The translations under genes and the position numbers were made by a program. A stretch of DNA of 64,000 nt from Candidatus Falkowbacteria bacterium (GTDB lineage Bacteria > Patescibacteriota > Patescibacteriia > Patescibacteriales > UBA12465). The notes beneath the pieces were generated by a model that worked only from the letters and a program-made list of their open reading frames with translations, had not been told where the DNA came from and did no database searches. Each line of letters starts with the position of its first letter. Positions within the stretch are counted from its first letter, which is position 1. The DNA lies in the NCBI GenBank assembly GCA_037137655.1, contig JBAXJX010000001.1, positions 97,188 through 161,187 of the forward strand, in the 5' to 3' direction. Below are positions 1-64,000 of the stretch, one piece after another.

Positions 1-1
1 T

Positions 2-955
2 GATGGGCCATGTTCTAGTACTAGTGCTTATACTTATAGCCCATCAAGCGATGGCAATTCTTATACAATTGCTTATTGCCTTGGTGGCAATGTTAGTGCT
101 CTTACTCCCGGAAAACATTGTGCGACACCGGCTGGAATTAGTGATGGAAGTGGTTGCGGAACCCCTGCTGGTGATAGTTTTTCTTGCCCTGGTATTCCGG
201 TGGTGCAGTATGAGGGCGGTCCATATGATGCTAGCGGCTTAGCAACAACTACTCCTGGCGCAAACACTTATTATCGGACGGTTAAAATCGGTGATCAGTG
301 TTGGTTGAGGGATAATTTAAATGTTGGGACTATGATCAGTCGTGGTAATTCTGCGGCTACTGGCTGTGTTAATGTTTGGGGTGCTAATGATTGGTCGTGC
401 CAAGTAAATGATAACTTGGTGGAAAAATATTGTTATAATAATGATATTAATAACTGTGTTACTAACGGTGGTTTGTATGAATGGTCGGAAGCTATGGGTT
501 TTTCTTACCAATGTAATGGAAGAGCGACATTTACTGATGGTGTTAGTGATTGTGGCACTGCACAGACATATACCATTGCAGCTAAACATCAAGGCATATG
601 TCCTGCTGGTTGGCATATTTCAAGTGATTCCGAACAAAGCGCTTTAGAACAGTTTTTAACTGACTCTGGTAATAGTTGTGATGCAAATAGAATTGGCTTC
701 GGTTGTCTTGGTGCTGGAACTAAATTAAAGGTTGGCGGATCATCGCATTTTTCATCTTATTTTGCTGGTTATGTGGGCATGGATGGCGTTTTTTACGATA
801 TTGGGTATCGTTTATTTTTTTGGTCAACATTGCCAATTCCCAATAATCAGCAGCTCCATTCTTGGTGGCGTGTATTAGATGTTGGTAATGGTGGCGTGGA
901 ACACGGATGGACGTATAAAACAAATGGATATTCCGTCCGTTGTGTAAAAGATTAA
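2..955 (+). CDS. Type IV pilin-like protein with C-terminal FISUMP-type domain, 5'-truncated by window edge
   Basis: Frame 2 is open from base 2 and is continuous with the 200..955 ORF. The translation [29 protein letters not shown]...[11 protein letters not shown] matches the pilin-head region of the full-length paralogs at 48224 and 60293. The C-terminal part has the pattern KIGDQCWLRDNLNVG...LYEWSEAM...GICPAGWHISSDSE...GYSVRCVKD. Confidence 0.8.
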   Translation, partial: DGPCSSTSAYTYSPSSDGNSYTIAYCLGGNVSALTPGKHCATPAGISDGSGCGTPAGDSFSCPGIPVVQYEGGPYDASGLATTTPGANTYYRTVKIGDQCWLRDNLNVGTMISRGNSAATGCVNVWGANDWSCQVNDNLVEKYCYNNDINNCVTNGGLYEWSEAMGFSYQCNGRATFTDGVSDCGTAQTYTIAAKHQGICPAGWHISSDSEQSALEQFLTDSGNSCDANRIGFGCLGAGTKLKVGGSSHFSSYFAGYVGMDGVFYDIGYRLFFWSTLPIPNNQQLHSWWRVLDVGNGGVEHGWTYKTNGYSVRCVKD

Positions 956-978
956 TTTCATCAAAACTAAACCTCTAA

Positions 979-1005
979 TTAGCACTCTCTTGACAAGAGT
1001 GCTAA
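979..1005 (+). promoter_or_regulatory. CIRCE operator (HrcA binding site)
   Basis: TTAGCACTC-tcttgacaa-GAGTGCTAA is a perfect match to the CIRCE consensus TTAGCACTC-N9-GAGTGCTAA. It lies 35 bp upstream of hrcA. Confidence 0.9.
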
Positions 1006-1019
1006 TTTTTTTGTATAAT
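990..1019 (+). promoter_or_regulatory. Sigma-70-type promoter of the hrcA-grpE-dnaK-dnaJ operon
   Basis: TTGACA (990-995) sits inside the CIRCE spacer. It is followed by an 18 nt spacer and TATAAT (1014-1019). Confidence 0.7.
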
Positions 1020-1039
1020 AAGGCTGTAATAAAATCATT

Positions 1040-1732
1040 ATGATTTCCGACCGAAAAAGATTAATTTTAAAGACAATTATTAAGGAATACACTAAAACGG
1101 CCCAAGCGATTAGTTCTGGTCTTTTGGTGGAAAAATATAATTTAGGTATTTCGACGGCGACCGTCCGAAATGAAATGATGGAGCTGGAAGATGATGGCTA
1201 TATTTTTCAACCGCACACTTCGGCTGGCCGCATCCCAACGGAATTGGCTTACGCTTTATGTGTCGCCGAATTTATTGATGAGAAGAAAGTTAGTAAAGGC
1301 GCAGATGATTATGCCAAAATTTTAGATAAAGTTTTTGCGAAAGAGGAAGATGCTTTTAAACAAACAGCCAAAGCCATTGCTGAATTATCAGGCAATGCGG
1401 TATTCTGGGCTTTTCATAAAAACAATTTGTATTACACGGGTATTTCTAATTTGTTTGCCCAAGAAGAATTTAAACAATTAAATATGATCCATGATGCTTC
1501 GGGCGTAATTGATCGCTTGGACGAAATTATTGATCAGATTTTTAATGACTTGGTTTTGGGGCGCCAAATTTATATCGGCTCTAGTAATCCATTTGGAAAT
1601 TTTCTAAGTACAATTTTGCTTAAGTATAATTATAAAAATCAATCCGGCGTTTTTGGAATTTTAGGTCCAATGCGCATGGATTATGAAAAAAACTTGGCAC
1701 TAATTGAATATATAAAAAATAAATTTAAATAA
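1040..1732 (+). CDS. hrcA: Heat-inducible transcription repressor HrcA (short, 230 aa)
   Basis: N-terminal wHTH region LILKTIIKEYTKTAQAISSGLLVEKYNLGISTATVRNEMMELEDDGYIFQPHTSAGRIPT. CIRCE lies upstream and grpE-dnaK-dnaJ lie downstream. Confidence 0.85.
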   Translation: MISDRKRLILKTIIKEYTKTAQAISSGLLVEKYNLGISTATVRNEMMELEDDGYIFQPHTSAGRIPTELAYALCVAEFIDEKKVSKGADDYAKILDKVFAKEEDAFKQTAKAIAELSGNAVFWAFHKNNLYYTGISNLFAQEEFKQLNMIHDASGVIDRLDEIIDQIFNDLVLGRQIYIGSSNPFGNFLSTILLKYNYKNQSGVFGILGPMRMDYEKNLALIEYIKNKFK

Positions 1733-1739
1733 AAAAACT

Positions 1740-2366
1740 ATGAATGACAACAAAGACTTAAAAGACAAAGAGGCTCATAATCATGACCATGAATGTTGCG
1801 GTGGTAACTCTTGTGGAGGCGACTGCGAATGTGATGGTGATGAGGAATGTGGTGGTGGTTGTTGCGATGACAAACATTGCGGTAGTGACCACAAACCAGA
1901 AAATGATGGTATTTGTGATGATGCTTGTTTTTGTGGCACTGATAATGATGCTATTGCCGACATCGATCATGACAGTTATGAAGCCAAATATTTACGCGCT
2001 TTAGCTGATTACCATAATTTATTAAAGAGAACTGTCCAAGAAAAACAAGAATTTTTTCAATACGCTACCACTAATTTTTTACAAGACATGTTGCCAATTT
2101 ATGACAACTTAAAATTATCGGTATCAAATTTAAGTGAGGATGATGCCAAAAGTCCGTGGGTGGAAGGCGTGAAGCATGTTATTAAACAATTCAAAGAATC
2201 GTTGGTAGCATTGGGGGTTGCTGAAATAAATACTGTCGGAGAAAAATTTGATCATAATACCATGGAAGCTTTAGAAGGCAGCGGGGAAATGGTTAAGAAA
2301 GAAGTTAAGGCAGGTTACACTTTAAATGGTAAAGTGATTGTACCGGCCAAGGTAATCGTTGAATAA
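1740..2366 (+). CDS. grpE: Nucleotide exchange factor GrpE with Cys/His/Asp-rich N-terminal extension
   Basis: The C-terminal two thirds are GrpE-like (YLRALADYHNLLKRT...FDHNTMEAL...GYTLNGKVIVPAKV). The gene sits between hrcA and dnaK. Confidence 0.9.
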   Translation: MNDNKDLKDKEAHNHDHECCGGNSCGGDCECDGDEECGGGCCDDKHCGSDHKPENDGICDDACFCGTDNDAIADIDHDSYEAKYLRALADYHNLLKRTVQEKQEFFQYATTNFLQDMLPIYDNLKLSVSNLSEDDAKSPWVEGVKHVIKQFKESLVALGVAEINTVGEKFDHNTMEALEGSGEMVKKEVKAGYTLNGKVIVPAKVIVE

Positions 2367-2408
2367 AATTTACTTTATAAAAATTTATATATAATTAAAA
2401 ACAAAAAT

Positions 2409-4298
2409 ATGGGAAAAATTTTAGGAATTGATTTGGGTACCACCAATTCAGCCATGGCAATCATGGAAGGTGGTCAACCAAAAATTATTGAAAATATTGA
2501 AGGTAATCGCACTACACCATCAATCGAAGCTATCTCTAAGAATGGCGAAAGATTGGTTGGTATGTCAGCGAAACGTCAAGCCGTGATTAATCCGGAAAAT
2601 ACTGTTTATGCCGTGAAACGTTTAATCGGTCGTCATTTTAGTGATACCGAAGTTAGTCGCGACGTGGAAACTATGCCTTATAAAATCGTGCAATCTGGTG
2701 AAGGCGTAAAAGTTAAAATGGGAGATGGTGAATATTCACCGCAAGAAATTTCGGCGATGATTTTGTCTAAAATGAAAGCGGACGCCGAAGCTAAATTAGG
2801 TGAAAAAATTACGGACGCTATTATTACAGTGCCAGCTTACTTTGATGATGCCCAACGCCAAGCAACTAAAGATGCTGGTCAAATTGCCGGTCTTAATGTT
2901 ATGCGTATTATTAATGAGCCAACTGCCGCGGCCTTAGCTTATGGCTTTGATAAAAAACAAGGTCAAAAAATCGTCGTGTACGATTTAGGTGGTGGTACTT
3001 TTGATGTGTCTGTTTTGGATATTTCAGCTGATACCGTCGAAGTAAAAGCGACTAACGGTGATACTCATTTGGGTGGTGAAGATTTTGATAAGAGAATTAT
3101 TGATTGGATTATTGAAGAATTTAAAAAGGATCAAGGTATTGATTTGTCGAAAGACACTTTAGCTTTGCAACGCATTAAAGAGTCAGCGGAAAAAGCGAAG
3201 ATTGAATTATCAACAGCGACTGAAACTGAAATTAATCAACCATTTATTACAACTGATCAAAACGGTCCAAAACATTTGGTGATGAAAATTTCTCGCGCTA
3301 AATTAGAAGCTTTAGTATCTGATTTAGTTGATCGTACTATGGAACCTTGTAAAAAAGCTTTAGCTGATTCTGGTTTCTCTTTAGCTGATATTAATGAAGT
3401 GGTGATGGTTGGTGGTATGACTCGTATGCCAATGGTACTTCAAAAAGTGAAAGAATTTTTTGGCAAAGAACCAAATCTTTCAGTTAATCCAGATGAAGTT
3501 GTAGCTTTAGGCGCAGCGGTGCAAGCTGGTGTGTTACAAGGCGACGTGAAAGACGTTTTACTTTTAGACGTGACTCCATTAACTTTAGGTATTGAAACTT
3601 TGGGTTCTGTTGCAACCCCACTTATTGATCGCAATACAACTATTCCAACTTCGAAAGCTCAAGTTTTCTCGACGGCGGCTGATGGTCAAACTAGTGTGGA
3701 GATTCACATCGTACAAGGTGAACGCCCAATGGCCTCTGACAATAAAACTTTAGGTCGTTTCATTTTAGACGGAATCCCAAGTGCACCTCGTGGTGTTCCA
3801 CAAGTGGAAGTTAAATTTGATATTGATGCTAATGGTATTTTAAATGTGAGTGCGACCGATAAGGCGACTAACAAACAACAAAAAATTACTATCACTGCAT
3901 CTTCTGGTTTATCAAAAGAAGAAATCGAAAAAATGAAAAAGGATGCAGAGTTGCATGCCGATGAAGATAAAAAACGTAAAGAAAATATTGATATTAAAAA
4001 CCAAGCTGATGGCGTGGTATTTACAACCGAAAAAATGTTAAAAGAGTCGGGTGATAAAATGCCAGCTGATGACAAAAAAGCCTTGGAAGAAAAAGTGGAA
4101 GAATTAAAGAAAATTAAAGACGGCGAACAATACGAAGACATGAAAAAGAAAATGGATGAATTAAATGAAATCGCCCAAAAGATTGGTGCCGCTATGTACC
4201 AACAACCACAAGGTGGTGCGGAACAAGCTGCTCCGGAAGCTGGCGCGGAAGAAGCGAAGAAAGATGAAAATGTTGTGGAAGGTGAAGTTGAAAAATAA
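2409..4298 (+). CDS. dnaK: Chaperone DnaK (Hsp70)
   Basis: [17 protein letters not shown] and VGGMTRMP motifs. 629 aa. Confidence 0.98.
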
Positions 4299-4306
4299 TT
4301 TAAATT

Positions 4307-5392
4307 ATGTCAAAAGACTACTACGAAATATTAGGCGTTCCTAAAACTGCCACGGCTGATGAAATTAAAACTGCGTTTCGCAAAAAAGCGCACGAATATC
4401 ATCCGGATAAAAAAGGTGGCGATGAAGCTAAGTTTAAAGAGGCTAATGAAGCTCATCAGGTTTTAGGTAACGAACAAAAGCGCAAGCAATACGATCAATT
4501 TGGCTCTTCATTCCAAAATGGTCAGGCTGGCGGCGGCCAAGGCTATGGTGGCTTTGGCGGCGGTTTCAACGGAAATATTAACATGGATGATTTAGGTGAT
4601 ATTTTCGGTGGCATGGGCATGGGCGACATCTTTGGCTTTGGCGGCGGTTCACGTTCGTCAGGTAATCGTCGGACTCGCGGTGAAGACTTGGAGATGATTA
4701 TGAATGTTGATTTCATGGATTCCATTTTTGGAGCCGAGAAAGAAATTTCCCACCGTCGCGTTTTAACTTGTGATAAGTGTAAAGGTGAAGGTGGGGAACC
4801 GGGTGCTAAAGTGGAAACTTGTAAAACTTGTAACGGTCGTGGTCGCGTCATGAAAGTGCAGCGAACAATTTTAGGTAACATGCAAATGGAAGCGGCTTGC
4901 TCTGATTGTGCTGGTGAAGGTAAAATCTTTTCCAAAAAATGTTCCAAGTGCGCTGGCGATGGTATCGTTCGCGATCAAGTTAAAATTAAAGTTAAAATTC
5001 CAGCTGGCATCGATAATGGCGAAACAATTCGTTTAACTGGTCATGGTGACGCGGGACGAAAAGGCGCGGGTAGCGGTGATTTATTTTTACACATTAAAGT
5101 CGCACCAAGCAAGAAATTTGCCCGTGATGGCTATGATATTCGGACCGTGGAAGAAATAAATATTAAACAAGCGATCTTGGGAGATAAAATTGAAGTGGAA
5201 ACGGTTGATGGTCCACTCAAATTAAAAATTCCCGCCGGCACCCAATCGGGCACGGTCTTTCGCTTAAAAGAAAATGGTGTTCCAGAATTACATGGTCGGG
5301 GTCGTGGTGATCATTTAGTGGAAGTAATTGTAAATACACCAAAAAATTTGAGCAAAAAAGATCAGAAGTTAATTGAAGATTTGAGTTTATAA
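4307..5392 (+). CDS. dnaJ: Co-chaperone DnaJ
   Basis: J-domain with HPD (YHPDKK), a G/F-rich linker and four CxxCxGxG zinc-finger repeats. Confidence 0.97.
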   Translation: MSKDYYEILGVPKTATADEIKTAFRKKAHEYHPDKKGGDEAKFKEANEAHQVLGNEQKRKQYDQFGSSFQNGQAGGGQGYGGFGGGFNGNINMDDLGDIFGGMGMGDIFGFGGGSRSSGNRRTRGEDLEMIMNVDFMDSIFGAEKEISHRRVLTCDKCKGEGGEPGAKVETCKTCNGRGRVMKVQRTILGNMQMEAACSDCAGEGKIFSKKCSKCAGDGIVRDQVKIKVKIPAGIDNGETIRLTGHGDAGRKGAGSGDLFLHIKVAPSKKFARDGYDIRTVEEINIKQAILGDKIEVETVDGPLKLKIPAGTQSGTVFRLKENGVPELHGRGRGDHLVEVIVNTPKNLSKKDQKLIEDLSL

Positions 5393-5406
5393 TAAGGAAT
5401 ATAGCG

Positions 5407-5437
5407 AAAAACCCGGGGTTATACCTCGGGTTTTTTG
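5407..5437 (+). terminator. Rho-independent terminator after dnaJ
   Basis: aaaaCCCGGGG-ttata-CCTCGGGtttttt forms a stem plus T-run. Confidence 0.8.
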
Positions 5438-5517
5438 TTGTTGACATTGGTTAACGGTAGTTGTAATCTATTTTTAGATATTTAACAATTGTTTAATTAT
5501 AAAAATAGGAGGTAAAA

Positions 5518-5766
5518 ATGGGTGCTAATAACAGTCCTGAACCAACAGTACGTTATCAAACCTGGCAAGAAGCTTCAGAGGCTGTGCAGGAATTGGTAAT
5601 TGAAAGTCCAGTTGAATACAAGGAAAGGCGCAAAGAAAATTCACGACTACCGATGCGACCCAAAATTTATTACAAAGACTATCCTGGCGATGAAACATTT
5701 TTTGGTTGCGAACAAGACCAAGAACTCACGCCAGTTAAAAAAACAAAAAAAACTAAAAAGGCATAA
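5518..5766 (+). CDS. Small hypothetical protein with Lys-rich tail (82 aa)
   Basis: Strong SD AGGAGG 8 nt upstream, which is rare in this window. It has its own TTGACA box at 5441 and a terminator downstream. The segment LPMRPKIYYKDYPGDETFFG loosely resembles the short W/Y-G repeat motif seen in some phage or integrase-associated proteins, but this is not verified. Confidence 0.6.
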   Translation: MGANNSPEPTVRYQTWQEASEAVQELVIESPVEYKERRKENSRLPMRPKIYYKDYPGDETFFGCEQDQELTPVKKTKKTKKA

Positions 5767-5782
5767 AAAGCCGGCAAAAGTA

Positions 5783-5812
5783 AAAGGCACTTTAATTCAA
5801 AGTGCTTTTTTT
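5783..5812 (+). terminator. Rho-independent terminator
   Basis: GCACTTT-aattc-AAAGTGC followed by a T7 run. Confidence 0.7.
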
Positions 5813-5853
5813 ATTTGTCGGAGTTTGGTATGATTAGTAGGTAATAAAAAACT

Positions 5854-6711
5854 ATGTCTTCAAAATTTAAATACATCGACACGCATTGTCATCTTAACTT
5901 TAAAGAGTTTAAAGATGATGCTGATGAAGTTATTGCTAATTCACTCGCCGCCGACACGGCGCTGATTTTGGTTAGTTCGGAAATTAAAACGAGCGAGCGA
6001 GCGGTGGCTTATGCCGATAAATATGCCGACGGAGTTTACGCGGCGATTGGCTTACATCCAATTCACTTGGAAAATATTTTAGCTGAAAATCATAACGTAG
6101 ATGGTGATTATAAATTTGAAACACGGGCCGAAGAATTTGATTATCAAGCTTATTATGATTTGGCGAAGGGAAATAAAAAAGTCGTGGCGATTGGTGAAAT
6201 TGGTTTGGATTATTTTCATATTGATAAAAGTTTAGATGTAGTTGTGACCAAGACCAAGCAAATTAAAGTTTTCAAAGACCAATTAATTTTGGCGCATAAT
6301 TTAGATTTGCCGGTAATCATTCATTGCCGCGATGCCCATGAAGATTTATTGCCGCTACTCACTGAGTTTAAAGCTGAATACCAAAAAGGCGAAAATTGGG
6401 GTGTGATTCATTGTTTTTCGGGTGATTTAGTTTTGGCAGAAAAATATCGCGCCTTAGGTTTAATGATTTCTTTCACCGGCTTAATAACTTTTGCGAAAAA
6501 CTGGGACGATGTCATTCGTAATTTCCCAATGGAAAATATGATGATTGAAACCGACTCTCCCTACATGGCTCCAATTCCATTTCGCGGGACACGCAATGAG
6601 CCAAAAAATGTGAGGGAGGTAGCACGCCGGATGGGTATGCTAAAAAGTTTAAGTATGGAAGATGTGGGTGCGATTACTTATAAGAATGCGCAGAGGATTT
6701 TTAAAATATAA
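5854..6711 (+). CDS. TatD-family metal-dependent hydrolase/DNase
   Basis: YIDTHCHLNF start motif, GEIGLDY, VIIHCRDA and ETDSPYMAP. Confidence 0.9.
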   Translation: MSSKFKYIDTHCHLNFKEFKDDADEVIANSLAADTALILVSSEIKTSERAVAYADKYADGVYAAIGLHPIHLENILAENHNVDGDYKFETRAEEFDYQAYYDLAKGNKKVVAIGEIGLDYFHIDKSLDVVVTKTKQIKVFKDQLILAHNLDLPVIIHCRDAHEDLLPLLTEFKAEYQKGENWGVIHCFSGDLVLAEKYRALGLMISFTGLITFAKNWDDVIRNFPMENMMIETDSPYMAPIPFRGTRNEPKNVREVARRMGMLKSLSMEDVGAITYKNAQRIFKI

Positions 6712-6714
6712 TTT

Positions 6715-8436
6715 ATGAAAAATAAACGCGGCTTCACTCTAATTGAATTATTAGTCGTGATCGCCATCATCGGTATCTTGGCGACAATTGCAGTGGTCGC
6801 TTTGCAAAACGCTCGAGCCAAAGCGCGGGATGCTCGGCGGATTGCTGATGTGAAACAAATGCAAACAGCGTTGGAATTATTTTTCAACGACAAACAGCGT
6901 TATCCTACTATAGATGAATTTGCGGCCGGATCAATTTATTCTACTTCAACTTTAGGCACGACAACGTACATGGCCATCATCCCAACTCCGCCAACTCCAG
7001 CGGATGGTGCTTGTAACGCTAGTCAAAATAATTTTGTTTATAAAAATTCCAGCGATGGAAATTCGTATACTATTTCCTATTGCGTTGGTGGTCCGGTGGG
7101 CACATTAAGCTCTGGCGCTAATTGTGCAACGCCAGCGGGAATAAATAGTGGCGCTAATTGTGCTGCTTCCGGTGGTATTATTGCCGGTTGTAGTTCTAGC
7201 TCCTGGACACCAGATTTAAATTCAGCTTGTAGTGGACAAGTAATTACGCAAACTAGCAATTGTGGTTTAACACGACAAATTACAGCTACCGGCTCCGACA
7301 CCTCATGGACGCCAGCGCTTGGCACGGTTTGTAATGGCCAATCTTTTGCACAAAATGGTAATTGCGGTGGCACCCAAACAAGTCTTGGTTCTATGACCTG
7401 TTCTACGGGCCAAGTTTGTGTGAGTGGTACTTGCCAAGCCAGCCAATATACTCTAACTTACTCCGCCGGCACTGGCGGTGTTATTTCTGGAACATCACCG
7501 CAAACTGTAAATTATGGTGCTAGTGGCGCCCAAGTAACGGCCACACCAAATTCTGGTTATAGTTTTAGTTCTTGGAGTGATAATGGTTCTACTTTGGCCG
7601 CTAGAACCGATTCTAATGTGACAGCTAATATTAATGCCACTGCTAGTTTTGTTTGCGCTCCAAGTTGTAGTGGACGTAATTGTGGTAATGATGGTTGCGG
7701 CGGAGTTTGTGGCACTTGCGCCGGTAATTCGGTTTGCAACACTAGCCAAGTTTGTATTGATCCAATTGTTGTTAGTGGTTTAAAATTGTGGTTGCCATTG
7801 GCTAATGAAGTGGTGGATTATTCGAGTTCTCATGTTCCAATGACAAAACTGGCCGGTGTTACTTATGTACCTGGCAGAAAAGGTGTGGCCAGTTCCAGCG
7901 TTTATTTTGCGGGGACAAATTCAAGTTCCAATATTTATTCCACAGCCGCTCTAAGTATGTCGAGCGACAAAGTTGCAATGTCATTTTGGATAAATAGTAA
8001 GTGCACGGTTGGCGGTGAGTTAATCGAATATTCTTCAAACTTTAATGTGAATAATGCTTGGTATGTAGGTTTGACTGATTATTCTTTGGGCGCCGTTTCA
8101 TTTAATGATGCGGTTGGAAACAATACTTATAACTTAAGAGCAATATCTTCAAACTTAAATAACAATTGGCACCATATCGTGATTAATGCTGATCGTAGTC
8201 AAAGCGCCGCTGGCGAGGCCGCAATTTATGTTGATAATGTTTTAACATCTACAGTTCAAGGTGTTGGTGGCAGTTCATACGGAATGGATTTTAGTGGTAA
8301 CTGGGGAAATTACGTTATTTCGCTGGGAGCTAGAATTGGTGCTTCATCATATTTGTATAAAGGAAATTTACAAGACTTAAGAATCTATAATAGATTGTTG
8401 ACCACGAGTGAAATTAGCCTTTTATTTAATGAATAG
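6715..8436 (+). CDS. Type IV pilin-like protein with Cys-rich repeats, InlB-B-repeat-like segment and C-terminal LamG/concanavalin-like domain (573 aa)
   Basis: Prepilin signal MKNKRG|[17 protein letters not shown]. The first roughly 145 aa form a pilin head shared with the paralogs. [15 protein letters not shown]...[12 protein letters not shown] is a B-repeat-like segment. [13 protein letters not shown] motif present. The C-terminus LKLWLPL...[19 protein letters not shown] is typical of Laminin_G_3-type domains. Confidence 0.85.
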
Positions 8437-8447
8437 TTTAATTTTTC

Positions 8448-8474
8448 AAAAAGCGCCATATCGGCGCTTTTTTT
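8448..8474 (+). terminator. Rho-independent terminator
   Basis: aaaaaGCGCC-atatc-GGCGCttttttt. Confidence 0.8.
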
Positions 8475-8498
8475 GTATGTTTTCCCCTGAAATCACCC

Positions 8499-8528
8499 TT
8501 GACTTTTGCCTGGCATCGGCACTATAAT
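8499..8528 (+). promoter_or_regulatory. Sigma-70-type promoter of the ATP synthase operon
   Basis: TTGACT (8499-8504), 18 nt spacer, TATAAT (8523-8528). Confidence 0.7.
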
Positions 8529-8591
8529 TAGAGGTGGAAAAGAGATGTTAAATACAGGGGCCGTTTTAGCTCTTGGTTTATTTTTTTAAAA

Positions 8592-8855
8592 ATGCCTGAA
8601 AAAGACCAAAAAAGTAAAAATGTTGATTTCGTGGAGCCATTAAAAATAGCCACACGTCTTTCAGCTTGGATTGGCTTTCCGGTGGTGATTGGATATTTAA
8701 TTGGATCCTATTTGGATCGTAAATATAACAGCTCACCAAAATGGTTTTTGATTGTTATTGGAATTTCATTTTTTATTTCCATGTTTGGTTTAGTGCGAAG
8801 CGCTTTGGCGGAGTATAAAAAGATTTCACTAGAGGTAAAAGATAAAAAAGATTAA
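8592..8855 (+). CDS. AtpZ/AtpI-like small membrane protein of F-ATPase operons
   Basis: 87 aa with two TM helices. It is the first gene of the atp operon. The pattern WIGFPVVIGYLIGSYLDRKY fits this family. Confidence 0.7.
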   Translation: MPEKDQKSKNVDFVEPLKIATRLSAWIGFPVVIGYLIGSYLDRKYNSSPKWFLIVIGISFFISMFGLVRSALAEYKKISLEVKDKKD

Positions 8856-8857
8856 TT

Positions 8858-9691
8858 ATGTCACAAAATATAGAACAAGCTAATATTGAACCATTACACG
8901 AAAACACGTTATTTGCCGAACCAATTTGGCATGTGGCCGGTTTTCCAATTACCAATTCCTTGCTTAATTCTTGGATTGTTTTGGCCTTGGTTATTGTTTT
9001 AGCAATTTCACTTCGCGGCAAAATTAAAAGTGTACCGACAAAAATTCAAACCGTGTTAGAAGTAGTGATGGAATGGTTCTTGGATATTTTTGACGCTGTG
9101 ACTCATAGTCATAAGAAATCATTACAGTTTTTACCTTTTGTCTTAACTTTTTTCTTTTTTATATTATTGAATAATTGGTTGGGTTTATTGCCGGGTGTCG
9201 GCTCTATTGGCCAAGTGGTCATGCAAAACGGGGAAAAGGTTTTTGTGCCATTTTTACGTGGTGCGACCGCGGATTTGAATACGACATTAGCCCTGGCTAC
9301 AATCGGTGTGGTGGCTAGTCATATTTTTGGTGTCATGGCGATTGGGGCTTGGAATTATCTTAATAAGTTTGTAAATATTAAGGCTTTTTTGGAAATCCCG
9401 AAAAAAATTATGAAAGATCCAGCAATCATTTTGATTAATCCAATTAAAGCTTTCGTGGGTTTAATTGAATTGGTAGGTGAATTGGCCAAAGTAGCTAGTT
9501 TATCTTTCCGTCTTTTTGGTAATATTTTTGCCGGCGAAGTGTTGCTCGCGGCCATGTCCGCAATTTGTGCTTTTGGTTTGCCACTGCCATTTATGTTTCT
9601 GGAAGTTATTGTCGGCTTGATTCAAGCCCTGATCTTTGCTATTTTAATTTTGATATATTTGTCTATTAGCACTAGTGCTGAGGAACATTAA
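8858..9691 (+). CDS. atpB: F0 ATP synthase subunit a
   Basis: Polytopic protein. The motif LSFRLFGNIFAGE contains the conserved Arg of subunit a. Confidence 0.95.
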   Translation: MSQNIEQANIEPLHENTLFAEPIWHVAGFPITNSLLNSWIVLALVIVLAISLRGKIKSVPTKIQTVLEVVMEWFLDIFDAVTHSHKKSLQFLPFVLTFFFFILLNNWLGLLPGVGSIGQVVMQNGEKVFVPFLRGATADLNTTLALATIGVVASHIFGVMAIGAWNYLNKFVNIKAFLEIPKKIMKDPAIILINPIKAFVGLIELVGELAKVASLSFRLFGNIFAGEVLLAAMSAICAFGLPLPFMFLEVIVGLIQALIFAILILIYLSISTSAEEH

Positions 9692-9718
9692 TTTTAAAAT
9701 TTTTAAATTTAAATATAA

Positions 9719-9949
<231 letters not shown>

Positions 9950-9962
9950 TAATTTGACGAAT

Positions 9963-9994
9963 CGCCAAGTCTTAGCGGAATCCAAGACTTGGCG
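9963..9994 (+). other. Perfect 11-bp stem hairpin between atpE and atpF (no T-run)
   Basis: CGCCAAGTCTT-agcggaatcc-AAGACTTGGCG. It is not followed by a U-tract. Confidence 0.6.
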
Positions 9995-10029
9995 TCGGTT
10001 AGTTTATTATTTTATTTGTATTAAAATAT

Positions 10030-10518
10030 ATGGAATCAATTATTTCTACCTTTCATATCGATTGGAAATTGTTAATCGCGCAGGCGGTTAATTTTGCCAT
10101 TATCTTTTTTGTGCTTTACCGTTTTGCTTTTAAACCAATTGCGAAAGTGATGCAAGAAAGAACCGAAACTATTGAAAAAAGTTTACAAGAAGCCAAGGAT
10201 ATTGAGGCCAAACTTAGTGCCACCGAAATCGAACGGGGCGAAATTATTGCTAACGCCAAAAAAGATGCTTTAGCAATTATGGAAAATGCGAATAAAACTG
10301 CTGAAGATAATCGTCAGAAATTAGTTGAAAAAACTAAAGATGAAATTGCTAAAATTATTAAACGCGAAAAAGAGGGAATTGAGGCTGATAAAGTTGCTAT
10401 GATGAAAGAATTGAAACAGGACTTGGCGGAATTAGTAATTTTGGCCACAGAAAAAGTGATTAACGAAAAGATGAGTGATGTTAAAGACAAAAGTTTAATT
10501 GCGGAAATCATTAAATAG
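10030..10518 (+). CDS. atpF: F0 ATP synthase subunit b
   Basis: N-terminal TM helix followed by a long charged coiled coil. Operon position fits. Confidence 0.9.
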   Translation: MESIISTFHIDWKLLIAQAVNFAIIFFVLYRFAFKPIAKVMQERTETIEKSLQEAKDIEAKLSATEIERGEIIANAKKDALAIMENANKTAEDNRQKLVEKTKDEIAKIIKREKEGIEADKVAMMKELKQDLAELVILATEKVINEKMSDVKDKSLIAEIIK

Positions 10519-10521
10519 TTT

Positions 10522-10923
10522 ATGAAAATAACACCAAAACAATACGCTCAGAGTTTATATGAATTAGCGGCTGACAAACCAGAAGCTGAGGTTTTAGTGG
10601 TGTTAAAAACTTTTGTAGAAATGCTTATAAAAAATTTGGATTACGGTAAAATTGATGAAATATTGGCTAATTTCGCCAGAATTTATGATGAAGCACATGG
10701 TGAATTGGCGGTTAACTTAAGTAGCGCTCGAACTTTAAGCGCTGAATCAGAAAGTGATATTGCCAACTATCTAAAAAATAAAACTGGTTTTAGTAAAATA
10801 AATTTTTCTACCAAAATCGATACAGCTCTTATTGGCGGTATGGTGGTGCGTTACGGCGACAAGATTTTGGATGCTAGTTTAAAAAATAATTTAAATAATT
10901 TAAAAGATAAAATAAGTCAATAA
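10522..10923 (+). CDS. atpH: F1 ATP synthase subunit delta (short, 133 aa)
   Basis: Lies between atpF and atpA. The C-terminal [22 protein letters not shown] is OSCP-like. Confidence 0.85.
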
Positions 10924-10927
10924 TAAT

Positions 10928-12445
10928 ATGGCGAATAAAGATTTTATAATTGAACAGATTAAAAAGCAGATTAGTGATTTTAAAAATGAAATCAAAGAAC
11001 AAACTGTTGGTCGTGTTTTGAAAGTGTCTGATGGTATTGCTTTGATCTCCGGTTTAGCTGATGTCATGATGAGTGAAATTTTGATTTTTAAATCCAATGG
11101 TCATGAAATTTCTGGTGTGGCTTTGAACTTAGAAGAGAATATGGTTGGTGCAATTATTCTAGGCGAATTTACTATGATTAAGGAAGGTGATGAAGTACTA
11201 TCAACTAAAAGAATTTTGGAAGTTCCGGTTGGTGAAAAGTTAATTGGTCGAGTTGTTAATCCTCTTGGCGAACCAATTGATGGTAAAGGTAAAATTGAAG
11301 CGGCTGCCTTTTATCCAGTGGAAAAAATTGCGCCGGGTGTTATTACTCGCGCTTCAGTGAAAGATCCGATGCAAACTGGCATTAAGGCGATTGATGCTAT
11401 GATTCCAATTGGTCGTGGTCAACGTGAGCTTATTATTGGTGATCGTCAAATTGGTAAAACAGCGATTGCGATTGATGCAATTATCAACCAAAAAGGCCAA
11501 AACATGAAATGTATTTATGTTGGTATTGGTCAAAAAGAATCTAAGGTAGCTAATATCGTAGCTAAGTTAGAAGAATCTGGGGCCATGGAATATACCACCA
11601 TTGTTTTGGCTGGCGCTTCCAATCCATCTTCCTTATTATATATTGCGCCGTATGCCGGTTGTGCGATGGCCGAATATTTTTTAGACAAAGGTGAAGATGT
11701 TTTAATTGTTTATGATGATTTATCAAAACACGCCGTCGCTTATCGCGAAATCTCTTTGTTATTGCGCCGCCCACCGGGACGTGAAGCTTATCCGGGCGAT
11801 GTCTTTTATTTACATTCCCGACTACTCGAAAGAGCTTGTAAATTAAGTGCTGAATTTGGTGGTGGTTCAATTACCGCTTTGCCAATTATCGAAACTCAAG
11901 CCGGTGATGTCTCCGCTTATATTCCAACTAACGTGATTTCCATTACTGATGGTCAAATTTATTTGGAACCAGATTTATTTTACCAAGGTAATCGTCCAGC
12001 GGTGAATGCTGGCTTGTCAGTTTCGCGCGTTGGTTCTTCCGCTCAAATTAAAGCTATGAAAAAAGTGGCTGGCAAAATGCGTTTGGAAGCAGCCCAATAT
12101 CGTGAATTGGCGGCTTTCGCGCAATTTGGCTCAGATTTGGATATCGATACTAAAAATAAATTGGAACGCGGTAAACGTTTATATGAAATTTTAAAACAAG
12201 ATCAATACGCGCCAGTAGCCGTGGAGAAACAAGTTTTGCTTTACTATGGTTTGATTAATGGATTTTTTGACAATGTCCCGGTTGATCATGTCCGTGAATT
12301 TGAAGCTGGCTTATTAAAATATGCCGACTTAAATAATGACGCTTTGAAATTAATTGTGGACAAAAAAGAATTAAGCGAGGAAGTGGAAGTAGCAGTTAAA
12401 AAAGTGTTGGAAGATTATAAAGCGACTTTGGATTATTTAATTTAA
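10928..12445 (+). CDS. atpA: F1 ATP synthase subunit alpha
   Basis: P-loop GDRQIGKT. 505 aa, conserved throughout. Confidence 0.98.
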
Positions 12446-12447
12446 TT

Positions 12448-13317
12448 ATGGCTCAGACTAAAGAAATATCCCGCCGCATCAAATCAATTGCTAGTACTAA
12501 AAAAATTACTAAGGCAATGGAAATGGTGGCTGCGGCCAAAATGAGAAAAGCGAGCGAAGCCGTTTTAAAAACTCGGGCTTACGCTCATTTGAGTTGGGAA
12601 ACAATTTTAAACTTATCTCGTTTAGCCCAAAGCAAAAATCAAGATTTACATCCTTTGCTTAGTAAGCGGGCTGAGGTGAAGCGTGTGGCTGTAATTTTAA
12701 TTACTTCCAACCGCGGTTTATGTGGTGGTTTTAATGCTGCAATAATTAATAAGGTTAGAGATGCTATTCAAAAAGATGGACTTCCAGCCGATATGATTTT
12801 GGTGGGACGAAAAGGTGCGATTTTACATAATCAAGGTTATGAAGTTGTGGCCGAATTTCCAAAAGCTGATTTGCTTGTAAATTCTAACGAAACCAATCCG
12901 ATCGCCTTGCTAGCTATTGCTGATTTTTTGTCCGGTAAATATGATAAAGTTTTATTAGCTTATACTGATTTTGTTAGTCCGGTAAAACAAGTTCCACGCG
13001 TTAAACAATTATTGCCAGTAGAAATGGATAGTGAAAGTGAAGATGAAGAATTGACTAGTGATTACACTTTTGAGCCGAGTCCAAGTGAAGTTTTAAATCT
13101 AATGATTCCGAAATTGGTGGAAGTCCAATTGTATCAAGCTTTACTTGAATCGAATGCCGCGGAGCACAGCGCTCGGATGACTTCCATGCATCAAGCGACT
13201 GAAGCGGCAACTGATATGGTGAGCGAATTAACTTTGTATTATAACAAAGCGCGTCAAGCTTCGATTACAGCTGAAATTGCAGAAATTAGTGCTGGGGCTA
13301 ACGCTTTAAATGAATAA
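12448..13317 (+). CDS. atpG: F1 ATP synthase subunit gamma
   Basis: N-terminal IKSIASTKKITKAMEMVAAAKMRKA and C-terminal ITAEIAEISAGANAL. Confidence 0.95.
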   Translation: MAQTKEISRRIKSIASTKKITKAMEMVAAAKMRKASEAVLKTRAYAHLSWETILNLSRLAQSKNQDLHPLLSKRAEVKRVAVILITSNRGLCGGFNAAIINKVRDAIQKDGLPADMILVGRKGAILHNQGYEVVAEFPKADLLVNSNETNPIALLAIADFLSGKYDKVLLAYTDFVSPVKQVPRVKQLLPVEMDSESEDEELTSDYTFEPSPSEVLNLMIPKLVEVQLYQALLESNAAEHSARMTSMHQATEAATDMVSELTLYYNKARQASITAEIAEISAGANALNE

Positions 13318-13321
13318 TTAA

Positions 13322-14743
<1,422 letters not shown>

Positions 14744-14751
14744 AATATTTT

Positions 14752-15186
14752 ATGTCTGAAAATAAAACTATAAAATTCGAAATCGTGACTCCAGAAAGAA
14801 CTGTTTTAAAAGAGCAGGTTCTACAAGTAACTGTACCAACGGCTGATGGTGAAATTACAGTTTTGCCCCACCATATTCCTTTGGTCTCAATCTTGCGTCC
14901 TGGTGTGATTGAAGTAAAAAATGAAGCGGGGGAGATGGAAATTATTGCTTGCTCCGGTGGTTTTATTGAGGTGGCTCATGATAAAATTGTAATCTTAGCT
15001 GATACTGCAGAACGGGCGATCGAGCTTGATGAAGCTCGAATTGAAGAAGCGCGCGCTAAAGCAGAGGAACTCAAGAAAAATAAAGATGTCGATGCGGTTA
15101 AATTCGCTGAGGCGAGTGCCATGATTGAAAAACAATTGGCCCGAACCCGAGCAGTTCGTCGCTGGCGCAAATTAAAAAATTTATAG
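14752..15186 (+). CDS. atpC: F1 ATP synthase subunit epsilon
   Basis: N-terminal beta-sandwich (KFEIVTPERTV...) followed by a C-terminal helical hairpin. Last atp gene. Confidence 0.95.
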   Translation: MSENKTIKFEIVTPERTVLKEQVLQVTVPTADGEITVLPHHIPLVSILRPGVIEVKNEAGEMEIIACSGGFIEVAHDKIVILADTAERAIELDEARIEEARAKAEELKKNKDVDAVKFAEASAMIEKQLARTRAVRRWRKLKNL

Positions 15187-15196
15187 TTCGAAATAT

Positions 15197-15736
15197 ATGA
15201 AATTTTTAAAATTGTTAAAAGTTGTTTTATTTCCACCACGCGTAACTGAAAAAGCCAAGAGTTTTAAAGACTCGGGTGATAAAGAATTTGAAGCCGTGGG
15301 AGAAGAAGTGAAAAAGTTAGTAAAAGATTTATATAACGGTCGCTCTTTGCGCATTCGAGCCGTTGATGGTGGCTCGACTAATGGAGAAGAGATTGAGATG
15401 ACCGCTTTGGGAAATGCTTATTACGATATCGATCGTTTTGGTTTGAGCTTTGTGGCTTCACCACGTCATGCTGATATTTTAATGGTGACTGGTCCAGTGA
15501 CTAGAAATTTGGAAACAGCGGTTCGAACAACTTATGAAGCAACACCACATCCTTGCGTTGTCGTGGCCTTGGGAGATGGTGCTTGTACAGGTGGAATCTG
15601 GAAAGATTCTTACGCCGTAGTTGGCCCAGTAGAAGCCGTGATTCCGGTTGATGTTCGTATTCCAGGTGATCCACCAAGTCCAACTGAAATTTTACGCGGT
15701 CTCTTGCAGGCTTTGCGTGTTAAAAAAGATAACTAA
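15197..15736 (+). CDS. NuoB/HycG-like small subunit of a complex-I / group-4-hydrogenase-like module, Fe-S ligands largely missing
   Basis: DRFGLSFVASPRHADILMVTGPVTRN and VIPVDVRIPGDPP are typical of the family. The Cys motifs read VDGGSTNGEE, GDGACTGG and PGDPP. Confidence 0.85.
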   Translation: MKFLKLLKVVLFPPRVTEKAKSFKDSGDKEFEAVGEEVKKLVKDLYNGRSLRIRAVDGGSTNGEEIEMTALGNAYYDIDRFGLSFVASPRHADILMVTGPVTRNLETAVRTTYEATPHPCVVVALGDGACTGGIWKDSYAVVGPVEAVIPVDVRIPGDPPSPTEILRGLLQALRVKKDN

Positions 15737-15746
15737 CACTATTTTT

Positions 15747-17738
15747 ATGGGAATAAGTTCTATTGCTCTAATTTTTTTCGTGACTTTGTCGGTTTTAATG
15801 GCGGCGGCAATTTTTTCTTTATTTAAAAGTACTTTTAAGATTGCGTCATTTTTATTTATTTTAACTGGAGTGTGTGGCACGGTTGCTGGGGCACTTTATT
15901 TTATTAATTTTCCGGGTGCTAAAATAGTATTAACACAATTTGGTTGGTTTTTTGGCTTTGCCCCGACTCTTACTTTTGTCTCCACCATCTTTTTAACTTT
16001 GGTTAATATCGTAGCAGTGGCCGTTGGTGTTTATTCTTTGCGTTATTTGGAAATTTACAAAAATACTTACAGTCCGCTTTTAACTCAGTTTTTGATGATT
16101 GTTTTTGTGTTCGGCATGCAATGCGTGTTACTGGCGAACAATGTTTTTTCTTTTATGGTTTTTTGGGAGTTGATGTCCATCAGTTCTTTTTTCTTAGTGT
16201 TATCCGATAAATCAATTGAATCGTTTAATGCTGCTTTTTTATATTTCATCATGACCCATTTAGGCGCGCTCTCAATTTTGGGCGGCTTTTTAATTCTTGG
16301 CGGTGGATCATTAAATTTGAATTTCAGTGATTTGGCGAGCGCCAGTCAAGCTTTGTCGCCGAGTTTATTGGTTACTTCTTTTTGTTTATTGTTATTCGGC
16401 TTTGGTTCTAAGGCTGGTTTGGTTCCTTTTCATGTCTGGTTGCCGGAAGCGCATCCACAAGCTCCAAGCAATATCTCTGCTTTGATGTCTGGTTTAATGT
16501 TGAAGATTGCCGTATATGAATTTTTGTTAATCGTCCTTAGTTTTACTAATTTACCGCTTTGGATTTCTTTGTTAGTTATGGCACTTGGTTTGATCTCTGG
16601 CTTTGTCGGGGCTTTGCGCGCCGCACTAGAAACCGATATTAAACGCGTTTTTGCTTATAGTAGTATTGAGAATATGGGAATTATTTTTTCCATTCTTGGC
16701 TTAGCTCTTTTTGTATCTTCTTATCATGGCGACGTTTCTTTGGCCGCCTTTGCCTTGCCACTTATTGTCTTTGCCATATTTCACGCTATTAATCATGCTT
16801 TCTTTAAGACCGCTTTATTCCTTTCTAGTGGTGTAATTATCGGACGTTTGCATTCTCGCAGTTTGGAAATTATGGGTGGCATTGCTAAAGCCTTACCATT
16901 ATTTTCCGCTGTTTTCCTATTGGCAATTTTAGGTGCTTTGCCATTACCACCATTTGGTACTTTTTTTGGCGAATGGGGTTTTATAAAAACAATTATTTCT
17001 TTGTTTAGTTTGACGACCGATCAAACAGTGATTGCTGTATTGATTGCTAATATTTCCATGATCGGACTTATTGGTGGTTTGGCGGTGTTTGCCATGATTA
17101 AGACTTTTGCTGTTTCGATGTTAGGCTTACCACGCGATAAACACCATGAAATAAAACCAGAGGCCGGTGATAACTTATTGATTTATCCAATTTTAGTTTT
17201 GGTAGCATTAGTAATCGTGACGGGTATTTTTGCCCAAGCTCTAGTGGCTTTCTTAAAAAATCACATTATTGCTGGTAACGCTATGGCCCCAGTTTTTTCT
17301 GGCTTAGATATTTCTTCGGTATATTTATTTGGGGCGATTGCTTTGTTTGTTTTATTGGCTTATGGTTTGGCTAATTTACTTGGTCGCCGTAAACAAGAAC
17401 GGCTTTATCATACTTGGGATTGCGGCCAAGCAATTGATGCTAGTATGGAATACACTGCTACCGCTTTTGCCGCGCCAATTCGTTTTTTCTTTTCGGGTAT
17501 TATTAAACGTAACCGCGTAATTACAAGCGAACCAATCGTGCCGACTAATATTTGGATTAGAAATTATAAACATCAAATTTCAATTGATTCAGTTTTGCGT
17601 GAAAAAATTTATGAACCGATTGCGAATTTAATGGTTTATTTTTCTGATAAGATAAAAACAATCCAAAATGGCAGAATCCAATATTACTTATTAATATTAT
17701 TCTGTACTTTAATTATTGTATTAAGCATTGCCTTATGA
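15747..17738 (+). CDS. HyfB/NuoL/MrpA-like antiporter-type membrane subunit
   Basis: Polytopic. The motif VPFHVWLPEAHPQAPSNISALMSG is typical of the NuoL/M/N family. The start was moved to the ATG at 15747 (MGISSIALIFF...), 11 nt after the upstream stop. The track start at 15648 overlaps the upstream gene by about 90 nt. Confidence 0.85.
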   Translation: MGISSIALIFFVTLSVLMAAAIFSLFKSTFKIASFLFILTGVCGTVAGALYFINFPGAKIVLTQFGWFFGFAPTLTFVSTIFLTLVNIVAVAVGVYSLRYLEIYKNTYSPLLTQFLMIVFVFGMQCVLLANNVFSFMVFWELMSISSFFLVLSDKSIESFNAAFLYFIMTHLGALSILGGFLILGGGSLNLNFSDLASASQALSPSLLVTSFCLLLFGFGSKAGLVPFHVWLPEAHPQAPSNISALMSGLMLKIAVYEFLLIVLSFTNLPLWISLLVMALGLISGFVGALRAALETDIKRVFAYSSIENMGIIFSILGLALFVSSYHGDVSLAAFALPLIVFAIFHAINHAFFKTALFLSSGVIIGRLHSRSLEIMGGIAKALPLFSAVFLLAILGALPLPPFGTFFGEWGFIKTIISLFSLTTDQTVIAVLIANISMIGLIGGLAVFAMIKTFAVSMLGLPRDKHHEIKPEAGDNLLIYPILVLVALVIVTGIFAQALVAFLKNHIIAGNAMAPVFSGLDISSVYLFGAIALFVLLAYGLANLLGRRKQERLYHTWDCGQAIDASMEYTATAFAAPIRFFFSGIIKRNRVITSEPIVPTNIWIRNYKHQISIDSVLREKIYEPIANLMVYFSDKIKTIQNGRIQYYLLILFCTLIIVLSIAL

Positions 17739-19327
17739 TATTAAATCAAATTTTTGCAACAATTTTGCAAACCATTTTAATTTTATTACTTGCGCCTTTT
17801 GCGGTGGGGCTAACTCGCTTTTTAAAGGCTCGTTTTCAAGGTCGTCGTGGACCATCACCTTTTTTACCGTACTTCGCTTTGGCGACTATGTTCCGTCGTG
17901 AAATGGTAATTTCTAAATCAACTTCTTGGGTTTTTCGCGCGGCACCATTTGTGGTTTTTGCCTCATCTTTAGCCTTGGCTTTGATGTTACCACTCGTTTT
18001 TCGTTTTGGTATTTTTGGATCCTTGGGTGATTTTTTGGTAATTTCCGGTATTGTGATGCTCGGTTCCATTTTCTTGGTTTTTGGCGGTATGGATGCGGCC
18101 AGTGCTTTCGGTGGTATGGGTTCAAGCCGCGAAATGACTTTAGCCGCACTATCGGAAACTTCATTAATTTTAATTTTTGCGACTTTAAGTTTTGTAAATA
18201 AATCATTTCAAGTGGATAATTTATTTGGCGCTCAAAGCGTAGTGGCTCATCCTTATTTATTATTATCGATGTTTGCTTTTGTACTTATTTCTTTGGCGGA
18301 GAATGCACGTTATCCAGTTGACAATCCAGCGACGCACTTAGAACTAACAATGGTGCATGAAGCGATGACGATTGAATATTCTGGTCGCTACTTGGCCTTG
18401 TTGGAATATGCTTCCGCTCTAAAATTAACAGCCTTTTTAATTCTAATCGCTAATTTTTTATTTCCAGCTTTAAGCAGCGCTAACCTTAGTTTGGTTGGCA
18501 TCTTACTGGCCTTATTATTTACCATTCTTAAAGTTAGCGTGCTATGCGCAGTCTTAGCTTTCTTTGAATCTGTTTTTGTGAAGATGCGTTTTTATCGCAT
18601 GAATGAATATTTGTCTTTAGCTTTTTTTGTCGCTTTGTTTGGCTTGATTGTGACTTTATCAGTTATTGGCTTAAATTTTGATTACGCCACTATTTGGGCG
18701 GCCTTGGCAATTTTCTTTGTTGTTTTCTTATTTGGTCGCGTTCGTCTTAATTCTATTTTGCGTTATTATGCTTTATCTTCGATTGCGATCGCTGGCATGG
18801 CCTACAATTTAGCTTTGAGTTCAGAACCGACTGAGGCGCTACATTTATGGATTTTTGCCGGAATTACAATTGCGATTAAAGTAATTTTAGTGCCGCTTAT
18901 TATTCGGACTGCTGAACGTCGTCAAAAACTCACTGCTAATTTACAATCGTTTTTGCGTCCAGCCTCCAGTTATTTCTTAGCTATTATTTTATTGTTGGTA
19001 ATTTATTGTGCCTTACATCGTAGTGCTGTAGAAGGCATAATTGCCTGGAGTAATATGATTTATGTGGCAGTAGTTTTGTCAGTTCTTGGATTAGCGACCA
19101 TGATTGTTCATCGTAATGTTTTCTCTCAGATTATTGGATTATTTATTGTGGAAAACGGTATCGCTGTCTTTATTTTAGCGACAGTAAAATCATTACCGCT
19201 GTTATTGGAGTTAGGTATTTTTGCGGTTGTAGCTCTTAGCGCTGTTATTTTATCAATTCTTAGTTCACAAATTAGAGAACAATATGGTTCCACGGACACG
19301 GAGAACCTACGTAATTTAACTGAATAA
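17735..19327 (+). CDS. Fusion of HycD/HyfC (NuoH-like) and HyfE (NuoK-like) membrane subunits
   Basis: The N-terminal roughly 310 aa have FLKARFQGRRGPSPF and HLELTMVHEAMTIEYSG (HycD/NuoH-like). The C-terminal roughly 215 aa have QIIGLFIVENGIAVFILA (HyfE-like). The ATGA start overlaps the upstream stop. Confidence 0.8.
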   Translation: MILNQIFATILQTILILLLAPFAVGLTRFLKARFQGRRGPSPFLPYFALATMFRREMVISKSTSWVFRAAPFVVFASSLALALMLPLVFRFGIFGSLGDFLVISGIVMLGSIFLVFGGMDAASAFGGMGSSREMTLAALSETSLILIFATLSFVNKSFQVDNLFGAQSVVAHPYLLLSMFAFVLISLAENARYPVDNPATHLELTMVHEAMTIEYSGRYLALLEYASALKLTAFLILIANFLFPALSSANLSLVGILLALLFTILKVSVLCAVLAFFESVFVKMRFYRMNEYLSLAFFVALFGLIVTLSVIGLNFDYATIWAALAIFFVVFLFGRVRLNSILRYYALSSIAIAGMAYNLALSSEPTEALHLWIFAGITIAIKVILVPLIIRTAERRQKLTANLQSFLRPASSYFLAIILLLVIYCALHRSAVEGIIAWSNMIYVAVVLSVLGLATMIVHRNVFSQIIGLFIVENGIAVFILATVKSLPLLLELGIFAVVALSAVILSILSSQIREQYGSTDTENLRNLTE

Positions 19328-19328
19328 T

Positions 19329-20786
19329 ATGAATATTTTTATTATTGCTTTTGCATTTTTAGCGAGTTTAATTTCTTTTTTACTGCCATCACAAAAAGTG
19401 GTGCGTCGGATTGGTGGTATTTTTGCGGCTGTTAATTTTGCGGCTGTGCTAATTTTGGTTTGGCCATATTTAAGTGGCGCCCAAAGAGTTTTTGATGGTG
19501 GCTGGTGGTTAATTGATAGTTTTTCGGCGTTAATGTTGTTGTTGGTTTCCTTTTTATATTTAGCTGCCGCTCTAGTTAGTAATCGCTACCTTAAACATGA
19601 ACACGAAGAAGGAATAATTAGTGATAAAAAAGTTAAACTTTATTTTTCGTTATTACATTTATTTGCTTTGTCGATGTTGGTAGTGTTGCTAGCTAACAAT
19701 ACTTTGTTATTGTGGATCGCTTTAGAGATGACGACTTTATCCTCCGTTTTTTTGGTTGGTTTTTATAAACAAAAATCTTCCATTGAAGCGGCGTGGAAAT
19801 ATGTGATTATTTGTTCCACTGGTATTACCTTGGGACTGATCGGTATTTTATTTTTCAGTTACGGTGCTGGACTAGCTAGCGGTGGCCTAGCGACTATTTT
19901 TTCTTTAAGTGCTTTAATCGCGCAAGCGGCGACAATTCCAGCGGCGATTGCTAAAATTGCTTTCGTCTTTATTTTTGTTGGTTTTGGTGTGAAGGTTGGT
20001 TTAGTACCAATGTATTCTTGGTTGCCAGATGCTCACAGTAAAGCACCATCACCAATCTCCGCTTTCTTTTCTGGTATTTTATTAAATGTTGCCTTGTATG
20101 TAATTATTCGTTTCCAAGTTTTAACTAACGCGGTTATTGGAAACAGTCAGTGGACCACAACTTTATTTTTAGTTTTTGGTTTGGCTTCAGTTTTGTTGCC
20201 GGTGTTTATGATGATTACCCAAAAGAATTACAAACGCTTATTGGCTTATTCTAGTATTGAGCATATGGGTTTGATATTGCTAGCTTTATCAGTACCACCG
20301 CTTGGTATTATTGCAGCCATCATTCATATGATTGGTCACACTTTAGCGAAATCGAGTTTATTTTTTGGCGCCGGTGAAATTTTAATTGCTTACAAAACTA
20401 CTAGTATTGATAAAGTGCGAAATCTATTTAAAAACATTCCACGCACTGGCCTCTTATTTGTGTTAGGAATTTTGGTAATTATTGGTTTACCGCCAACCGC
20501 TTTGTTTATTAGTGAATATACGATGTTTGCCGCTTTAATTAAAGCTCATCTTGGTATCGCTTTGTTGGTGTTTGCGGCTTTGAGCGCGATTGCTTTTGCC
20601 ATGTTACGTTTAACAATCATGATGACTTTGCCAGATTCAAGTGCACCAGTTATGCCGAAAGAGAAATGGAACATTACTCATGTTGTTATGATCAGTGAAA
20701 TTATTTTAGTGGTGTTATTATCATTTTGGATATCATCACCAAGCGGTATGAATTTTATTAATTCAATTGCGCGCAATTTGATTTAA
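19329..20786 (+). CDS. HyfF/NuoN/MrpD-like antiporter-type membrane subunit
   Basis: VPMYSWLPDAHSKAPSPISAFFSG and LLAYSSIEHMG. Confidence 0.85.
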   Translation: MNIFIIAFAFLASLISFLLPSQKVVRRIGGIFAAVNFAAVLILVWPYLSGAQRVFDGGWWLIDSFSALMLLLVSFLYLAAALVSNRYLKHEHEEGIISDKKVKLYFSLLHLFALSMLVVLLANNTLLLWIALEMTTLSSVFLVGFYKQKSSIEAAWKYVIICSTGITLGLIGILFFSYGAGLASGGLATIFSLSALIAQAATIPAAIAKIAFVFIFVGFGVKVGLVPMYSWLPDAHSKAPSPISAFFSGILLNVALYVIIRFQVLTNAVIGNSQWTTTLFLVFGLASVLLPVFMMITQKNYKRLLAYSSIEHMGLILLALSVPPLGIIAAIIHMIGHTLAKSSLFFGAGEILIAYKTTSIDKVRNLFKNIPRTGLLFVLGILVIIGLPPTALFISEYTMFAALIKAHLGIALLVFAALSAIAFAMLRLTIMMTLPDSSAPVMPKEKWNITHVVMISEIILVVLLSFWISSPSGMNFINSIARNLI

Positions 20787-20797
20787 TTATAAACCTT

Positions 20798-22363
20798 ATG
20801 ACTACTATTGAAATTCTAAAAAAATATAAAATTGAAAATTTTTCGGAGCAGGGAAATATGATTACCGTTAAAGTAACTAAAGATGTTTTTACATCCTTAG
20901 CCACTTCTTTGGCCAACGAAGAAAATTTACCTTTGTCGTCGCTTTATGCCACTGATGATCGTCAGGTTAGTAATACTTTTGGTGTGCACGTTTTATTTGC
21001 TAATGACGCGGCGCATGACTGGTTATTGGTTTCAACCGAAGTTTTGACAACAGAGCCAAGTTACCCGTCGTTAACTGCCACGGTTATGGCGGCTCATTGG
21101 TATGAACGTTATTTACATGATATGTTTGGCATCACACCGCTTGGTCATCCAGATTTACGTCGTTTAGTGAGTCATGAAAATGTGCCGGAAAATGTTTATC
21201 CATTACGCAAAGATTTCGCCTGGAATACTAAAATGGAACATGCTAATGTGCCATATCCAATGGCGCACGTGGAAGGTGAGGGAATCTATGAAATTCCAGT
21301 CGGACCAATCCATGCTGGTATTATCGAACCGGGTCATTTCCGTTTTAATGTGGCCGGTGAAAGAATTATAACTTTAGAAGGAAAATTATTTTTTACACAT
21401 AAGGGTATTGAAAAATTAGTGGAAGGTAAAGCTCCACTGGAGGCTTTGCCTTTTATTGAGCGCTTGTCGGGCGACATGGCTGCTGGCCATGCTCTAGCTT
21501 TTTGCCAAGCTGTCGAAGCTTTAGCTGGCTGTGAGGTGCCTAAACGGGCGCAGTTATTGCGTGTTTTATTGTTAGAATTGGAACGCGTAACAATGCATAT
21601 TCACGACTTAGCTAATATTGGTGGTATGGGTACAGGTTTTAGTTTTATTGCAGCTAACGGTTTTCGGATTAAAGAAAGAATGGTGCGCTTATCAGATGAA
21701 TTATTAGGCAATCGTTTTTGGCGCGGTGAAATTGTTCCAGGTGGGGTGGCTAAAGATTTGAGTACCGAGAAATTAGCTGCTATTTTACCAGTATTGCAAG
21801 CAGCTCAAGTTGAAATAAACAAAATTGTTAAAATCGCTTTGTCATCCGATGGTTTTTTGGATCGCTTACAAACTACCGGTGTTTTACCACTTGAAGCGGC
21901 TAAAGCTTTCGGCGGTGTTGGTTTGCCGGTGCGTGCCTCTGGCTTTGATCGTGACGTCCGTCGTGACCATCCCGATGCCGTTTACAAAGAATTGGCAGTC
22001 AATGTTCAATTAAAGACTGTTGGTGATGTTCATGCTCGCTATTTGTGTCGTATTAACGAAATTGATGAATCGGTGCGTTTAATTGACGCAGTGCTTAAGC
22101 AATTGACAGGCAATTCCGATAAGAATATTATAAATGAGTGTCAAATTAAAGATGGTGTAACAATTGGGGCAGTAGAGTCATGGCGCGGTGAAATTATTTG
22201 CGCTTTGCATTTTCAGAATGGTAAAATTAGTCGTTGTTTCCCCCGTGACCCATCATTTTGTAATTGGGCATTATTCGCGATTATTGGCCCAGGGAACATC
22301 GTTCCAGATTTCCCGTTATGCAATAAATCCTTGAATTTGAGCTATTCTGGTACTGATATGTAG
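20798..22363 (+). CDS. NuoC+NuoD-type (HycE/HyfG-like) large subunit lacking all four Ni-Fe cysteine ligands
   Basis: VGPIHAGIIEPGHFRFNVAGERI...HKGIEK is typical of the family. The N-terminal metal motif reads ERLSGDMAAGH. The C-terminus reads SLNLSYSGTDM-stop. Confidence 0.85.
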   Translation: MTTIEILKKYKIENFSEQGNMITVKVTKDVFTSLATSLANEENLPLSSLYATDDRQVSNTFGVHVLFANDAAHDWLLVSTEVLTTEPSYPSLTATVMAAHWYERYLHDMFGITPLGHPDLRRLVSHENVPENVYPLRKDFAWNTKMEHANVPYPMAHVEGEGIYEIPVGPIHAGIIEPGHFRFNVAGERIITLEGKLFFTHKGIEKLVEGKAPLEALPFIERLSGDMAAGHALAFCQAVEALAGCEVPKRAQLLRVLLLELERVTMHIHDLANIGGMGTGFSFIAANGFRIKERMVRLSDELLGNRFWRGEIVPGGVAKDLSTEKLAAILPVLQAAQVEINKIVKIALSSDGFLDRLQTTGVLPLEAAKAFGGVGLPVRASGFDRDVRRDHPDAVYKELAVNVQLKTVGDVHARYLCRINEIDESVRLIDAVLKQLTGNSDKNIINECQIKDGVTIGAVESWRGEIICALHFQNGKISRCFPRDPSFCNWALFAIIGPGNIVPDFPLCNKSLNLSYSGTDM

Positions 22364-22383
22364 TGATTTGGCTGTAAATCAGA

Positions 22384-22412
22384 TTGACAAAACGTTTTAT
22401 TTATGATATAAT
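22384..22412 (+). promoter_or_regulatory. Near-consensus extended -10 sigma-70 promoter
   Basis: TTGACA (22384-22389), 17 nt spacer, TGaTATAAT (22404-22412). Confidence 0.75.
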
Positions 22413-22417
22413 ACGCT

Positions 22418-22435
22418 TATCATCAAGTGATGATA
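22418..22435 (+). promoter_or_regulatory. Perfect 8+8 palindrome just downstream of the -10 box (candidate operator)
   Basis: TATCATCA-ag-TGATGATA starts 6 nt after the -10 hexamer. Confidence 0.45.
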
Positions 22436-22484
22436 TTGAACATTAAAAATTAAATTAAATCTAATCTTAAAAAACGGAGGTTTT

Positions 22485-23588
22485 ATGTCGAATGATGGTA
22501 GTTTGATCGATTGGTTAAAAGGTGTTAATGGTGAGTACTCGCAGAGATTTTGTAGTCCTGGCGCCCAAGCTGAAAGAAGATCTTTTTGGTTGCGGTATCC
22601 GGTTGGGCTTTTCTGTTTCGGTTGCATGGACGGTCGCAACAATATTCACAACGCTACGGAGTTACCGGCCGGAATAATGAAAAATTATCGTCATGCCGGT
22701 CCTTGGGAATGGTCAAATTCTTTAGACCAACTTTTTTATGGCGATTTGATGCATTGGATTGATCAAGGTAAAGAATGTCTAGTTTTTGTAAGTTATCATT
22801 TTTCGAAATCGAACAAGGATTGGGGCTGTGCTGCTTTTGAATGTAATACTGACAAAGCCATCGCGTCCAATATTAGCTTCAAGGAAAAAATTGACCGAGT
22901 TTATGGCACCGATAGTGCGGTTTTCTCGGTTCTTCTTGGCTTTGAAACTGATGAAGAATCGATGATAATTCATGGCTGCGATTGTGATCAAGTTTTACGA
23001 GTGGCGGATTTGACTGAATTTAATGAGGCTGAGATTAAAGAAACGCTAACAACTTTATTTCCAAAATTTTCTTTAGAAGTTAAGGATTTGTTATTGCGCT
23101 TGATTTCTGGAAATTTTAATCATGTTTCAAAGAACCGTCGAAAAAATCGTCCAGCCATTGCTCTAAATCATAATGAGCGCGTGGTTGCCGTTGGACAAGG
23201 ATTAGGTTGGTTTTATCGTCCAAATCAGGCGATAATTATTGGAATGCATTCCAATAAATCGGGCGAAGCTATAGTAAAAGCGGTTACGATAGTTTATGAA
23301 AATTTACTTAGCGGTCGCATTTCCAGGGAAAAAGGTTTTATTCTTTTGGCGTCAGCCTCATTTCGGCGCGACGTCAGAGCGGAAAAATTGATGGGTTGTG
23401 TGGGAAGTGAAGAAAGAAGGGCTTGTGAGCGGGCCAAGGAAAACATGCGATTTGCCTTGGAAGTGATTGAAGCTGGTTTGCCAGAGGAAATCTATTCCGA
23501 GCTGTTATCGTATATGCATTTCCTTACAGTCATAACCGATTTGGACACCGGAAAATTCATCGAGGTGAAAGATGTTAATCTCGATTAA
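22485..23588 (+). CDS. Hypothetical protein with beta-carbonic-anhydrase-like (CsoSCA/DabA-style) Zn-site pattern; function unverified
   Basis: The CDS itself is well supported by the GGAGG SD, its own promoter and its own terminator. The functional call rests only on FGC47-M-D49-G-R51 (CxDxR), followed 58 residues later by YH105-x9-C115 (VFVSYHFSKSNKDWGCAA). Confidence 0.4.
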   Translation: MSNDGSLIDWLKGVNGEYSQRFCSPGAQAERRSFWLRYPVGLFCFGCMDGRNNIHNATELPAGIMKNYRHAGPWEWSNSLDQLFYGDLMHWIDQGKECLVFVSYHFSKSNKDWGCAAFECNTDKAIASNISFKEKIDRVYGTDSAVFSVLLGFETDEESMIIHGCDCDQVLRVADLTEFNEAEIKETLTTLFPKFSLEVKDLLLRLISGNFNHVSKNRRKNRPAIALNHNERVVAVGQGLGWFYRPNQAIIIGMHSNKSGEAIVKAVTIVYENLLSGRISREKGFILLASASFRRDVRAEKLMGCVGSEERRACERAKENMRFALEVIEAGLPEEIYSELLSYMHFLTVITDLDTGKFIEVKDVNLD

Positions 23589-23610
23589 AAAAACGTTTTG
23601 AAACATTTAG

Positions 23611-23637
23611 AACCCTGCTATAAAGTAGGGTTTTTTT
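23611..23637 (+). terminator. Rho-independent terminator
   Basis: AACCCTGC-tataaa-GTAGGGTT followed by T7. Confidence 0.75.
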
Positions 23638-23638
23638 A

Positions 23639-23667
23639 TTGCCAGTTTTTTTATTTTATGATAAAAT
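23639..23667 (+). promoter_or_regulatory. Candidate promoter of the T4SS-like cluster
   Basis: TTGCCA (23639-23644), 17 nt spacer, TGaTAAAAT (23659-23667). Confidence 0.55.
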
Positions 23668-23703
23668 AAAAATGTATTTAAAAGATTTAAGTCTTAGATA
23701 TTT

Positions 23704-24159
23704 ATGGACGAGCAGGAACAGGCTGACGAGTTGGCGGCCGCTAAACAAAAAGCTAAAAATGCTGGCGTAACATCTGGCGGTGACAATAATGATAGTGCTA
23801 AGTCATCACCAAAACAGAATAAGATTAAAGAGGGAACTGGCAAACTTTTAAAGCAATTTTGGTTAGATATTCCTGCCAGTTTTGGATTCACTATTCTGTT
23901 TATAGACTTATTCTATCTTTTGTGGAAGATTTTACCTGATTGGTTTGGTAAACCGGGGCATGAATGGGTACAGGCTGAAATCGCCAAGACTTCACCGGAA
24001 GAGGCGAAAAAAGTTGGTGATAAAATTTCTTTGGTGGAAAATTTAGGCTGCTGTTGTGTGAATATTCCTGGTTGTTTCGTCCTTTTATTACTTATTGTTA
24101 TTATTTATGCCATGCTTCATCCAGTTGAATTCGGTTGGATGGCATTAACAGGGGGCTAA
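23704..24159 (+). CDS. Small membrane protein, first gene of the T4SS-like cluster (possible pilin/VirB2-like role, unverified)
   Basis: 151 aa. Charged N-terminus, two hydrophobic helices and a CCC motif in helix 2. No recognisable family motif. Confidence 0.6.
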   Translation: MDEQEQADELAAAKQKAKNAGVTSGGDNNDSAKSSPKQNKIKEGTGKLLKQFWLDIPASFGFTILFIDLFYLLWKILPDWFGKPGHEWVQAEIAKTSPEEAKKVGDKISLVENLGCCCVNIPGCFVLLLLIVIIYAMLHPVEFGWMALTGG

Positions 24160-24177
24160 TAAAATTTATCACAAACA

Positions 24178-27100
24178 ATGAAAAAAATATTTTCAAAAAA
24201 GAATACCTTTATTTTCTCAGTGACACTTTTATCGTCGCTCGCGATTTTTGCTGTGGCTCGTCCGGCTCATGCCAGTGAAGTCATTGCCGGTATTATCGGC
24301 GGTATACTTTCAGTTGTCATTTATTTTATTGGGCAGCTTCTTTCTTTGGTAATTTCTGTTTTAATCTCTATTGCTCAATACAGTGCTTTTGGTACCGCCG
24401 CACCGGTCGTTTTTGGTTGGATGATTGTGCGCGATATTTGTAATATGTTTTTCGTACTCATTCTTCTTATTATTGCCTTTGCGACAATTTTACACGTGGA
24501 AGAATATAACTATAAAAAATGGCTGCCAAAATTAATTATGATGGCGGTCTTAATTAATTTCTCTCGTTTGATTTGTAATATTTTTGTGGATTTTGCCCAA
24601 GTGGTTATGTTAACCTTCGTTAATGGTTTTAAAGATGTTGGCGGCGGTAACTTAACTGAAATGTTGGGTATTAATGATTGGATCGGAACAATGTCAACCG
24701 ACCCAACGGCCACAGTTACTTTTACTACTATTGTTGGTACTTATTTATTGGCTTTGATTTATTCCATAATTGCTTTAATTACAGTTGTGACTATGGTGGC
24801 TGTTTTGGCTATGCGCATGGTCATGCTTTGGATTTATATAACTTTATCACCCTTAGCTTATTTGCTAAGTGCTTTTCCGCAAGGTCAACAATATGCTTCT
24901 AAGTGGTGGTCAGAATTCAGTAAAAATTTAGTGATCGGACCAATCCTAGCTTTTTTTATCTGGTTATCATTTGCTTCTTTAGGTGGCACAGCTGATTTAG
25001 CCGCTAACAACGCGACTGATCCGTTGAAAGGTATTCCTAGTGATCCAAGTAGTACGCCAAGTGTTGGTTTAACTGAATCCGGCTCGGCTGATAACATGAT
25101 TAAATTTATTATTTCCATCGGTATGTTACTTGGCGGTTTGCAAATTGCGCAGGAATTGGGCGGTGAAGCGGGTAAGATGGCCGGTAAAGTTTCTTCCAAA
25201 GGTTTCTCGATGGCGAAAGCTGGTGCGGGTGCAGCCGGACTTTATGCAGCTAAACGTGCTGGCGCAGGTGCAGCTGGCGCAGCCGGCAGCGCTGCTAATT
25301 GGGCTGGACAAAAAATTAATTTAGCCGGTAAAAGCGTCGGCCTTAAGGGTGATACTAATTTAATGGGTCGAGCCTTGCAAAAAACTGGAGCAATTGGAAC
25401 TGGTTTGCAGGCTGATATGATTACTACCAGAAAAAAAGCGGCGGTAAAATCACGCCAAGAGTTATTAGAAAAACTTGGTTTTGGCGAGACTGGCGCCACA
25501 GCTCTTGTTGAGGCTACTGAGCCAATAAAGAGACGTTTAGATTTTGGTGACAAAATTAAGAAAAGTATTAGCGCTAATACAACCAAAGGACAATCGTTGC
25601 TTACCGATGGTCAAGAATTAATAGATAGAGGTGAAGATGCTAAAGTTAAGGCTATGACCGCTGGTAAATTAAGACTGACCGGCGAAAAAGAAAGACAAGA
25701 AGGTGAAAACACTATCAATGATGCTGACAGAAAAATTAAATTCAATGAGAATGAAATTATTAATTTAGCTAAGAATAATATTAACGATCCTCGTATTGCG
25801 CAAATTAGACAGGAAAACAAAAAATTGGAAGACGACAAGATTCACGGACAGTCAATGATTGATAGTGGTCAATCCAAGCTTGATGATGTTGCCGCTATTG
25901 AAGCTGCTGCTGCCACTGCTGACGCTGACATTGCCAAGGGCGTGGCTATGAAAAATCAAGGTACTGAAATATTAAATAAAAAAGGATTTTCTTCTACTGC
26001 TTTTGGTAAAAATGTTATTAAAATGATTCCTAATATTGGTGATATGGCGGTTGGGACTACAAATAAAGCAGCTAAAAAAATGGCTGAAGAATCTTTGACA
26101 GCTAAAGATTTTGTTAAAAATATTAAAAATACTAAAGAGTGGCCGGATTATATAAGAGATACTGATGCGCATCAATGGGCTGGTAAGAGTAGTATGAATT
26201 CCCAACAAAAAGCCAACTTTAAAGCGATGGCCGGTGATCCTGAAGCCAGTGAAGGTGTTCGTGTTCAACTTGAAAAATGGAGCGGAGAAAGAAATGCGGA
26301 TGGTAGTCATGATAAAGATTTTCTTAAAGTGGCTGACGCTATTTCACGCGCGATTGCTGGACATCAAAAAGGTGGTGGTGATATGAAGAATTTAAGTGGA
26401 ATTTCAAGTCTCTTAACTACTGTTAGCTCGGAAGTTTCCAATCCAAAGGTTATGAAATCCCCAAGTGATTATAAAGACAAGGTTAGCTATTCTAATTATA
26501 ATCGGGAGCGATCTGTTGCTCAGGGCGGATTTAGCGCGGCGAAATTTAATGAAAACCAAGAGTCAGATAAAACTAAGAGCGCCAATAGTATTGCAATTGA
26601 TTTTGCTGAGTTGCAAGGCATTGCCTCTTTTGGTGGTAAGGATTTTAAAACTAATGCTGATGCGGCCAATTTAGATTCTGGTCAAATTAAAGACTTTACC
26701 GTTCATCTGGAAAGCAAATTACAGGGCATGAAACCAAATGATGGTGGCTACCAAGAATTACAAACCGCGATTAATAATTTAAAAAATAATAAAGTTGAGG
26801 CTTTATCAATTAGAAATTCTGGTGTTAAAAAAGGTTTCCGGGGTGATTTGGCGGCTGAATACCATGAAAATACTCATAAAGCTGGTGTTAAATCAGAAGA
26901 TTTGGCTCATGGCTTAGAGTCGATGATGATGGATATGCGCTTGACTGGTAGTGATAAAACTACAAAAGAAAACAATTCCTTTGAGGTTGGTCAAAAGGCA
27001 GCGGCTCTTGAAAGACAGGGCGTACCACATGATAAAATTTTAGAACAAATGAAGCTTGAGATTGTTGACCGTGGCGGTAAACATAAGGAAGCTTTTGCCC

Positions 27101-27345
27101 AACCAGCGCCAGTTAATGTTGACTTGAAGAACATTTTATCTGGTGGTGGACAGCCAACAATTCAAAATATTAATAACACTACTAACAATAATACATCTAT
27201 TAATAATGTTGTTAATAATGTCTTGGAAAATGACAAGAGTAAAGGTTCTGATATCTTGCAAGATATAAAAAAACAAGGTGACAAAACATTTAAAACTGTT
27301 GCAGATTTAAAGAAAAGCAATAATAAAGGACGATTTATCTCATAA
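24178..27345 (+). CDS. VirB6/TrbL-like polytopic membrane protein with a roughly 700-aa hydrophilic C-terminal extension (1055 aa)
   Basis: Signal-like N-terminus and about 6-8 TM helices in residues 1-330, with the LSPLAYLLSAFPQGQQYASKWW region typical of TrbL/VirB6-type proteins. An A/G-rich linker, a coiled-coil-like charged region and an Asn-rich tail follow. Confidence 0.6.
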   Translation: MKKIFSKKNTFIFSVTLLSSLAIFAVARPAHASEVIAGIIGGILSVVIYFIGQLLSLVISVLISIAQYSAFGTAAPVVFGWMIVRDICNMFFVLILLIIAFATILHVEEYNYKKWLPKLIMMAVLINFSRLICNIFVDFAQVVMLTFVNGFKDVGGGNLTEMLGINDWIGTMSTDPTATVTFTTIVGTYLLALIYSIIALITVVTMVAVLAMRMVMLWIYITLSPLAYLLSAFPQGQQYASKWWSEFSKNLVIGPILAFFIWLSFASLGGTADLAANNATDPLKGIPSDPSSTPSVGLTESGSADNMIKFIISIGMLLGGLQIAQELGGEAGKMAGKVSSKGFSMAKAGAGAAGLYAAKRAGAGAAGAAGSAANWAGQKINLAGKSVGLKGDTNLMGRALQKTGAIGTGLQADMITTRKKAAVKSRQELLEKLGFGETGATALVEATEPIKRRLDFGDKIKKSISANTTKGQSLLTDGQELIDRGEDAKVKAMTAGKLRLTGEKERQEGENTINDADRKIKFNENEIINLAKNNINDPRIAQIRQENKKLEDDKIHGQSMIDSGQSKLDDVAAIEAAAATADADIAKGVAMKNQGTEILNKKGFSSTAFGKNVIKMIPNIGDMAVGTTNKAAKKMAEESLTAKDFVKNIKNTKEWPDYIRDTDAHQWAGKSSMNSQQKANFKAMAGDPEASEGVRVQLEKWSGERNADGSHDKDFLKVADAISRAIAGHQKGGGDMKNLSGISSLLTTVSSEVSNPKVMKSPSDYKDKVSYSNYNRERSVAQGGFSAAKFNENQESDKTKSANSIAIDFAELQGIASFGGKDFKTNADAANLDSGQIKDFTVHLESKLQGMKPNDGGYQELQTAINNLKNNKVEALSIRNSGVKKGFRGDLAAEYHENTHKAGVKSEDLAHGLESMMMDMRLTGSDKTTKENNSFEVGQKAAALERQGVPHDKILEQMKLEIVDRGGKHKEAFAQPAPVNVDLKNILSGGGQPTIQNINNTTNNNTSINNVVNNVLENDKSKGSDILQDIKKQGDKTFKTVADLKKSNNKGRFIS

Positions 27346-27350
27346 TAAAT

Positions 27351-28385
27351 ATGGCTTATCTAGAAGATTGTATAAAAAAATATAGTGATTTGCCCGGGGA
27401 GACTAAGGCGGCTTTTGGTGCGCCAGAAGTAATTGCTAAAATCACCACCCTGGAAAAACGGTATAAAGTTAAACTAGATTTTGTAGTTCTTTTGTTGGCA
27501 ATCAATGAATTAGATTTGGAGGACATCGCTGGATATTTAGCGGAAAAGTTTAATTTAGAAATAGAATTGGCTGACGAGATAGAGCTTAAGCTAAGAGATG
27601 AGATTTTATCTTTGGTCACCAAAAAACTACCGGCGAGCGATGTGGCGGCACCAGAATTTAGCTTGTTAACTCTTAGCGTTAAAGATAAAAAGATTGTGCT
27701 ATCTGAAGCTTTTTCTGAAAACTTGCTAACAATCTTTAATGATGATCAGAGTTATTTGCAAGATTTGAATGTTATCGCTTTTCAGACCTTTAATGCTGAT
27801 CCTAACTTCGAGGACAAGATGACTGAACTCCTATATAAAAACCAAGAAGTTTTAACACATAAACCGTTTATTGCCGACAATGAAGATGTGACGGCAACGG
27901 TTGCGCGCTGGTTGAAAGATTTTATTGCCAAAAACGGCAGCGATATTTTTTCTAATATTGTGCTGGCAAAATATTTAACTGCTTCGGAAAATGCTAAAAT
28001 TTTAGATCCGGAAGAACGGAATTTGTTAAAAAAACTTTTGAAATTATATCGTAATTTAGTATTTTTTCCGGATAGCATGAAAGATGTTCCAATTGAGGAA
28101 TGGGAATTATTTCCCATTAACCGTGATCAAGTAGAAAAAGTATTTCATCCAACAAAATTAAGTACACCCGATGTTTCTGCTCCAATAATTGATCATGCCG
28201 AAGCCGATGCGGAAGCAACCGCGGCGGCTAAGAAAATTTTAGAAGAGTTGGAAAATGGCCAAACTAAAATTATGCCAAAAGAGGAGAGTCCAGAGATAAA
28301 GTCATTGCGAGCGATGGCTGAACAATATCCACTTGGTAGTTTGGAGCGTCGCGCAATTGAATCGGAAATTAAAAAGAAATTATAA
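27351..28385 (+). CDS. Hypothetical protein, paralogous N-terminal domain shared with the next gene
   Basis: 344 aa. N-terminal YLEDCIKKYSDLPGETKAAFGAPEVIAKITTLEKRYKVKLDF aligns with the N-terminus of the 28431 product. Confidence 0.7.
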   Translation: MAYLEDCIKKYSDLPGETKAAFGAPEVIAKITTLEKRYKVKLDFVVLLLAINELDLEDIAGYLAEKFNLEIELADEIELKLRDEILSLVTKKLPASDVAAPEFSLLTLSVKDKKIVLSEAFSENLLTIFNDDQSYLQDLNVIAFQTFNADPNFEDKMTELLYKNQEVLTHKPFIADNEDVTATVARWLKDFIAKNGSDIFSNIVLAKYLTASENAKILDPEERNLLKKLLKLYRNLVFFPDSMKDVPIEEWELFPINRDQVEKVFHPTKLSTPDVSAPIIDHAEADAEATAAAKKILEELENGQTKIMPKEESPEIKSLRAMAEQYPLGSLERRAIESEIKKKL

Positions 28386-28430
28386 GAAAACCTGGATCCC
28401 CGCCTGCGCGAGGATGACGGTTGAAAAAAT

Positions 28431-30005
28431 ATGTTTGAATACTTAGAAAAATTTAAAAATCTCTCGGCCGATCTTAAGGCTATAATTTCCACTCCGGAAG
28501 TTTTAAAGGCGACAGCTGATTTAGAAAAAAAATATAATGTTGATTTAGCAATCACAATTATGCGCGTGATGGTTAAAGAAATAAAGCTTGATGAAATTCC
28601 ACTTCATCTTTTTACGGATCTAGCCCTAGGACAGGCGGCAGTTGATACTTTAACAATAGAGTTGAAGGAGCAGGTCTTTGCTAAAGCTTTAGATTATTTA
28701 CAAGCGGACGATAAAAAAGTTATAGCGCCAGAACCGGTTATAATTACACCTAAAGTTGTTGTGCCAGAAATTAAACCTGAGGCGATATCCGAACCGGAAA
28801 TAGTAAAAGAAATTGATGAAGAGATCGCTGTCGAAGCAGCTATGCCTGAAATGAAATTAGATGAATATTCAGCTAGGATTTATGAAGCAATCGAGAAGAT
28901 TGTGGAAGAATTTAATGTTGGTGGCGAGCATCTGATGAAATTCCAGGACGCTATAAAATTATATTTACGCGAAATTAGATCTAGAATTGATACCCGCGCC
29001 TTTTTACTAAAAGCAATCCAGGACGGCGGTTTAGGTTTAAGTGATTTAATGGTTGATAAAATACTTAGTCGCGCTGATGCTTTAAGAAATGAAATTAATG
29101 TTAGCTTGAAAAAAGATACTAAGCCAAGTTTTTCCATTATGGATAAAATTAATGAGCTTAATAAAATGGGAGCTGATCGTGATGTAAGTTACGATTTATC
29201 AAAAATTTTAGACCTTAAACACGAGTTAAAAGGTGGCTTAGATTTGAGTCATGAAATTGCCGCGCCAACAACAGCGATTCCAAATATGGAAATTGCCGCA
29301 CCGGTGGTTGTAGATAAAAAAATTGAAGCACCGATTGCTCCAATAACTCCAGTTAAAGCGACTCCGATTAGTTTAGGGGCAATTAACCCAGCCGAACTTT
29401 TGGACGCCGAGGATATTTTACCATCAGTTAAAAATGTTGATGAGACACCAATTTTAAGTTCAATTCCAAGTGGAATTTTGGATTCAGCTCTAGCTTCAAT
29501 TCCAAAAGAACCATTTTTTGCAAAAACCGAATTAGCACCAAAACCAATTGCGGAGGTAAAGGCAACTCCAATTATGAATAAAGTCACACCGGTAGTTTTA
29601 ACCCCAACTCCAACACCGGCACCAAGTTCTAGCAAGTTTATTCCTGGTAAAGTTAAAATTGAAGATATTAAATCAATTAAAACCATGAGCCCAATTGATG
29701 AATTGTTGTATATGGACTTGGTAAATTTTAGAAGATTGGGTATTAGTGTGGATGAAATAATGGAAAAAATAAAAGATCGGGTTGAGTTGATGCGCGCCGA
29801 TGACTATGAAAAAGGTTTGGCGGCAATTGCTGCTTGGCGCCGATCACCAGTTAGTAAACTTTACTTAAAAATATTGTCCCGAGCTACATCAGAAGATAAA
29901 ACAATTCCAGCTGTGATTGAAGATTTGAAAAATAGTAAACAAGATTATTTAAGTATGGATGAAATCGAGGGAATTATAATGTTAAATAATAGATTGCGCT
30001 TTTAA
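28431..30005 (+). CDS. Hypothetical protein with the same N-terminal domain, a Pro/Ala/Ile-rich middle and a conserved C-terminal region
   Basis: 524 aa. N-terminal YLEKFKNLSADLKAIISTPEVLKATADLEKKYNVDLAI. Confidence 0.7.
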   Translation: MFEYLEKFKNLSADLKAIISTPEVLKATADLEKKYNVDLAITIMRVMVKEIKLDEIPLHLFTDLALGQAAVDTLTIELKEQVFAKALDYLQADDKKVIAPEPVIITPKVVVPEIKPEAISEPEIVKEIDEEIAVEAAMPEMKLDEYSARIYEAIEKIVEEFNVGGEHLMKFQDAIKLYLREIRSRIDTRAFLLKAIQDGGLGLSDLMVDKILSRADALRNEINVSLKKDTKPSFSIMDKINELNKMGADRDVSYDLSKILDLKHELKGGLDLSHEIAAPTTAIPNMEIAAPVVVDKKIEAPIAPITPVKATPISLGAINPAELLDAEDILPSVKNVDETPILSSIPSGILDSALASIPKEPFFAKTELAPKPIAEVKATPIMNKVTPVVLTPTPTPAPSSSKFIPGKVKIEDIKSIKTMSPIDELLYMDLVNFRRLGISVDEIMEKIKDRVELMRADDYEKGLAAIAAWRRSPVSKLYLKILSRATSEDKTIPAVIEDLKNSKQDYLSMDEIEGIIMLNNRLRF

Positions 30006-30008
30006 ACT

Positions 30009-30452
30009 ATGCAACAATTTACCGTACCACAATTTATTGACGTGGAATCAAAAATTATCGGCCCGCTAACGGTGCGCCAGTTTTTGATAATGTTGGCGGC
30101 AGCGGCTTTTATCTTTATTGCTTATAAAGCTTTTGATTTTACTTTGTTCGTTGTTGTGTCGGTGTTTATATTTTTAGCGGCCGTGGTCTTTGCTTTTGTT
30201 AAAGTTAATGGTCAAGGTTTTCATTATTTTATTTTAAATCTCCTTAGTACTTTACGTAAACCAGGTATCCGAATTTGGAATCATCATTTAACAACTTATG
30301 CGGACAGCGAAGAGCGGGAAATAAAATTTGAGAGTACAGAAATAAATAAAAATTTAAAAGCCTCTCAGGTGGCGGAATTATCCTTAGTGGTGGATACTAA
30401 GGGAAGATATCGCGGCAATAATCCTGACGCAGAAGATATTAAAAATCAATAA
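30009..30452 (+). CDS. PrgI-family (VirB3-like) T4SS membrane protein
   Basis: MQQFTVPQFIDVESKIIGPLTVRQFLIM followed by two TM helices, which is the typical PrgI-family N-terminus. It lies just upstream of the VirB4-like ATPase. Confidence 0.65.
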   Translation: MQQFTVPQFIDVESKIIGPLTVRQFLIMLAAAAFIFIAYKAFDFTLFVVVSVFIFLAAVVFAFVKVNGQGFHYFILNLLSTLRKPGIRIWNHHLTTYADSEEREIKFESTEINKNLKASQVAELSLVVDTKGRYRGNNPDAEDIKNQ

Positions 30453-30462
30453 TTTTTAAAAT

Positions 30463-31146
30463 ATGGCTAACGAAAATAAATTAGTACGCAATAAAGTTAC
30501 TGTTTCAACACAACAGTATTTAGATATTGCCGAAATTAAAGATGACACTGTGATTTTGCGCGATGGAACTTTGCGCGCGGTTTTATCGGTTTCTAGTATT
30601 AATTTTGCCTTGAAAAGTGAGGATGAACAAAATGCGGTTATTTCATCTTATGTTAGTTTTTTAAATAATATTAATTCCATGTTGCAAATTGTGATTCAAT
30701 CACGCGAATTGGATATTCGCGGCTATATGGAATATTTAGCGGAGAAAGAAAAGAGTCAAACTAATAAATTACTTAAAATCCAAACCGGGGAATATATTGA
30801 ATATATCAAAGAATTAACTTCTATCGGTAAAATCATGACTAAAAGTTTTTATGTGATTGTGCCTTATAGTCCAACCTCTGATACGCATAAAGGATTTTTC
30901 TCGAGCTTAGCTGAAACTTTAAAACCAGCTACACTATTGAAGCTGAAAGAAGTGCGTTTTTTAAAGTATAAAGAATCTTTGGCACGGCGGATTGATAGCG
31001 TGGTTGGGGGCTTGGGTTCGATGGGTGTCGGTACTAAACAATTAAACACGCAGGAACTTATTGAATTATTTTATAAAACTTATAACCCGGAGGTTTCCAA
31101 AAATCAGAATTTAGTTGACATGGAAAAGCTTCGCGTTGAGATGTAA
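30463..31146 (+). CDS. T4SS-cluster protein without a P-loop; N-terminal segment resembles the start of Gram-positive VirB4/TraE-type proteins
   Basis: QQYLDIAEIKDDTVILRDGTLRAVLSVSSINFALKSEDEQNAV. No Walker motifs. 227 aa. Confidence 0.5.
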   Translation: MANENKLVRNKVTVSTQQYLDIAEIKDDTVILRDGTLRAVLSVSSINFALKSEDEQNAVISSYVSFLNNINSMLQIVIQSRELDIRGYMEYLAEKEKSQTNKLLKIQTGEYIEYIKELTSIGKIMTKSFYVIVPYSPTSDTHKGFFSSLAETLKPATLLKLKEVRFLKYKESLARRIDSVVGGLGSMGVGTKQLNTQELIELFYKTYNPEVSKNQNLVDMEKLRVEM

Positions 31147-31164
31147 TTATTTTCTTAAATAAAT

Positions 31165-33111
31165 ATGCCTAATTTTAAAATATCACAACTTGATGACGAA
31201 ACGAAAGCAGCCAGCAAACAGCCGGAAGTTTATGCTGTGGGTGATAAGGTTGTTGTCCGCAAAACGATTGAAGAGAACGTTGAACTAACGCAAGAAATTA
31301 TTGAGGAAGAGTTAGCTTATCGTAAAGGAACATTGTCGGTGCGTGATTTGATTTCACCATCGAGCATGAAAATTACCTCAACTTATATGATGTTGGGGCA
31401 GAAATTTGCCCGCACCTTATTTGTGGTTAACTACCCACGTTATATTAGTGTTGGTTGGTTTGCACCGATTATCAATTTGAATAATGCTTTTGATGTGGCC
31501 ATGTTCTTCTACCCCGTTAATAGTGCTGTGATTTTAAAACAATTAAAAAATCGCGTGGGTAATATTGAAGCTCAGGTGATGTCTGATTCAGAAAAAGGCC
31601 AACCACGTGATCCAATTCGAGAAACAGCCTTGCGTGATATTGAATTTTTGCGCGACGCCTTAACTCAGGGAACAGAAAAGTTTTTTCAATTCGCTTTATA
31701 CGTTACAATCTACACAGAAACCCTTGAAGAATTGGATCGCTTATCTGATCAAGTAGAAGACGTTTTTGGTTCACGTTTAGTTTTTTCTAAGCGCGCCTTT
31801 TTTCAATCCGAACAAGGTTTTAATTCCACTCTACCGCTTTGTAATGATGAGCTATACATTACTTTTAACATGAATTCGTCACCAGCCGCTTCATCTTTTC
31901 CGTTTATTTCTTCAGAACTAACCAGTGACCGCGGTATCCTTTATGGTATTAATCGCCATAATAATAGTTTAATTTTATTTGATCGTTTTTCTTTGCCGAA
32001 TGCTAATTCGGTGGTTTTTGCCACTTCTGGTGCTGGTAAAAGTTATTGTATTAAATTGGAAGTATTGCGTTCTCTGATGATGGGCAGTGATGTGATTGTT
32101 ATTGATCCTGAGTATGAATATAAACATTTGTCCGAAGCTGTTGGAGGTACTTATATTAATATTTCTTTGTCGAGTGAAAACAAGATTAATCCATTTGATT
32201 TGCCTCGTTCCATCGGCGGTGAAGCTAAACCAAAAGATATTATTCGAAGTGCGGTTATAACTTTGAAGGGTTTGGTGCGCTTAATGGTAGGTAATCTAAC
32301 TAACGAAGAAGATTCGATTGTGGATCGAGCCCTACTTGAAACTTACGCTAAAAAAGATATTACGCCTGATTCTGATTTGTCTAAAATCGAACCACCAACT
32401 TTATCTGACTTCTGCCAAGTATTAGAAGGTATGGAAGGGGCTGATTCCTTAGCGGAACGTTTGAAAAAATATACCGAAGGTACTTTTGCTGGATTACTTA
32501 ACAGTCCGACTAATGTGGAGATGGATAATCAATTAGTTTGCTTCTGTGTGCGTGATTTAGAGGATGAGTTGCGTCCAATTGGAATTTATACTATTGTTAA
32601 TTATATTTGGAATGTGGTTCGCAGTCAGGTTAAAAAGAGAATTTTGATTATTGATGAGGCATGGTGGATGATGCAAAACCCCGATTCTGCTAAGTTTATT
32701 TTTGCCCTTGTGAAACGCTGCCGTAAGTATTATTTAGGTGTGACCACAATTACCCAAGATGTAAGTGACTTTTTGGAATCACCTTATGGTCAAGCGATTG
32801 TGACTAATTCCCAATTACAGATTTTGCTTAAACAATCACCAGCCGCGATTGATCGCGTGCAGAAAACTTTTATGTTAACCGAGGGTGAAAAATTCTTATT
32901 GTTGGAATGTGGTTTAGGTGAGGGAATATTCTTTGCTGGTAATAAACATGTGGCAATTAAAATTGTGGCTTCTTATTCTGAAGATCAATTGATTACTTCC
33001 GATCCTCGCCAATTATTAGAGCTAGAGGAAGCGAAGAAAAAATATGAGGAAGAAATGGCTGAAGAAGAAGCAGCAGCCGATGAAGCCCGAAAAATAAAGG
33101 AAGCTAAATAA
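31165..33111 (+). CDS. VirB4/TraE/PrgJ-like T4SS ATPase
   Basis: Walker A VVFATSGAGKSY (about 32030-32053), Walker B RILIIDEAWWM (about 32641-32665), and the YPRYISVGWF N-domain motif. Confidence 0.85.
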   Translation: MPNFKISQLDDETKAASKQPEVYAVGDKVVVRKTIEENVELTQEIIEEELAYRKGTLSVRDLISPSSMKITSTYMMLGQKFARTLFVVNYPRYISVGWFAPIINLNNAFDVAMFFYPVNSAVILKQLKNRVGNIEAQVMSDSEKGQPRDPIRETALRDIEFLRDALTQGTEKFFQFALYVTIYTETLEELDRLSDQVEDVFGSRLVFSKRAFFQSEQGFNSTLPLCNDELYITFNMNSSPAASSFPFISSELTSDRGILYGINRHNNSLILFDRFSLPNANSVVFATSGAGKSYCIKLEVLRSLMMGSDVIVIDPEYEYKHLSEAVGGTYINISLSSENKINPFDLPRSIGGEAKPKDIIRSAVITLKGLVRLMVGNLTNEEDSIVDRALLETYAKKDITPDSDLSKIEPPTLSDFCQVLEGMEGADSLAERLKKYTEGTFAGLLNSPTNVEMDNQLVCFCVRDLEDELRPIGIYTIVNYIWNVVRSQVKKRILIIDEAWWMMQNPDSAKFIFALVKRCRKYYLGVTTITQDVSDFLESPYGQAIVTNSQLQILLKQSPAAIDRVQKTFMLTEGEKFLLLECGLGEGIFFAGNKHVAIKIVASYSEDQLITSDPRQLLELEEAKKKYEEEMAEEEAAADEARKIKEAK

Positions 33112-33126
33112 GTTTAATAAAAAAAT

Positions 33127-33741
33127 ATGATAAACGAAAACAAAAAGATGGGTATATTTATAGTGGTTATCGCTATTGTTTTGTTGGCGGCCATGTTAAT
33201 TTATACTTACGGTTTTAAGAAGAATCAAAATAATGCCAATAACGTGCCAGCGGCTATCACTGGGCCAGTTAAAGATTTGATGGCGGAGGCTAAAAATAAA
33301 CAACCAGCGCCGACATATAGTTTTGACGCCCAAGCCGAAGCTAATCGTCAATTAGGCTCTGAAGATTTGCGTAAAATGGCTTTACCATTCGCGGAGAGAT
33401 TTGGTTCATTCTCCAATCAATCCAATTATAGTAATTTTGAAGATTTGAAAATTTTCATGTCTGATAACATGAAGACTTGGTCTGATTCTTATGTAGTTGA
33501 TTTGAAAAAGAGTGCTGGTGATACCACGGTTTATTATGGTATTACCACTATTGCTATTTCGGGTGAAGTGCAAAAATTTGATGATGCTGCCGGTCAAGCG
33601 CAAGTTTTGGTTTCAACCCAAAGACGCGAGCTTGGGGCTGATTCATCAGCTGCCAAAGTTTTTAATCAAGATATAACTTTAAACTTTGTTAAAATTAAAG
33701 GTGAATGGAAAGTTGACTCAGCTTATTGGGCGAAAAATTAA
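33127..33741 (+). CDS. Membrane-anchored protein, possibly a VirB8/PrgL-like (NTF2-like) T4SS component
   Basis: A single N-terminal TM helix. The C-terminal alpha+beta-looking domain ends in IKGEWKVDSAYW. Position after VirB4 fits. The family was not verified. Confidence 0.45.
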   Translation: MINENKKMGIFIVVIAIVLLAAMLIYTYGFKKNQNNANNVPAAITGPVKDLMAEAKNKQPAPTYSFDAQAEANRQLGSEDLRKMALPFAERFGSFSNQSNYSNFEDLKIFMSDNMKTWSDSYVVDLKKSAGDTTVYYGITTIAISGEVQKFDDAAGQAQVLVSTQRRELGADSSAAKVFNQDITLNFVKIKGEWKVDSAYWAKN

Positions 33742-33752
33742 TTTTTAATTTT

Positions 33753-33911
33753 ATGATAAAAAAAGAAACAAAAAAAATAGAACAAGATATCGAAATTACC
33801 GACGAAGACGGTAATAGCAAAACTTTTATGCTTTTTTCGATCGTGGCTTTTTTGGTTGTCGCCCTATTCTTCTTTTGGCTAACAAATGTTGTGCGGGCGG
33901 TAGCGGTTTAA
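33753..33911 (+). CDS. Small single-TM protein (52 aa)
   Basis: MIKKETKK... followed by FMLFSIVAFLVVALFFFWL. The start was moved to the ATG at 33753, after the upstream stop. Confidence 0.45.
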   Translation: MIKKETKKIEQDIEITDEDGNSKTFMLFSIVAFLVVALFFFWLTNVVRAVAV

Positions 33912-33948
33912 TAATTTATTTTTAATTTAGGTTCGCTTTGATATATTT

Positions 33949-35334
33949 TTGTTTATGGCTGATAAGCAACAAACAATTTACGTGTGCACAAAATGCGACG
34001 CCCAATTCCCAAAGTGGAGTGGGCGTTGTTTGGAATGTGGTGCCTGGGGAACTTTAGCGGAAAGTGTTTCAACTAAAGATGAGAAGCCAACGATGCGCGA
34101 GAAGATGACTCGGGCTACTGGTCCGGCAGCGAATTTTATTAATTTGGCTGACGTGGAATCGGTGCAAGGTGAACGAATTTTAACCGGCATGCCGGAAGTC
34201 GATCGTGTCTTGGGTGGTGGCTTGGTGCCGGGATCGTTAGTGCTTTTAGGCGGAGAACCGGGAATTGGTAAGTCGACTATTACGGCGCAGATTGTTGATT
34301 CCATTGCTAAGAAAAATGGGAAACCGGTGCTTTATGTTTCTGGAGAAGAATCGGCCGTCCAAGTTAAATCTCGCTTAGAGCGATTAAATTGTGATTTGAA
34401 AAATTTGAGTTTTGCCGGTGAAACTAATATTGAAAAAATTATTGCTGGGGCGATAAAATTAAAACCGCAACTCGTGGTAATTGATTCGATTCAAACTGTG
34501 CATTCCAGCCAGGTCCCGTCAGAAGCTGGTAATATTAACCAAATTCGGGCCTGTGCGGTGGGCTTTTTAGAACTCGCTAAAACCCATAATATTGCGGTGT
34601 TACTCATTGGTCATATTACCAAAGATGGTCAAATTGCTGGACCAAAATCTTTGGAACATATCGTTGATACGGTGGTTTATTTGGAAGCGGAAACAATTAA
34701 TAATCATTCTTTATTGCGTGCGGCGAAAAATCGTTTTGGCAGTATTAATGAAATTGGCGTCTTTGAAATGACGGGTGCTGGTTTTCGGGAAGTGAGCGAT
34801 CCATCATCCATCTTTTTGGAAAATGGCCAACCAAACATGGTAGGTACGGCGATTGGTTGTGTGCTCGAAGGTAGCCGCGCTTTTTTGATTGATGTGCAGG
34901 CATTAGTGACTAAGACTATTTTTGGTTATCCGCAACGCAAGGCTTCTGGTTTCGATTTGAATCGCTTGCAAGTTTTAGCGGCGGTGTTATCCAAAAAACA
35001 AAAATTAAATTTGGGGGAGTCGGATATTATTTTAAATATTGTTGGTGGCTTAAAAATTAATGACCCAGCTTTAGATTTGGCAGTAGCCTTGGCGATTATT
35101 TCGTCATTGCAAAACAAAGAGCTTGATCGCCGTTGTTTGATTTTAGGTGAGTTAGGACTAAGTGGGGAATTGCGCCCGGTATCCAAAATTGAGTTAAGAT
35201 TAAGTGAGGCGGAGAAATTAGGCTTTACGACAGCTCTTATTCCAGACGTCAAAAATGAAAATTTAAATAAGTTTAAAAAAATAAAACTCTTGAAAGTAAA
35301 AAATATCTCCGAGGCGATTAGTCAGATATTTTAA
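33949..35334 (+). CDS. radA: DNA repair protein RadA/Sms
   Basis: N-terminal zinc ribbon CTKCDAQFPKWSGRCLECGAW, Walker A GGEPGIGKST, KNRFG motif and a Lon-like C-terminus. The start could be 33955. Confidence 0.95.
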   Translation: MFMADKQQTIYVCTKCDAQFPKWSGRCLECGAWGTLAESVSTKDEKPTMREKMTRATGPAANFINLADVESVQGERILTGMPEVDRVLGGGLVPGSLVLLGGEPGIGKSTITAQIVDSIAKKNGKPVLYVSGEESAVQVKSRLERLNCDLKNLSFAGETNIEKIIAGAIKLKPQLVVIDSIQTVHSSQVPSEAGNINQIRACAVGFLELAKTHNIAVLLIGHITKDGQIAGPKSLEHIVDTVVYLEAETINNHSLLRAAKNRFGSINEIGVFEMTGAGFREVSDPSSIFLENGQPNMVGTAIGCVLEGSRAFLIDVQALVTKTIFGYPQRKASGFDLNRLQVLAAVLSKKQKLNLGESDIILNIVGGLKINDPALDLAVALAIISSLQNKELDRRCLILGELGLSGELRPVSKIELRLSEAEKLGFTTALIPDVKNENLNKFKKIKLLKVKNISEAISQIF

Positions 35335-35372
35335 AAATTGGGTATCACAAATTGTGATACCCAATTTTTTTG
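35334..35372 (+). terminator. Rho-independent terminator after radA
   Basis: aaaaaTTGGGTATCACA-aat-TGTGATACCCAAttttttt. Confidence 0.85.
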
Positions 35373-35379
35373 TAAAGAA

Positions 35380-35410
35380 AAGAGCCATCGTTGTTTTGAT
35401 GGCTCTTGAT
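35380..35410 (-). terminator. Rho-independent terminator for the minus-strand 56-aa gene
   Basis: The minus strand reads AAGAGCCATC-aaaacaac-GATGGCTCTT followed by a T-rich tract. Confidence 0.65.
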
Positions 35411-35418
35411 TTGTTTTT

Positions 35419-35589
35419 TTACTGTTTGGCTGCTTTCATTGTTTTTGCAACGCTGAATATGGTACATATAAAACATAAACTTGCTATAAGCGCGCAACAA
35501 GTAAAGTGTTTAGTAATGGCTAAATCGGAAAAAATAACTGTGCAAAGTATGCATAAAATAGCAAGACTGATGTTAATTTCTTTTTTCAT
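35419..35589 (-). CDS. Unannotated small Cys-rich membrane protein (56 aa)
   Basis: Not in the ORF track. The minus-strand translation is MKKEINISLAILCILCTVIFSDLAITKHFTCCALIASLCFICTIFSVAKTMKAAKQ-stop. It is preceded by promoter-module copy 1 and followed by its own terminator. Confidence 0.5.
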   Translation of the reverse strand: MKKEINISLAILCILCTVIFSDLAITKHFTCCALIASLCFICTIFSVAKTMKAAKQ

Positions 35590-35612
35590 GACTGTATATA
35601 TTTAAGTTTGAG

Positions 35613-35674
35613 TTGTTTAAGAACTAATTTTGATAATATAATTATATCACGTTTTTAGCAAAAAGTCAATATAT
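35613..35674 (-). repeat. 62-bp promoter/leader module, copy 1
   Basis: Differs at 1 of 62 positions from 36245-36306. The minus strand carries TTGACT (35669-35664), 17 nt spacer, TATAAT (35646-35641). Confidence 0.8.
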
Positions 35675-35699
35675 AGCGAGATAAGCCAATTTTTTTGGG

Positions 35700-35733
35700 A
35701 AATAAAAAAGGAATCCGATGTTTTGGATTCCTT
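35700..35733 (-). terminator. Rho-independent terminator after the 162-aa gene
   Basis: The minus strand reads AAGGAATCC-aaaacatc-GGATTCCTT followed by tttttatttc. Confidence 0.7.
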
Positions 35734-35740
35734 TGGGCTT

Positions 35741-36229
35741 TTAAGCAATTGCAATTTCATATCGGTTCTTGGAAAATTTTCCACTGAATAAGCGAAAAAT
35801 ATTAGCCGAAAATATTGATAAGAAAAAGATTGATGTAGTGCCAATAAACATTTGTTCGTTAAGTGAGCTGTGAGACAAAAATGTCGTTGTTGTTACAAGT
35901 AAAGAAGAAACAAAATCAAAAGCCGCAAAAACCAATAAAACAAAAAGTTCTGTTTTAAAGTCGGGAATTGAATTTTTTTTGCCTATTCCTGAAAAAATAA
36001 CAAATTGCATAAAAACAATTGACATTAAGGCAATGATTGCGCCGCAATTTCCAATAGTTTGAGCTCTGTCAATTTTATCAAAATATGCTGTCATTGATGC
36101 TTCTGATGTTATTGGTAGCGATTGACTCTGAGCATAAGCTACAGCATAAACGATTATTGATACTCCGACTATAGAACCTAAAATTAAGACTATTTTGCCT
36201 AATTGAAAAAAATCAATTTTTGTTTTCAT
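35741..36229 (-). CDS. Hypothetical 4-TM membrane protein (162 aa)
   Basis: Hydrophobic segments throughout. Promoter-module copy 2 lies directly upstream and a terminator lies downstream. Confidence 0.7.
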   Translation of the reverse strand: MKTKIDFFQLGKIVLILGSIVGVSIIVYAVAYAQSQSLPITSEASMTAYFDKIDRAQTIGNCGAIIALMSIVFMQFVIFSGIGKKNSIPDFKTELFVLLVFAAFDFVSSLLVTTTTFLSHSSLNEQMFIGTTSIFFLSIFSANIFRLFSGKFSKNRYEIAIA

Positions 36230-36244
36230 AATATAAATTTTAAA

Positions 36245-36306
36245 TTGTTTAAGAACTAATTTTGATAATATAATTATATCACGTTTTTAACAAAAAGTCA
36301 ATATAT
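36245..36306 (-). repeat. 62-bp promoter/leader module, copy 2
   Basis: Same sequence as 35613-35674 with one g/a difference. Carries TTGACT-17-TATAAT on the minus strand. Confidence 0.8.
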
Positions 36307-36307
36307 T

Positions 36308-36690
36308 GTAAAATAAGCTAGCAAAATCAGCATTTTTAGCCTCTTATGAAATACCGCACCTGAAGCGGGCGAAGCTTTCTTGGAAAGGTTGAGCAAGCGC
36401 GAAATCTTTTCAAAAAGATTTGCACGCTTCACCCCACACGGTTAACGGCATTCTACCGGAGACTATAAAGAGCGAATATCATGATTAATTAAAATAACCG
36501 TCTTCTCAGTCTTCGGTATCTCGGCTTGAATCATCTAATGCTTATAATTTCGCTTCGTCTTTCGACTTCGCTATCTTCAACGCTTTTATCGTCTGGGGCG
36601 AATCTGGCAAAACTTTTGAAAAAAGATCTCACTAACGTTCGAACTTTTTTAAAAGTTTCGACCAGCTTCGGATACGGTGACTTGGTGAGG
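36308..36690 (-). ncRNA. Candidate structured RNA or structured recG 3'UTR of unknown class
   Basis: About 380 nt with no credible ORF and visibly higher GC than other intergenic DNA in the window. A 13-bp long-range helix pairs 36590-36602 with 36428-36440; it has an extra G-U pair if the minus strand is transcribed. A 14-bp hairpin lies at 36397-36427. A terminator-like hairpin plus U-tract lies at 36308-36340 on the minus strand. Confidence 0.3.
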
Positions 36691-36696
36691 GCTACT

Positions 36697-38736
36697 TTAT
36701 TCAAGATGAATTGTTTTTTCCCACGCGCCTAATTCTTTTTTGACCAGCGGATGGTTTTTTAATTCTGGGTCAGCGGCGATTAGTTTTTCGGCTGCGGCCT
36801 TGGTTTTTTTAATGAGTTCATAGTCAAAGAGAGATGCGATTTTTAATTCGGGGAAGCCGCTTTGGATGGTGCCATAAATTTCACCGGCACCGCGCAGTTT
36901 CAAATCTTCTTCGGCCAAATAAAAACCGTCTTGATGTTTTACCATGGCCTCTAAACGCGTGCGACTTTTTTCGGATAATTTTGAGCCGTTGTTCGGGGCT
37001 AAGAAACAATAAGATTGATGTTCACCGCGACCAACGCGGCCACGGAATTGATGAAGTTGAGCTAAGCCAAAACGTTCCACGCCTTCAATTAACATGATGG
37101 TGGCGTTCGGAAAATCAACACCAACTTCAATCACGGAAGTAGCGACTAAAATTTTAATTTCATTTTTTAGGAATCCGGCCATGATGGCGTCTTTTTCGTC
37201 GGCTTTCATTTTGCCATGGAGCACGGCCATTTTAATTCCAGGAAATATTTCAGTTGATAATTTATCGTATTCTTGCGTTACTGATTTCACACCTAATTTG
37301 TCGGACGGATCAATGAGTGGGCAAACAATAAAAGCCTGGCGCCCAAGTTTAATTTGCTCACCTATGAATTTGTAAGCCGCAGTTCTATTTTCTTCGTTAA
37401 CAATTTTAGTGATAATATTTTGGCGATTACTTGGCTTTTCTTTGATGACCGAAATATCTAAATCACCGTAAATTGCGAGTGATAATGAGCGGGGAATTGG
37501 TGTCGCCGTCATGGAAAGAAAGTGGGGCATGAGAGAACTTTTTATTTTTAATTTTTGTCTTTGGCGCACACCAAAGCGATGTTGTTCATCCACCACAATT
37601 AAAGCGGGATTGGGAATGGCGGCTTTGTCTTGGATAATGGCGTGCGTGCCAATTAAAATTCCGGCTTGCTCGTCGCGGATTTTGCTTAGATCACTTTTAT
37701 TGTTTCGCGTTAGCAATTTTATTTCTACCGGAAAATCAGCTAACAATTTTTTAATGGAATTATAATGTTGAGTGGCTAAAATTTCGGTCGGCGCCATTAA
37801 AACACCGAGCTTTTTATCGAGCGCAGTATTAAGTAAAGCAATGACAGCGACTAAAGTTTTACCGCTGCCAACATCGCCTTGAAGTAGACGGGACATTGGA
37901 TGAAATTTGGCAATGTCTTTAATTATTTCCCAGGCGGATTTTTTTTGATCATTAGTTATTGTAAAGGGAAGACTGGCAATAAAATTTTTGGTGGCTTCTT
38001 CATTAAAAAAAACTTCTGGTGCTTGCGACAATTGAATTTCGCGGCGGCTAATTTGTGATTTTAATTGGCGCAAAAATAATTCCGCAAAACCAAAATGTTG
38101 TTTAGCTAGTTTAATATCCTCGGCATTCTCCGGAAAGTGAATTTTTTTAATGGCACTACCTAAACTTATTAGACCAACTTCTTTGGCAATGTCACTTGGA
38201 ATCCAGTCTTCCAGTTCGGAACTTAGATCGACCACTTGTTTTATTAACCCACGAATTTGTTTTTGGGTGACGTCGGCGTTGAGACTGTAAATTGGCGTTA
38301 AGCCTTGAGTGTGAATCAGTTCGCCATTATTTAGTTTTTCGTAAATTGGTGCCAGCATAGTGGCTTGGCCATTTTTTTCCGTGATCTTGCCGGCCAGTGA
38401 TAGATAATCACCCACTTTAAGACTTTTGGCGAGATAAGGTTGGTTGAACCACAGAACCTTGATGGTACCACTGTCATCGCGCACCAAAGCCTCTGTGAGG
38501 CTCATGCGGCGATTCATAGTGCGGCGGCTTTGAATGAGTTCAATTTGCCCAATAATATTAACTGGAGTATCGATTTCGGCCGTGTCGATGCTGGCCATAG
38601 CATCGTAGTTTTCATAACGAAAAGGCAAATAAAAAAGCAGGTCGGAAATGGATTCCAGGCCCAGCTTTTTAAGTGAGGCGGCAGTACTTTCGCCGACTCG
38701 GTTTAGATTTTGCAACTTAGCATTGAGACTTAACAT
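36697..38736 (-). CDS. recG: ATP-dependent DNA helicase RecG
   Basis: Wedge domain followed by helicase motifs GDVGSGKT, DEQHRFG and QLHQFRGRVGRG. Confidence 0.95.
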   Translation of the reverse strand: MLSLNAKLQNLNRVGESTAASLKKLGLESISDLLFYLPFRYENYDAMASIDTAEIDTPVNIIGQIELIQSRRTMNRRMSLTEALVRDDSGTIKVLWFNQPYLAKSLKVGDYLSLAGKITEKNGQATMLAPIYEKLNNGELIHTQGLTPIYSLNADVTQKQIRGLIKQVVDLSSELEDWIPSDIAKEVGLISLGSAIKKIHFPENAEDIKLAKQHFGFAELFLRQLKSQISRREIQLSQAPEVFFNEEATKNFIASLPFTITNDQKKSAWEIIKDIAKFHPMSRLLQGDVGSGKTLVAVIALLNTALDKKLGVLMAPTEILATQHYNSIKKLLADFPVEIKLLTRNNKSDLSKIRDEQAGILIGTHAIIQDKAAIPNPALIVVDEQHRFGVRQRQKLKIKSSLMPHFLSMTATPIPRSLSLAIYGDLDISVIKEKPSNRQNIITKIVNEENRTAAYKFIGEQIKLGRQAFIVCPLIDPSDKLGVKSVTQEYDKLSTEIFPGIKMAVLHGKMKADEKDAIMAGFLKNEIKILVATSVIEVGVDFPNATIMLIEGVERFGLAQLHQFRGRVGRGEHQSYCFLAPNNGSKLSEKSRTRLEAMVKHQDGFYLAEEDLKLRGAGEIYGTIQSGFPELKIASLFDYELIKKTKAAAEKLIAADPELKNHPLVKKELGAWEKTIHLE

Positions 38737-38737
38737 G

Positions 38738-38809
38738 TGTCCTCGATAGGAATCGAACCTATATTACGAGATCCGCAATCTCGCGTCCTATCCGTTGAAC
38801 GACGAAGAC
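38738..38809 (-). tRNA. tRNA-Arg (anticodon GCG)
   Basis: 72 nt cloverleaf folded by hand. Acceptor GTCTTCG/CGAGGAC, D arm GTTC/GGAC, anticodon stem CGAGA/TCTCG with loop TTGCGGA, T arm ATAGG-TTCGATT-CCTAT, discriminator A. No encoded CCA. Confidence 0.9.
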
Positions 38810-38866
38810 AAAATACAAGACGAACTTTCGTTCGCAATTCATATTACTATATCATTTTAAATTTGT

Positions 38867-39385
38867 CTATAACTTAAGAACTTTAGCCAATCCTTCGGAA
38901 AGGGGAATGTTCTCTTTTTCCAAATCTTCCTTTAAATATTGTAATAAATGAGTTCTAATTGTCAGTGGATTGGTTTTTTCAAAATCTAACGATATACGGG
39001 GTGTAATCGGATTTTTATAGACAAGATATAAATTTCTGATATTTTCCTCTGGGCGATAAATGATATAAAATTCAGAAAAAGCATTATATTCGTAGAATTT
39101 TTTGCCAATTTGCACTCCATTGCTCTTTAGGATGACATCAAGTTCCAATGGTTCTTCTTGGTCGTTAAAAACAATAAGAAAGGCAGAGATAATAATGATG
39201 AGGGCAAAAAAGTAGTTGTGCGTCCAAAGAGCATAGATTAATAATCCAAGTGCCACGATTCCAGCAATGATATACCAGCTGCGGCCATGCTCATGTTTTT
39301 GGTATTCTTTAACTTTCCATTGTAATGGCTGTTTGTCGCTATTTTGGCTTTTCTTGTTTTTTTTGGACATATTTTTGTTTGACAA
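38867..39385 (-). CDS. Hypothetical membrane protein (Lys-rich N-terminus, 2 TM, soluble C-domain)
   Basis: 172 aa ORF with two clear hydrophobic helices. No family motif recognised. Confidence 0.7.
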   Translation of the reverse strand: MSNKNMSKKNKKSQNSDKQPLQWKVKEYQKHEHGRSWYIIAGIVALGLLIYALWTHNYFFALIIIISAFLIVFNDQEEPLELDVILKSNGVQIGKKFYEYNAFSEFYIIYRPEENIRNLYLVYKNPITPRISLDFEKTNPLTIRTHLLQYLKEDLEKENIPLSEGLAKVLKL

Positions 39386-39448
39386 GATTAATTGAATTCT
39401 ATATCATTATAGCATGTTTAATCGCAGAGCTCAAATTTGTGATTAATT

Positions 39449-39537
39449 GGAGAGGTGGCTGAGCGGTCGAAAGCGGCAGGTTGCTAACCTGTTATACGTG
39501 TAAAAACGTATCCGGGGTTCGAATCCCCGCTTCTCCG
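39449..39537 (+). tRNA. tRNA-Ser (anticodon GCU)
   Basis: Acceptor GGAGAGG/CTTCTCC, anticodon loop TTGCTAA, long variable arm, T loop GGTTCGAATCC. Confidence 0.93.
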
Positions 39538-39543
39538 CATATC

Positions 39544-39572
39544 AAAAAGACTGGATTAATCCAGTCTTTTTT
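39544..39572 (+). terminator. Rho-independent terminator after tRNA-Ser
   Basis: aaaAGACTGGA-ttaa-TCCAGTCTttttt. Confidence 0.8.
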
Positions 39573-39620
39573 GTTTTTTTTCTAATTTTATGGTATTTTA
39601 TAAGCATGTTTATCTAATTT

Positions 39621-40490
39621 ATGAGTATTAAAAATATGAATGTTACAAAAAGAAGTAAAAAGGTGATTGGCTTATTAGTTATTCTAGTGTTTTTAATTGC
39701 TGCTGGCGCGACGGTATTTTTTTATAGTAAAAACAGGCACACACAAATAAAGTTAGCAAATCAAGAAAGCCGAGCTACGGAAAAAACTTTTACTGCCAAA
39801 ACTGATTTTTATGATATTGAAGCCGTATATCCAATAGAGCCTTTGGATAAAAATGGAGTAATTGAGCAATTTATAAATCAACAGGTGGAACAAAGAAAAG
39901 AAGATTGGAAGATTGGTAGCCCAGCGTATAATGATGAAAAAAATATAGAAAGAGATTTTCCGGATAGACCAAAAATGGTATATTCTTTGAATATTGTGTA
40001 TAAAAAATTTACCGCCGCTAGCCGGGGCACAGTTTCCTATTTGTTTTTAGTTGGGGAATACACTGGTGGCGCCAATGGAAGTGAAAAAGTACAAACTTTT
40101 ACTTTTGATAAGAATGGTCAAGTCGCTATTGAGTCGATCTTGGACACTTCGGGATATGCTACGATGAAGGGGAAAAATAAAATGCCAAATGATTTAGCTT
40201 TGTCATATCTATTATTAGAACAAGCTAGAAAGGATAAGGAAATTTTTCCAGATATTAATACTGTGCGTGATGGCCTGGGTTTATCTTATTTAAAAAATGA
40301 CGGTATAAGCCTGGATCATAAGAAATGTAATTGTGATGGCTGGCTCTACGCTTCTAATTTGCAGAATTTTATTATTACCGACAATGGTCTTACGTTTTAT
40401 TTTGACAAGGGAGCGATAACTATGAATGCTGCCGGAAGTACGGCCATAAATTTATCTTGGAATGATTTGAAAACATATTTGTTGAAATAA
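39621..40490 (+). CDS. Membrane-anchored protein, DUF4163/DUF3298 (RsiV/PdaC-like) architecture suspected
   Basis: N-terminal TM helix. FYDIEAVYPIEP...INQQVEQ... and the later YLFLVGEYTGGANGS pattern resemble that family. Not verified. Confidence 0.5.
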   Translation: MSIKNMNVTKRSKKVIGLLVILVFLIAAGATVFFYSKNRHTQIKLANQESRATEKTFTAKTDFYDIEAVYPIEPLDKNGVIEQFINQQVEQRKEDWKIGSPAYNDEKNIERDFPDRPKMVYSLNIVYKKFTAASRGTVSYLFLVGEYTGGANGSEKVQTFTFDKNGQVAIESILDTSGYATMKGKNKMPNDLALSYLLLEQARKDKEIFPDINTVRDGLGLSYLKNDGISLDHKKCNCDGWLYASNLQNFIITDNGLTFYFDKGAITMNAAGSTAINLSWNDLKTYLLK

Positions 40491-40508
40491 AATCTAATTA
40501 TAAATTAT

Positions 40509-41267
40509 ATGAAAGAAATGTTTGTGTCGTTACAACCAAATATTAAAGAGAATAATAAAAATTCTGCTGAGTCTTTAGATATCTCTAAACAACAAAGAGA
40601 TGTGTATGAGGTTTTTAAGGCAAGCCCAGAGTTGTCTAAGATTGGGACGAAGGAGCAATACGCAAAATATTTAGAAACGATATTTCCGGAAAGTGTTATA
40701 AAAAATATTGTTTATCATGGTACAAATAACAAATTTGAAAAATTTGAAAAACGAAGAAGAGAAGATAAATTTGACGCTGGAACAATAGGAAATGGTATTT
40801 ATTTTGCTGAATCTAAAGATGTATCATTTGGTTCTAATTTAGAAAATACAAAAGCATCTATTTTGAATGTTAAAAATCCCTTAGTAGGTGTTGATGAGAT
40901 AATATTGCATATAGGCAAAAGAGAAGAAAAAGGAGGTAGATATACAGGCAACCATATAATATATAATGAATTTAATTTAAAAAGAAGGTTTCTTACTGAC
41001 AATAAGGAATATTATGATATAGTGACTAATTTTATTAAAGATAATGGCTTGGAAGGCAGAACAATATCGGATTTTGAAATTTCGGAATTATATTCTGAAT
41101 ATTTAGTTAAATTGGGCTATGATGGGATTGTTTCAAATGGCACTTCGGCTTTTTCTGGAGGTAGGGAGTTTGTGGTGTTTGAGCCAGAGCAAATACATAT
41201 TCTAGGATCTAATGATGATATTGAAAATTTTAAAAAATTTGTTGAAAGTGCGGAGCTTGCACAATAA
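40509..41267 (+). CDS. PARP-like (H-Y-E) ADP-ribosyltransferase domain protein, ART-PolyVal-like
   Basis: H motif IVYHGTNNKFEKF, Y motif GNGIYFAESKDVS, and E motif at the C-terminus LGYDGIV...GGREFVVFEPEQIHIL. Confidence 0.55.
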   Translation: MKEMFVSLQPNIKENNKNSAESLDISKQQRDVYEVFKASPELSKIGTKEQYAKYLETIFPESVIKNIVYHGTNNKFEKFEKRRREDKFDAGTIGNGIYFAESKDVSFGSNLENTKASILNVKNPLVGVDEIILHIGKREEKGGRYTGNHIIYNEFNLKRRFLTDNKEYYDIVTNFIKDNGLEGRTISDFEISELYSEYLVKLGYDGIVSNGTSAFSGGREFVVFEPEQIHILGSNDDIENFKKFVESAELAQ

Positions 41268-41279
41268 ATAATAAAATTT

Positions 41280-41684
41280 ATGAAAGTAGTTATTGCTGGC
41301 AGCGCTAGTTTGCAAAAGGAAATACAAAAGTGGGTTACACATTGGAATGCGCAAAAAGATTGCGTGGTTTTAAATTATCCGCAGGCTATTCCGGCGGATA
41401 ATTTTGATGAGCTTTATCCTGGAGTGCATAAGAAATTTTTTGCGGATATTTTAGAAGCCGATATTTTATTTGTGGCCAATGAAGAGAAAAAGGGAATCGC
41501 TGGCTATATCGGTTATGAAACTTTTGCCGAACTTGGTTTTGCTGTCGCTCAGAAAATAATCGCCGGCCAAAATATAAAAATAATTTTAGCTAACATGCCA
41601 GCACTAGAATTATCTTGCCATGAAGAAATAGCTTTATGGAAAAAGCTGGGCTGGATTGATGAAATTTTAAATATATTATATTAA
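41280..41684 (+). CDS. Nucleoside 2-deoxyribosyltransferase-like (Rossmann/SLOG-type) protein
   Basis: MKVVIAGSAS...ADILFVANEEKKGIAGYIGYETFAELGFAVAQK follows the pattern of this superfamily. Not verified. Confidence 0.45.
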   Translation: MKVVIAGSASLQKEIQKWVTHWNAQKDCVVLNYPQAIPADNFDELYPGVHKKFFADILEADILFVANEEKKGIAGYIGYETFAELGFAVAQKIIAGQNIKIILANMPALELSCHEEIALWKKLGWIDEILNILY

Positions 41685-41687
41685 TAT

Positions 41688-41786
41688 ATGAAACAAGAAG
41701 AAATCGAAAGAGTTTTTTTGGTAAAAAAATTGCCATCCGATTTAGATTGGAGTGTAATAATTAATAATGAATATGATAAATATTAA
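41688..41786 (+). pseudogene. Possible remnant of a CYTH-domain gene (32 codons)
   Basis: MKQEEIERVFLVKKLPSDL resembles the CYTH N-terminal signature EIERKFLV..LP. The reading frame stops after 32 codons and overlaps the next gene start. Confidence 0.25.
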
Positions 41787-42240
41787 AAATCTTCGAGAAT
41801 TTTTAATTGAAGCAAAAAAATCAACTTACGCTAGTGGCGATGCGGCACACAAAGTAAAAGAATATGATAAATCTACCACTCTTGTTTTTGAAAGTGGTGA
41901 TTTTAAATATCATGATAACTATTTTGGTGGAGAGCCTTTTGGCGGCAGAGAGGTTGTGTTTTTTAAAGGAGCTCCAATTTATATCATGACATATTATGGT
42001 CTGGTAAATAAAGCAATTGCTGATTGTAATGGTGTTTATAGGGTATTGCAACATGCTCTATCTTTAATCCCAGAAAATAAGCCGTATCGTGGTCCTAATG
42101 AATATGTTGACGGAGCTTATATTTATTTAAATAAGTCTATTGGAGAAATTGATGATTTTTCTGGCGAAGAAATTATCAAGCTTGATGGAAGAGAGATTTA
42201 CAGAGCAAGATATGTCGGCGGCCTAGTTGACCAAAGATAG
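41767..42240 (+). CDS. DUF5680-like protein
   Basis: FLIEAKKSTYASGD...LVFESGDFKYHDNYFGGEPFGGREVVFFKGAPIYIMTYYG matches my recollection of that family. Not verified. Confidence 0.5.
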   Translation: MNMINIKNLREFLIEAKKSTYASGDAAHKVKEYDKSTTLVFESGDFKYHDNYFGGEPFGGREVVFFKGAPIYIMTYYGLVNKAIADCNGVYRVLQHALSLIPENKPYRGPNEYVDGAYIYLNKSIGEIDDFSGEEIIKLDGREIYRARYVGGLVDQR

Positions 42241-42267
42241 TACGTGTAATAATTATTAATAAAATTT

Positions 42268-42852
42268 ATGAAAACCATAATTAAATCCAAAGCGAGTCTC
42301 GCTTATAATTTATTAATTTTTGCTTATAGCGTCTCTACTTTTTCGGAAGGTATAATTGTGCCGATCTATGCTGTTTTTGTACAAAAAATTGGTGGCGACA
42401 TTTTGGACGCCGGCTTGGCGATGGGAATATTTTTGATCACCCAAGGATTATTTACTATCATTTTTCACCGTTTGAATTGGAATCCGCGTTCCCGCACCCC
42501 AATCATGATCACCGGTTGGATTATTTGGCTTACGGGTATTGGGTTGTATTTCATTATTTCCAATATTTGGATGCTGTTTTTAACGCAAATTTTAACGGCG
42601 CTGGGCAATGCGATTGCCGATCCGGTGTTCGATGAAGAATTAGCTGACCACACCACCAGGGCGCAGAGCGAATCACAGTGGGCGACCTTTGAAGGTGGCA
42701 AAGATTTGATGAGTGGCTTGGCGGCCATTTTGGGTGGCTTAATTGTCTCGGCTTTTGGTTTTTATTTTCTAATTTGGGCGATGGTGACGACAGCCACCTT
42801 ATCACTGCTAATAATTTTATTTTATGTTTACCAATTTAAGCGCCAAAAATAA
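42268..42852 (+). CDS. Six-TM membrane protein resembling half of an MFS transporter
   Basis: 194 aa with six hydrophobic helices. Short for an MFS protein. Confidence 0.5.
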   Translation: MKTIIKSKASLAYNLLIFAYSVSTFSEGIIVPIYAVFVQKIGGDILDAGLAMGIFLITQGLFTIIFHRLNWNPRSRTPIMITGWIIWLTGIGLYFIISNIWMLFLTQILTALGNAIADPVFDEELADHTTRAQSESQWATFEGGKDLMSGLAAILGGLIVSAFGFYFLIWAMVTTATLSLLIILFYVYQFKRQK

Positions 42853-43525
42853 TTCTGCTCTTCATCTTGGTCTTTCCACCAAATCAGACGGCTCGATGAA
42901 AAATGCGCCAGAGAATCGGGCGGCGTTTTTTGAATCCCAAAATTTAGGTGAAAAAATAATTATTTTTGCCGACTTGGCGCACACTGATAAAGTAATTATC
43001 GTTGATGATGTCGCGGAAAATAAAATCATTCCGAATTACGACGCGCTAATTACCAGTGATCCCAAGCAGATTTTGGCTTTAACGGTGGCGGATTGTTTGC
43101 CGATTTATTTTTATGATGAAGCGAAAAAAGTTATCGCTTTGGCCCATGCCGGGTGGCGCGGGGTGGCCAGTGAAATTGTTAAAAATGTTGTGAGCATGAT
43201 GAATGAACATTATAATTCTAATCCGAGTGACATCGTCGTTTTTATTGGGCCACATATTCATGATTGCCACTTTGAGATTGGGGAAGAGCTGGTGGAAAAA
43301 TTTTCCGCGAAAAGTATTATTCATCGTGACGGCCAAATATTTGTTGATTTAGCCAAAGAAGTTTCTGCTCAATTAGTTGCATCTGGAATTTTACCAAATA
43401 AGATTGAGGTTAGCGCCGAATGTACTTATTGTTTAAGAGATAAATATTTTTCTTTCCGCCGTGATAAGCCGGAGCAATTAGAAACTATGGTGGCGTATAT
43501 TGGATTAATTAATTTTATAAAATGA
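42824..43525 (+). CDS. pgeF: PgeF/YfiH family (DUF152, purine nucleoside phosphorylase/peptidoglycan editing factor)
   Basis: STKSDGSMKN, ADCLPIYFYD, AHAGWRG, and C..C and H residues in family-typical positions. Confidence 0.8.
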   Translation: MFTNLSAKNNSALHLGLSTKSDGSMKNAPENRAAFFESQNLGEKIIIFADLAHTDKVIIVDDVAENKIIPNYDALITSDPKQILALTVADCLPIYFYDEAKKVIALAHAGWRGVASEIVKNVVSMMNEHYNSNPSDIVVFIGPHIHDCHFEIGEELVEKFSAKSIIHRDGQIFVDLAKEVSAQLVASGILPNKIEVSAECTYCLRDKYFSFRRDKPEQLETMVAYIGLINFIK

Positions 43526-43995
43526 TAAATATGAAAAATAAAAAAGTTTTAATAATTTGTACTTCAATTCATCACGGTAATACTTTAAAAATTGCCAAAG
43601 TTATGGCCGAAGTTCTTGGCGCGCGGATAATGATGCCGGCTGATGTTAATTCAGAAATTATGTCTGGTTATGATCTGATCGGTTTTGGTTCTGGTATTTA
43701 TAATCAACAGCACCACTCCAGTCTTTTTGATTTACTTAAACAATTGTCGATGCAAGATCATAAAAAGGCCTTCGTTTTTTCCACTAATACTTTTGGTCTT
43801 AAAATACTTAATAAACCCTTTGTAGATAAACTAATTGAAAAAGGTTTCGATGTTCTTGGGGATTTCTCTTGTCCGGGATTTATGAATTACAGTGTTACTA
43901 AGTATTTTTTTGGTGGTTTTAGTAAAAACAGACCGAATGAAAATGATTTAAAAAAGGCGCGTGATTTTTCTGGAAAATTATGGTCAAAAATGTAA
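43522..43995 (+). CDS. Flavodoxin-like fold protein
   Basis: KVLIICTSIHHGNTLKIAKVMAEVLGA...YDLIGFGSGIY. Confidence 0.6.
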   Translation: MINMKNKKVLIICTSIHHGNTLKIAKVMAEVLGARIMMPADVNSEIMSGYDLIGFGSGIYNQQHHSSLFDLLKQLSMQDHKKAFVFSTNTFGLKILNKPFVDKLIEKGFDVLGDFSCPGFMNYSVTKYFFGGFSKNRPNENDLKKARDFSGKLWSKM

Positions 43996-44651
43996 AAATC
44001 GAACCGGAATGGGCGGCAGCCTTGAGTGATGTTTTTGACAGCGCGCAATTTGCACGGCTGGCGGATTTTGTGCGCGCAGAATATCAGGGCAAAAAAATTT
44101 TTCCACAACCGGCTGATATTTTTAAAGCTTTTTGGTTAACGCCGTTTTCAAAAGTGAAGGTGGTGATATTGGGGCAAGACCCGTATCATGGCGATGGTCA
44201 AGCGCACGGCTTGTGTTTTTCGGTTCCAGCTGGAGTAGAGGTGCCGCCGTCACTCAAAAATATTTACAAAGAAATTGAAAGTGATTTGAATATAAAAAAA
44301 GATTTTAAATCCGGTAATTTAGAATCATGGGCGGAGCAGGGAGTGTTTCTGCTCAATGCGATTTTAACGGTCGTGGCGCATACACCGGCTTCTCATCGAA
44401 ATCGCGGCTGGGAAAATTTTACCGACGCGGTGATTAAAACAATTTCTAACAAACGCGAACACGTCGTTTTTATTTTGTGGGGCAATTATGCCCGCAGTAA
44501 AAAAACTTTAATTGACGCGCAGAAACATTTAATCCTGGAAGCGCCGCATCCATCGCCGCTTTCGGCTTATGCCGGATTTTTCGGCTCCAAACCTTTTTCG
44601 CAGGCCAATAAATATTTAAAGCAATGCGGGGAGAAAGAAATAAATTGGTAA
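43980..44651 (+). CDS. ung: Uracil-DNA glycosylase (family 1)
   Basis: GQDPYHGDGQAHGLCFSV and HPSPLSA motifs. Confidence 0.93.
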   Translation: MVKNVKIEPEWAAALSDVFDSAQFARLADFVRAEYQGKKIFPQPADIFKAFWLTPFSKVKVVILGQDPYHGDGQAHGLCFSVPAGVEVPPSLKNIYKEIESDLNIKKDFKSGNLESWAEQGVFLLNAILTVVAHTPASHRNRGWENFTDAVIKTISNKREHVVFILWGNYARSKKTLIDAQKHLILEAPHPSPLSAYAGFFGSKPFSQANKYLKQCGEKEINW

Positions 44652-44662
44652 ATTTGATAAAT

Positions 44663-44698
44663 AAAAAACCCGGCACATTTTTGTGTCGGGTTTGTTTT
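44663..44698. terminator. Bidirectional terminator between convergent ung and purB
   Basis: aaaaaaCCCGGCACA-tttt-TGTGTCGGGtttgttttt has an A-tract on one side and a T-tract on the other. Confidence 0.8.
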
Positions 44699-44705
44699 TA
44701 CAGTT

Positions 44706-46190
44706 TTAAACGCCTAAGATTTCTTGAAAAAGAATTTTTTCATTCTTTAATAAAAACTCAGGTGTAAATAATTCTTGCCATTGTTCGGTGAGTGGTCCGT
44801 CATTCAAGTTTAGACTTTTCAAAGCATAATTGTATTTATAAACTTGCACTTCACTAATATCTAAATCATCAGTGTTTTCTAATTTAGCTTCAGCAATAAT
44901 GAATTGAATTGAATTTAGATCTCTTTCTACAACATTCATTCTGAAAAGTAATTCGCCAGCCTGAGAAAATGATTCGGGAATAATTTCTCGAATGCTTGCT
45001 ACATGTTCACTAGGCTTAAAAGCGTTGAAGGCGGCTAATTGCACGATGCGATAAATATCCTCATGCGCCAATTCATCACCAACTAAATGTTCTTTGAGAA
45101 ATTCTTTAACTTCACTGGAAGCGTAAACGCCGCGTGATTCTAAAATTTCTTTGTACATGTTGTCGGGATAAACTTTCAAGCCTTTCAAGGTTTTATTCAA
45201 ATCATTGATGGCGAGTACAGTGACATGAAATAAATCAGGCCAAGCGATGCGCTCCACTGAAGATTGGTGAATAGCGCGTTCTTCCCAAGTTTTAATCGTA
45301 TTGCTAATCATTAAGGCGTAGCCTTGAGCGAGAACATTCAAGCCTTCAATTCGTTCCAATACAATTGTATTCTTTTTGTGCGGCATAGCAGTAGAACCTT
45401 TTTGTTTTTTCTTGAAAGGTTCTTGCATAAGCACGCGACCACTGCGGGCGGACAAACGAATGTCGGTCGCAATTTTGTCAATTACGGCCATCATGTTTGA
45501 TAAGCTTTGGGCAATTGGGGCATAGAGAATACGCGGCATAATTTGGGTTGCGCCGTAATAGGGTGTTAATCCCATGATTCGTAAAGTCTCTTTTTCAATC
45601 GCCGGATCAATGCTGCCATATTTACCAATCGCGCCAGACAACTTTGATAGTTGCAGATTTACGGTGGCGCTGTCCATTTGGATTTTGGCCATCTTTAAAT
45701 CTTGGTACCAGGTTAAAACGCGAGCGCCAAAACTTTGCATTTCAGCTTCTTGGCCATGAGTGCGAGCATTCATTATTGTATGGCGATATTTAATTGCCAT
45801 ATCAGCCAGCGTGTCTCTAAGCTCATTGTAGGATTCGCTCACACAAATTACCGCTTCTTTTAACATGATAGCAAAAGGTGCTTCCTCGGTGTCATAAGAT
45901 GTGATGTTTTTGTGCACATAGCAATGTAGCTCATTGGGTAAAAAACGGTAGCGTTCGTCAAGGAAGGCATTTAGATCGTGATGAATTTCTTTGTCACGCG
46001 CTTTCCACCATTCGATGTCAATTGGATTTTTTAACCATGCCTCAGCAATTCTTTCGTAAATTCCGGGTGGAATCTTTCCTAAATTAGTCATGGCTTGGAT
46101 TAAGGCTAGTTCGGTGTTTTGCCAAAGATTTAGCTTGTTTTTATCGCAAAATATTTGCGTTATTTTTGGCGTTGCATAACGTTGGATCAT
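44706..46190 (-). CDS. purB: Adenylosuccinate lyase family protein
   Basis: Fumarate-lyase signature GSTAMPHKKNT. 494 aa. Strong SD (AGGAGG) upstream. Confidence 0.85.
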   Translation of the reverse strand: MIQRYATPKITQIFCDKNKLNLWQNTELALIQAMTNLGKIPPGIYERIAEAWLKNPIDIEWWKARDKEIHHDLNAFLDERYRFLPNELHCYVHKNITSYDTEEAPFAIMLKEAVICVSESYNELRDTLADMAIKYRHTIMNARTHGQEAEMQSFGARVLTWYQDLKMAKIQMDSATVNLQLSKLSGAIGKYGSIDPAIEKETLRIMGLTPYYGATQIMPRILYAPIAQSLSNMMAVIDKIATDIRLSARSGRVLMQEPFKKKQKGSTAMPHKKNTIVLERIEGLNVLAQGYALMISNTIKTWEERAIHQSSVERIAWPDLFHVTVLAINDLNKTLKGLKVYPDNMYKEILESRGVYASSEVKEFLKEHLVGDELAHEDIYRIVQLAAFNAFKPSEHVASIREIIPESFSQAGELLFRMNVVERDLNSIQFIIAEAKLENTDDLDISEVQVYKYNYALKSLNLNDGPLTEQWQELFTPEFLLKNEKILFQEILGV

Positions 46191-46282
46191 TTGGTCCTCC
46201 TTTTTTATATTGGTTAGTGTTTTTAAAGTACATCAAGCCCCTAAGTTAGCCTGTTTGTTATAATTAGTCAAGAGCGGTTAAT

Positions 46283-46311
46283 TTGACAGCCTTTATTTAT
46301 TATGATAATTT
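46283..46311 (+). promoter_or_regulatory. Candidate promoter of the pyrE-pyrF fusion gene
   Basis: TTGACA (46283-46288), 17 nt spacer, TGaTAATTT (46303-46311). Confidence 0.5.
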
Positions 46312-46376
46312 TACCCATAAACCTTGTTTCTTAACAATTAAATAAATTATAGTATTAACCTTTAAATTTTGTAGAA

Positions 46377-47903
46377 ATGAAACGAAAACTAATTGAATTA
46401 ATTTTGAAGAAAGGAATTATTAAAACCAATTTCCAAGAACCGATTACTTTTAAATCGGGTATTATTTCGCCAATCTATTGCAATTTTCGTGAGTGTTCAA
46501 CTCATCCGGAATTAATGGAAGAAATTTGCGCTAGCTTTAAAAGAATATTCCCACTAGATGTGGATGGTATTATTGGGGTGGCGACTGGAGCAATTTCTCA
46601 CGCTACTTTATTAGCCAGAAGTATGAATTTGTCTTCTGGTTATATTCGCCCAGATGCTAAAGCCAAAGATTATGGTTTAAAAAACCTGATTGAAGGTATT
46701 AGTGTGGCGGGTAAAGATATTGTAGTGATTGAGGACTTGGTTTCGACTGCAGGGAGTGTGATAAATAATGCTAAAATAGTTGAGAAGTCTGGGGCGAAAA
46801 AGATTTATCTTGGTTCGATATTTTCTTATGATATGGAGAAATCCAAAAAAGAACTTAAAGAATCTGGATTTACTCTGCAATCACTTTTGACTATCAATGA
46901 CATTATGCCGTACTTACAGGAAACTCTAACACCAGAAAATTATGAAAGTTTAAAAGATTGGGTGCGTGATCCGGAAGGCTGGTTTAATCGTCATCGCTTG
47001 GAATTCAATTTTGGTTTTTTAACTACTTTACGTCGTTCGGCTCTGGAAAATAACAGTATTATTTCCATGGGGCTTGATCCGGTGTTAGAGGGGTTACCAG
47101 CTGAATATGCTAACGATGGTATTATTGGGGCTGTTCGTTTCTACAGAACTTTGATTAGTCAAATGAATTATAAGGGTGTTATGCCAGGAATGTTTAAGCC
47201 AAATGATGGTTTTTATGCCAAGCATGAAACGTGGGATGATGCCCGCGGGTATAAGGGATTAAGTCATTTGAGTAAAGTTATATCAGAGTATAATATTCCT
47301 GATTTAGCTGATGCTAAGCGCGGTGATATTGGCAAGAGTTCCCAAAATTATGCTGAGCAGTATTTTGTTGATAGTGATTGCTGGGGGGCAATAACAATCT
47401 CACCTTTTATGGGCACCGATTCCGTTGAGCCATTTATTAACTTCTGCAACCCAGTTAAAGGTAAAGGTGTTTATATTTTAAATAAAACATCAAACTCCGG
47501 TTCAAAAGATTTCCAAATGCTTAAAATGGCTGATGGTCGCTTCTTGTATCAACATGTTAGCGATAAGATTTTGGAATGGGCTAAAGGTAGACCAGGAGTG
47601 GGAGCAGTTGTTGGTGGTACTTCTTTAGAGGAGCTGCGCACAATTTTAGCTTTCTATGCTGGAAAAAATATTCCAGTCTTAGTGCCAGGCGTTGGTGCTC
47701 AAGGTGGTAGTGCTAAAGATGTGGCTAATGTCGCTCGTGAAGTTGGCTTTGAATTGCCACTTTTGCGCATTAATTCCTCTTCGGGTTTAACTCATCCATG
47801 GTATAAAAAACCAGGTGATCCGATTCCTTCTGAAAATGAATGCATCGAAATATGTATTAATGAGTTAAAAAAACTCAACGCTGAAGTTGGTACTATCGAA
47901 TAA
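46377..47903 (+). CDS. Bifunctional orotate phosphoribosyltransferase / OMP decarboxylase (UMP-synthase-like fusion)
   Basis: The N-terminal roughly 190 aa have FKSGIISPIYCNFR and the PRPP loop VVIEDLVSTAGS (PyrE). The C-terminal roughly 300 aa have GLDPV, ADAKRGDIGKSS and VPGVGAQGG (type-2 PyrF). Confidence 0.85.
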   Translation: MKRKLIELILKKGIIKTNFQEPITFKSGIISPIYCNFRECSTHPELMEEICASFKRIFPLDVDGIIGVATGAISHATLLARSMNLSSGYIRPDAKAKDYGLKNLIEGISVAGKDIVVIEDLVSTAGSVINNAKIVEKSGAKKIYLGSIFSYDMEKSKKELKESGFTLQSLLTINDIMPYLQETLTPENYESLKDWVRDPEGWFNRHRLEFNFGFLTTLRRSALENNSIISMGLDPVLEGLPAEYANDGIIGAVRFYRTLISQMNYKGVMPGMFKPNDGFYAKHETWDDARGYKGLSHLSKVISEYNIPDLADAKRGDIGKSSQNYAEQYFVDSDCWGAITISPFMGTDSVEPFINFCNPVKGKGVYILNKTSNSGSKDFQMLKMADGRFLYQHVSDKILEWAKGRPGVGAVVGGTSLEELRTILAFYAGKNIPVLVPGVGAQGGSAKDVANVAREVGFELPLLRINSSSGLTHPWYKKPGDPIPSENECIEICINELKKLNAEVGTIE

Positions 47904-47926
47904 AATCACAGTTTTTAGTTTTTTAC

Positions 47927-47955
47927 AGAGCATCAGAAATGGTGCTCTTTTTATT
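47927..47955 (+). terminator. Rho-independent terminator
   Basis: AGAGCATC-agaaat-GGTGCTCT followed by ttttattt. Confidence 0.7.
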
Positions 47956-48033
47956 TATTTTTAGTGGTATTTGCTCAACACTTTGACATTGCCAAATTTT
48001 TTTATTATAGTGTTAGGGTAAAAAGAATAGATA

Positions 48034-48120
48034 GGAGAGATGCCTGAGCGGTTTAAAGGAACAGTCTTGAAAACTGTCGACCATGAAAGTGGTCCGTGAG
48101 TTCGAATCTCACTCTCTCCG
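48034..48120 (+). tRNA. tRNA-Ser (anticodon UGA)
   Basis: Acceptor GGAGAGA/TCTCTCC, anticodon loop CTTGAAA, long variable arm, T loop AGTTCGAATCT. Confidence 0.93.
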
Positions 48121-48130
48121 CATATTAATA

Positions 48131-48157
48131 AAAACGCCGGTAATTTGGCGTTTTTTT
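48131..48157 (+). terminator. Rho-independent terminator after tRNA-Ser
   Basis: aaaaCGCC-ggtaatt-GGCGttttttt. Confidence 0.8.
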
Positions 48158-48223
48158 GTTTTACCTGTTTATGTTGCTATTACGGTGTGTTATAATTTAT
48201 TTATAATAAAATAACTTATTTTA

Positions 48224-49477
48224 ATGAAAAATAAAAAAGCCTTCACTTTAATCGAACTCTTGGTCGTTATCGCTATTATCGGCATTTTAGCGACTATCGC
48301 AGTTATCGCCCTGCAAAACGCCCGAGCGAAAGCACGCGATGCTCGTCGCGTGGCTGATGTGAAGCAAATGCAAACCGCGCTCGAATTATTTTTTAATGAT
48401 GCGCAACGTTATCCAACGGCTAATGAATTAACTTCAGGCGGAGCATTAGTGCATTCAGATGGTTATTCAACAACCACCTATATGGCGATAATCCCAACCC
48501 CACCATCTCCAGCTGATGGCTCATGTACCAGTACTAGTGCTTATTCCTATTCACCAACATCTGATGGTGCTTCGTACTCTATTTCTTATTGTGTTGGCGG
48601 TCCGGTTGGAACACTAGCTTCTGGTTCTCATTGTGCTACTCCGGCTGGAATTAATGATGGTAATAGTTGTGGTGCGGGGAGCGGAGGTGGTGGTGGAGGA
48701 AATATTCCTGTTATTACCGTCGGGACCCAACATTGGATGACAAAGAATTTAAATGTTGGCACTAGAATTGATAGTATTAGCGGAGCGCCTTGCGTTAATG
48801 TTTCTAATCAAGGTGGTGGTTGGTCTTGTCAAACCGATCCTAATACGGTCGAAAAATATTGTTATAATAATAACGAGGCTAATTGCACTACTGACGGTGG
48901 TCTTTATGAGTGGGCAGAAGCAATGGATTTGCCTTACCAATGTAATTATACTAACTACACTTGCGACGGCACGACTTGTACCTCAACCGAATATCCAAAT
49001 AGTTACGCTAATGGCGGTTGTACTTTTCCTGATCCGACGACCACCATGAGACGGGGTATTTGTCCTATTGGTTTTCATATTCCTGGCGACAGTGACAATG
49101 TAAGTGCTTTGGCAGATTTTAGGATTTTAGAGCAATATTTAGGCACCGCTAATTGTGATACGACTGGTCAGTGGGGATGTACTCCTGCTGGAGATAAATT
49201 AAAACAAGCCTTAGATAATCCTGATTCTAACAATAATGGCTGTGTTAATCCAAACGACGGTGTTTGTGGTTTGTCTGGTTTTAATGCTTTATTGGCCGGC
49301 TACCGTAATGGCGATGGCTCGTTTGGTGCTCGAGGTGTTCTTGCTTTTTTATGGTCGTCTATGTATAGCGGTCCGGATGGCGCCTGGAACCATTATCTGC
49401 ATCCTGGCATTTCTGGAATTTTACGTAATCCCAACATTCGAACGAATAGCTATTCAGTTCGCTGTGTTCAGGACTAA
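48224..49477 (+). CDS. Type IV pilin-like protein with C-terminal FISUMP-type domain (417 aa)
   Basis: MKNKKA|[17 protein letters not shown] prepilin signal, a pilin head, a Gly-run linker, then [14 protein letters not shown]...LYEWAEAM...[14 protein letters not shown]...SYSVRCVQD. Confidence 0.85.
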
Positions 49478-51657
49478 ACTTGCATCAAAATCCTAACCAA
49501 CTTTAAATCATCATACGGATATTTCCCATCCAAATATTCAAATACTGGTTTTAATTTTTCTTCGCCACATTCAATAAAAGCCTTTTTCATGATTTCATAT
49601 TTGTCGTGGGGAAGTTTTAGATAGTCTAGATTAATTTTCTCACCGGCATCGACTAATTTTTCGATGTGATTAATAACGGTGCCAAGGGCTACTTTTTGGC
49701 TTTTAGCAATCCGCTCCACCGGAATTTTTTTTATCAAGAGTTCTTTAGTGCGGGAATAAAAAACCGGACCGCGCATTTTTATTTTTACAATCGGTTCGAC
49801 TATTTTTTTATCATCTCTGCTTGGTGCGACCAAATTATTTTCTTTTGTAAATTTAATAATCAGTTCCAAAAAAATAGCGCCGTGTTGTTCTAATTTTTTA
49901 GCACCAACGCCGCTGATTTTGGCAAAATCGTGGTTAGTCTGGGGTAAGTAATAAGCCATTTCGCGCAAGCTGGTGTCACCAAAAATTACAAAAGGTGGTA
50001 CGTTCGCTTTGTTAGCCAAGTCTTTGCGCAATTCTCGCAAAAGGGCAAATAGCTCCGGATTAAAATCAAGCTCGCCAGCTTTGGCTGGTTTTTTAATATT
50101 TTTAACATCGGCTTGTGGTTTATTTATAAAGAGCTCCTCTTGTCCGCGCAAAAATTTAATGCCGGTCTCTGTCAAACTTAAAGTCGGATACTGACCCTCG
50201 CTTTTCTGTAAATAGTCTAAGTTTGTCAATTGATTAATAATTTGGGCTAATTCATTTTCGGAAAAATCATTTACTATTTTAAAAACCGATAATTGGTCAT
50301 GTTTGTTGATTAAAATTTTCTGAATTTTTTTGCCCAGCAAAACATCAATAATATAATTTTTGCCGAAACGATTTTCCGTGCGCGCTACAGCGGAAAGAAT
50401 CTTTTGCGAAATAATCGTGGCATTGAAAACTTCTTGGGCGGTTAAGCAAACATCGCAAGCGCCACAATTGTCTTTTTCCAAAGTTTCACCAAAATATTTT
50501 AACAAGTATTTTTTTCGGCAAGTCGTTAAATCATAAAAGTTTAAAATTTCACTTAGTTTTTCTTGGGCATGTAGGCGGAGATGATCATCTTCAATTTGGT
50601 TGATGAAAAATTCATGTTTTCTGGTATCAGCATAAGTGTAAAAAGTCACGCATTCACTTGGCAATCCATCACGACCAGCCCGGCCGATTTCTTGGTAATA
50701 GCCTTCCAGCGTTTTGGGAAAAGTGTAATGCACCACCAAACGCACATCCGGCTTATCAATACCCATGCCGAAAGCAATGGTGGCGACAATAATATTAACG
50801 TGATCTTTGATAAAAAGATCTTGCACCATTTTTCTTTCATTAGCCTCTAGTCCGGCGTGATAAGCGCGGGCATTAAAATTGTTTAAACATAAATTCTCTG
50901 CGACCATCTCCGTTTCTTTGCGTGAGAAACAATAAATTATCACTGAGTCATTTTTATATTTTTCCAACAAGTTAACTAATTTAGGGAAGGCCTGTCTTTT
51001 TTCGACGACGCTTAAATTAAGATTCTCACGGTCAAAACTGGAAATGAAAATTGGTGCCCCTTTTAAATTGAGCTGGTTGATAATATCTTCGCGCACTTTG
51101 GCGGTGGCCGTGGCGGTCAAGGCGATGAGTGGTACAGCCGGAAAAAGTTTCTTTAGTAAACTTAAATTACGATAATCCGGCCGAAAATCATGGCCCCATT
51201 CGGAGATACAATGCGCTTCATCCACGGCAATTAAGCTAATAGTTAAAGATTCTAAAAATTTTTGAAACTCGGTTTGGGCAAATCTTTCCGGTGCCAAATA
51301 TAGAATTTTAATTTCATCATTTTTCGCGCGATCATAGGCAGCCTTGATTTGTTCGGCGCTTAAGGAGGAATTAATGAATTCAGCTTTAATGCCATTGGCT
51401 TGCAGGGCATCAACTTGATCCTTCATCAAGGCAATGAGTGGTGAGATTACTAAGGTTATTCCCGGAAGTTCCAGGGCCGGCAATTGATAACAAAGCGATT
51501 TACCGCCACCAGTCGGCATTAAAACAAAATTATCTTTCCCATCTAGCACATTCTTAATTATTTCCACCTGCCTAGGCCGAAACTCGTCATAACCGAAATA
51601 TTTTTTTAGAGTTTTGTGTAGTTGATTATTCATAACTGCATTTTGGCATAGATTCAT
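49474..51657 (-). CDS. recQ: ATP-dependent DNA helicase RecQ
   Basis: [37 protein letters not shown], a Zn-binding CxxC region, and HRDC-like and C-terminal HTH-like regions. The start could be 51633. Confidence 0.95.
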
Positions 51658-51748
51658 AAGCAGAGCAAATTTCCTTTGATTTTTTAGGGGTTTTATGATA
51701 TTTTATTATTGTATAGCATCTTGGTTATGTATTTAAAATAAATAAAAT

Positions 51749-52321
51749 ATGAAAATAGTTTTTGCTGTTATCGCTGCTTTGATAGGTGTTTTGGCATTCT
51801 TGCCATATTTTCGAGATATTTTTAGGCTTAAAACTAAACCACATATTTACACTTGGTTGATTTGGGCAATTACTCAAACAACAGCCATAGTTGGTATTAT
51901 CCGTGGTGGCGGTTCTTGGGGTGCGTTAAATCTTATTGTTGGAACTGTTTTTGTTGTTGGTATTTTTCTATTTTCTTTTAAATATGGATCAAAAAATATA
52001 ACCAGACAAGATACTTTTGTATTATTTGCCGCATTAGGTGCGATTCTTGTTTGGTGGCAACTTGATAAATTGACACTAGCGGTAATAATGGTTTCAATAA
52101 TTGATGTTCTAGGATATTTTCCGAGTTTTCGAAAAGTGTATCAAGAGCCGTGGAGTGAAACTTTGTCGTCGTGGCTATTGTTCTCCGTATCTAACATCTT
52201 TGCTATAATGGCCTTAGATAAGTACAACTTATTAACGGTAACTTATTTAACGTTGATATCATTGGCAAATATAGTTATGTTTTTAATTTGTTTTGTAAGA
52301 AGACGGTCAATTCCAAAATAA
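51749..52321 (+). CDS. Six-TM membrane protein with an internal 3+3 TM repeat (PQ-loop/SemiSWEET-like?)
   Basis: LPYFRDIFRLKTKPHIYTWLIW in the first half resembles GYFPSFRKVYQEPWSETLSSWLLF in the second half. Confidence 0.6.
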   Translation: MKIVFAVIAALIGVLAFLPYFRDIFRLKTKPHIYTWLIWAITQTTAIVGIIRGGGSWGALNLIVGTVFVVGIFLFSFKYGSKNITRQDTFVLFAALGAILVWWQLDKLTLAVIMVSIIDVLGYFPSFRKVYQEPWSETLSSWLLFSVSNIFAIMALDKYNLLTVTYLTLISLANIVMFLICFVRRRSIPK

Positions 52322-52349
52322 AATTGATTTTTAATTAAATTTATAAAAT

Positions 52350-52667
52350 ATGAAAAACTCAACTTTAGCTAAATGGGGTGCGCTTCACGCTACTGGTGTT
52401 TTTACTTTCATTCTTTTATTAGCCGTCTTCCTCGGTAAAGCCAGCGATTGGTTTGGCAAAGCTGACAAAAATATTGTCTCTCCATTAGCCGCGTTAATGT
52501 TGTTTGTTTTTTCGGCTTTAGTAACGGGCGGACTGGTTTTGGGAAAACCATTAATGCTCTATATTGATGGCCATAAGAAAGAAGGTGTGAAATTATTATT
52601 TTTCACCGGTCTTGGACTTTTTGTTTTTATGTCTTCAGCCTTTTTCGTTTTGTCGTTGATGAAATAA
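52350..52667 (+). CDS. Small 3-TM membrane protein
   Basis: 105 aa, hydrophobic throughout. Confidence 0.55.
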   Translation: MKNSTLAKWGALHATGVFTFILLLAVFLGKASDWFGKADKNIVSPLAALMLFVFSALVTGGLVLGKPLMLYIDGHKKEGVKLLFFTGLGLFVFMSSAFFVLSLMK

Positions 52668-52676
52668 AATTAATAT

Positions 52677-53189
52677 ATGAAACTAATAATTTTAAATGGA
52701 AGTACTTGCTCCGGCAAGAGCACAATTATAAAAAATATCTTGAAGAAACGAGATCATCTTTTTCATTTATCTTATGATTCTTTGAAGTGGTCTTTTTCCA
52801 ACTATAAACCAGACACTCATTTTAACGATGTTCGAATTATTGTTTTGGCTGTAGCCGCGGCGGTATTTAAAATGGGCTATGATGTTATCTCTGATTCAAC
52901 CTTGAGCAGAGAATCGCGCGAGAAATTAAAAAATTTAGCGATTGAAGCTGGCTATGAAATCCTGGAAGTTAATTTGGAAGCCGACTTTGAGTTATTGTCC
53001 GAAAGATTTGACGCGCGCGTGGCCAGTGCCTTGCTTAATCCCGAGCGTCGAATTTCCAATCTCTCCAAAGATAGATTTGTCGAACTTTATAACACATTTA
53101 ACCAAGAAAAAAATGCTTCAGCTCTGGTGTTCAGAACAGATATGCAAAGCGAAGAAGAAATTTCCGATAGTATAATTAAACTTTTGTAA
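52677..53189 (+). CDS. P-loop kinase-like protein (AAA_33/zeta-like small kinase)
   Basis: Walker A LNGSTCSGKST. 170 aa. Confidence 0.6.
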   Translation: MKLIILNGSTCSGKSTIIKNILKKRDHLFHLSYDSLKWSFSNYKPDTHFNDVRIIVLAVAAAVFKMGYDVISDSTLSRESREKLKNLAIEAGYEILEVNLEADFELLSERFDARVASALLNPERRISNLSKDRFVELYNTFNQEKNASALVFRTDMQSEEEISDSIIKLL

Positions 53190-53209
53190 TATAAAATAAA
53201 GCCAAATCT

Positions 53210-53902
53210 ATGATCAAATACAACGAAAAACATTTTAGTTCTAGTCAGCTCGTGCAAGATATTATTATTGGCATGTCCGATGGTTTAACTGTACCATTTG
53301 CTTTGGCGGCCGGTATTTCTGGTGTCACTCATTCAGCGGCAATTATTATCGCCGGCGGCTTGGCTGAAATTGTAGCTGGTTCAATTTCGATGGGATTAGG
53401 TGGTTACTTAGCGGCCAAAAGTGAAATTGATCATTATAAAACGGAATTGGCACGGGAATATCAAGAAGTGGAAGAAGTGCCAGAGGTTGAAGCGCAAGAA
53501 GTGACTGATATTTTTAAAACTTATGGTTTGCAAGATAATGAAATTGTTCCAATTATAAATAGCTTCCGGAAAGATAAAAAATCTTGGGTGGAATTTATGA
53601 TGAAAAATGAATTGGGCTTAGAAGAAACTCATCCGAAGCAAGCCCTAAAAACTGCTGCCACTATTACAAGCGCTTATGTTGTCGGCGGATTTATTCCGTT
53701 ATTACCGTATATGTTTGTGTCTCAAAATCATCAAGCCTTATTAATTTCGGCCATCATGACTTTATTGGCCTTATTAATTTTTGGCTATGTTAAAGGCTTG
53801 TTTATTGGCAACCGACCGTTTAAAAGTGCTTTTACAACCATGATTACCGGTGGCCTAGCAGCCGGCGCAGCTTTTTTATTAGCATCATTAATTTCTAGAT
53901 AA
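53210..53902 (+). CDS. VIT1/CCC1-family iron/manganese transporter
   Basis: IIIGMSDGLTVPFALAAG, a central acidic helix region EYQEVEEVPEVEAQE, and C-terminal TM helices. Confidence 0.8.
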   Translation: MIKYNEKHFSSSQLVQDIIIGMSDGLTVPFALAAGISGVTHSAAIIIAGGLAEIVAGSISMGLGGYLAAKSEIDHYKTELAREYQEVEEVPEVEAQEVTDIFKTYGLQDNEIVPIINSFRKDKKSWVEFMMKNELGLEETHPKQALKTAATITSAYVVGGFIPLLPYMFVSQNHQALLISAIMTLLALLIFGYVKGLFIGNRPFKSAFTTMITGGLAAGAAFLLASLISR

Positions 53903-53929
53903 AATAATCTTAAATATAAATAAAAAACT

Positions 53930-56287
53930 ATGTCAAAATTAAAAATTGCTTTAATTGCGAGTCTGACTGTTGTTTTAGTTATCGCTGGAATTTTAGTGCT
54001 TAAACTTAAGCCGGTGAGCGCTCCGATGACTAACACAAACAATCAAACAGATCTTTCGTTGGTTTCGCCTGCCTCTTCAAGCACTCCAAGTAACGAGCCA
54101 AATATTGGTTTCGTACCGAATTACCATGAAGATAATGTGCCGCTGAGCCAAGTGTCTAATTATCAAGCGCTAAAGACTAAGTATGGTTTAAATCTTTCGT
54201 CCGACCAAGAGAAATTTTTAAATGACAATCGTTTCTTATTAGTTAACACTGAACAATCTTCTTTTTTTCACACCGGTTTTAATTTTGATCAGTGGTTATT
54301 GGACTCTGATACTTTAGGTGGCGGCAGTATTTATGACCGCAAACCGGAAGATGCGGTTTTGGTGACGCCAGACACTGTCTTGCACTCTTATCATAAATAT
54401 TTTGAACTTACTTTGGAACAATTAGAACAACATGAACTTAGCCAAGCACTAGGAAATTTTTTATCCGGCTTACATGCTAATTTAGCAGTGGCCGTTAAAA
54501 ATAGTTCTGGTGAAGTTAAAGCCCATTATCAAAATGTAGAAGCCCAAATAGTTTTAGCTCAAGTTTTATTTGAGAATAAAAATGTCGCTAAGCCAGATTA
54601 CTTTACCAATCCAGAGGACGAGCAAAAATATAGCGAACAAGATAAGACTATTGATTCGCTAGCTAATGCTGAAAAAATTCTAAAAAAATATTCCAATGAT
54701 TTAACACCCGAATTAATTACGGCAATTAAAACTGATTTAACGGAAATTTATGCGGCTGATAAAATTGGGGCCTCACCGCTTTTCAAACCATACGACGACC
54801 AAATTAAAACTGATTATACGCAATTTACACCGCGGAGTCATTATGCTAAGAATTCCACTTTGCGCGCTTATTTCCGCACGATGATGTATTTGGGTCGCAG
54901 CAGTTATTTGCTAAATAGTAATCTTGGGTTGGCTGATGCTAATTTATTGGTTAAACAAATGAATGTTAAAAATGGTACAAGCACTCCACTAGCCGCTTGG
55001 GAGAAAATTACGGCCGTCACTGGTTTTTATGCCGGTCAAAGCGATGACTTGTCATATCATGAATATCAAGATTTTGTGACTAGCGTTTTAGGAACTAATA
55101 ATCAATCCGACGCCGCTTTAATTGCTCCGGCTAATCTTGCGAACTTAGCGGCTAATTTAGATAAGCTTAGAAAACCAAAAATATTATCCGATGTGATTGT
55201 CGATGAAAATATTGGCGCCAAAACCAAAGATGATTTACTAAAACAATCTTTGTCATTCCGCGTTTTTGGTCAGAAATTTTCTTTTGACGCTTGGATTTTA
55301 AATGATTTAACGGCTGGTCAAGAAAAAACCGAAGTGAAATTACCATCAATGCCATCAGCTTTATTTGTGCCGGCAGCTTTCGGTGATCAAAGTGCCAAAA
55401 ATTATGCTGGTCAGTTTTTACAACAATCCGCTAATTTTAATAATGATGAACTTAATGGATTCATGGGTAAACTAGAACAAAAAACTTCAGATATTAAAAA
55501 AGTGAAGGACAACGAATGGTTTGGTTCTTTGGGTAGTTCTTGGCTTTATATTTTAGGCTCATTAACACACGACTATGGTCAAAATTATCCGCTCTACATG
55601 CAGGCTAAAAATTTCTTAAGCAAACAAATTCAAACTTTCTTGGGTTCTTATGCGGAATTAAAACATGACACTTTACTTTACGCTAAACAAAGTTATGCGG
55701 AAATGGGAGCGGGCGGTGATGATCGCCCAACGCCGCCGGTGGTCAAAGGTTTTGTGGAACCGAATTTAGAATTTTGGCGTCGCTTTAATAGTTTACTGGA
55801 TCGCACTAAACAATTATTTGATGATAATAAATTGTTTGAAGGTAATGCCGCAGCTGATCGCTTAGCTTCATTTAAAACCATTTCAACTTTGTATGCTAAA
55901 ATCGCCGAACAAGAATTGCGCGGGGAAGTAATTAGTGAAGATGATTATGAAACTTTGCGCACCACCAGATTGTCTTTTATGGCCCAACCATTTGAAGCTG
56001 TTGATCCAAGTGAAACTTCGGGTCAAACTGCATTAATCGCTGATATTCATACTGACATGATTTCCGGCCAAATCTTATATGAAGCAACAGCTAAACCATA
56101 TTTAATGTTGGCTATTGTTGGTAATGAAAATTCACCTCGGGTCGCGGCTGGATTGGTTTATAATCATTATGAATTGACCGATAAAATTGGCACCCGCTTA
56201 ACAGACGAAGCTTGGCGCGATCAAGTTTATAAAAATAATAATTTGCCAGTTAAAAATTTCTGGTATCAATCTCTTCTTGTAAAATAA
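53930..56287 (+). CDS. Membrane-anchored DUF3160-like protein (785 aa)
   Basis: N-terminal TM helix. The FTPRSHYAKNSTLRAYFRTMMYLGR motif matches my recollection of DUF3160. Not verified. Confidence 0.55.
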   Translation: MSKLKIALIASLTVVLVIAGILVLKLKPVSAPMTNTNNQTDLSLVSPASSSTPSNEPNIGFVPNYHEDNVPLSQVSNYQALKTKYGLNLSSDQEKFLNDNRFLLVNTEQSSFFHTGFNFDQWLLDSDTLGGGSIYDRKPEDAVLVTPDTVLHSYHKYFELTLEQLEQHELSQALGNFLSGLHANLAVAVKNSSGEVKAHYQNVEAQIVLAQVLFENKNVAKPDYFTNPEDEQKYSEQDKTIDSLANAEKILKKYSNDLTPELITAIKTDLTEIYAADKIGASPLFKPYDDQIKTDYTQFTPRSHYAKNSTLRAYFRTMMYLGRSSYLLNSNLGLADANLLVKQMNVKNGTSTPLAAWEKITAVTGFYAGQSDDLSYHEYQDFVTSVLGTNNQSDAALIAPANLANLAANLDKLRKPKILSDVIVDENIGAKTKDDLLKQSLSFRVFGQKFSFDAWILNDLTAGQEKTEVKLPSMPSALFVPAAFGDQSAKNYAGQFLQQSANFNNDELNGFMGKLEQKTSDIKKVKDNEWFGSLGSSWLYILGSLTHDYGQNYPLYMQAKNFLSKQIQTFLGSYAELKHDTLLYAKQSYAEMGAGGDDRPTPPVVKGFVEPNLEFWRRFNSLLDRTKQLFDDNKLFEGNAAADRLASFKTISTLYAKIAEQELRGEVISEDDYETLRTTRLSFMAQPFEAVDPSETSGQTALIADIHTDMISGQILYEATAKPYLMLAIVGNENSPRVAAGLVYNHYELTDKIGTRLTDEAWRDQVYKNNNLPVKNFWYQSLLVK

Positions 56288-58074
56288 TGAAACACAAAAT
56301 TGTTTTATCAATAATCGCCATCTCACTGATTATTTCTTTGGGGCTTATTTGGCGAACAAATAAAGCACTTCAAGCGGGTGAATTAAAAAATACTAACACC
56401 AAACTCGATCAAGCTATAAATTCTCCGGCAATAGAACTAAATGATTCGTTACCAATCGGCGCGCAATATTCCGATGTCGCCTTGTTCTTGTCACCGATAA
56501 AACAAAATCTGACTACAGCCACGACCAGCACTCTAACTGGTTTGATAGTACCGCATCATCTTTTGGCGGTAGATTTAATGGCTAAAACTTTTGGCTTGGC
56601 CGCTAACGGAAAATATCAAAACATTGTGGTTCTTAGTCCGGATCATTTTCAAGCCGGGAAGACTGATGTTTCAGTGACTGAGCGTAATTTTTCAACAGTC
56701 TTTGGCGAGTTAGAAAGTGATAAACAAATTTCACGGCAATTAAAAAAATTATCCTTTGTGAGTGAAGGTGATTTTTTTTATCGTGAACATGGCCTGGGTG
56801 CGCAATTACCATTTATCAAATACTATTTTCCGGCAGCTAAAATTACCGCTATAACATTTAAACCAGAAACACTGCAATCAGAATTAGATGAAATCGTGGA
56901 AGTTTTGAAAAACACCTTGCCGGCCAATTCGCTCATCGTTCAAAGTACGGATTTTTCTCATTATCTAACAGTGGAAAAAGCACAAGCGCGTGACCAGGAA
57001 AGTATGGCGGCGATTAATAAGAATGAAGCGCCAAATATTTTAAAACTGCAGCAACCGGATAATATTGATTCTGTGGCGGCGCTATATGTCCAAACAAAAT
57101 TACAACAAGAATTTTTTGGTTCAGCGCCAGAAATTTTGGCTCATAAAAATTCACAAGATTATACTAAGAGTGAAGTCACTTCGACTACGAGCTATTTGAC
57201 GGCGGCTTACGCTAAACCGCAAAATTCCGGTCGCGCGAATTTTATTTTTGTCGGCGATATTATGTTGTCGCGGTATATTGGCGATATAATGAAGACGCGT
57301 CAAGATTATAATTTTCCTTTTGTTAAAATTAAATCAGTTTTAAGTTCGGCAGATTTGGTCTTTGGTAATTTAGAAAGTCCTATTTCTGACCAGGGAAGAT
57401 CGGCCGGACATCTTTATTCTTTTCGCGCCGATCCACGCAGCGCCGTTGGCTTAAAAGACGCTGGCTTCACGGTTCTATCAGTCGCCAACAATCACGCTTT
57501 TGATTATGGCTTACCAGCTTTTTCTGATACTTTAAATAATTTAAAAAATAATGATCTAGCTTATGTTGGTGGTGGTCAAAATTTTGCCGAAGCCCATCGT
57601 GGATTTTATAAAGAAATAAATGGCATTAAAATTACCATTCTAGCTTACACGGATCTTTTGCCTAAAAGTGAAGCGGCGACAAATGATCAAGCTGGTTTTG
57701 TCTATTTAGATTTAAAACAAATAGCCCAAGACATTAAATTGGCTAAAGGCAAATCTGATTTAGTTATCGTTTCTTTTCATTTTGGTCGGGAGTATGAATC
57801 TAAATCGAATGTGTATCAACAAAAGATTGCTATGGCCGCTGTTGATGCTGGCGCTGATTTAATAGTTGGGCACCATCCTCATGTAGCCCAGGAAATTAGT
57901 GAATACAAAAATGTATCAATTGCTTATAGCCTTGGCAACTTTGTTTTTGATCAGAATTTTAGTGAAGCCACTAAAACTGGTTTAATGCTTAAAGTTTCGG
58001 TGGAAAATAAGAAAATCAAAAGCGTAATACCACAAATCATTAACTTTAATAATGATTATCAGCCGTATTATTGA
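56287..58074 (+). CDS. Fusion of a Memo-like (AmmeMemoRadiSam system protein B) domain and a CapA/PGA_cap metallophosphatase-like domain, membrane-anchored
   Basis: N-terminal TM helix. GLIVPHHLLA...REHGLGAQLPFIKYY...STDFSHY is Memo-like. FVGDIMLSRY...NLESPIS...ANNHAFDYG...VSFHFGREY...GHHPH is CapA-like. The start A overlaps the upstream TAA stop. Confidence 0.7.
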   Translation: MKHKIVLSIIAISLIISLGLIWRTNKALQAGELKNTNTKLDQAINSPAIELNDSLPIGAQYSDVALFLSPIKQNLTTATTSTLTGLIVPHHLLAVDLMAKTFGLAANGKYQNIVVLSPDHFQAGKTDVSVTERNFSTVFGELESDKQISRQLKKLSFVSEGDFFYREHGLGAQLPFIKYYFPAAKITAITFKPETLQSELDEIVEVLKNTLPANSLIVQSTDFSHYLTVEKAQARDQESMAAINKNEAPNILKLQQPDNIDSVAALYVQTKLQQEFFGSAPEILAHKNSQDYTKSEVTSTTSYLTAAYAKPQNSGRANFIFVGDIMLSRYIGDIMKTRQDYNFPFVKIKSVLSSADLVFGNLESPISDQGRSAGHLYSFRADPRSAVGLKDAGFTVLSVANNHAFDYGLPAFSDTLNNLKNNDLAYVGGGQNFAEAHRGFYKEINGIKITILAYTDLLPKSEAATNDQAGFVYLDLKQIAQDIKLAKGKSDLVIVSFHFGREYESKSNVYQQKIAMAAVDAGADLIVGHHPHVAQEISEYKNVSIAYSLGNFVFDQNFSEATKTGLMLKVSVENKKIKSVIPQIINFNNDYQPYY

Positions 58075-58124
58075 ATTTTTCCGCGGATATTGCTAGGCTA
58101 TTAATATAAATTAAACAAAAACAT

Positions 58125-58523
58125 ATGCTAAAAATTATTATCGCCTCCGGGCCAGTAATCGTGGAAAATAATAAAGTCTTGTTAAATAAACACGGTGACG
58201 ATGATTTTTGGAAATTTTGTGGTGGTCGCGCAGAAGATTATGAAATTAATTTAAAAGAAACCGCCGAAAGAGAAGTAATGGAAGAAATGGGTTTGGAAAT
58301 TGAAATATTAAATGAACAGCCGTATTTCTTTTATACCGAAAAAGAAAAGGATGGTGAAAAAATAAGCATCGTCCTGGCTCACTTTTTAGCTAAGAGAATT
58401 AATGAGATTGTGCCCGGAGCTGATATTCGTGGCTGGGATTGGTTAGATTTAAATAATTTAGACCAAGAAAATTTAGCGCCGAACATTTTACCAACCTTAA
58501 AACACTTCGGCTTTATCAAATAA
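58125..58523 (+). CDS. NUDIX hydrolase
   Basis: Nudix box GGRAEDYEINLKETAEREVMEEMGL. Confidence 0.85.
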   Translation: MLKIIIASGPVIVENNKVLLNKHGDDDFWKFCGGRAEDYEINLKETAEREVMEEMGLEIEILNEQPYFFYTEKEKDGEKISIVLAHFLAKRINEIVPGADIRGWDWLDLNNLDQENLAPNILPTLKHFGFIK

Positions 58524-58528
58524 AAACT

Positions 58529-60199
58529 ATGTCTGAAAATAACACTGAACAACTTAAGAAATTGGCTGACGCTTTATTACCGGAAGTGAAAATGACCCCG
58601 GAAGAAATTGTGGCCAAATATCCAGCGCGAAATTTAGCACCAAGTATTATGGTGACTCGAATCGCTCCAAGTCCGACTGGTTTTTTGCATATTGGTGGTT
58701 TATATACGGCCATGATTTCAGAGCGCTTAGCTCATCAATCCGGTGGCGTTTTTTATTTACGCATTGAAGATACGGATAAAAAAAGAGAAGTGGCTGGTGC
58801 CGTGGAATTAATTATAAATACTTTGCGTGAATTTAAAATAAAAGTGGACGAAGGTGAAATAGCTAATAATAAAGAAATTGGAAATTACGGTCCCTACAAA
58901 CAAAGTGCCCGGGAAGATATCTACAAAGTGTTTATCAAAAAATTAATTGAGGACGGTTTGGCTTATCCAGCTTTTGAATCTAGTTTGGAATTGGAAGAAA
59001 TTGCCAAGCGCCAGGGTGAAATTAAAATCGCACCTGGTTACTACGGTCAATGGGCGACGTGGAGTCACAAAACAGCGGAAGAATATTTAGCGGCTTTAGA
59101 GAATGGTTTAAAACCAGTGATTCGTTTGCGTTCTCAAGGTGACACGAAAAATTTTGTGAACGTGGAAGATTTGTTTAAAGGTAAATTACATTTACCGGAA
59201 AGCGATCAAGATATTGTGATTTTAAAATCTGATGGTTTACCGACTTATCATTTTGCGCACGTCATTGATGATCATTTTATGGGCACAACTCATGTGCTGC
59301 GTGGTGACGAATGGTTAGCTTCGTTATCTTTACATTTACAGTTGTTTAATTTGATGGGCTGGACTCCACCAGTTTACGGTCATTTAGCCCCAATTCAAAA
59401 ATTAGATAACGGTAATCGCCGTAAGCTTAGCAAGCGCCATGATCCGGAAGCGACCATGACCTATTATCAAGAAGCTGGTTATCCAGTTGATGCTGTAATC
59501 ATGTATTTATTAAATTTAGCTAATTCTGGTTTTGAAAAATGGTTATTGGAAAATCCGAACGAAGACTTGAATAAATACTCACTTTCCATTAATGAACTTA
59601 AAAAAGGCGCCGGTGCTTTGCTTGATTTAGTGAAAATGGACAGTTTTAGCAAAGAGCTTATTGGCCGAATGCCGGTAGAAAAAGTAGTGGAATTGGCTCT
59701 TGTCTGGGCTAGACAATATGATAATGATTTAGCTAGAATCATGGAAAGCGATTTAGCGTACACCACAGCAATTTTAAATATTGAAAGAGGTAATGATAAA
59801 GCGCGTAAAGATTTAACCAAGTGGTCGGACTTACGCGTGCAAATCGGTTTTATGTTTGATGAGATTTTTTCCGGCATTAAAATTAATACAGTTGAGCTAG
59901 AGGGAATTACACCGGAAGATATTAAAGCGATTATTGTTAAAACTTTAGAGCGATACAATTTAAATGATGATAAAGATACGTGGCTGCAAAAAATAAAAGA
60001 TTTGGCGGTGGAACTTGGTTTTGCGCCGGATGTGAAAACTTTCAAAGCTGAACCTGATAAATATAAAGGTCACTTTGGTGACGTGGCTAAAGTGTTGCGC
60101 ATATTATTGGTAGGTGAAAATAAATCGCCGGATTTATATGAGATGATGAAAGTGATGGGTGGAGAGAGGATTGCGCGGCGCTTAAATAATTATAAATAG
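58529..60199 (+). CDS. gltX: Glutamate--tRNA ligase
   Basis: PSPTGFLHIGG (HIGH), LRIEDTD and KLSKRH (KMSKS). Confidence 0.93.
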   Translation: MSENNTEQLKKLADALLPEVKMTPEEIVAKYPARNLAPSIMVTRIAPSPTGFLHIGGLYTAMISERLAHQSGGVFYLRIEDTDKKREVAGAVELIINTLREFKIKVDEGEIANNKEIGNYGPYKQSAREDIYKVFIKKLIEDGLAYPAFESSLELEEIAKRQGEIKIAPGYYGQWATWSHKTAEEYLAALENGLKPVIRLRSQGDTKNFVNVEDLFKGKLHLPESDQDIVILKSDGLPTYHFAHVIDDHFMGTTHVLRGDEWLASLSLHLQLFNLMGWTPPVYGHLAPIQKLDNGNRRKLSKRHDPEATMTYYQEAGYPVDAVIMYLLNLANSGFEKWLLENPNEDLNKYSLSINELKKGAGALLDLVKMDSFSKELIGRMPVEKVVELALVWARQYDNDLARIMESDLAYTTAILNIERGNDKARKDLTKWSDLRVQIGFMFDEIFSGIKINTVELEGITPEDIKAIIVKTLERYNLNDDKDTWLQKIKDLAVELGFAPDVKTFKAEPDKYKGHFGDVAKVLRILLVGENKSPDLYEMMKVMGGERIARRLNNYK

Positions 60200-60205
60200 T
60201 AAATT

Positions 60206-60236
60206 AAAATCACCCCGCATCTTGGGGTGATTTTTT
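60206..60236 (+). terminator. Rho-independent terminator after gltX; copy 1 of an identical 31-bp repeat
   Basis: aaaaTCACCCC-gcatctt-GGGGTGAtttttt is identical to 61491-61521. Confidence 0.85.
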
Positions 60237-60292
60237 TGCGCCTCAAACAAAATTTTGCTATAATTTATCTATAACAAAATAAATAATTTTTT

Positions 60293-61477
60293 ATGTTTCA
60301 TAAATTTAAAAAAGCTTTTACACTCATCGAACTTCTTGTTGTTATTGCCATCATTGGTCTCTTGGCAACTATTGCAATTGTCGCACTAAACAATGCTCGT
60401 TCGAAAGCGCGCGACGCGCGCCGCGTAGCGGATGTGAAACAAATCCAAACTGCTCTCGATCTATATTACAATGACGCCGGTCATTATCCACTAAATAATA
60501 TTTTTGCCTCTGGCACCATATTCACAACTTCCACGGTTACCGGTACAACAACTTACATGCAAATCGTTCCACATGCTCCAACTCCAACTGATGGTTCATG
60601 TAACGTAGCCGCTAATACTTATTCTTACGCCGTTGATAGTGAAGGTAAGGCTTACAACATTGGTTACTGTCTTGGTGGTCCAGCCGGATCAATGGCCGCT
60701 GGCTATAAATGTGCTACTCCTGATGGTGTCTTTAATATAGCTTGTGCTGGCGCAGCTACTTCAACCAACATGGTTGGTGGCGGCGGAGCAGCTAACTTCA
60801 CTTCTTGTGGCGACCAAGTTTCTTATGGTGGTAAGAATTATGACACGGTGCAAATTGGAACTCAATGTTGGTTTGTGCAGAATTTGAATATCGGTACTGA
60901 AATTCTTGGCGCTAATAATCAGAGTGATGTTTCTACATCATCTACTCCAACTGATTTCCAAAAATATTGTTTTGGTGATATGCCAACTAGCTGCAATACT
61001 AATGGCGGACTTTATCAATATCATACTGCTATGGCCTGGCCAGCAACCTGCGATAATCATAACGGTTTTTCACCATGTGACTTAACCTACCCACATCAAG
61101 GCATGTGTCCAACTAATTGGCACATTCCAAGTGATGATGAGTGGCATGCATTGGAGTTGTTTTATTCAAATCCTTCCAATGAAACTGCTTGTTCAGCTTT
61201 GTCGGTTGGTGATCATTGTCCTGGGGCTGGTACCGCTTTAACTCAAATTGGAGCAGGAAATTTTAATGCTATTTTTGGCGGTTTTCGCAATACTGATGGA
61301 TCATTTATTTATGGTGGTTCAAATCAATATAATGGAGCTGGAGAATTTCATTGGTGGTCAGCTACACCACCAACCAATAGCACTGCCTGGGAACGTTCAA
61401 ATAATTACCCGGGATATATTTGGAGAACTTATGCTAGTAGAACAAGGGGATACTCCATCCGCTGTATTCATGACTAA
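60293..61477 (+). CDS. Type IV pilin-like protein with C-terminal FISUMP-type domain (394 aa)
   Basis: MFHKFKKA|[17 protein letters not shown], a pilin head, then VQIGTQCWFVQNLNIG...LYQYHTAM...GMCPTNWHIPSDDEW...GYSIRCIHD. TGcTATAAT extended -10 at about 60258-60266. Confidence 0.85.
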   Translation: MFHKFKKAFTLIELLVVIAIIGLLATIAIVALNNARSKARDARRVADVKQIQTALDLYYNDAGHYPLNNIFASGTIFTTSTVTGTTTYMQIVPHAPTPTDGSCNVAANTYSYAVDSEGKAYNIGYCLGGPAGSMAAGYKCATPDGVFNIACAGAATSTNMVGGGGAANFTSCGDQVSYGGKNYDTVQIGTQCWFVQNLNIGTEILGANNQSDVSTSSTPTDFQKYCFGDMPTSCNTNGGLYQYHTAMAWPATCDNHNGFSPCDLTYPHQGMCPTNWHIPSDDEWHALELFYSNPSNETACSALSVGDHCPGAGTALTQIGAGNFNAIFGGFRNTDGSFIYGGSNQYNGAGEFHWWSATPPTNSTAWERSNNYPGYIWRTYASRTRGYSIRCIHD

Positions 61478-61490
61478 AATTTAATCTTTT

Positions 61491-61521
61491 AAAATCACCC
61501 CGCATCTTGGGGTGATTTTTT
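61491..61521 (+). terminator. Rho-independent terminator; copy 2 of the 31-bp repeat
   Basis: Identical to 60206-60236. Confidence 0.85.
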
Positions 61522-61523
61522 GT

Positions 61524-61552
61524 TTGACAGAAGCGGAAAATATTGATAAAGT
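61524..61552 (+). promoter_or_regulatory. Candidate promoter
   Basis: TTGACA (61524-61529), 17 nt spacer, TGaTAAAGT (61544-61552). Confidence 0.5.
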
Positions 61553-61595
61553 TTTTAATCAATTGTTCTTTAAATTTAATTTAAATTTTTTAGTG

Positions 61596-62267
61596 ATGAG
61601 AAAATCAGTTCTAATTGTGGCTAATAACTTAGCCATGAGTTTTTCGTTTGTTACCGCTCTGCTTTATTTAATAATTTACTTGAGTCATGGTCATATACCA
61701 ATGGTTCATAGCTTAAGATTATTTGAAAAACAGGCAGATGCTTTTTGGGGATTGCCCGTTTCGGTTGAATTTCCTTTTTCCTTGTCGCAGGCCTGGGATG
61801 TTATTTTTACTTATATTTTTGGTTTTGGTTTGTATTTAGGAATTAATTATCTTAAAGGTACCGGCCTAAAACAGGGGAATTTCTGGGATCATTATTTAGT
61901 GGCTTTTGTTGGCGGTTCATTATTATTAATAATTAATCCGTTCACATCAAATATTGCCTCAGTTGTTTCCACCTCAGTTCTAATAAGCTTAATTGTGATT
62001 ATGATTCCGGGTTTAGTCGCACCACGATCAGCTGTAATTATTTTTGCTTTAGTTACAAGTTTCATCGTTGGGACGCGCTTTGGATTTTTGATCGGTTTTT
62101 TGTTCGGGGCTGTTTTCTCACTTATTTTTACTCTATCTTTTTTGTTGGCTTATGGCATTTTTGTTATTTCCAGCATTATTATCCTTGTAAAAAGAAGAAC
62201 ATCGCGTCACCGAAGTGATATTGATGGTTTACTGGAAAATTCCAACCAATGGGGAAGTCTTAAATAG
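61596..62267 (+). CDS. Hypothetical polytopic membrane protein
   Basis: The start was moved to the ATG at 61596 (MRKSVLIV...), because the track start at 61512 lies inside the terminator hairpin. About 6 TM helices. Confidence 0.6.
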   Translation: MRKSVLIVANNLAMSFSFVTALLYLIIYLSHGHIPMVHSLRLFEKQADAFWGLPVSVEFPFSLSQAWDVIFTYIFGFGLYLGINYLKGTGLKQGNFWDHYLVAFVGGSLLLIINPFTSNIASVVSTSVLISLIVIMIPGLVAPRSAVIIFALVTSFIVGTRFGFLIGFLFGAVFSLIFTLSFLLAYGIFVISSIIILVKRRTSRHRSDIDGLLENSNQWGSLK

Positions 62268-62368
62268 GCCCCCATTTTTTATTTGGGGAAAGCGGATGCG
62301 CTTTTGGCTTGTTTTTTGAGAGAAAGGTGTTATAATAATATTAATTAGAAATAGCTTTACCCATCCTT

Positions 62369-64000
62369 ATGTTAAAAGTTGAAAATAAAATTTTAGCAAA
62401 AGCCTCGGCTGTTTTATCCTCGGCCTATCCAAATTTCTCCGGAGATGGTTTGTCTTTAAGTTTTTCGCCGGAAATAAAATTCGGTGATTTTGCTTTACCT
62501 TGCTTTTTATTAGCCAAGGAATTCAAAACTTCGCCTATGGAAGTGGCTGCGACGATCGCCGCGACGCTTTTTGGCGATGACTATTTTGTGAAGGTTGAAG
62601 CTGCTGGTCCGTATGTTAATTTTACCGTGAAACCGGAATTTTTATTTGAAGATTTGATGAATTTAGATCAGACTGATTGTGTTTTGTCGGCTGGGGAAAG
62701 AATAATTTTAGAATATTTATCACCCAATACAAACAAGCCGCTACATCTTGGTCATGTGCGCAATGGTTGTCTTGGCATGGCGATGGCTAATATTTTAGCT
62801 TACACCGGTTATGACGTAACTCGTGCTAGCTTGGTTAATGATCGCGGTATTCATATTTGTAAAAGCATGTTGGCTTGGCAAAAATTCGGTAACGGTGAAA
62901 CACCGGAAAGTACCGGGGAAAAGGGGGACCATTTCGTGGGCCGCTACTATGTTAAATTTGCACAAGAATCTGATAACGATCCTAAGTTAATTGAGGAAGC
63001 GCAAGCGATGCTCCAAAAGTGGGAGGCTCGTGATCCGGAAATCCTATCTCTTTGGCACACCATGAATACTTGGGTGTATAGCGGTTTTGAAAAAACTTAT
63101 AAAACACTTGGGTTTAATTTTGATAAATTTTATTATGAATCCGAATTATATAATTTAGGTAAAGATATTGTGGCTGATGGTCTAAAAGCTGGCGTTCTAA
63201 AGAAAGAAGCTGATGGTTCAATCGCTTTTCCGCTTCCAGTGGATAAATTTGGTTTAGATCAGGATGATAATGAGAAGAGAGTTACTTTGCTTCGAGGTGA
63301 TGGCACTAGTGTCTATATTACTCAAGATTTGGGCGTGGCTCACAAAAGATTTGTGGAAGAAAAATTCTCCCAAGCCGTATACGTTGTTGGCAGTGAACAA
63401 ATTTATCACTTTAAATGTTTAATTGAGGTTTTAGCGGCACTTGGTTTCGCTTGGGCTAAAAACATTAGACACTTGTCTTACGGTATGGTTTATTTGCCGG
63501 AAGGTAAGATGAAATCCCGTGAAGGCAAGGTGATTGATGCTGATAATTTAGCGGCCGAATTAATTGATTTAGCGAAAGCAGCGGTGCTCGAAAGAAATTC
63601 TGACGCCAGTATTGATAATGCTGAAATTGCCCTCCGAGCCAGTAAAATTGGTTTAGGAGCTTTAAAGTTTTTTATTTTGCGAGTGGGTGCTGATGTGGAT
63701 ATTCATTTTAATCCAAAAGAATCAATTTCTTTTGACGGTGTGACCGGTCCATATTGCCAATACGCCTTTGCTCGTATTAATAGTATTTTGCATAAAGCCA
63801 GCGACTTTGATTTGGCTCAAGCCGATTTGTCGTTACTAGGAAATTTGGAAGAGCGTTTTTTAGCGCAAAAGATATTAGCTTTACCACGTAAAATTAAAGA
63901 GGCAGCGACAACATCTAATCCATCTTTGGTGGCGGGTGGTGTTTATGAAATCGCCAAAGCTTTCAATCAATTTTATCACCACCATCAAATATTAGGCGAG
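62369..64000 (+). CDS. argS: Arginine--tRNA ligase, 3'-truncated by window edge
   Basis: Absent from the ORF track because there is no stop inside the window. Read by hand from the ATG at 62369: MLKVENKILAKA...GPYVNFTVK...EYLSPNTNKPLHLGHVRNGCLG...DRGIHICKS...GSEQIYHFK. The frame stays open to base 64000. Confidence 0.93.
   Translation, partial: MLKVENKILAKASAVLSSAYPNFSGDGLSLSFSPEIKFGDFALPCFLLAKEFKTSPMEVAATIAATLFGDDYFVKVEAAGPYVNFTVKPEFLFEDLMNLDQTDCVLSAGERIILEYLSPNTNKPLHLGHVRNGCLGMAMANILAYTGYDVTRASLVNDRGIHICKSMLAWQKFGNGETPESTGEKGDHFVGRYYVKFAQESDNDPKLIEEAQAMLQKWEARDPEILSLWHTMNTWVYSGFEKTYKTLGFNFDKFYYESELYNLGKDIVADGLKAGVLKKEADGSIAFPLPVDKFGLDQDDNEKRVTLLRGDGTSVYITQDLGVAHKRFVEEKFSQAVYVVGSEQIYHFKCLIEVLAALGFAWAKNIRHLSYGMVYLPEGKMKSREGKVIDADNLAAELIDLAKAAVLERNSDASIDNAEIALRASKIGLGALKFFILRVGADVDIHFNPKESISFDGVTGPYCQYAFARINSILHKASDFDLAQADLSLLGNLEERFLAQKILALPRKIKEAATTSNPSLVAGGVYEIAKAFNQFYHHHQILGE

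Follow-up and report, generated by a model that had tools for sequence, protein, structure and literature searches.

In modular pilins, a short linker connects an IPR012902 pilin module with a further, non-pilus-specific domain (Raynaud et al., 2021, PNAS, PMC8179133). Dataset S1 of that study lists 229 proteins of the IPR012902-PF13385 architecture, the commonest, and 40 of the IPR012902-IPR011871 architecture, which also ranks among the most frequent, both with CPR (Patescibacteria) representatives (PMC8179133). [quoted passage not shown] The proteins described here, from an organism named Candidatus Falkowbacteria at NCBI and thus a CPR bacterium as had been supposed, have the domains, the linker and a listed architecture of the published modular-pilin definition. 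In that list, IPR011871 is what we take to be the FISUMP domain. The preliminary description considered the pilin-FISUMP fusion uncharacterised, which holds for experiments but not for the architecture, which is catalogued (Raynaud et al., 2021) and routinely annotated by NCBI and JGI; the family is a further case of a catalogued, experimentally uncharacterised modular-pilin design and no new kind of system.

Like PilB and PilC of S. sanguinis, these proteins consist of a class III signal, a pilin module, a short linker and a domain not specific to pili, and the tail of one of them, the 6715 protein, falls in a common superfamily with that of PilC (PF13385, LamG/ConA-like group). They differ in their full major-pilin-like head, which in PilC is an unusually short pilin moiety (PMC9934059), in being encoded by genes scattered outside the pil locus, in number (at least 17 paralogs versus two modular pilins), and in their FISUMP tail, which is uncharacterised, unlike the S. 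sanguinis modules. TM7x PilX1 and PilX2 are also CPR type IV pilus subunits with large accessory C-terminal domains, but their tails are jelly-roll and beta-propeller folds, and they are encoded within pil loci by single genes rather than a family and have no predicted PilD signal peptide. FISUMP/TIGR02145 proteins of Fibrobacter and Bacteroidota belong to the same HMM domain family as the tails described here, and Legionella Lcl and LdtA (DUF1566/Lcl_C) are related, the similarity of the Lcl structure to the FISUMP model being marginal; elsewhere FISUMP/Lcl_C domains usually belong to lipoproteins or collagen-like adhesins, whereas here the domain is fused to a pilin. Neisseria pilE/pilS likewise combines a conserved N-terminal pilin region with numerous variable C-terminal copies that recombine with one another. 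The pilS copies are silent and without their 5' end, whereas every copy here is complete, often with its own promoter-like site; it is the head that is homogenised, and no single expression locus receives a variable part. Pam pili were also considered and set aside as a donor-strand-exchange system unrelated to these pilins.

The window (the whole stretch of DNA analysed, 64,000 nucleotides) contains the four open reading frames reported earlier, all on the + strand and where they had been placed (Table 1). The frame at the window edge belongs to a complete N_methyl plus FISUMP gene of 415 aa (P0013), whose 3' end it forms (all 954 nt identical); hrcA and grpE come after that gene, the same gene order as in the window after this frame, and the 6715 gene begins 3 nt after tatD. 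N_methyl/TIGR02532 scored above cut-offs on all three full-length copies, in agreement with the class III signal first read from their N-termini; the leaders are MKNKKA/FTLIE, MKNKRG/FTLIE and MFHKFKKA/FTLIE (slash, predicted cleavage site), the back-translated FTLIEL motif occurs three times against 0.01 expected by chance, and residues F, T, L and E of the signal are invariant in 104 homologs. The division into one conserved head with swapped tails, three of FISUMP and one of LamG type, was likewise upheld by Pfam/NCBIfam matches above curated cut-offs, and the InlB-B-repeat of the 6715 protein is an addition to it. Fib_succ_major/TIGR02145 was matched by the 48224, 60293 and 2-955 products at E values of 2e-25 to 6e-24, all exceeding the curated cut-offs (PF09603, 85.7-92.5 bits vs 33.9, with model positions 1-187 covered; TIGR02145, 73.7-83.8 bits vs 41.65).

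Table 1. Features of the modular pilin genes in the window.
Feature	Window position	Strand	Protein position or length	Details
Pilin-FISUMP gene, 3' part cut by window edge	2-955	+	317 codons	FISUMP at ~281-949
Paralog 6715	6715-8436	+	573 aa	Pilin module, Cys-rich repeats, InlB-B-repeat, Laminin_G_3
InlB-B-repeat (Flg_new_2) of 6715 protein	7447-7650	+	aa 245-312	Pfam
Laminin_G_3 of 6715 protein	7939-8418	+	aa 409-568	PF13385, 42.8 bits vs cut-off 27.6
Terminator preceding the promoter-like element of the 48224 gene	48130-48155
Extended -10 promoter-like element TGTTATAAT	48188-48196	+		28 nt upstream of ATG; consensus match only
Modular type IV pilin gene 48224	48224-49477	+	417 aa	Prepilin leader, pilin module, Gly-rich linker, FISUMP domain
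Class III leader peptide MKNKKA	48224-48241	+		Read from sequence; N_methyl aa 1-26, E 2.4e-9
Pilin module	48242-48667	+	aa 7-148	F1, E5, alpha-1 helix aa 9-60, beta-sheet
Flexible Gly/Ser linker	48668-48712	+	aa 149-163	pLDDT <50 at aa 150-159 (AF2)
FISUMP / Fib_succ_major domain	48713-49471	+	aa 164-416	14 Cys; PF09603 E 2.3e-25; TIGR02145 E 2.8e-20
Hypervariable segment, gap-free	49304-49453	+	aa 361-410	Column entropy 2.2-2.9 bits, almost no gaps, 104 homologs
Paralog 60293	60293-61477	+	394 aa	Pilin module + FISUMP; Pfam/NCBIfam
FISUMP domain of 60293 protein	60848-61468	+	aa 186-392	Pfam/NCBIfam
98-100% nucleotide-identity tract of the 60293 gene	60308-60714	+		vs L081:4230-5393 (387-aa protein)

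The 48224 protein is 100% identical to the NCBI entry 'FISUMP domain-containing protein [Candidatus Falkowbacteria]'. Its leader has a predicted prepilin-peptidase site with Ala at -1, and cleavage would fall between this A and the following F. The pilin module contains four Cys residues (101, 123, 137, 149), and in its AF2 model (pLDDT ~90) strands follow a helix that spans aa 9-60. In a profile search of the PDB, the N-terminal half matched Geobacter pilin, M. xanthus PilA and GspG at E values of 1e-17 to 1e-11, and solved pilins overall to 1e-8. Foldseek with the full-length model, a lollipop of pilin, disordered linker and compact second domain, gave only weak pilin matches (PAK pilin on top, probability 0.85, E only 0.098), and the tail was then remodelled alone. 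This structure prediction, which had been proposed for the C-terminal domain, returned a compact fold (pLDDT 92, pTM 0.91) whose closest solved match is weak. The linker is an insertion/deletion hot spot across the family, homologs adding 15.5 residues there on average, and the hypervariable segment is directly followed by a near-invariant SVRC..D end.

Pilus assembly genes had been noted as absent from the window, and among its ORFs T2SSE, T2SSF, PilM and peptidase A24 indeed gave no match. The genome has its own pil locus in the order pilM, genes for 322, 245 and 126 aa, pilB, pilC and a 147-aa pilin, so that PilM_2, T2SSE (588 aa), T2SSF (P0408, on the 965-kb contig) and the pilin stand together; PilT was matched in the genome at 404 bits (cut-off 319), a PilB fusion is also present, and the BasE model was among weak ATPase matches. 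The proposed check on processing and assembly was thus answered for pilM, pilB, pilC and pilT, while PilD was not located in the loci examined (~180 kb, ~19% of the genome) with a crude regular expression for its motif G[GAMS]GD.K. According to the literature, PilD is widespread in CPR.

The 147-aa pilin beside pilC stops exactly where the heads stop and is 55-65% identical to all of them over its full length (60% to the 48224 pilin module), so the heads are complete, major-pilin-like modules. They are not specialised minor-pilin stubs, and the earlier reading as tip or minor pilins is a plausible one. With the head alone as query, at least 4,681 CPR pilins were recovered, mostly stand-alone proteins of 137-155 aa with 55-71% identity over at least 95% of the length, and in about 10 related CPR genomes such a stand-alone pilin lies directly downstream of pilB and pilC. 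The pilin beside pilC has an unusually strong Shine-Dalgarno sequence. We rejected an absent Shine-Dalgarno sequence as a sign of low modular-pilin expression: an SD-like motif precedes only ~7 of 48 genes in the window, and only the strong one of the pilin beside pilC is informative.

Of the paralogs, for which the preliminary description had suggested a genome-wide count, the 965-kb contig to which the window belongs encodes at least 17, dispersed among housekeeping genes outside the pil locus. FISUMP (Cys-rich) is the commonest tail, the others being LamG, Lcl_C or an unknown domain, and the one paralog that matches Lcl_C has a final 40 residues that fit the end of the FISUMP model as well. 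Among the GTDB reference genomes found, the closest has an Lcl_C-domain protein closing its minor-pilin cluster. Databases hold ~1,000 or more homologs, and the best match among GTDB representative genomes scanned with the head as query was 64%. A profile search of 1.84 billion representatives was dominated by giant multi-FISUMP proteins and gave no clean count of pilin-FISUMP fusions.

The heads are under purifying selection (dN/dS 0.14-0.27), which would keep them compatible with assembly, whereas the tails diverge, most of all in the last ~50 residues. Those of 48224 and 6715, reported as about 90% identical with many third-position changes, share 92% identity across the first 62 aa, where 29 third positions differ, and over 141 aa they are 75% identical with saturated synonymous divergence (pS 0.64) and a dN/dS of 0.14. 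The claim that the duplication is old and maintained by selection rather than recent therefore stands for the copies within the window but is incomplete, homogenisation or module exchange involving the 60293 head being recent. This head differs from that of a distant paralog, L081, at 11 of 429 nt (~97% identity), whereas the tails differ at 224 of 687 nt and are saturated; pS is 0.092 in the head and 0.55 in the tail, with synonymous codon differences at 10 of 140 and 47 of 127 codons, respectively (Fisher p 1.7e-9). The identity tract runs from the first mature-pilin codons to the head/linker boundary, and we read it as a recent gene-conversion or exchange tract. Near-identical heads on saturated tails indicate that recombination is recent as well as old, and because the nearest head neighbours cross tail types, head relationships are independent of tail type and the modules have been shuffled. 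Occasional gene conversion or module exchange between paralogs would also help to keep the heads fit for assembly. A TGnTATAAT arrangement, a consensus match, lies upstream of 9 of 16 paralogs after a terminator, and no copy lacks its start codon, its leader or any part of the head; the paralogs are thus not silent cassettes and do not fit antigenic variation of the pilE/pilS type.

We think it probable that these are bimodular ('modular') type IV pilins, a large paralog family in a 0.97-Mb Falkowbacteria genome, assembled into pili to display binding domains. Each protein would be a complete major-pilin-like subunit whose flexible Gly/Ser linker carries an extra extracellular C-terminal domain. 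After removal of the leader by a prepilin peptidase, the machine encoded by the pilM, pilB and pilC genes would place the subunit in a pilus made mainly of the 147-aa pilin. The appended domain would then stand at the pilus tip or, by way of the linker, on the pilus surface, and would bind a surface ligand, probably a glycan or protein of another cell, whereupon the PilT ATPase, whose gene is present, would retract the pilus and draw the cell onto its target. The differing tail repertoire would amount to alternative binding specificities. A ~250-aa tail on a major-pilin-like head could cause steric clash inside the filament, and an epibiotic lifestyle of this Falkowbacterium is assumed from CPR bacteria in general.

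What the FISUMP tail binds is addressed here by comparison of folds and motifs. The best match of the FISUMP model among PDB folds was the Legionella Lcl C-terminal domain, a marginal one (E 0.1, probability 0.75, 43 aligned columns), and snake-venom CTLDs gave E values above 1; its clearest relatives are FISUMP-fold domains in long phage proteins (E 9e-12). The EPN, QPD and WND motifs occur in none of the 17 paralogs. The term 'lectin-like' used earlier thus goes further than a marginal CTLD-type match allows, and in the absence of the canonical C-type-lectin sugar-binding motifs glycan binding is conjecture. By analogy with the position of the variable region (VR) in C-type-lectin-fold targets of diversity-generating retroelements (DGRs), aa 361-410 are a candidate ligand-contact surface.

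Several other accounts of the family were weighed. The pilin-like N-terminus might be no more than a class III signal for export and anchoring, with the proteins staying in the membrane or in a short pseudopilus or 'bindosome'-like structure and presenting their domains to capture nutrients or polysaccharides instead of attaching the cell through pili. Class III signals are used in this way by the sugar-binding proteins of archaeal bindosomes, CPR cells rely on scavenging, and FISUMP domains also occur, several copies each, in very large surface proteins that are not pilins. Display without polymerisation is nonetheless improbable, as a whole globular pilin module and not the signal alone has been kept, under purifying selection and with 55-65% identity to the pilin beside pilC, and E5 is invariant in the 104 homologs. 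That the heads are full length and of major-pilin type would also suit a set of alternative major pilins, each paralog forming its own filament coated with FISUMP or LamG domains and expression switching among them as antigenic or host-range variation; none of the genes is incomplete, many have a promoter-like element of their own, and the copies recombine with each other. Against this, a canonical 147-aa pilin with a strong Shine-Dalgarno sequence adjoins pilC, giving each subunit a ~250-aa domain makes heavy steric demands, no sign of an invertible promoter or switching element emerged, and the characterised modular pilins considered here are low-abundance subunits, which together make alternative filaments distinctly improbable.

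The last ~50 variable FISUMP residues could also be rewritten by mutagenic retrohoming, the genes being DGR targets. Fib_succ_major, DUF1566 and DUF823 have been placed in the literature, by VR alignment, in the CLec2 class of DGR targets, FISUMP domains are found in 43 DGR targets and the GspG-type pilin domain in a few, and the hypervariable segment sits where a DGR variable region would. We regard this as highly unlikely, since no template-repeat-like copy of the last 210 nt of any paralog was found in ~166 kb of the genome, Pfam annotation of the genome regions examined shows no reverse transcriptase, and the paralog tails are set apart by insertions, deletions and saturated substitution and not by adenine-specific changes. 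A more speculative extension of the modular-pilin reading, which we hold to be unlikely as it stands, is a recombining library of complete pilin genes, in which gene conversion would keep the head interchangeable so that about 20 binding domains slot into one pilus, possibly from end to end and not at the tip alone, and in which swapping heads, tails and promoters between paralogs would be a DGR-independent means of diversifying host or ligand range. Heads are homogenised and tails variable in much the same way in an unrelated MAG, CAKPFG01, which suggests that such a strategy may be general.

As modular type IV pilins, these proteins bear on a group that makes up a large share of bacterial diversity and in which host recognition is largely unexplained. 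To our knowledge, all of the few cultivated CPR members live attached to other microbes, and type IV pili are leading candidates for host recognition in CPR. About 2% of a 1-Mb Falkowbacterium genome is devoted to pilin-borne, probably ligand-binding domains that have been shuffled and diversified. The FISUMP, LamG and Lcl_C tails of this shuffled family are concrete candidates for binding studies, and the family is a tractable example for studying modular-pilin evolution.

The three full-length pilin genes 6715, 48224 and 60293 (named by their first nucleotide) and the truncated copy at the window edge are all present as first described, on one strand (see table). N_methyl/TIGR02532 profiles (Pfam and NCBIfam, above curated cut-offs) match the N-termini of the three full-length proteins, and a back-translated FTLIEL pattern gives three exact matches against 0.01 expected by chance. 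The C-terminal domains ("tails") beyond the Gly/Ser linker likewise bear out the types read from the sequence: Fib_succ_major/TIGR02145 (FISUMP) is matched by 48224, 60293 and 2-955 (E ~1e-24; Pfam and NCBIfam) and Laminin_G_3 (LamG) by 6715 (Pfam), all above curated cut-offs. A further domain of the 6715 protein is an InlB-B-repeat (Flg_new_2). The gene that contains 2-955, P0013, is followed by hrcA and grpE, the same gene order as after 2-955 in the window. The 48224 protein is 100% identical to the NCBI entry 'FISUMP domain-containing protein [Candidatus Falkowbacteria bacterium]', which places the source organism in the CPR, as had been assumed; the contig encoding the identical protein (ENA ERZ4201038 NODE_1) is 965,192 bp.

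Features of the window and gene order of the pil loci
Feature	Coordinates	Strand	Description
Open frame	2-955	+	3' end of pilin-FISUMP gene P0013 (415 aa)
Pilin ORF	6715-8436	+	full length
Pilin ORF	48224-49477	+	full length; protein 417 aa
Pilin ORF	60293-61477	+	full length
1,055-aa multi-transmembrane protein	24178-27345		T4SS-like cluster
PrgI-family protein	30009-30452		T4SS-like cluster
VirB4/TraG-type P-loop ATPase	31165-33111		T4SS-like cluster
pil locus, this genome			pilM, 322 aa, 245 aa, 126 aa, pilB (588 aa), pilC (402 aa), 147-aa pilin
pil locus, RA.bin4 (closest GTDB reference genome found)			pilM, pilN-like, pilO-like, pilB, pilC, 145-aa pilin, 2 unrelated genes (FemAB-like, YbeY-like), 3 minor pilins, 322-aa Lcl_C protein

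Directly upstream of the 48224 gene (region 47927-48155) is a tRNA-Ser(TGA) gene (48034-48121), which is flanked by two terminator-like hairpins and has a strong promoter-like site to itself (47983-48011, 11/12 matches); at the other end, the stop codons of the pilin gene and a convergent recQ overlap (49474-49477). The GrpE of the window (1740-2366) has an N-terminal extension of ~70 aa (HNHDHECCGGNSCGGDCECDGDEECGGGCCDDKHCG...) whose extreme richness in Cys, His, Asp and Gly suggests metal binding. Genes at 15197-23588 (Oxidored_q6, two Proton_antipo_M, NADHdh and a 30-kDa/49-kDa/NiFeSe fusion) resemble complex I or a group-4 [NiFe] hydrogenase, a module unusual in a CPR genome, and are followed by a protein weakly matching the carboxysome-shell carbonic anhydrase catalytic domain. 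The cluster at 23704-33741, several ORFs of which have no Pfam match, is probably the Patescibacteria T4SS, reportedly homologous to monoderm conjugation machinery.

A look-up of paralogs and their flanks showed that the family is much larger than the four copies first described, with at least 17 genes carrying the 48224-type N-terminal pilin module ("head") in one genome. Tails are FISUMP in 11, LamG in two and Lcl_C (formerly DUF1566) in one; two paralogs (449 and 778 aa) have a tail without a family match above the Pfam cut-off, and one has an in-frame stop and a Gly-rich tail. The paralogs are dispersed between housekeeping genes, and 9 of 16 have their own TGnTATAAT element 3' of a terminator, the remainder abutting the preceding gene. 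Starts, leaders and heads are intact in all paralogs examined, which are thus not silent cassettes. In a fragmented assembly from this population, contig breaks fall at or close to several of them, as real repeats would cause. At L085:5180-6307, a same-head gene elsewhere in this genome has an in-frame TAA after codon 109, seen in several assemblies, and resumes in the same frame to encode a 245-aa Gly-rich domain; this is a pseudogene, or else a gene expressed by read-through.

A head-only query returned at least 4,681 proteins; among the matches listed, CPR pilins of 137-155 aa that stand alone predominate (55-71% identity, at least 95% query coverage). In ~10 related CPR loci a stand-alone pilin of this type lies directly 3' of pilB and pilC. 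The PilC of RA.bin4, used as query, identified the PilC of this genome, P0408, on the 965-kb contig. In the locus around it the 147-aa pilin gene is preceded by GGAGGAGG, a strong Shine-Dalgarno sequence; such sequences are rare among the genes of this genome. The 147-aa pilin aligns over its full length with every paralog head (55-65% identity), and its C-terminal end is the exact point where the heads pass into the linker. By these alignments each head is a complete version of the pilC-adjacent pilin, predicted to be of major type. Assembly genes are absent from the window, as first noted, but pilM, pilB, pilC and a PilT-family ATPase are present elsewhere in the genome; the PilT-family gene and one for a 1,008-aa PilB fusion each lie a few kb from a pilin paralog. 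PilD, reported to be widespread in CPR (Méheust et al. 2019), is the sole pilus-machinery component not located in the ~19% of the genome read.

In the 1,008-aa protein (L084:5856-8882) a complete PilB/GspE-type ATPase is fused with a further ATPase domain of the T2SSE family; the protein is additional to the pil-locus PilB and a 384-aa PilT. In RA.bin4, the Lcl_C (DUF1566) protein that ends the canonical pil locus (L009:13433-14401) is membrane-anchored, and its position suggests that a domain of C-type-lectin-like kind may belong to the core tip complex of that lineage. In Falkowbacteria ELA424 (L006/L007), a 1,460-aa PilC (L006:3975-8357) has an N-terminal extension of ~1,000 aa with a weak CBM_4_9 match, and its gene is followed by four tandem stand-alone pilins; an exact repeat of ~12.7 kb on that contig is a real duplication or an assembly artefact.

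The 48224 and 6715 heads are 92% identical over their first 62 residues with 29 third-position differences, close to what had been described. Compared between head and tail, dN/dS is 0.14 for these heads over 141 residues (pS 0.64) and ~0.35 for the window FISUMP domains (40-46% identity). Kinship of heads does not track tail type: the closest heads to that of 48224 are in an unknown-tail and a FISUMP paralog (85% each), to that of 6715 in a FISUMP paralog (84%), and to that of P0013 in the Lcl_C paralog (84%), and the FISUMP domain nearest to that of P0013 belongs to the paralog whose head is most divergent. Gene 60293 and a paralog outside the window (L081:4230-5393) form a sharp mosaic, differing at 11/429 nt from the first mature codons to the head end and at 224/687 nt downstream (pS 0.092 and 0.55). 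Codons for identical amino acids differ at 10/140 in the head and 47/127 in the tail (Fisher p 1.7e-9). This contrast excludes uniform divergence after duplication, and gene conversion or module exchange can account for it. A third member (L083, truncated by a contig end) has the head end and linker in common, with the breakpoint at another place, and the 60293 promoter region is a near-exact match to yet another paralog. The proposed old duplication thus holds between the window copies, but cannot be extended to the entire family. In an unrelated genome, MAG CAKPFG01 ('uncultured Bacilli', L057-L078), the 5' ends of at least 17 pilin-like genes are 92-98% nucleotide-identical over 365-500 nt and the 3' parts diverged, a similar pattern of homogenised heads and variable tails.

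The AlphaFold2 model of the 417-aa protein, built with 104 homologs, is confident (pLDDT 88). Its alpha-1 helix spans aa 9-60 and is followed by a small head of beta-sheet, from which a disordered linker (aa 150-159) leads to a second domain, which is compact; the tail by itself gave pLDDT 92 and pTM 0.91. The tail model has no significant solved relative in the PDB; the C-terminal domain of Legionella Lcl ranks first (E 0.1, probability 0.75), followed more weakly by snake-venom C-type-lectin-like domains. Among predicted viral structures, proteins annotated as FISUMP from uncultured tailed phages match it (E 9e-12 and 4e-5), whereas DUF1566, tail-fibre and receptor-binding proteins do so only weakly. 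The sugar-binding motifs EPN, QPD and WND were not found in the pilin paralogs, so 'lectin' is a hypothesis for the tail, not a finding. Over the 104 homologs, column entropy averages 1.21 bits in the head and 1.98 bits in the tail, so that conservation is stronger in the head, and insertions and deletions fall chiefly in the linker. The stretch aa 361-410, which leads directly up to the near-invariant SVRC..D end, varies strongly yet is gap-free, as would be expected of a candidate binding surface on a fixed scaffold. In a protein library search, FISUMP domains also turned up as many tandem copies within single giant proteins, which reach 7,786 aa and have 4-15 matched stretches each in the top matches; this points to an extracellular module widely reused far beyond pilins.

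The family genes (at least 17) most likely encode modular type IV pilins. A prepilin peptidase would process them, the PilM/B/C machine would insert them into pili built mainly of the 147-aa pilin, the tail would be displayed as a putative binding domain, and retraction would fall to PilT. Given the major-pilin-like head, retained E5 and flexible linker, lateral incorporation into the shaft is conceivable besides tip placement. It is unlikely that the proteins are instead displayed at the surface without polymerising, and slightly less likely that they serve as alternative major pilins. The position of aa 361-410 resembles that of the variable regions which diversity-generating retroelements (DGRs) target in C-type-lectin-fold proteins; however, no template repeat was found in the ~166 kb of genome searched and no reverse transcriptase was seen in the regions read, and DGR targeting of the tails is very improbable.

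Modular type IV pilins of this kind have characterised precedents, the closest including PilB (vWA module) and PilC (ConA-like lectin module) of S. sanguinis, tip-located adhesins on a pilin carrier, and PilX2 of Saccharibacteria, whose C-terminal accessory domain is large and which is required for host binding. The 417-aa protein has at least 997 homologs; of the matches listed, nearly all combine the pilin and FISUMP domains, and their NCBI and JGI annotation reflects this. Among modular-pilin architectures IPR012902-PF13385 ranks first (229 proteins) and IPR012902-IPR011871, which we take to be pilin-FISUMP, fifth (40 proteins), and the representatives include CPR organisms, Falkowbacteria among them (Raynaud et al. 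2021). The pilin-FISUMP fusion, called uncharacterised in the preliminary description, is so experimentally, but the architecture was already recognised by these authors and in the NCBI and JGI annotation. What is new here is how large the family is within a single small genome, the finding that each head reproduces the whole of the pilC-adjacent pilin, the hypervariable segment near the end of the FISUMP tail, and the evidence for module exchange, old as well as recent.
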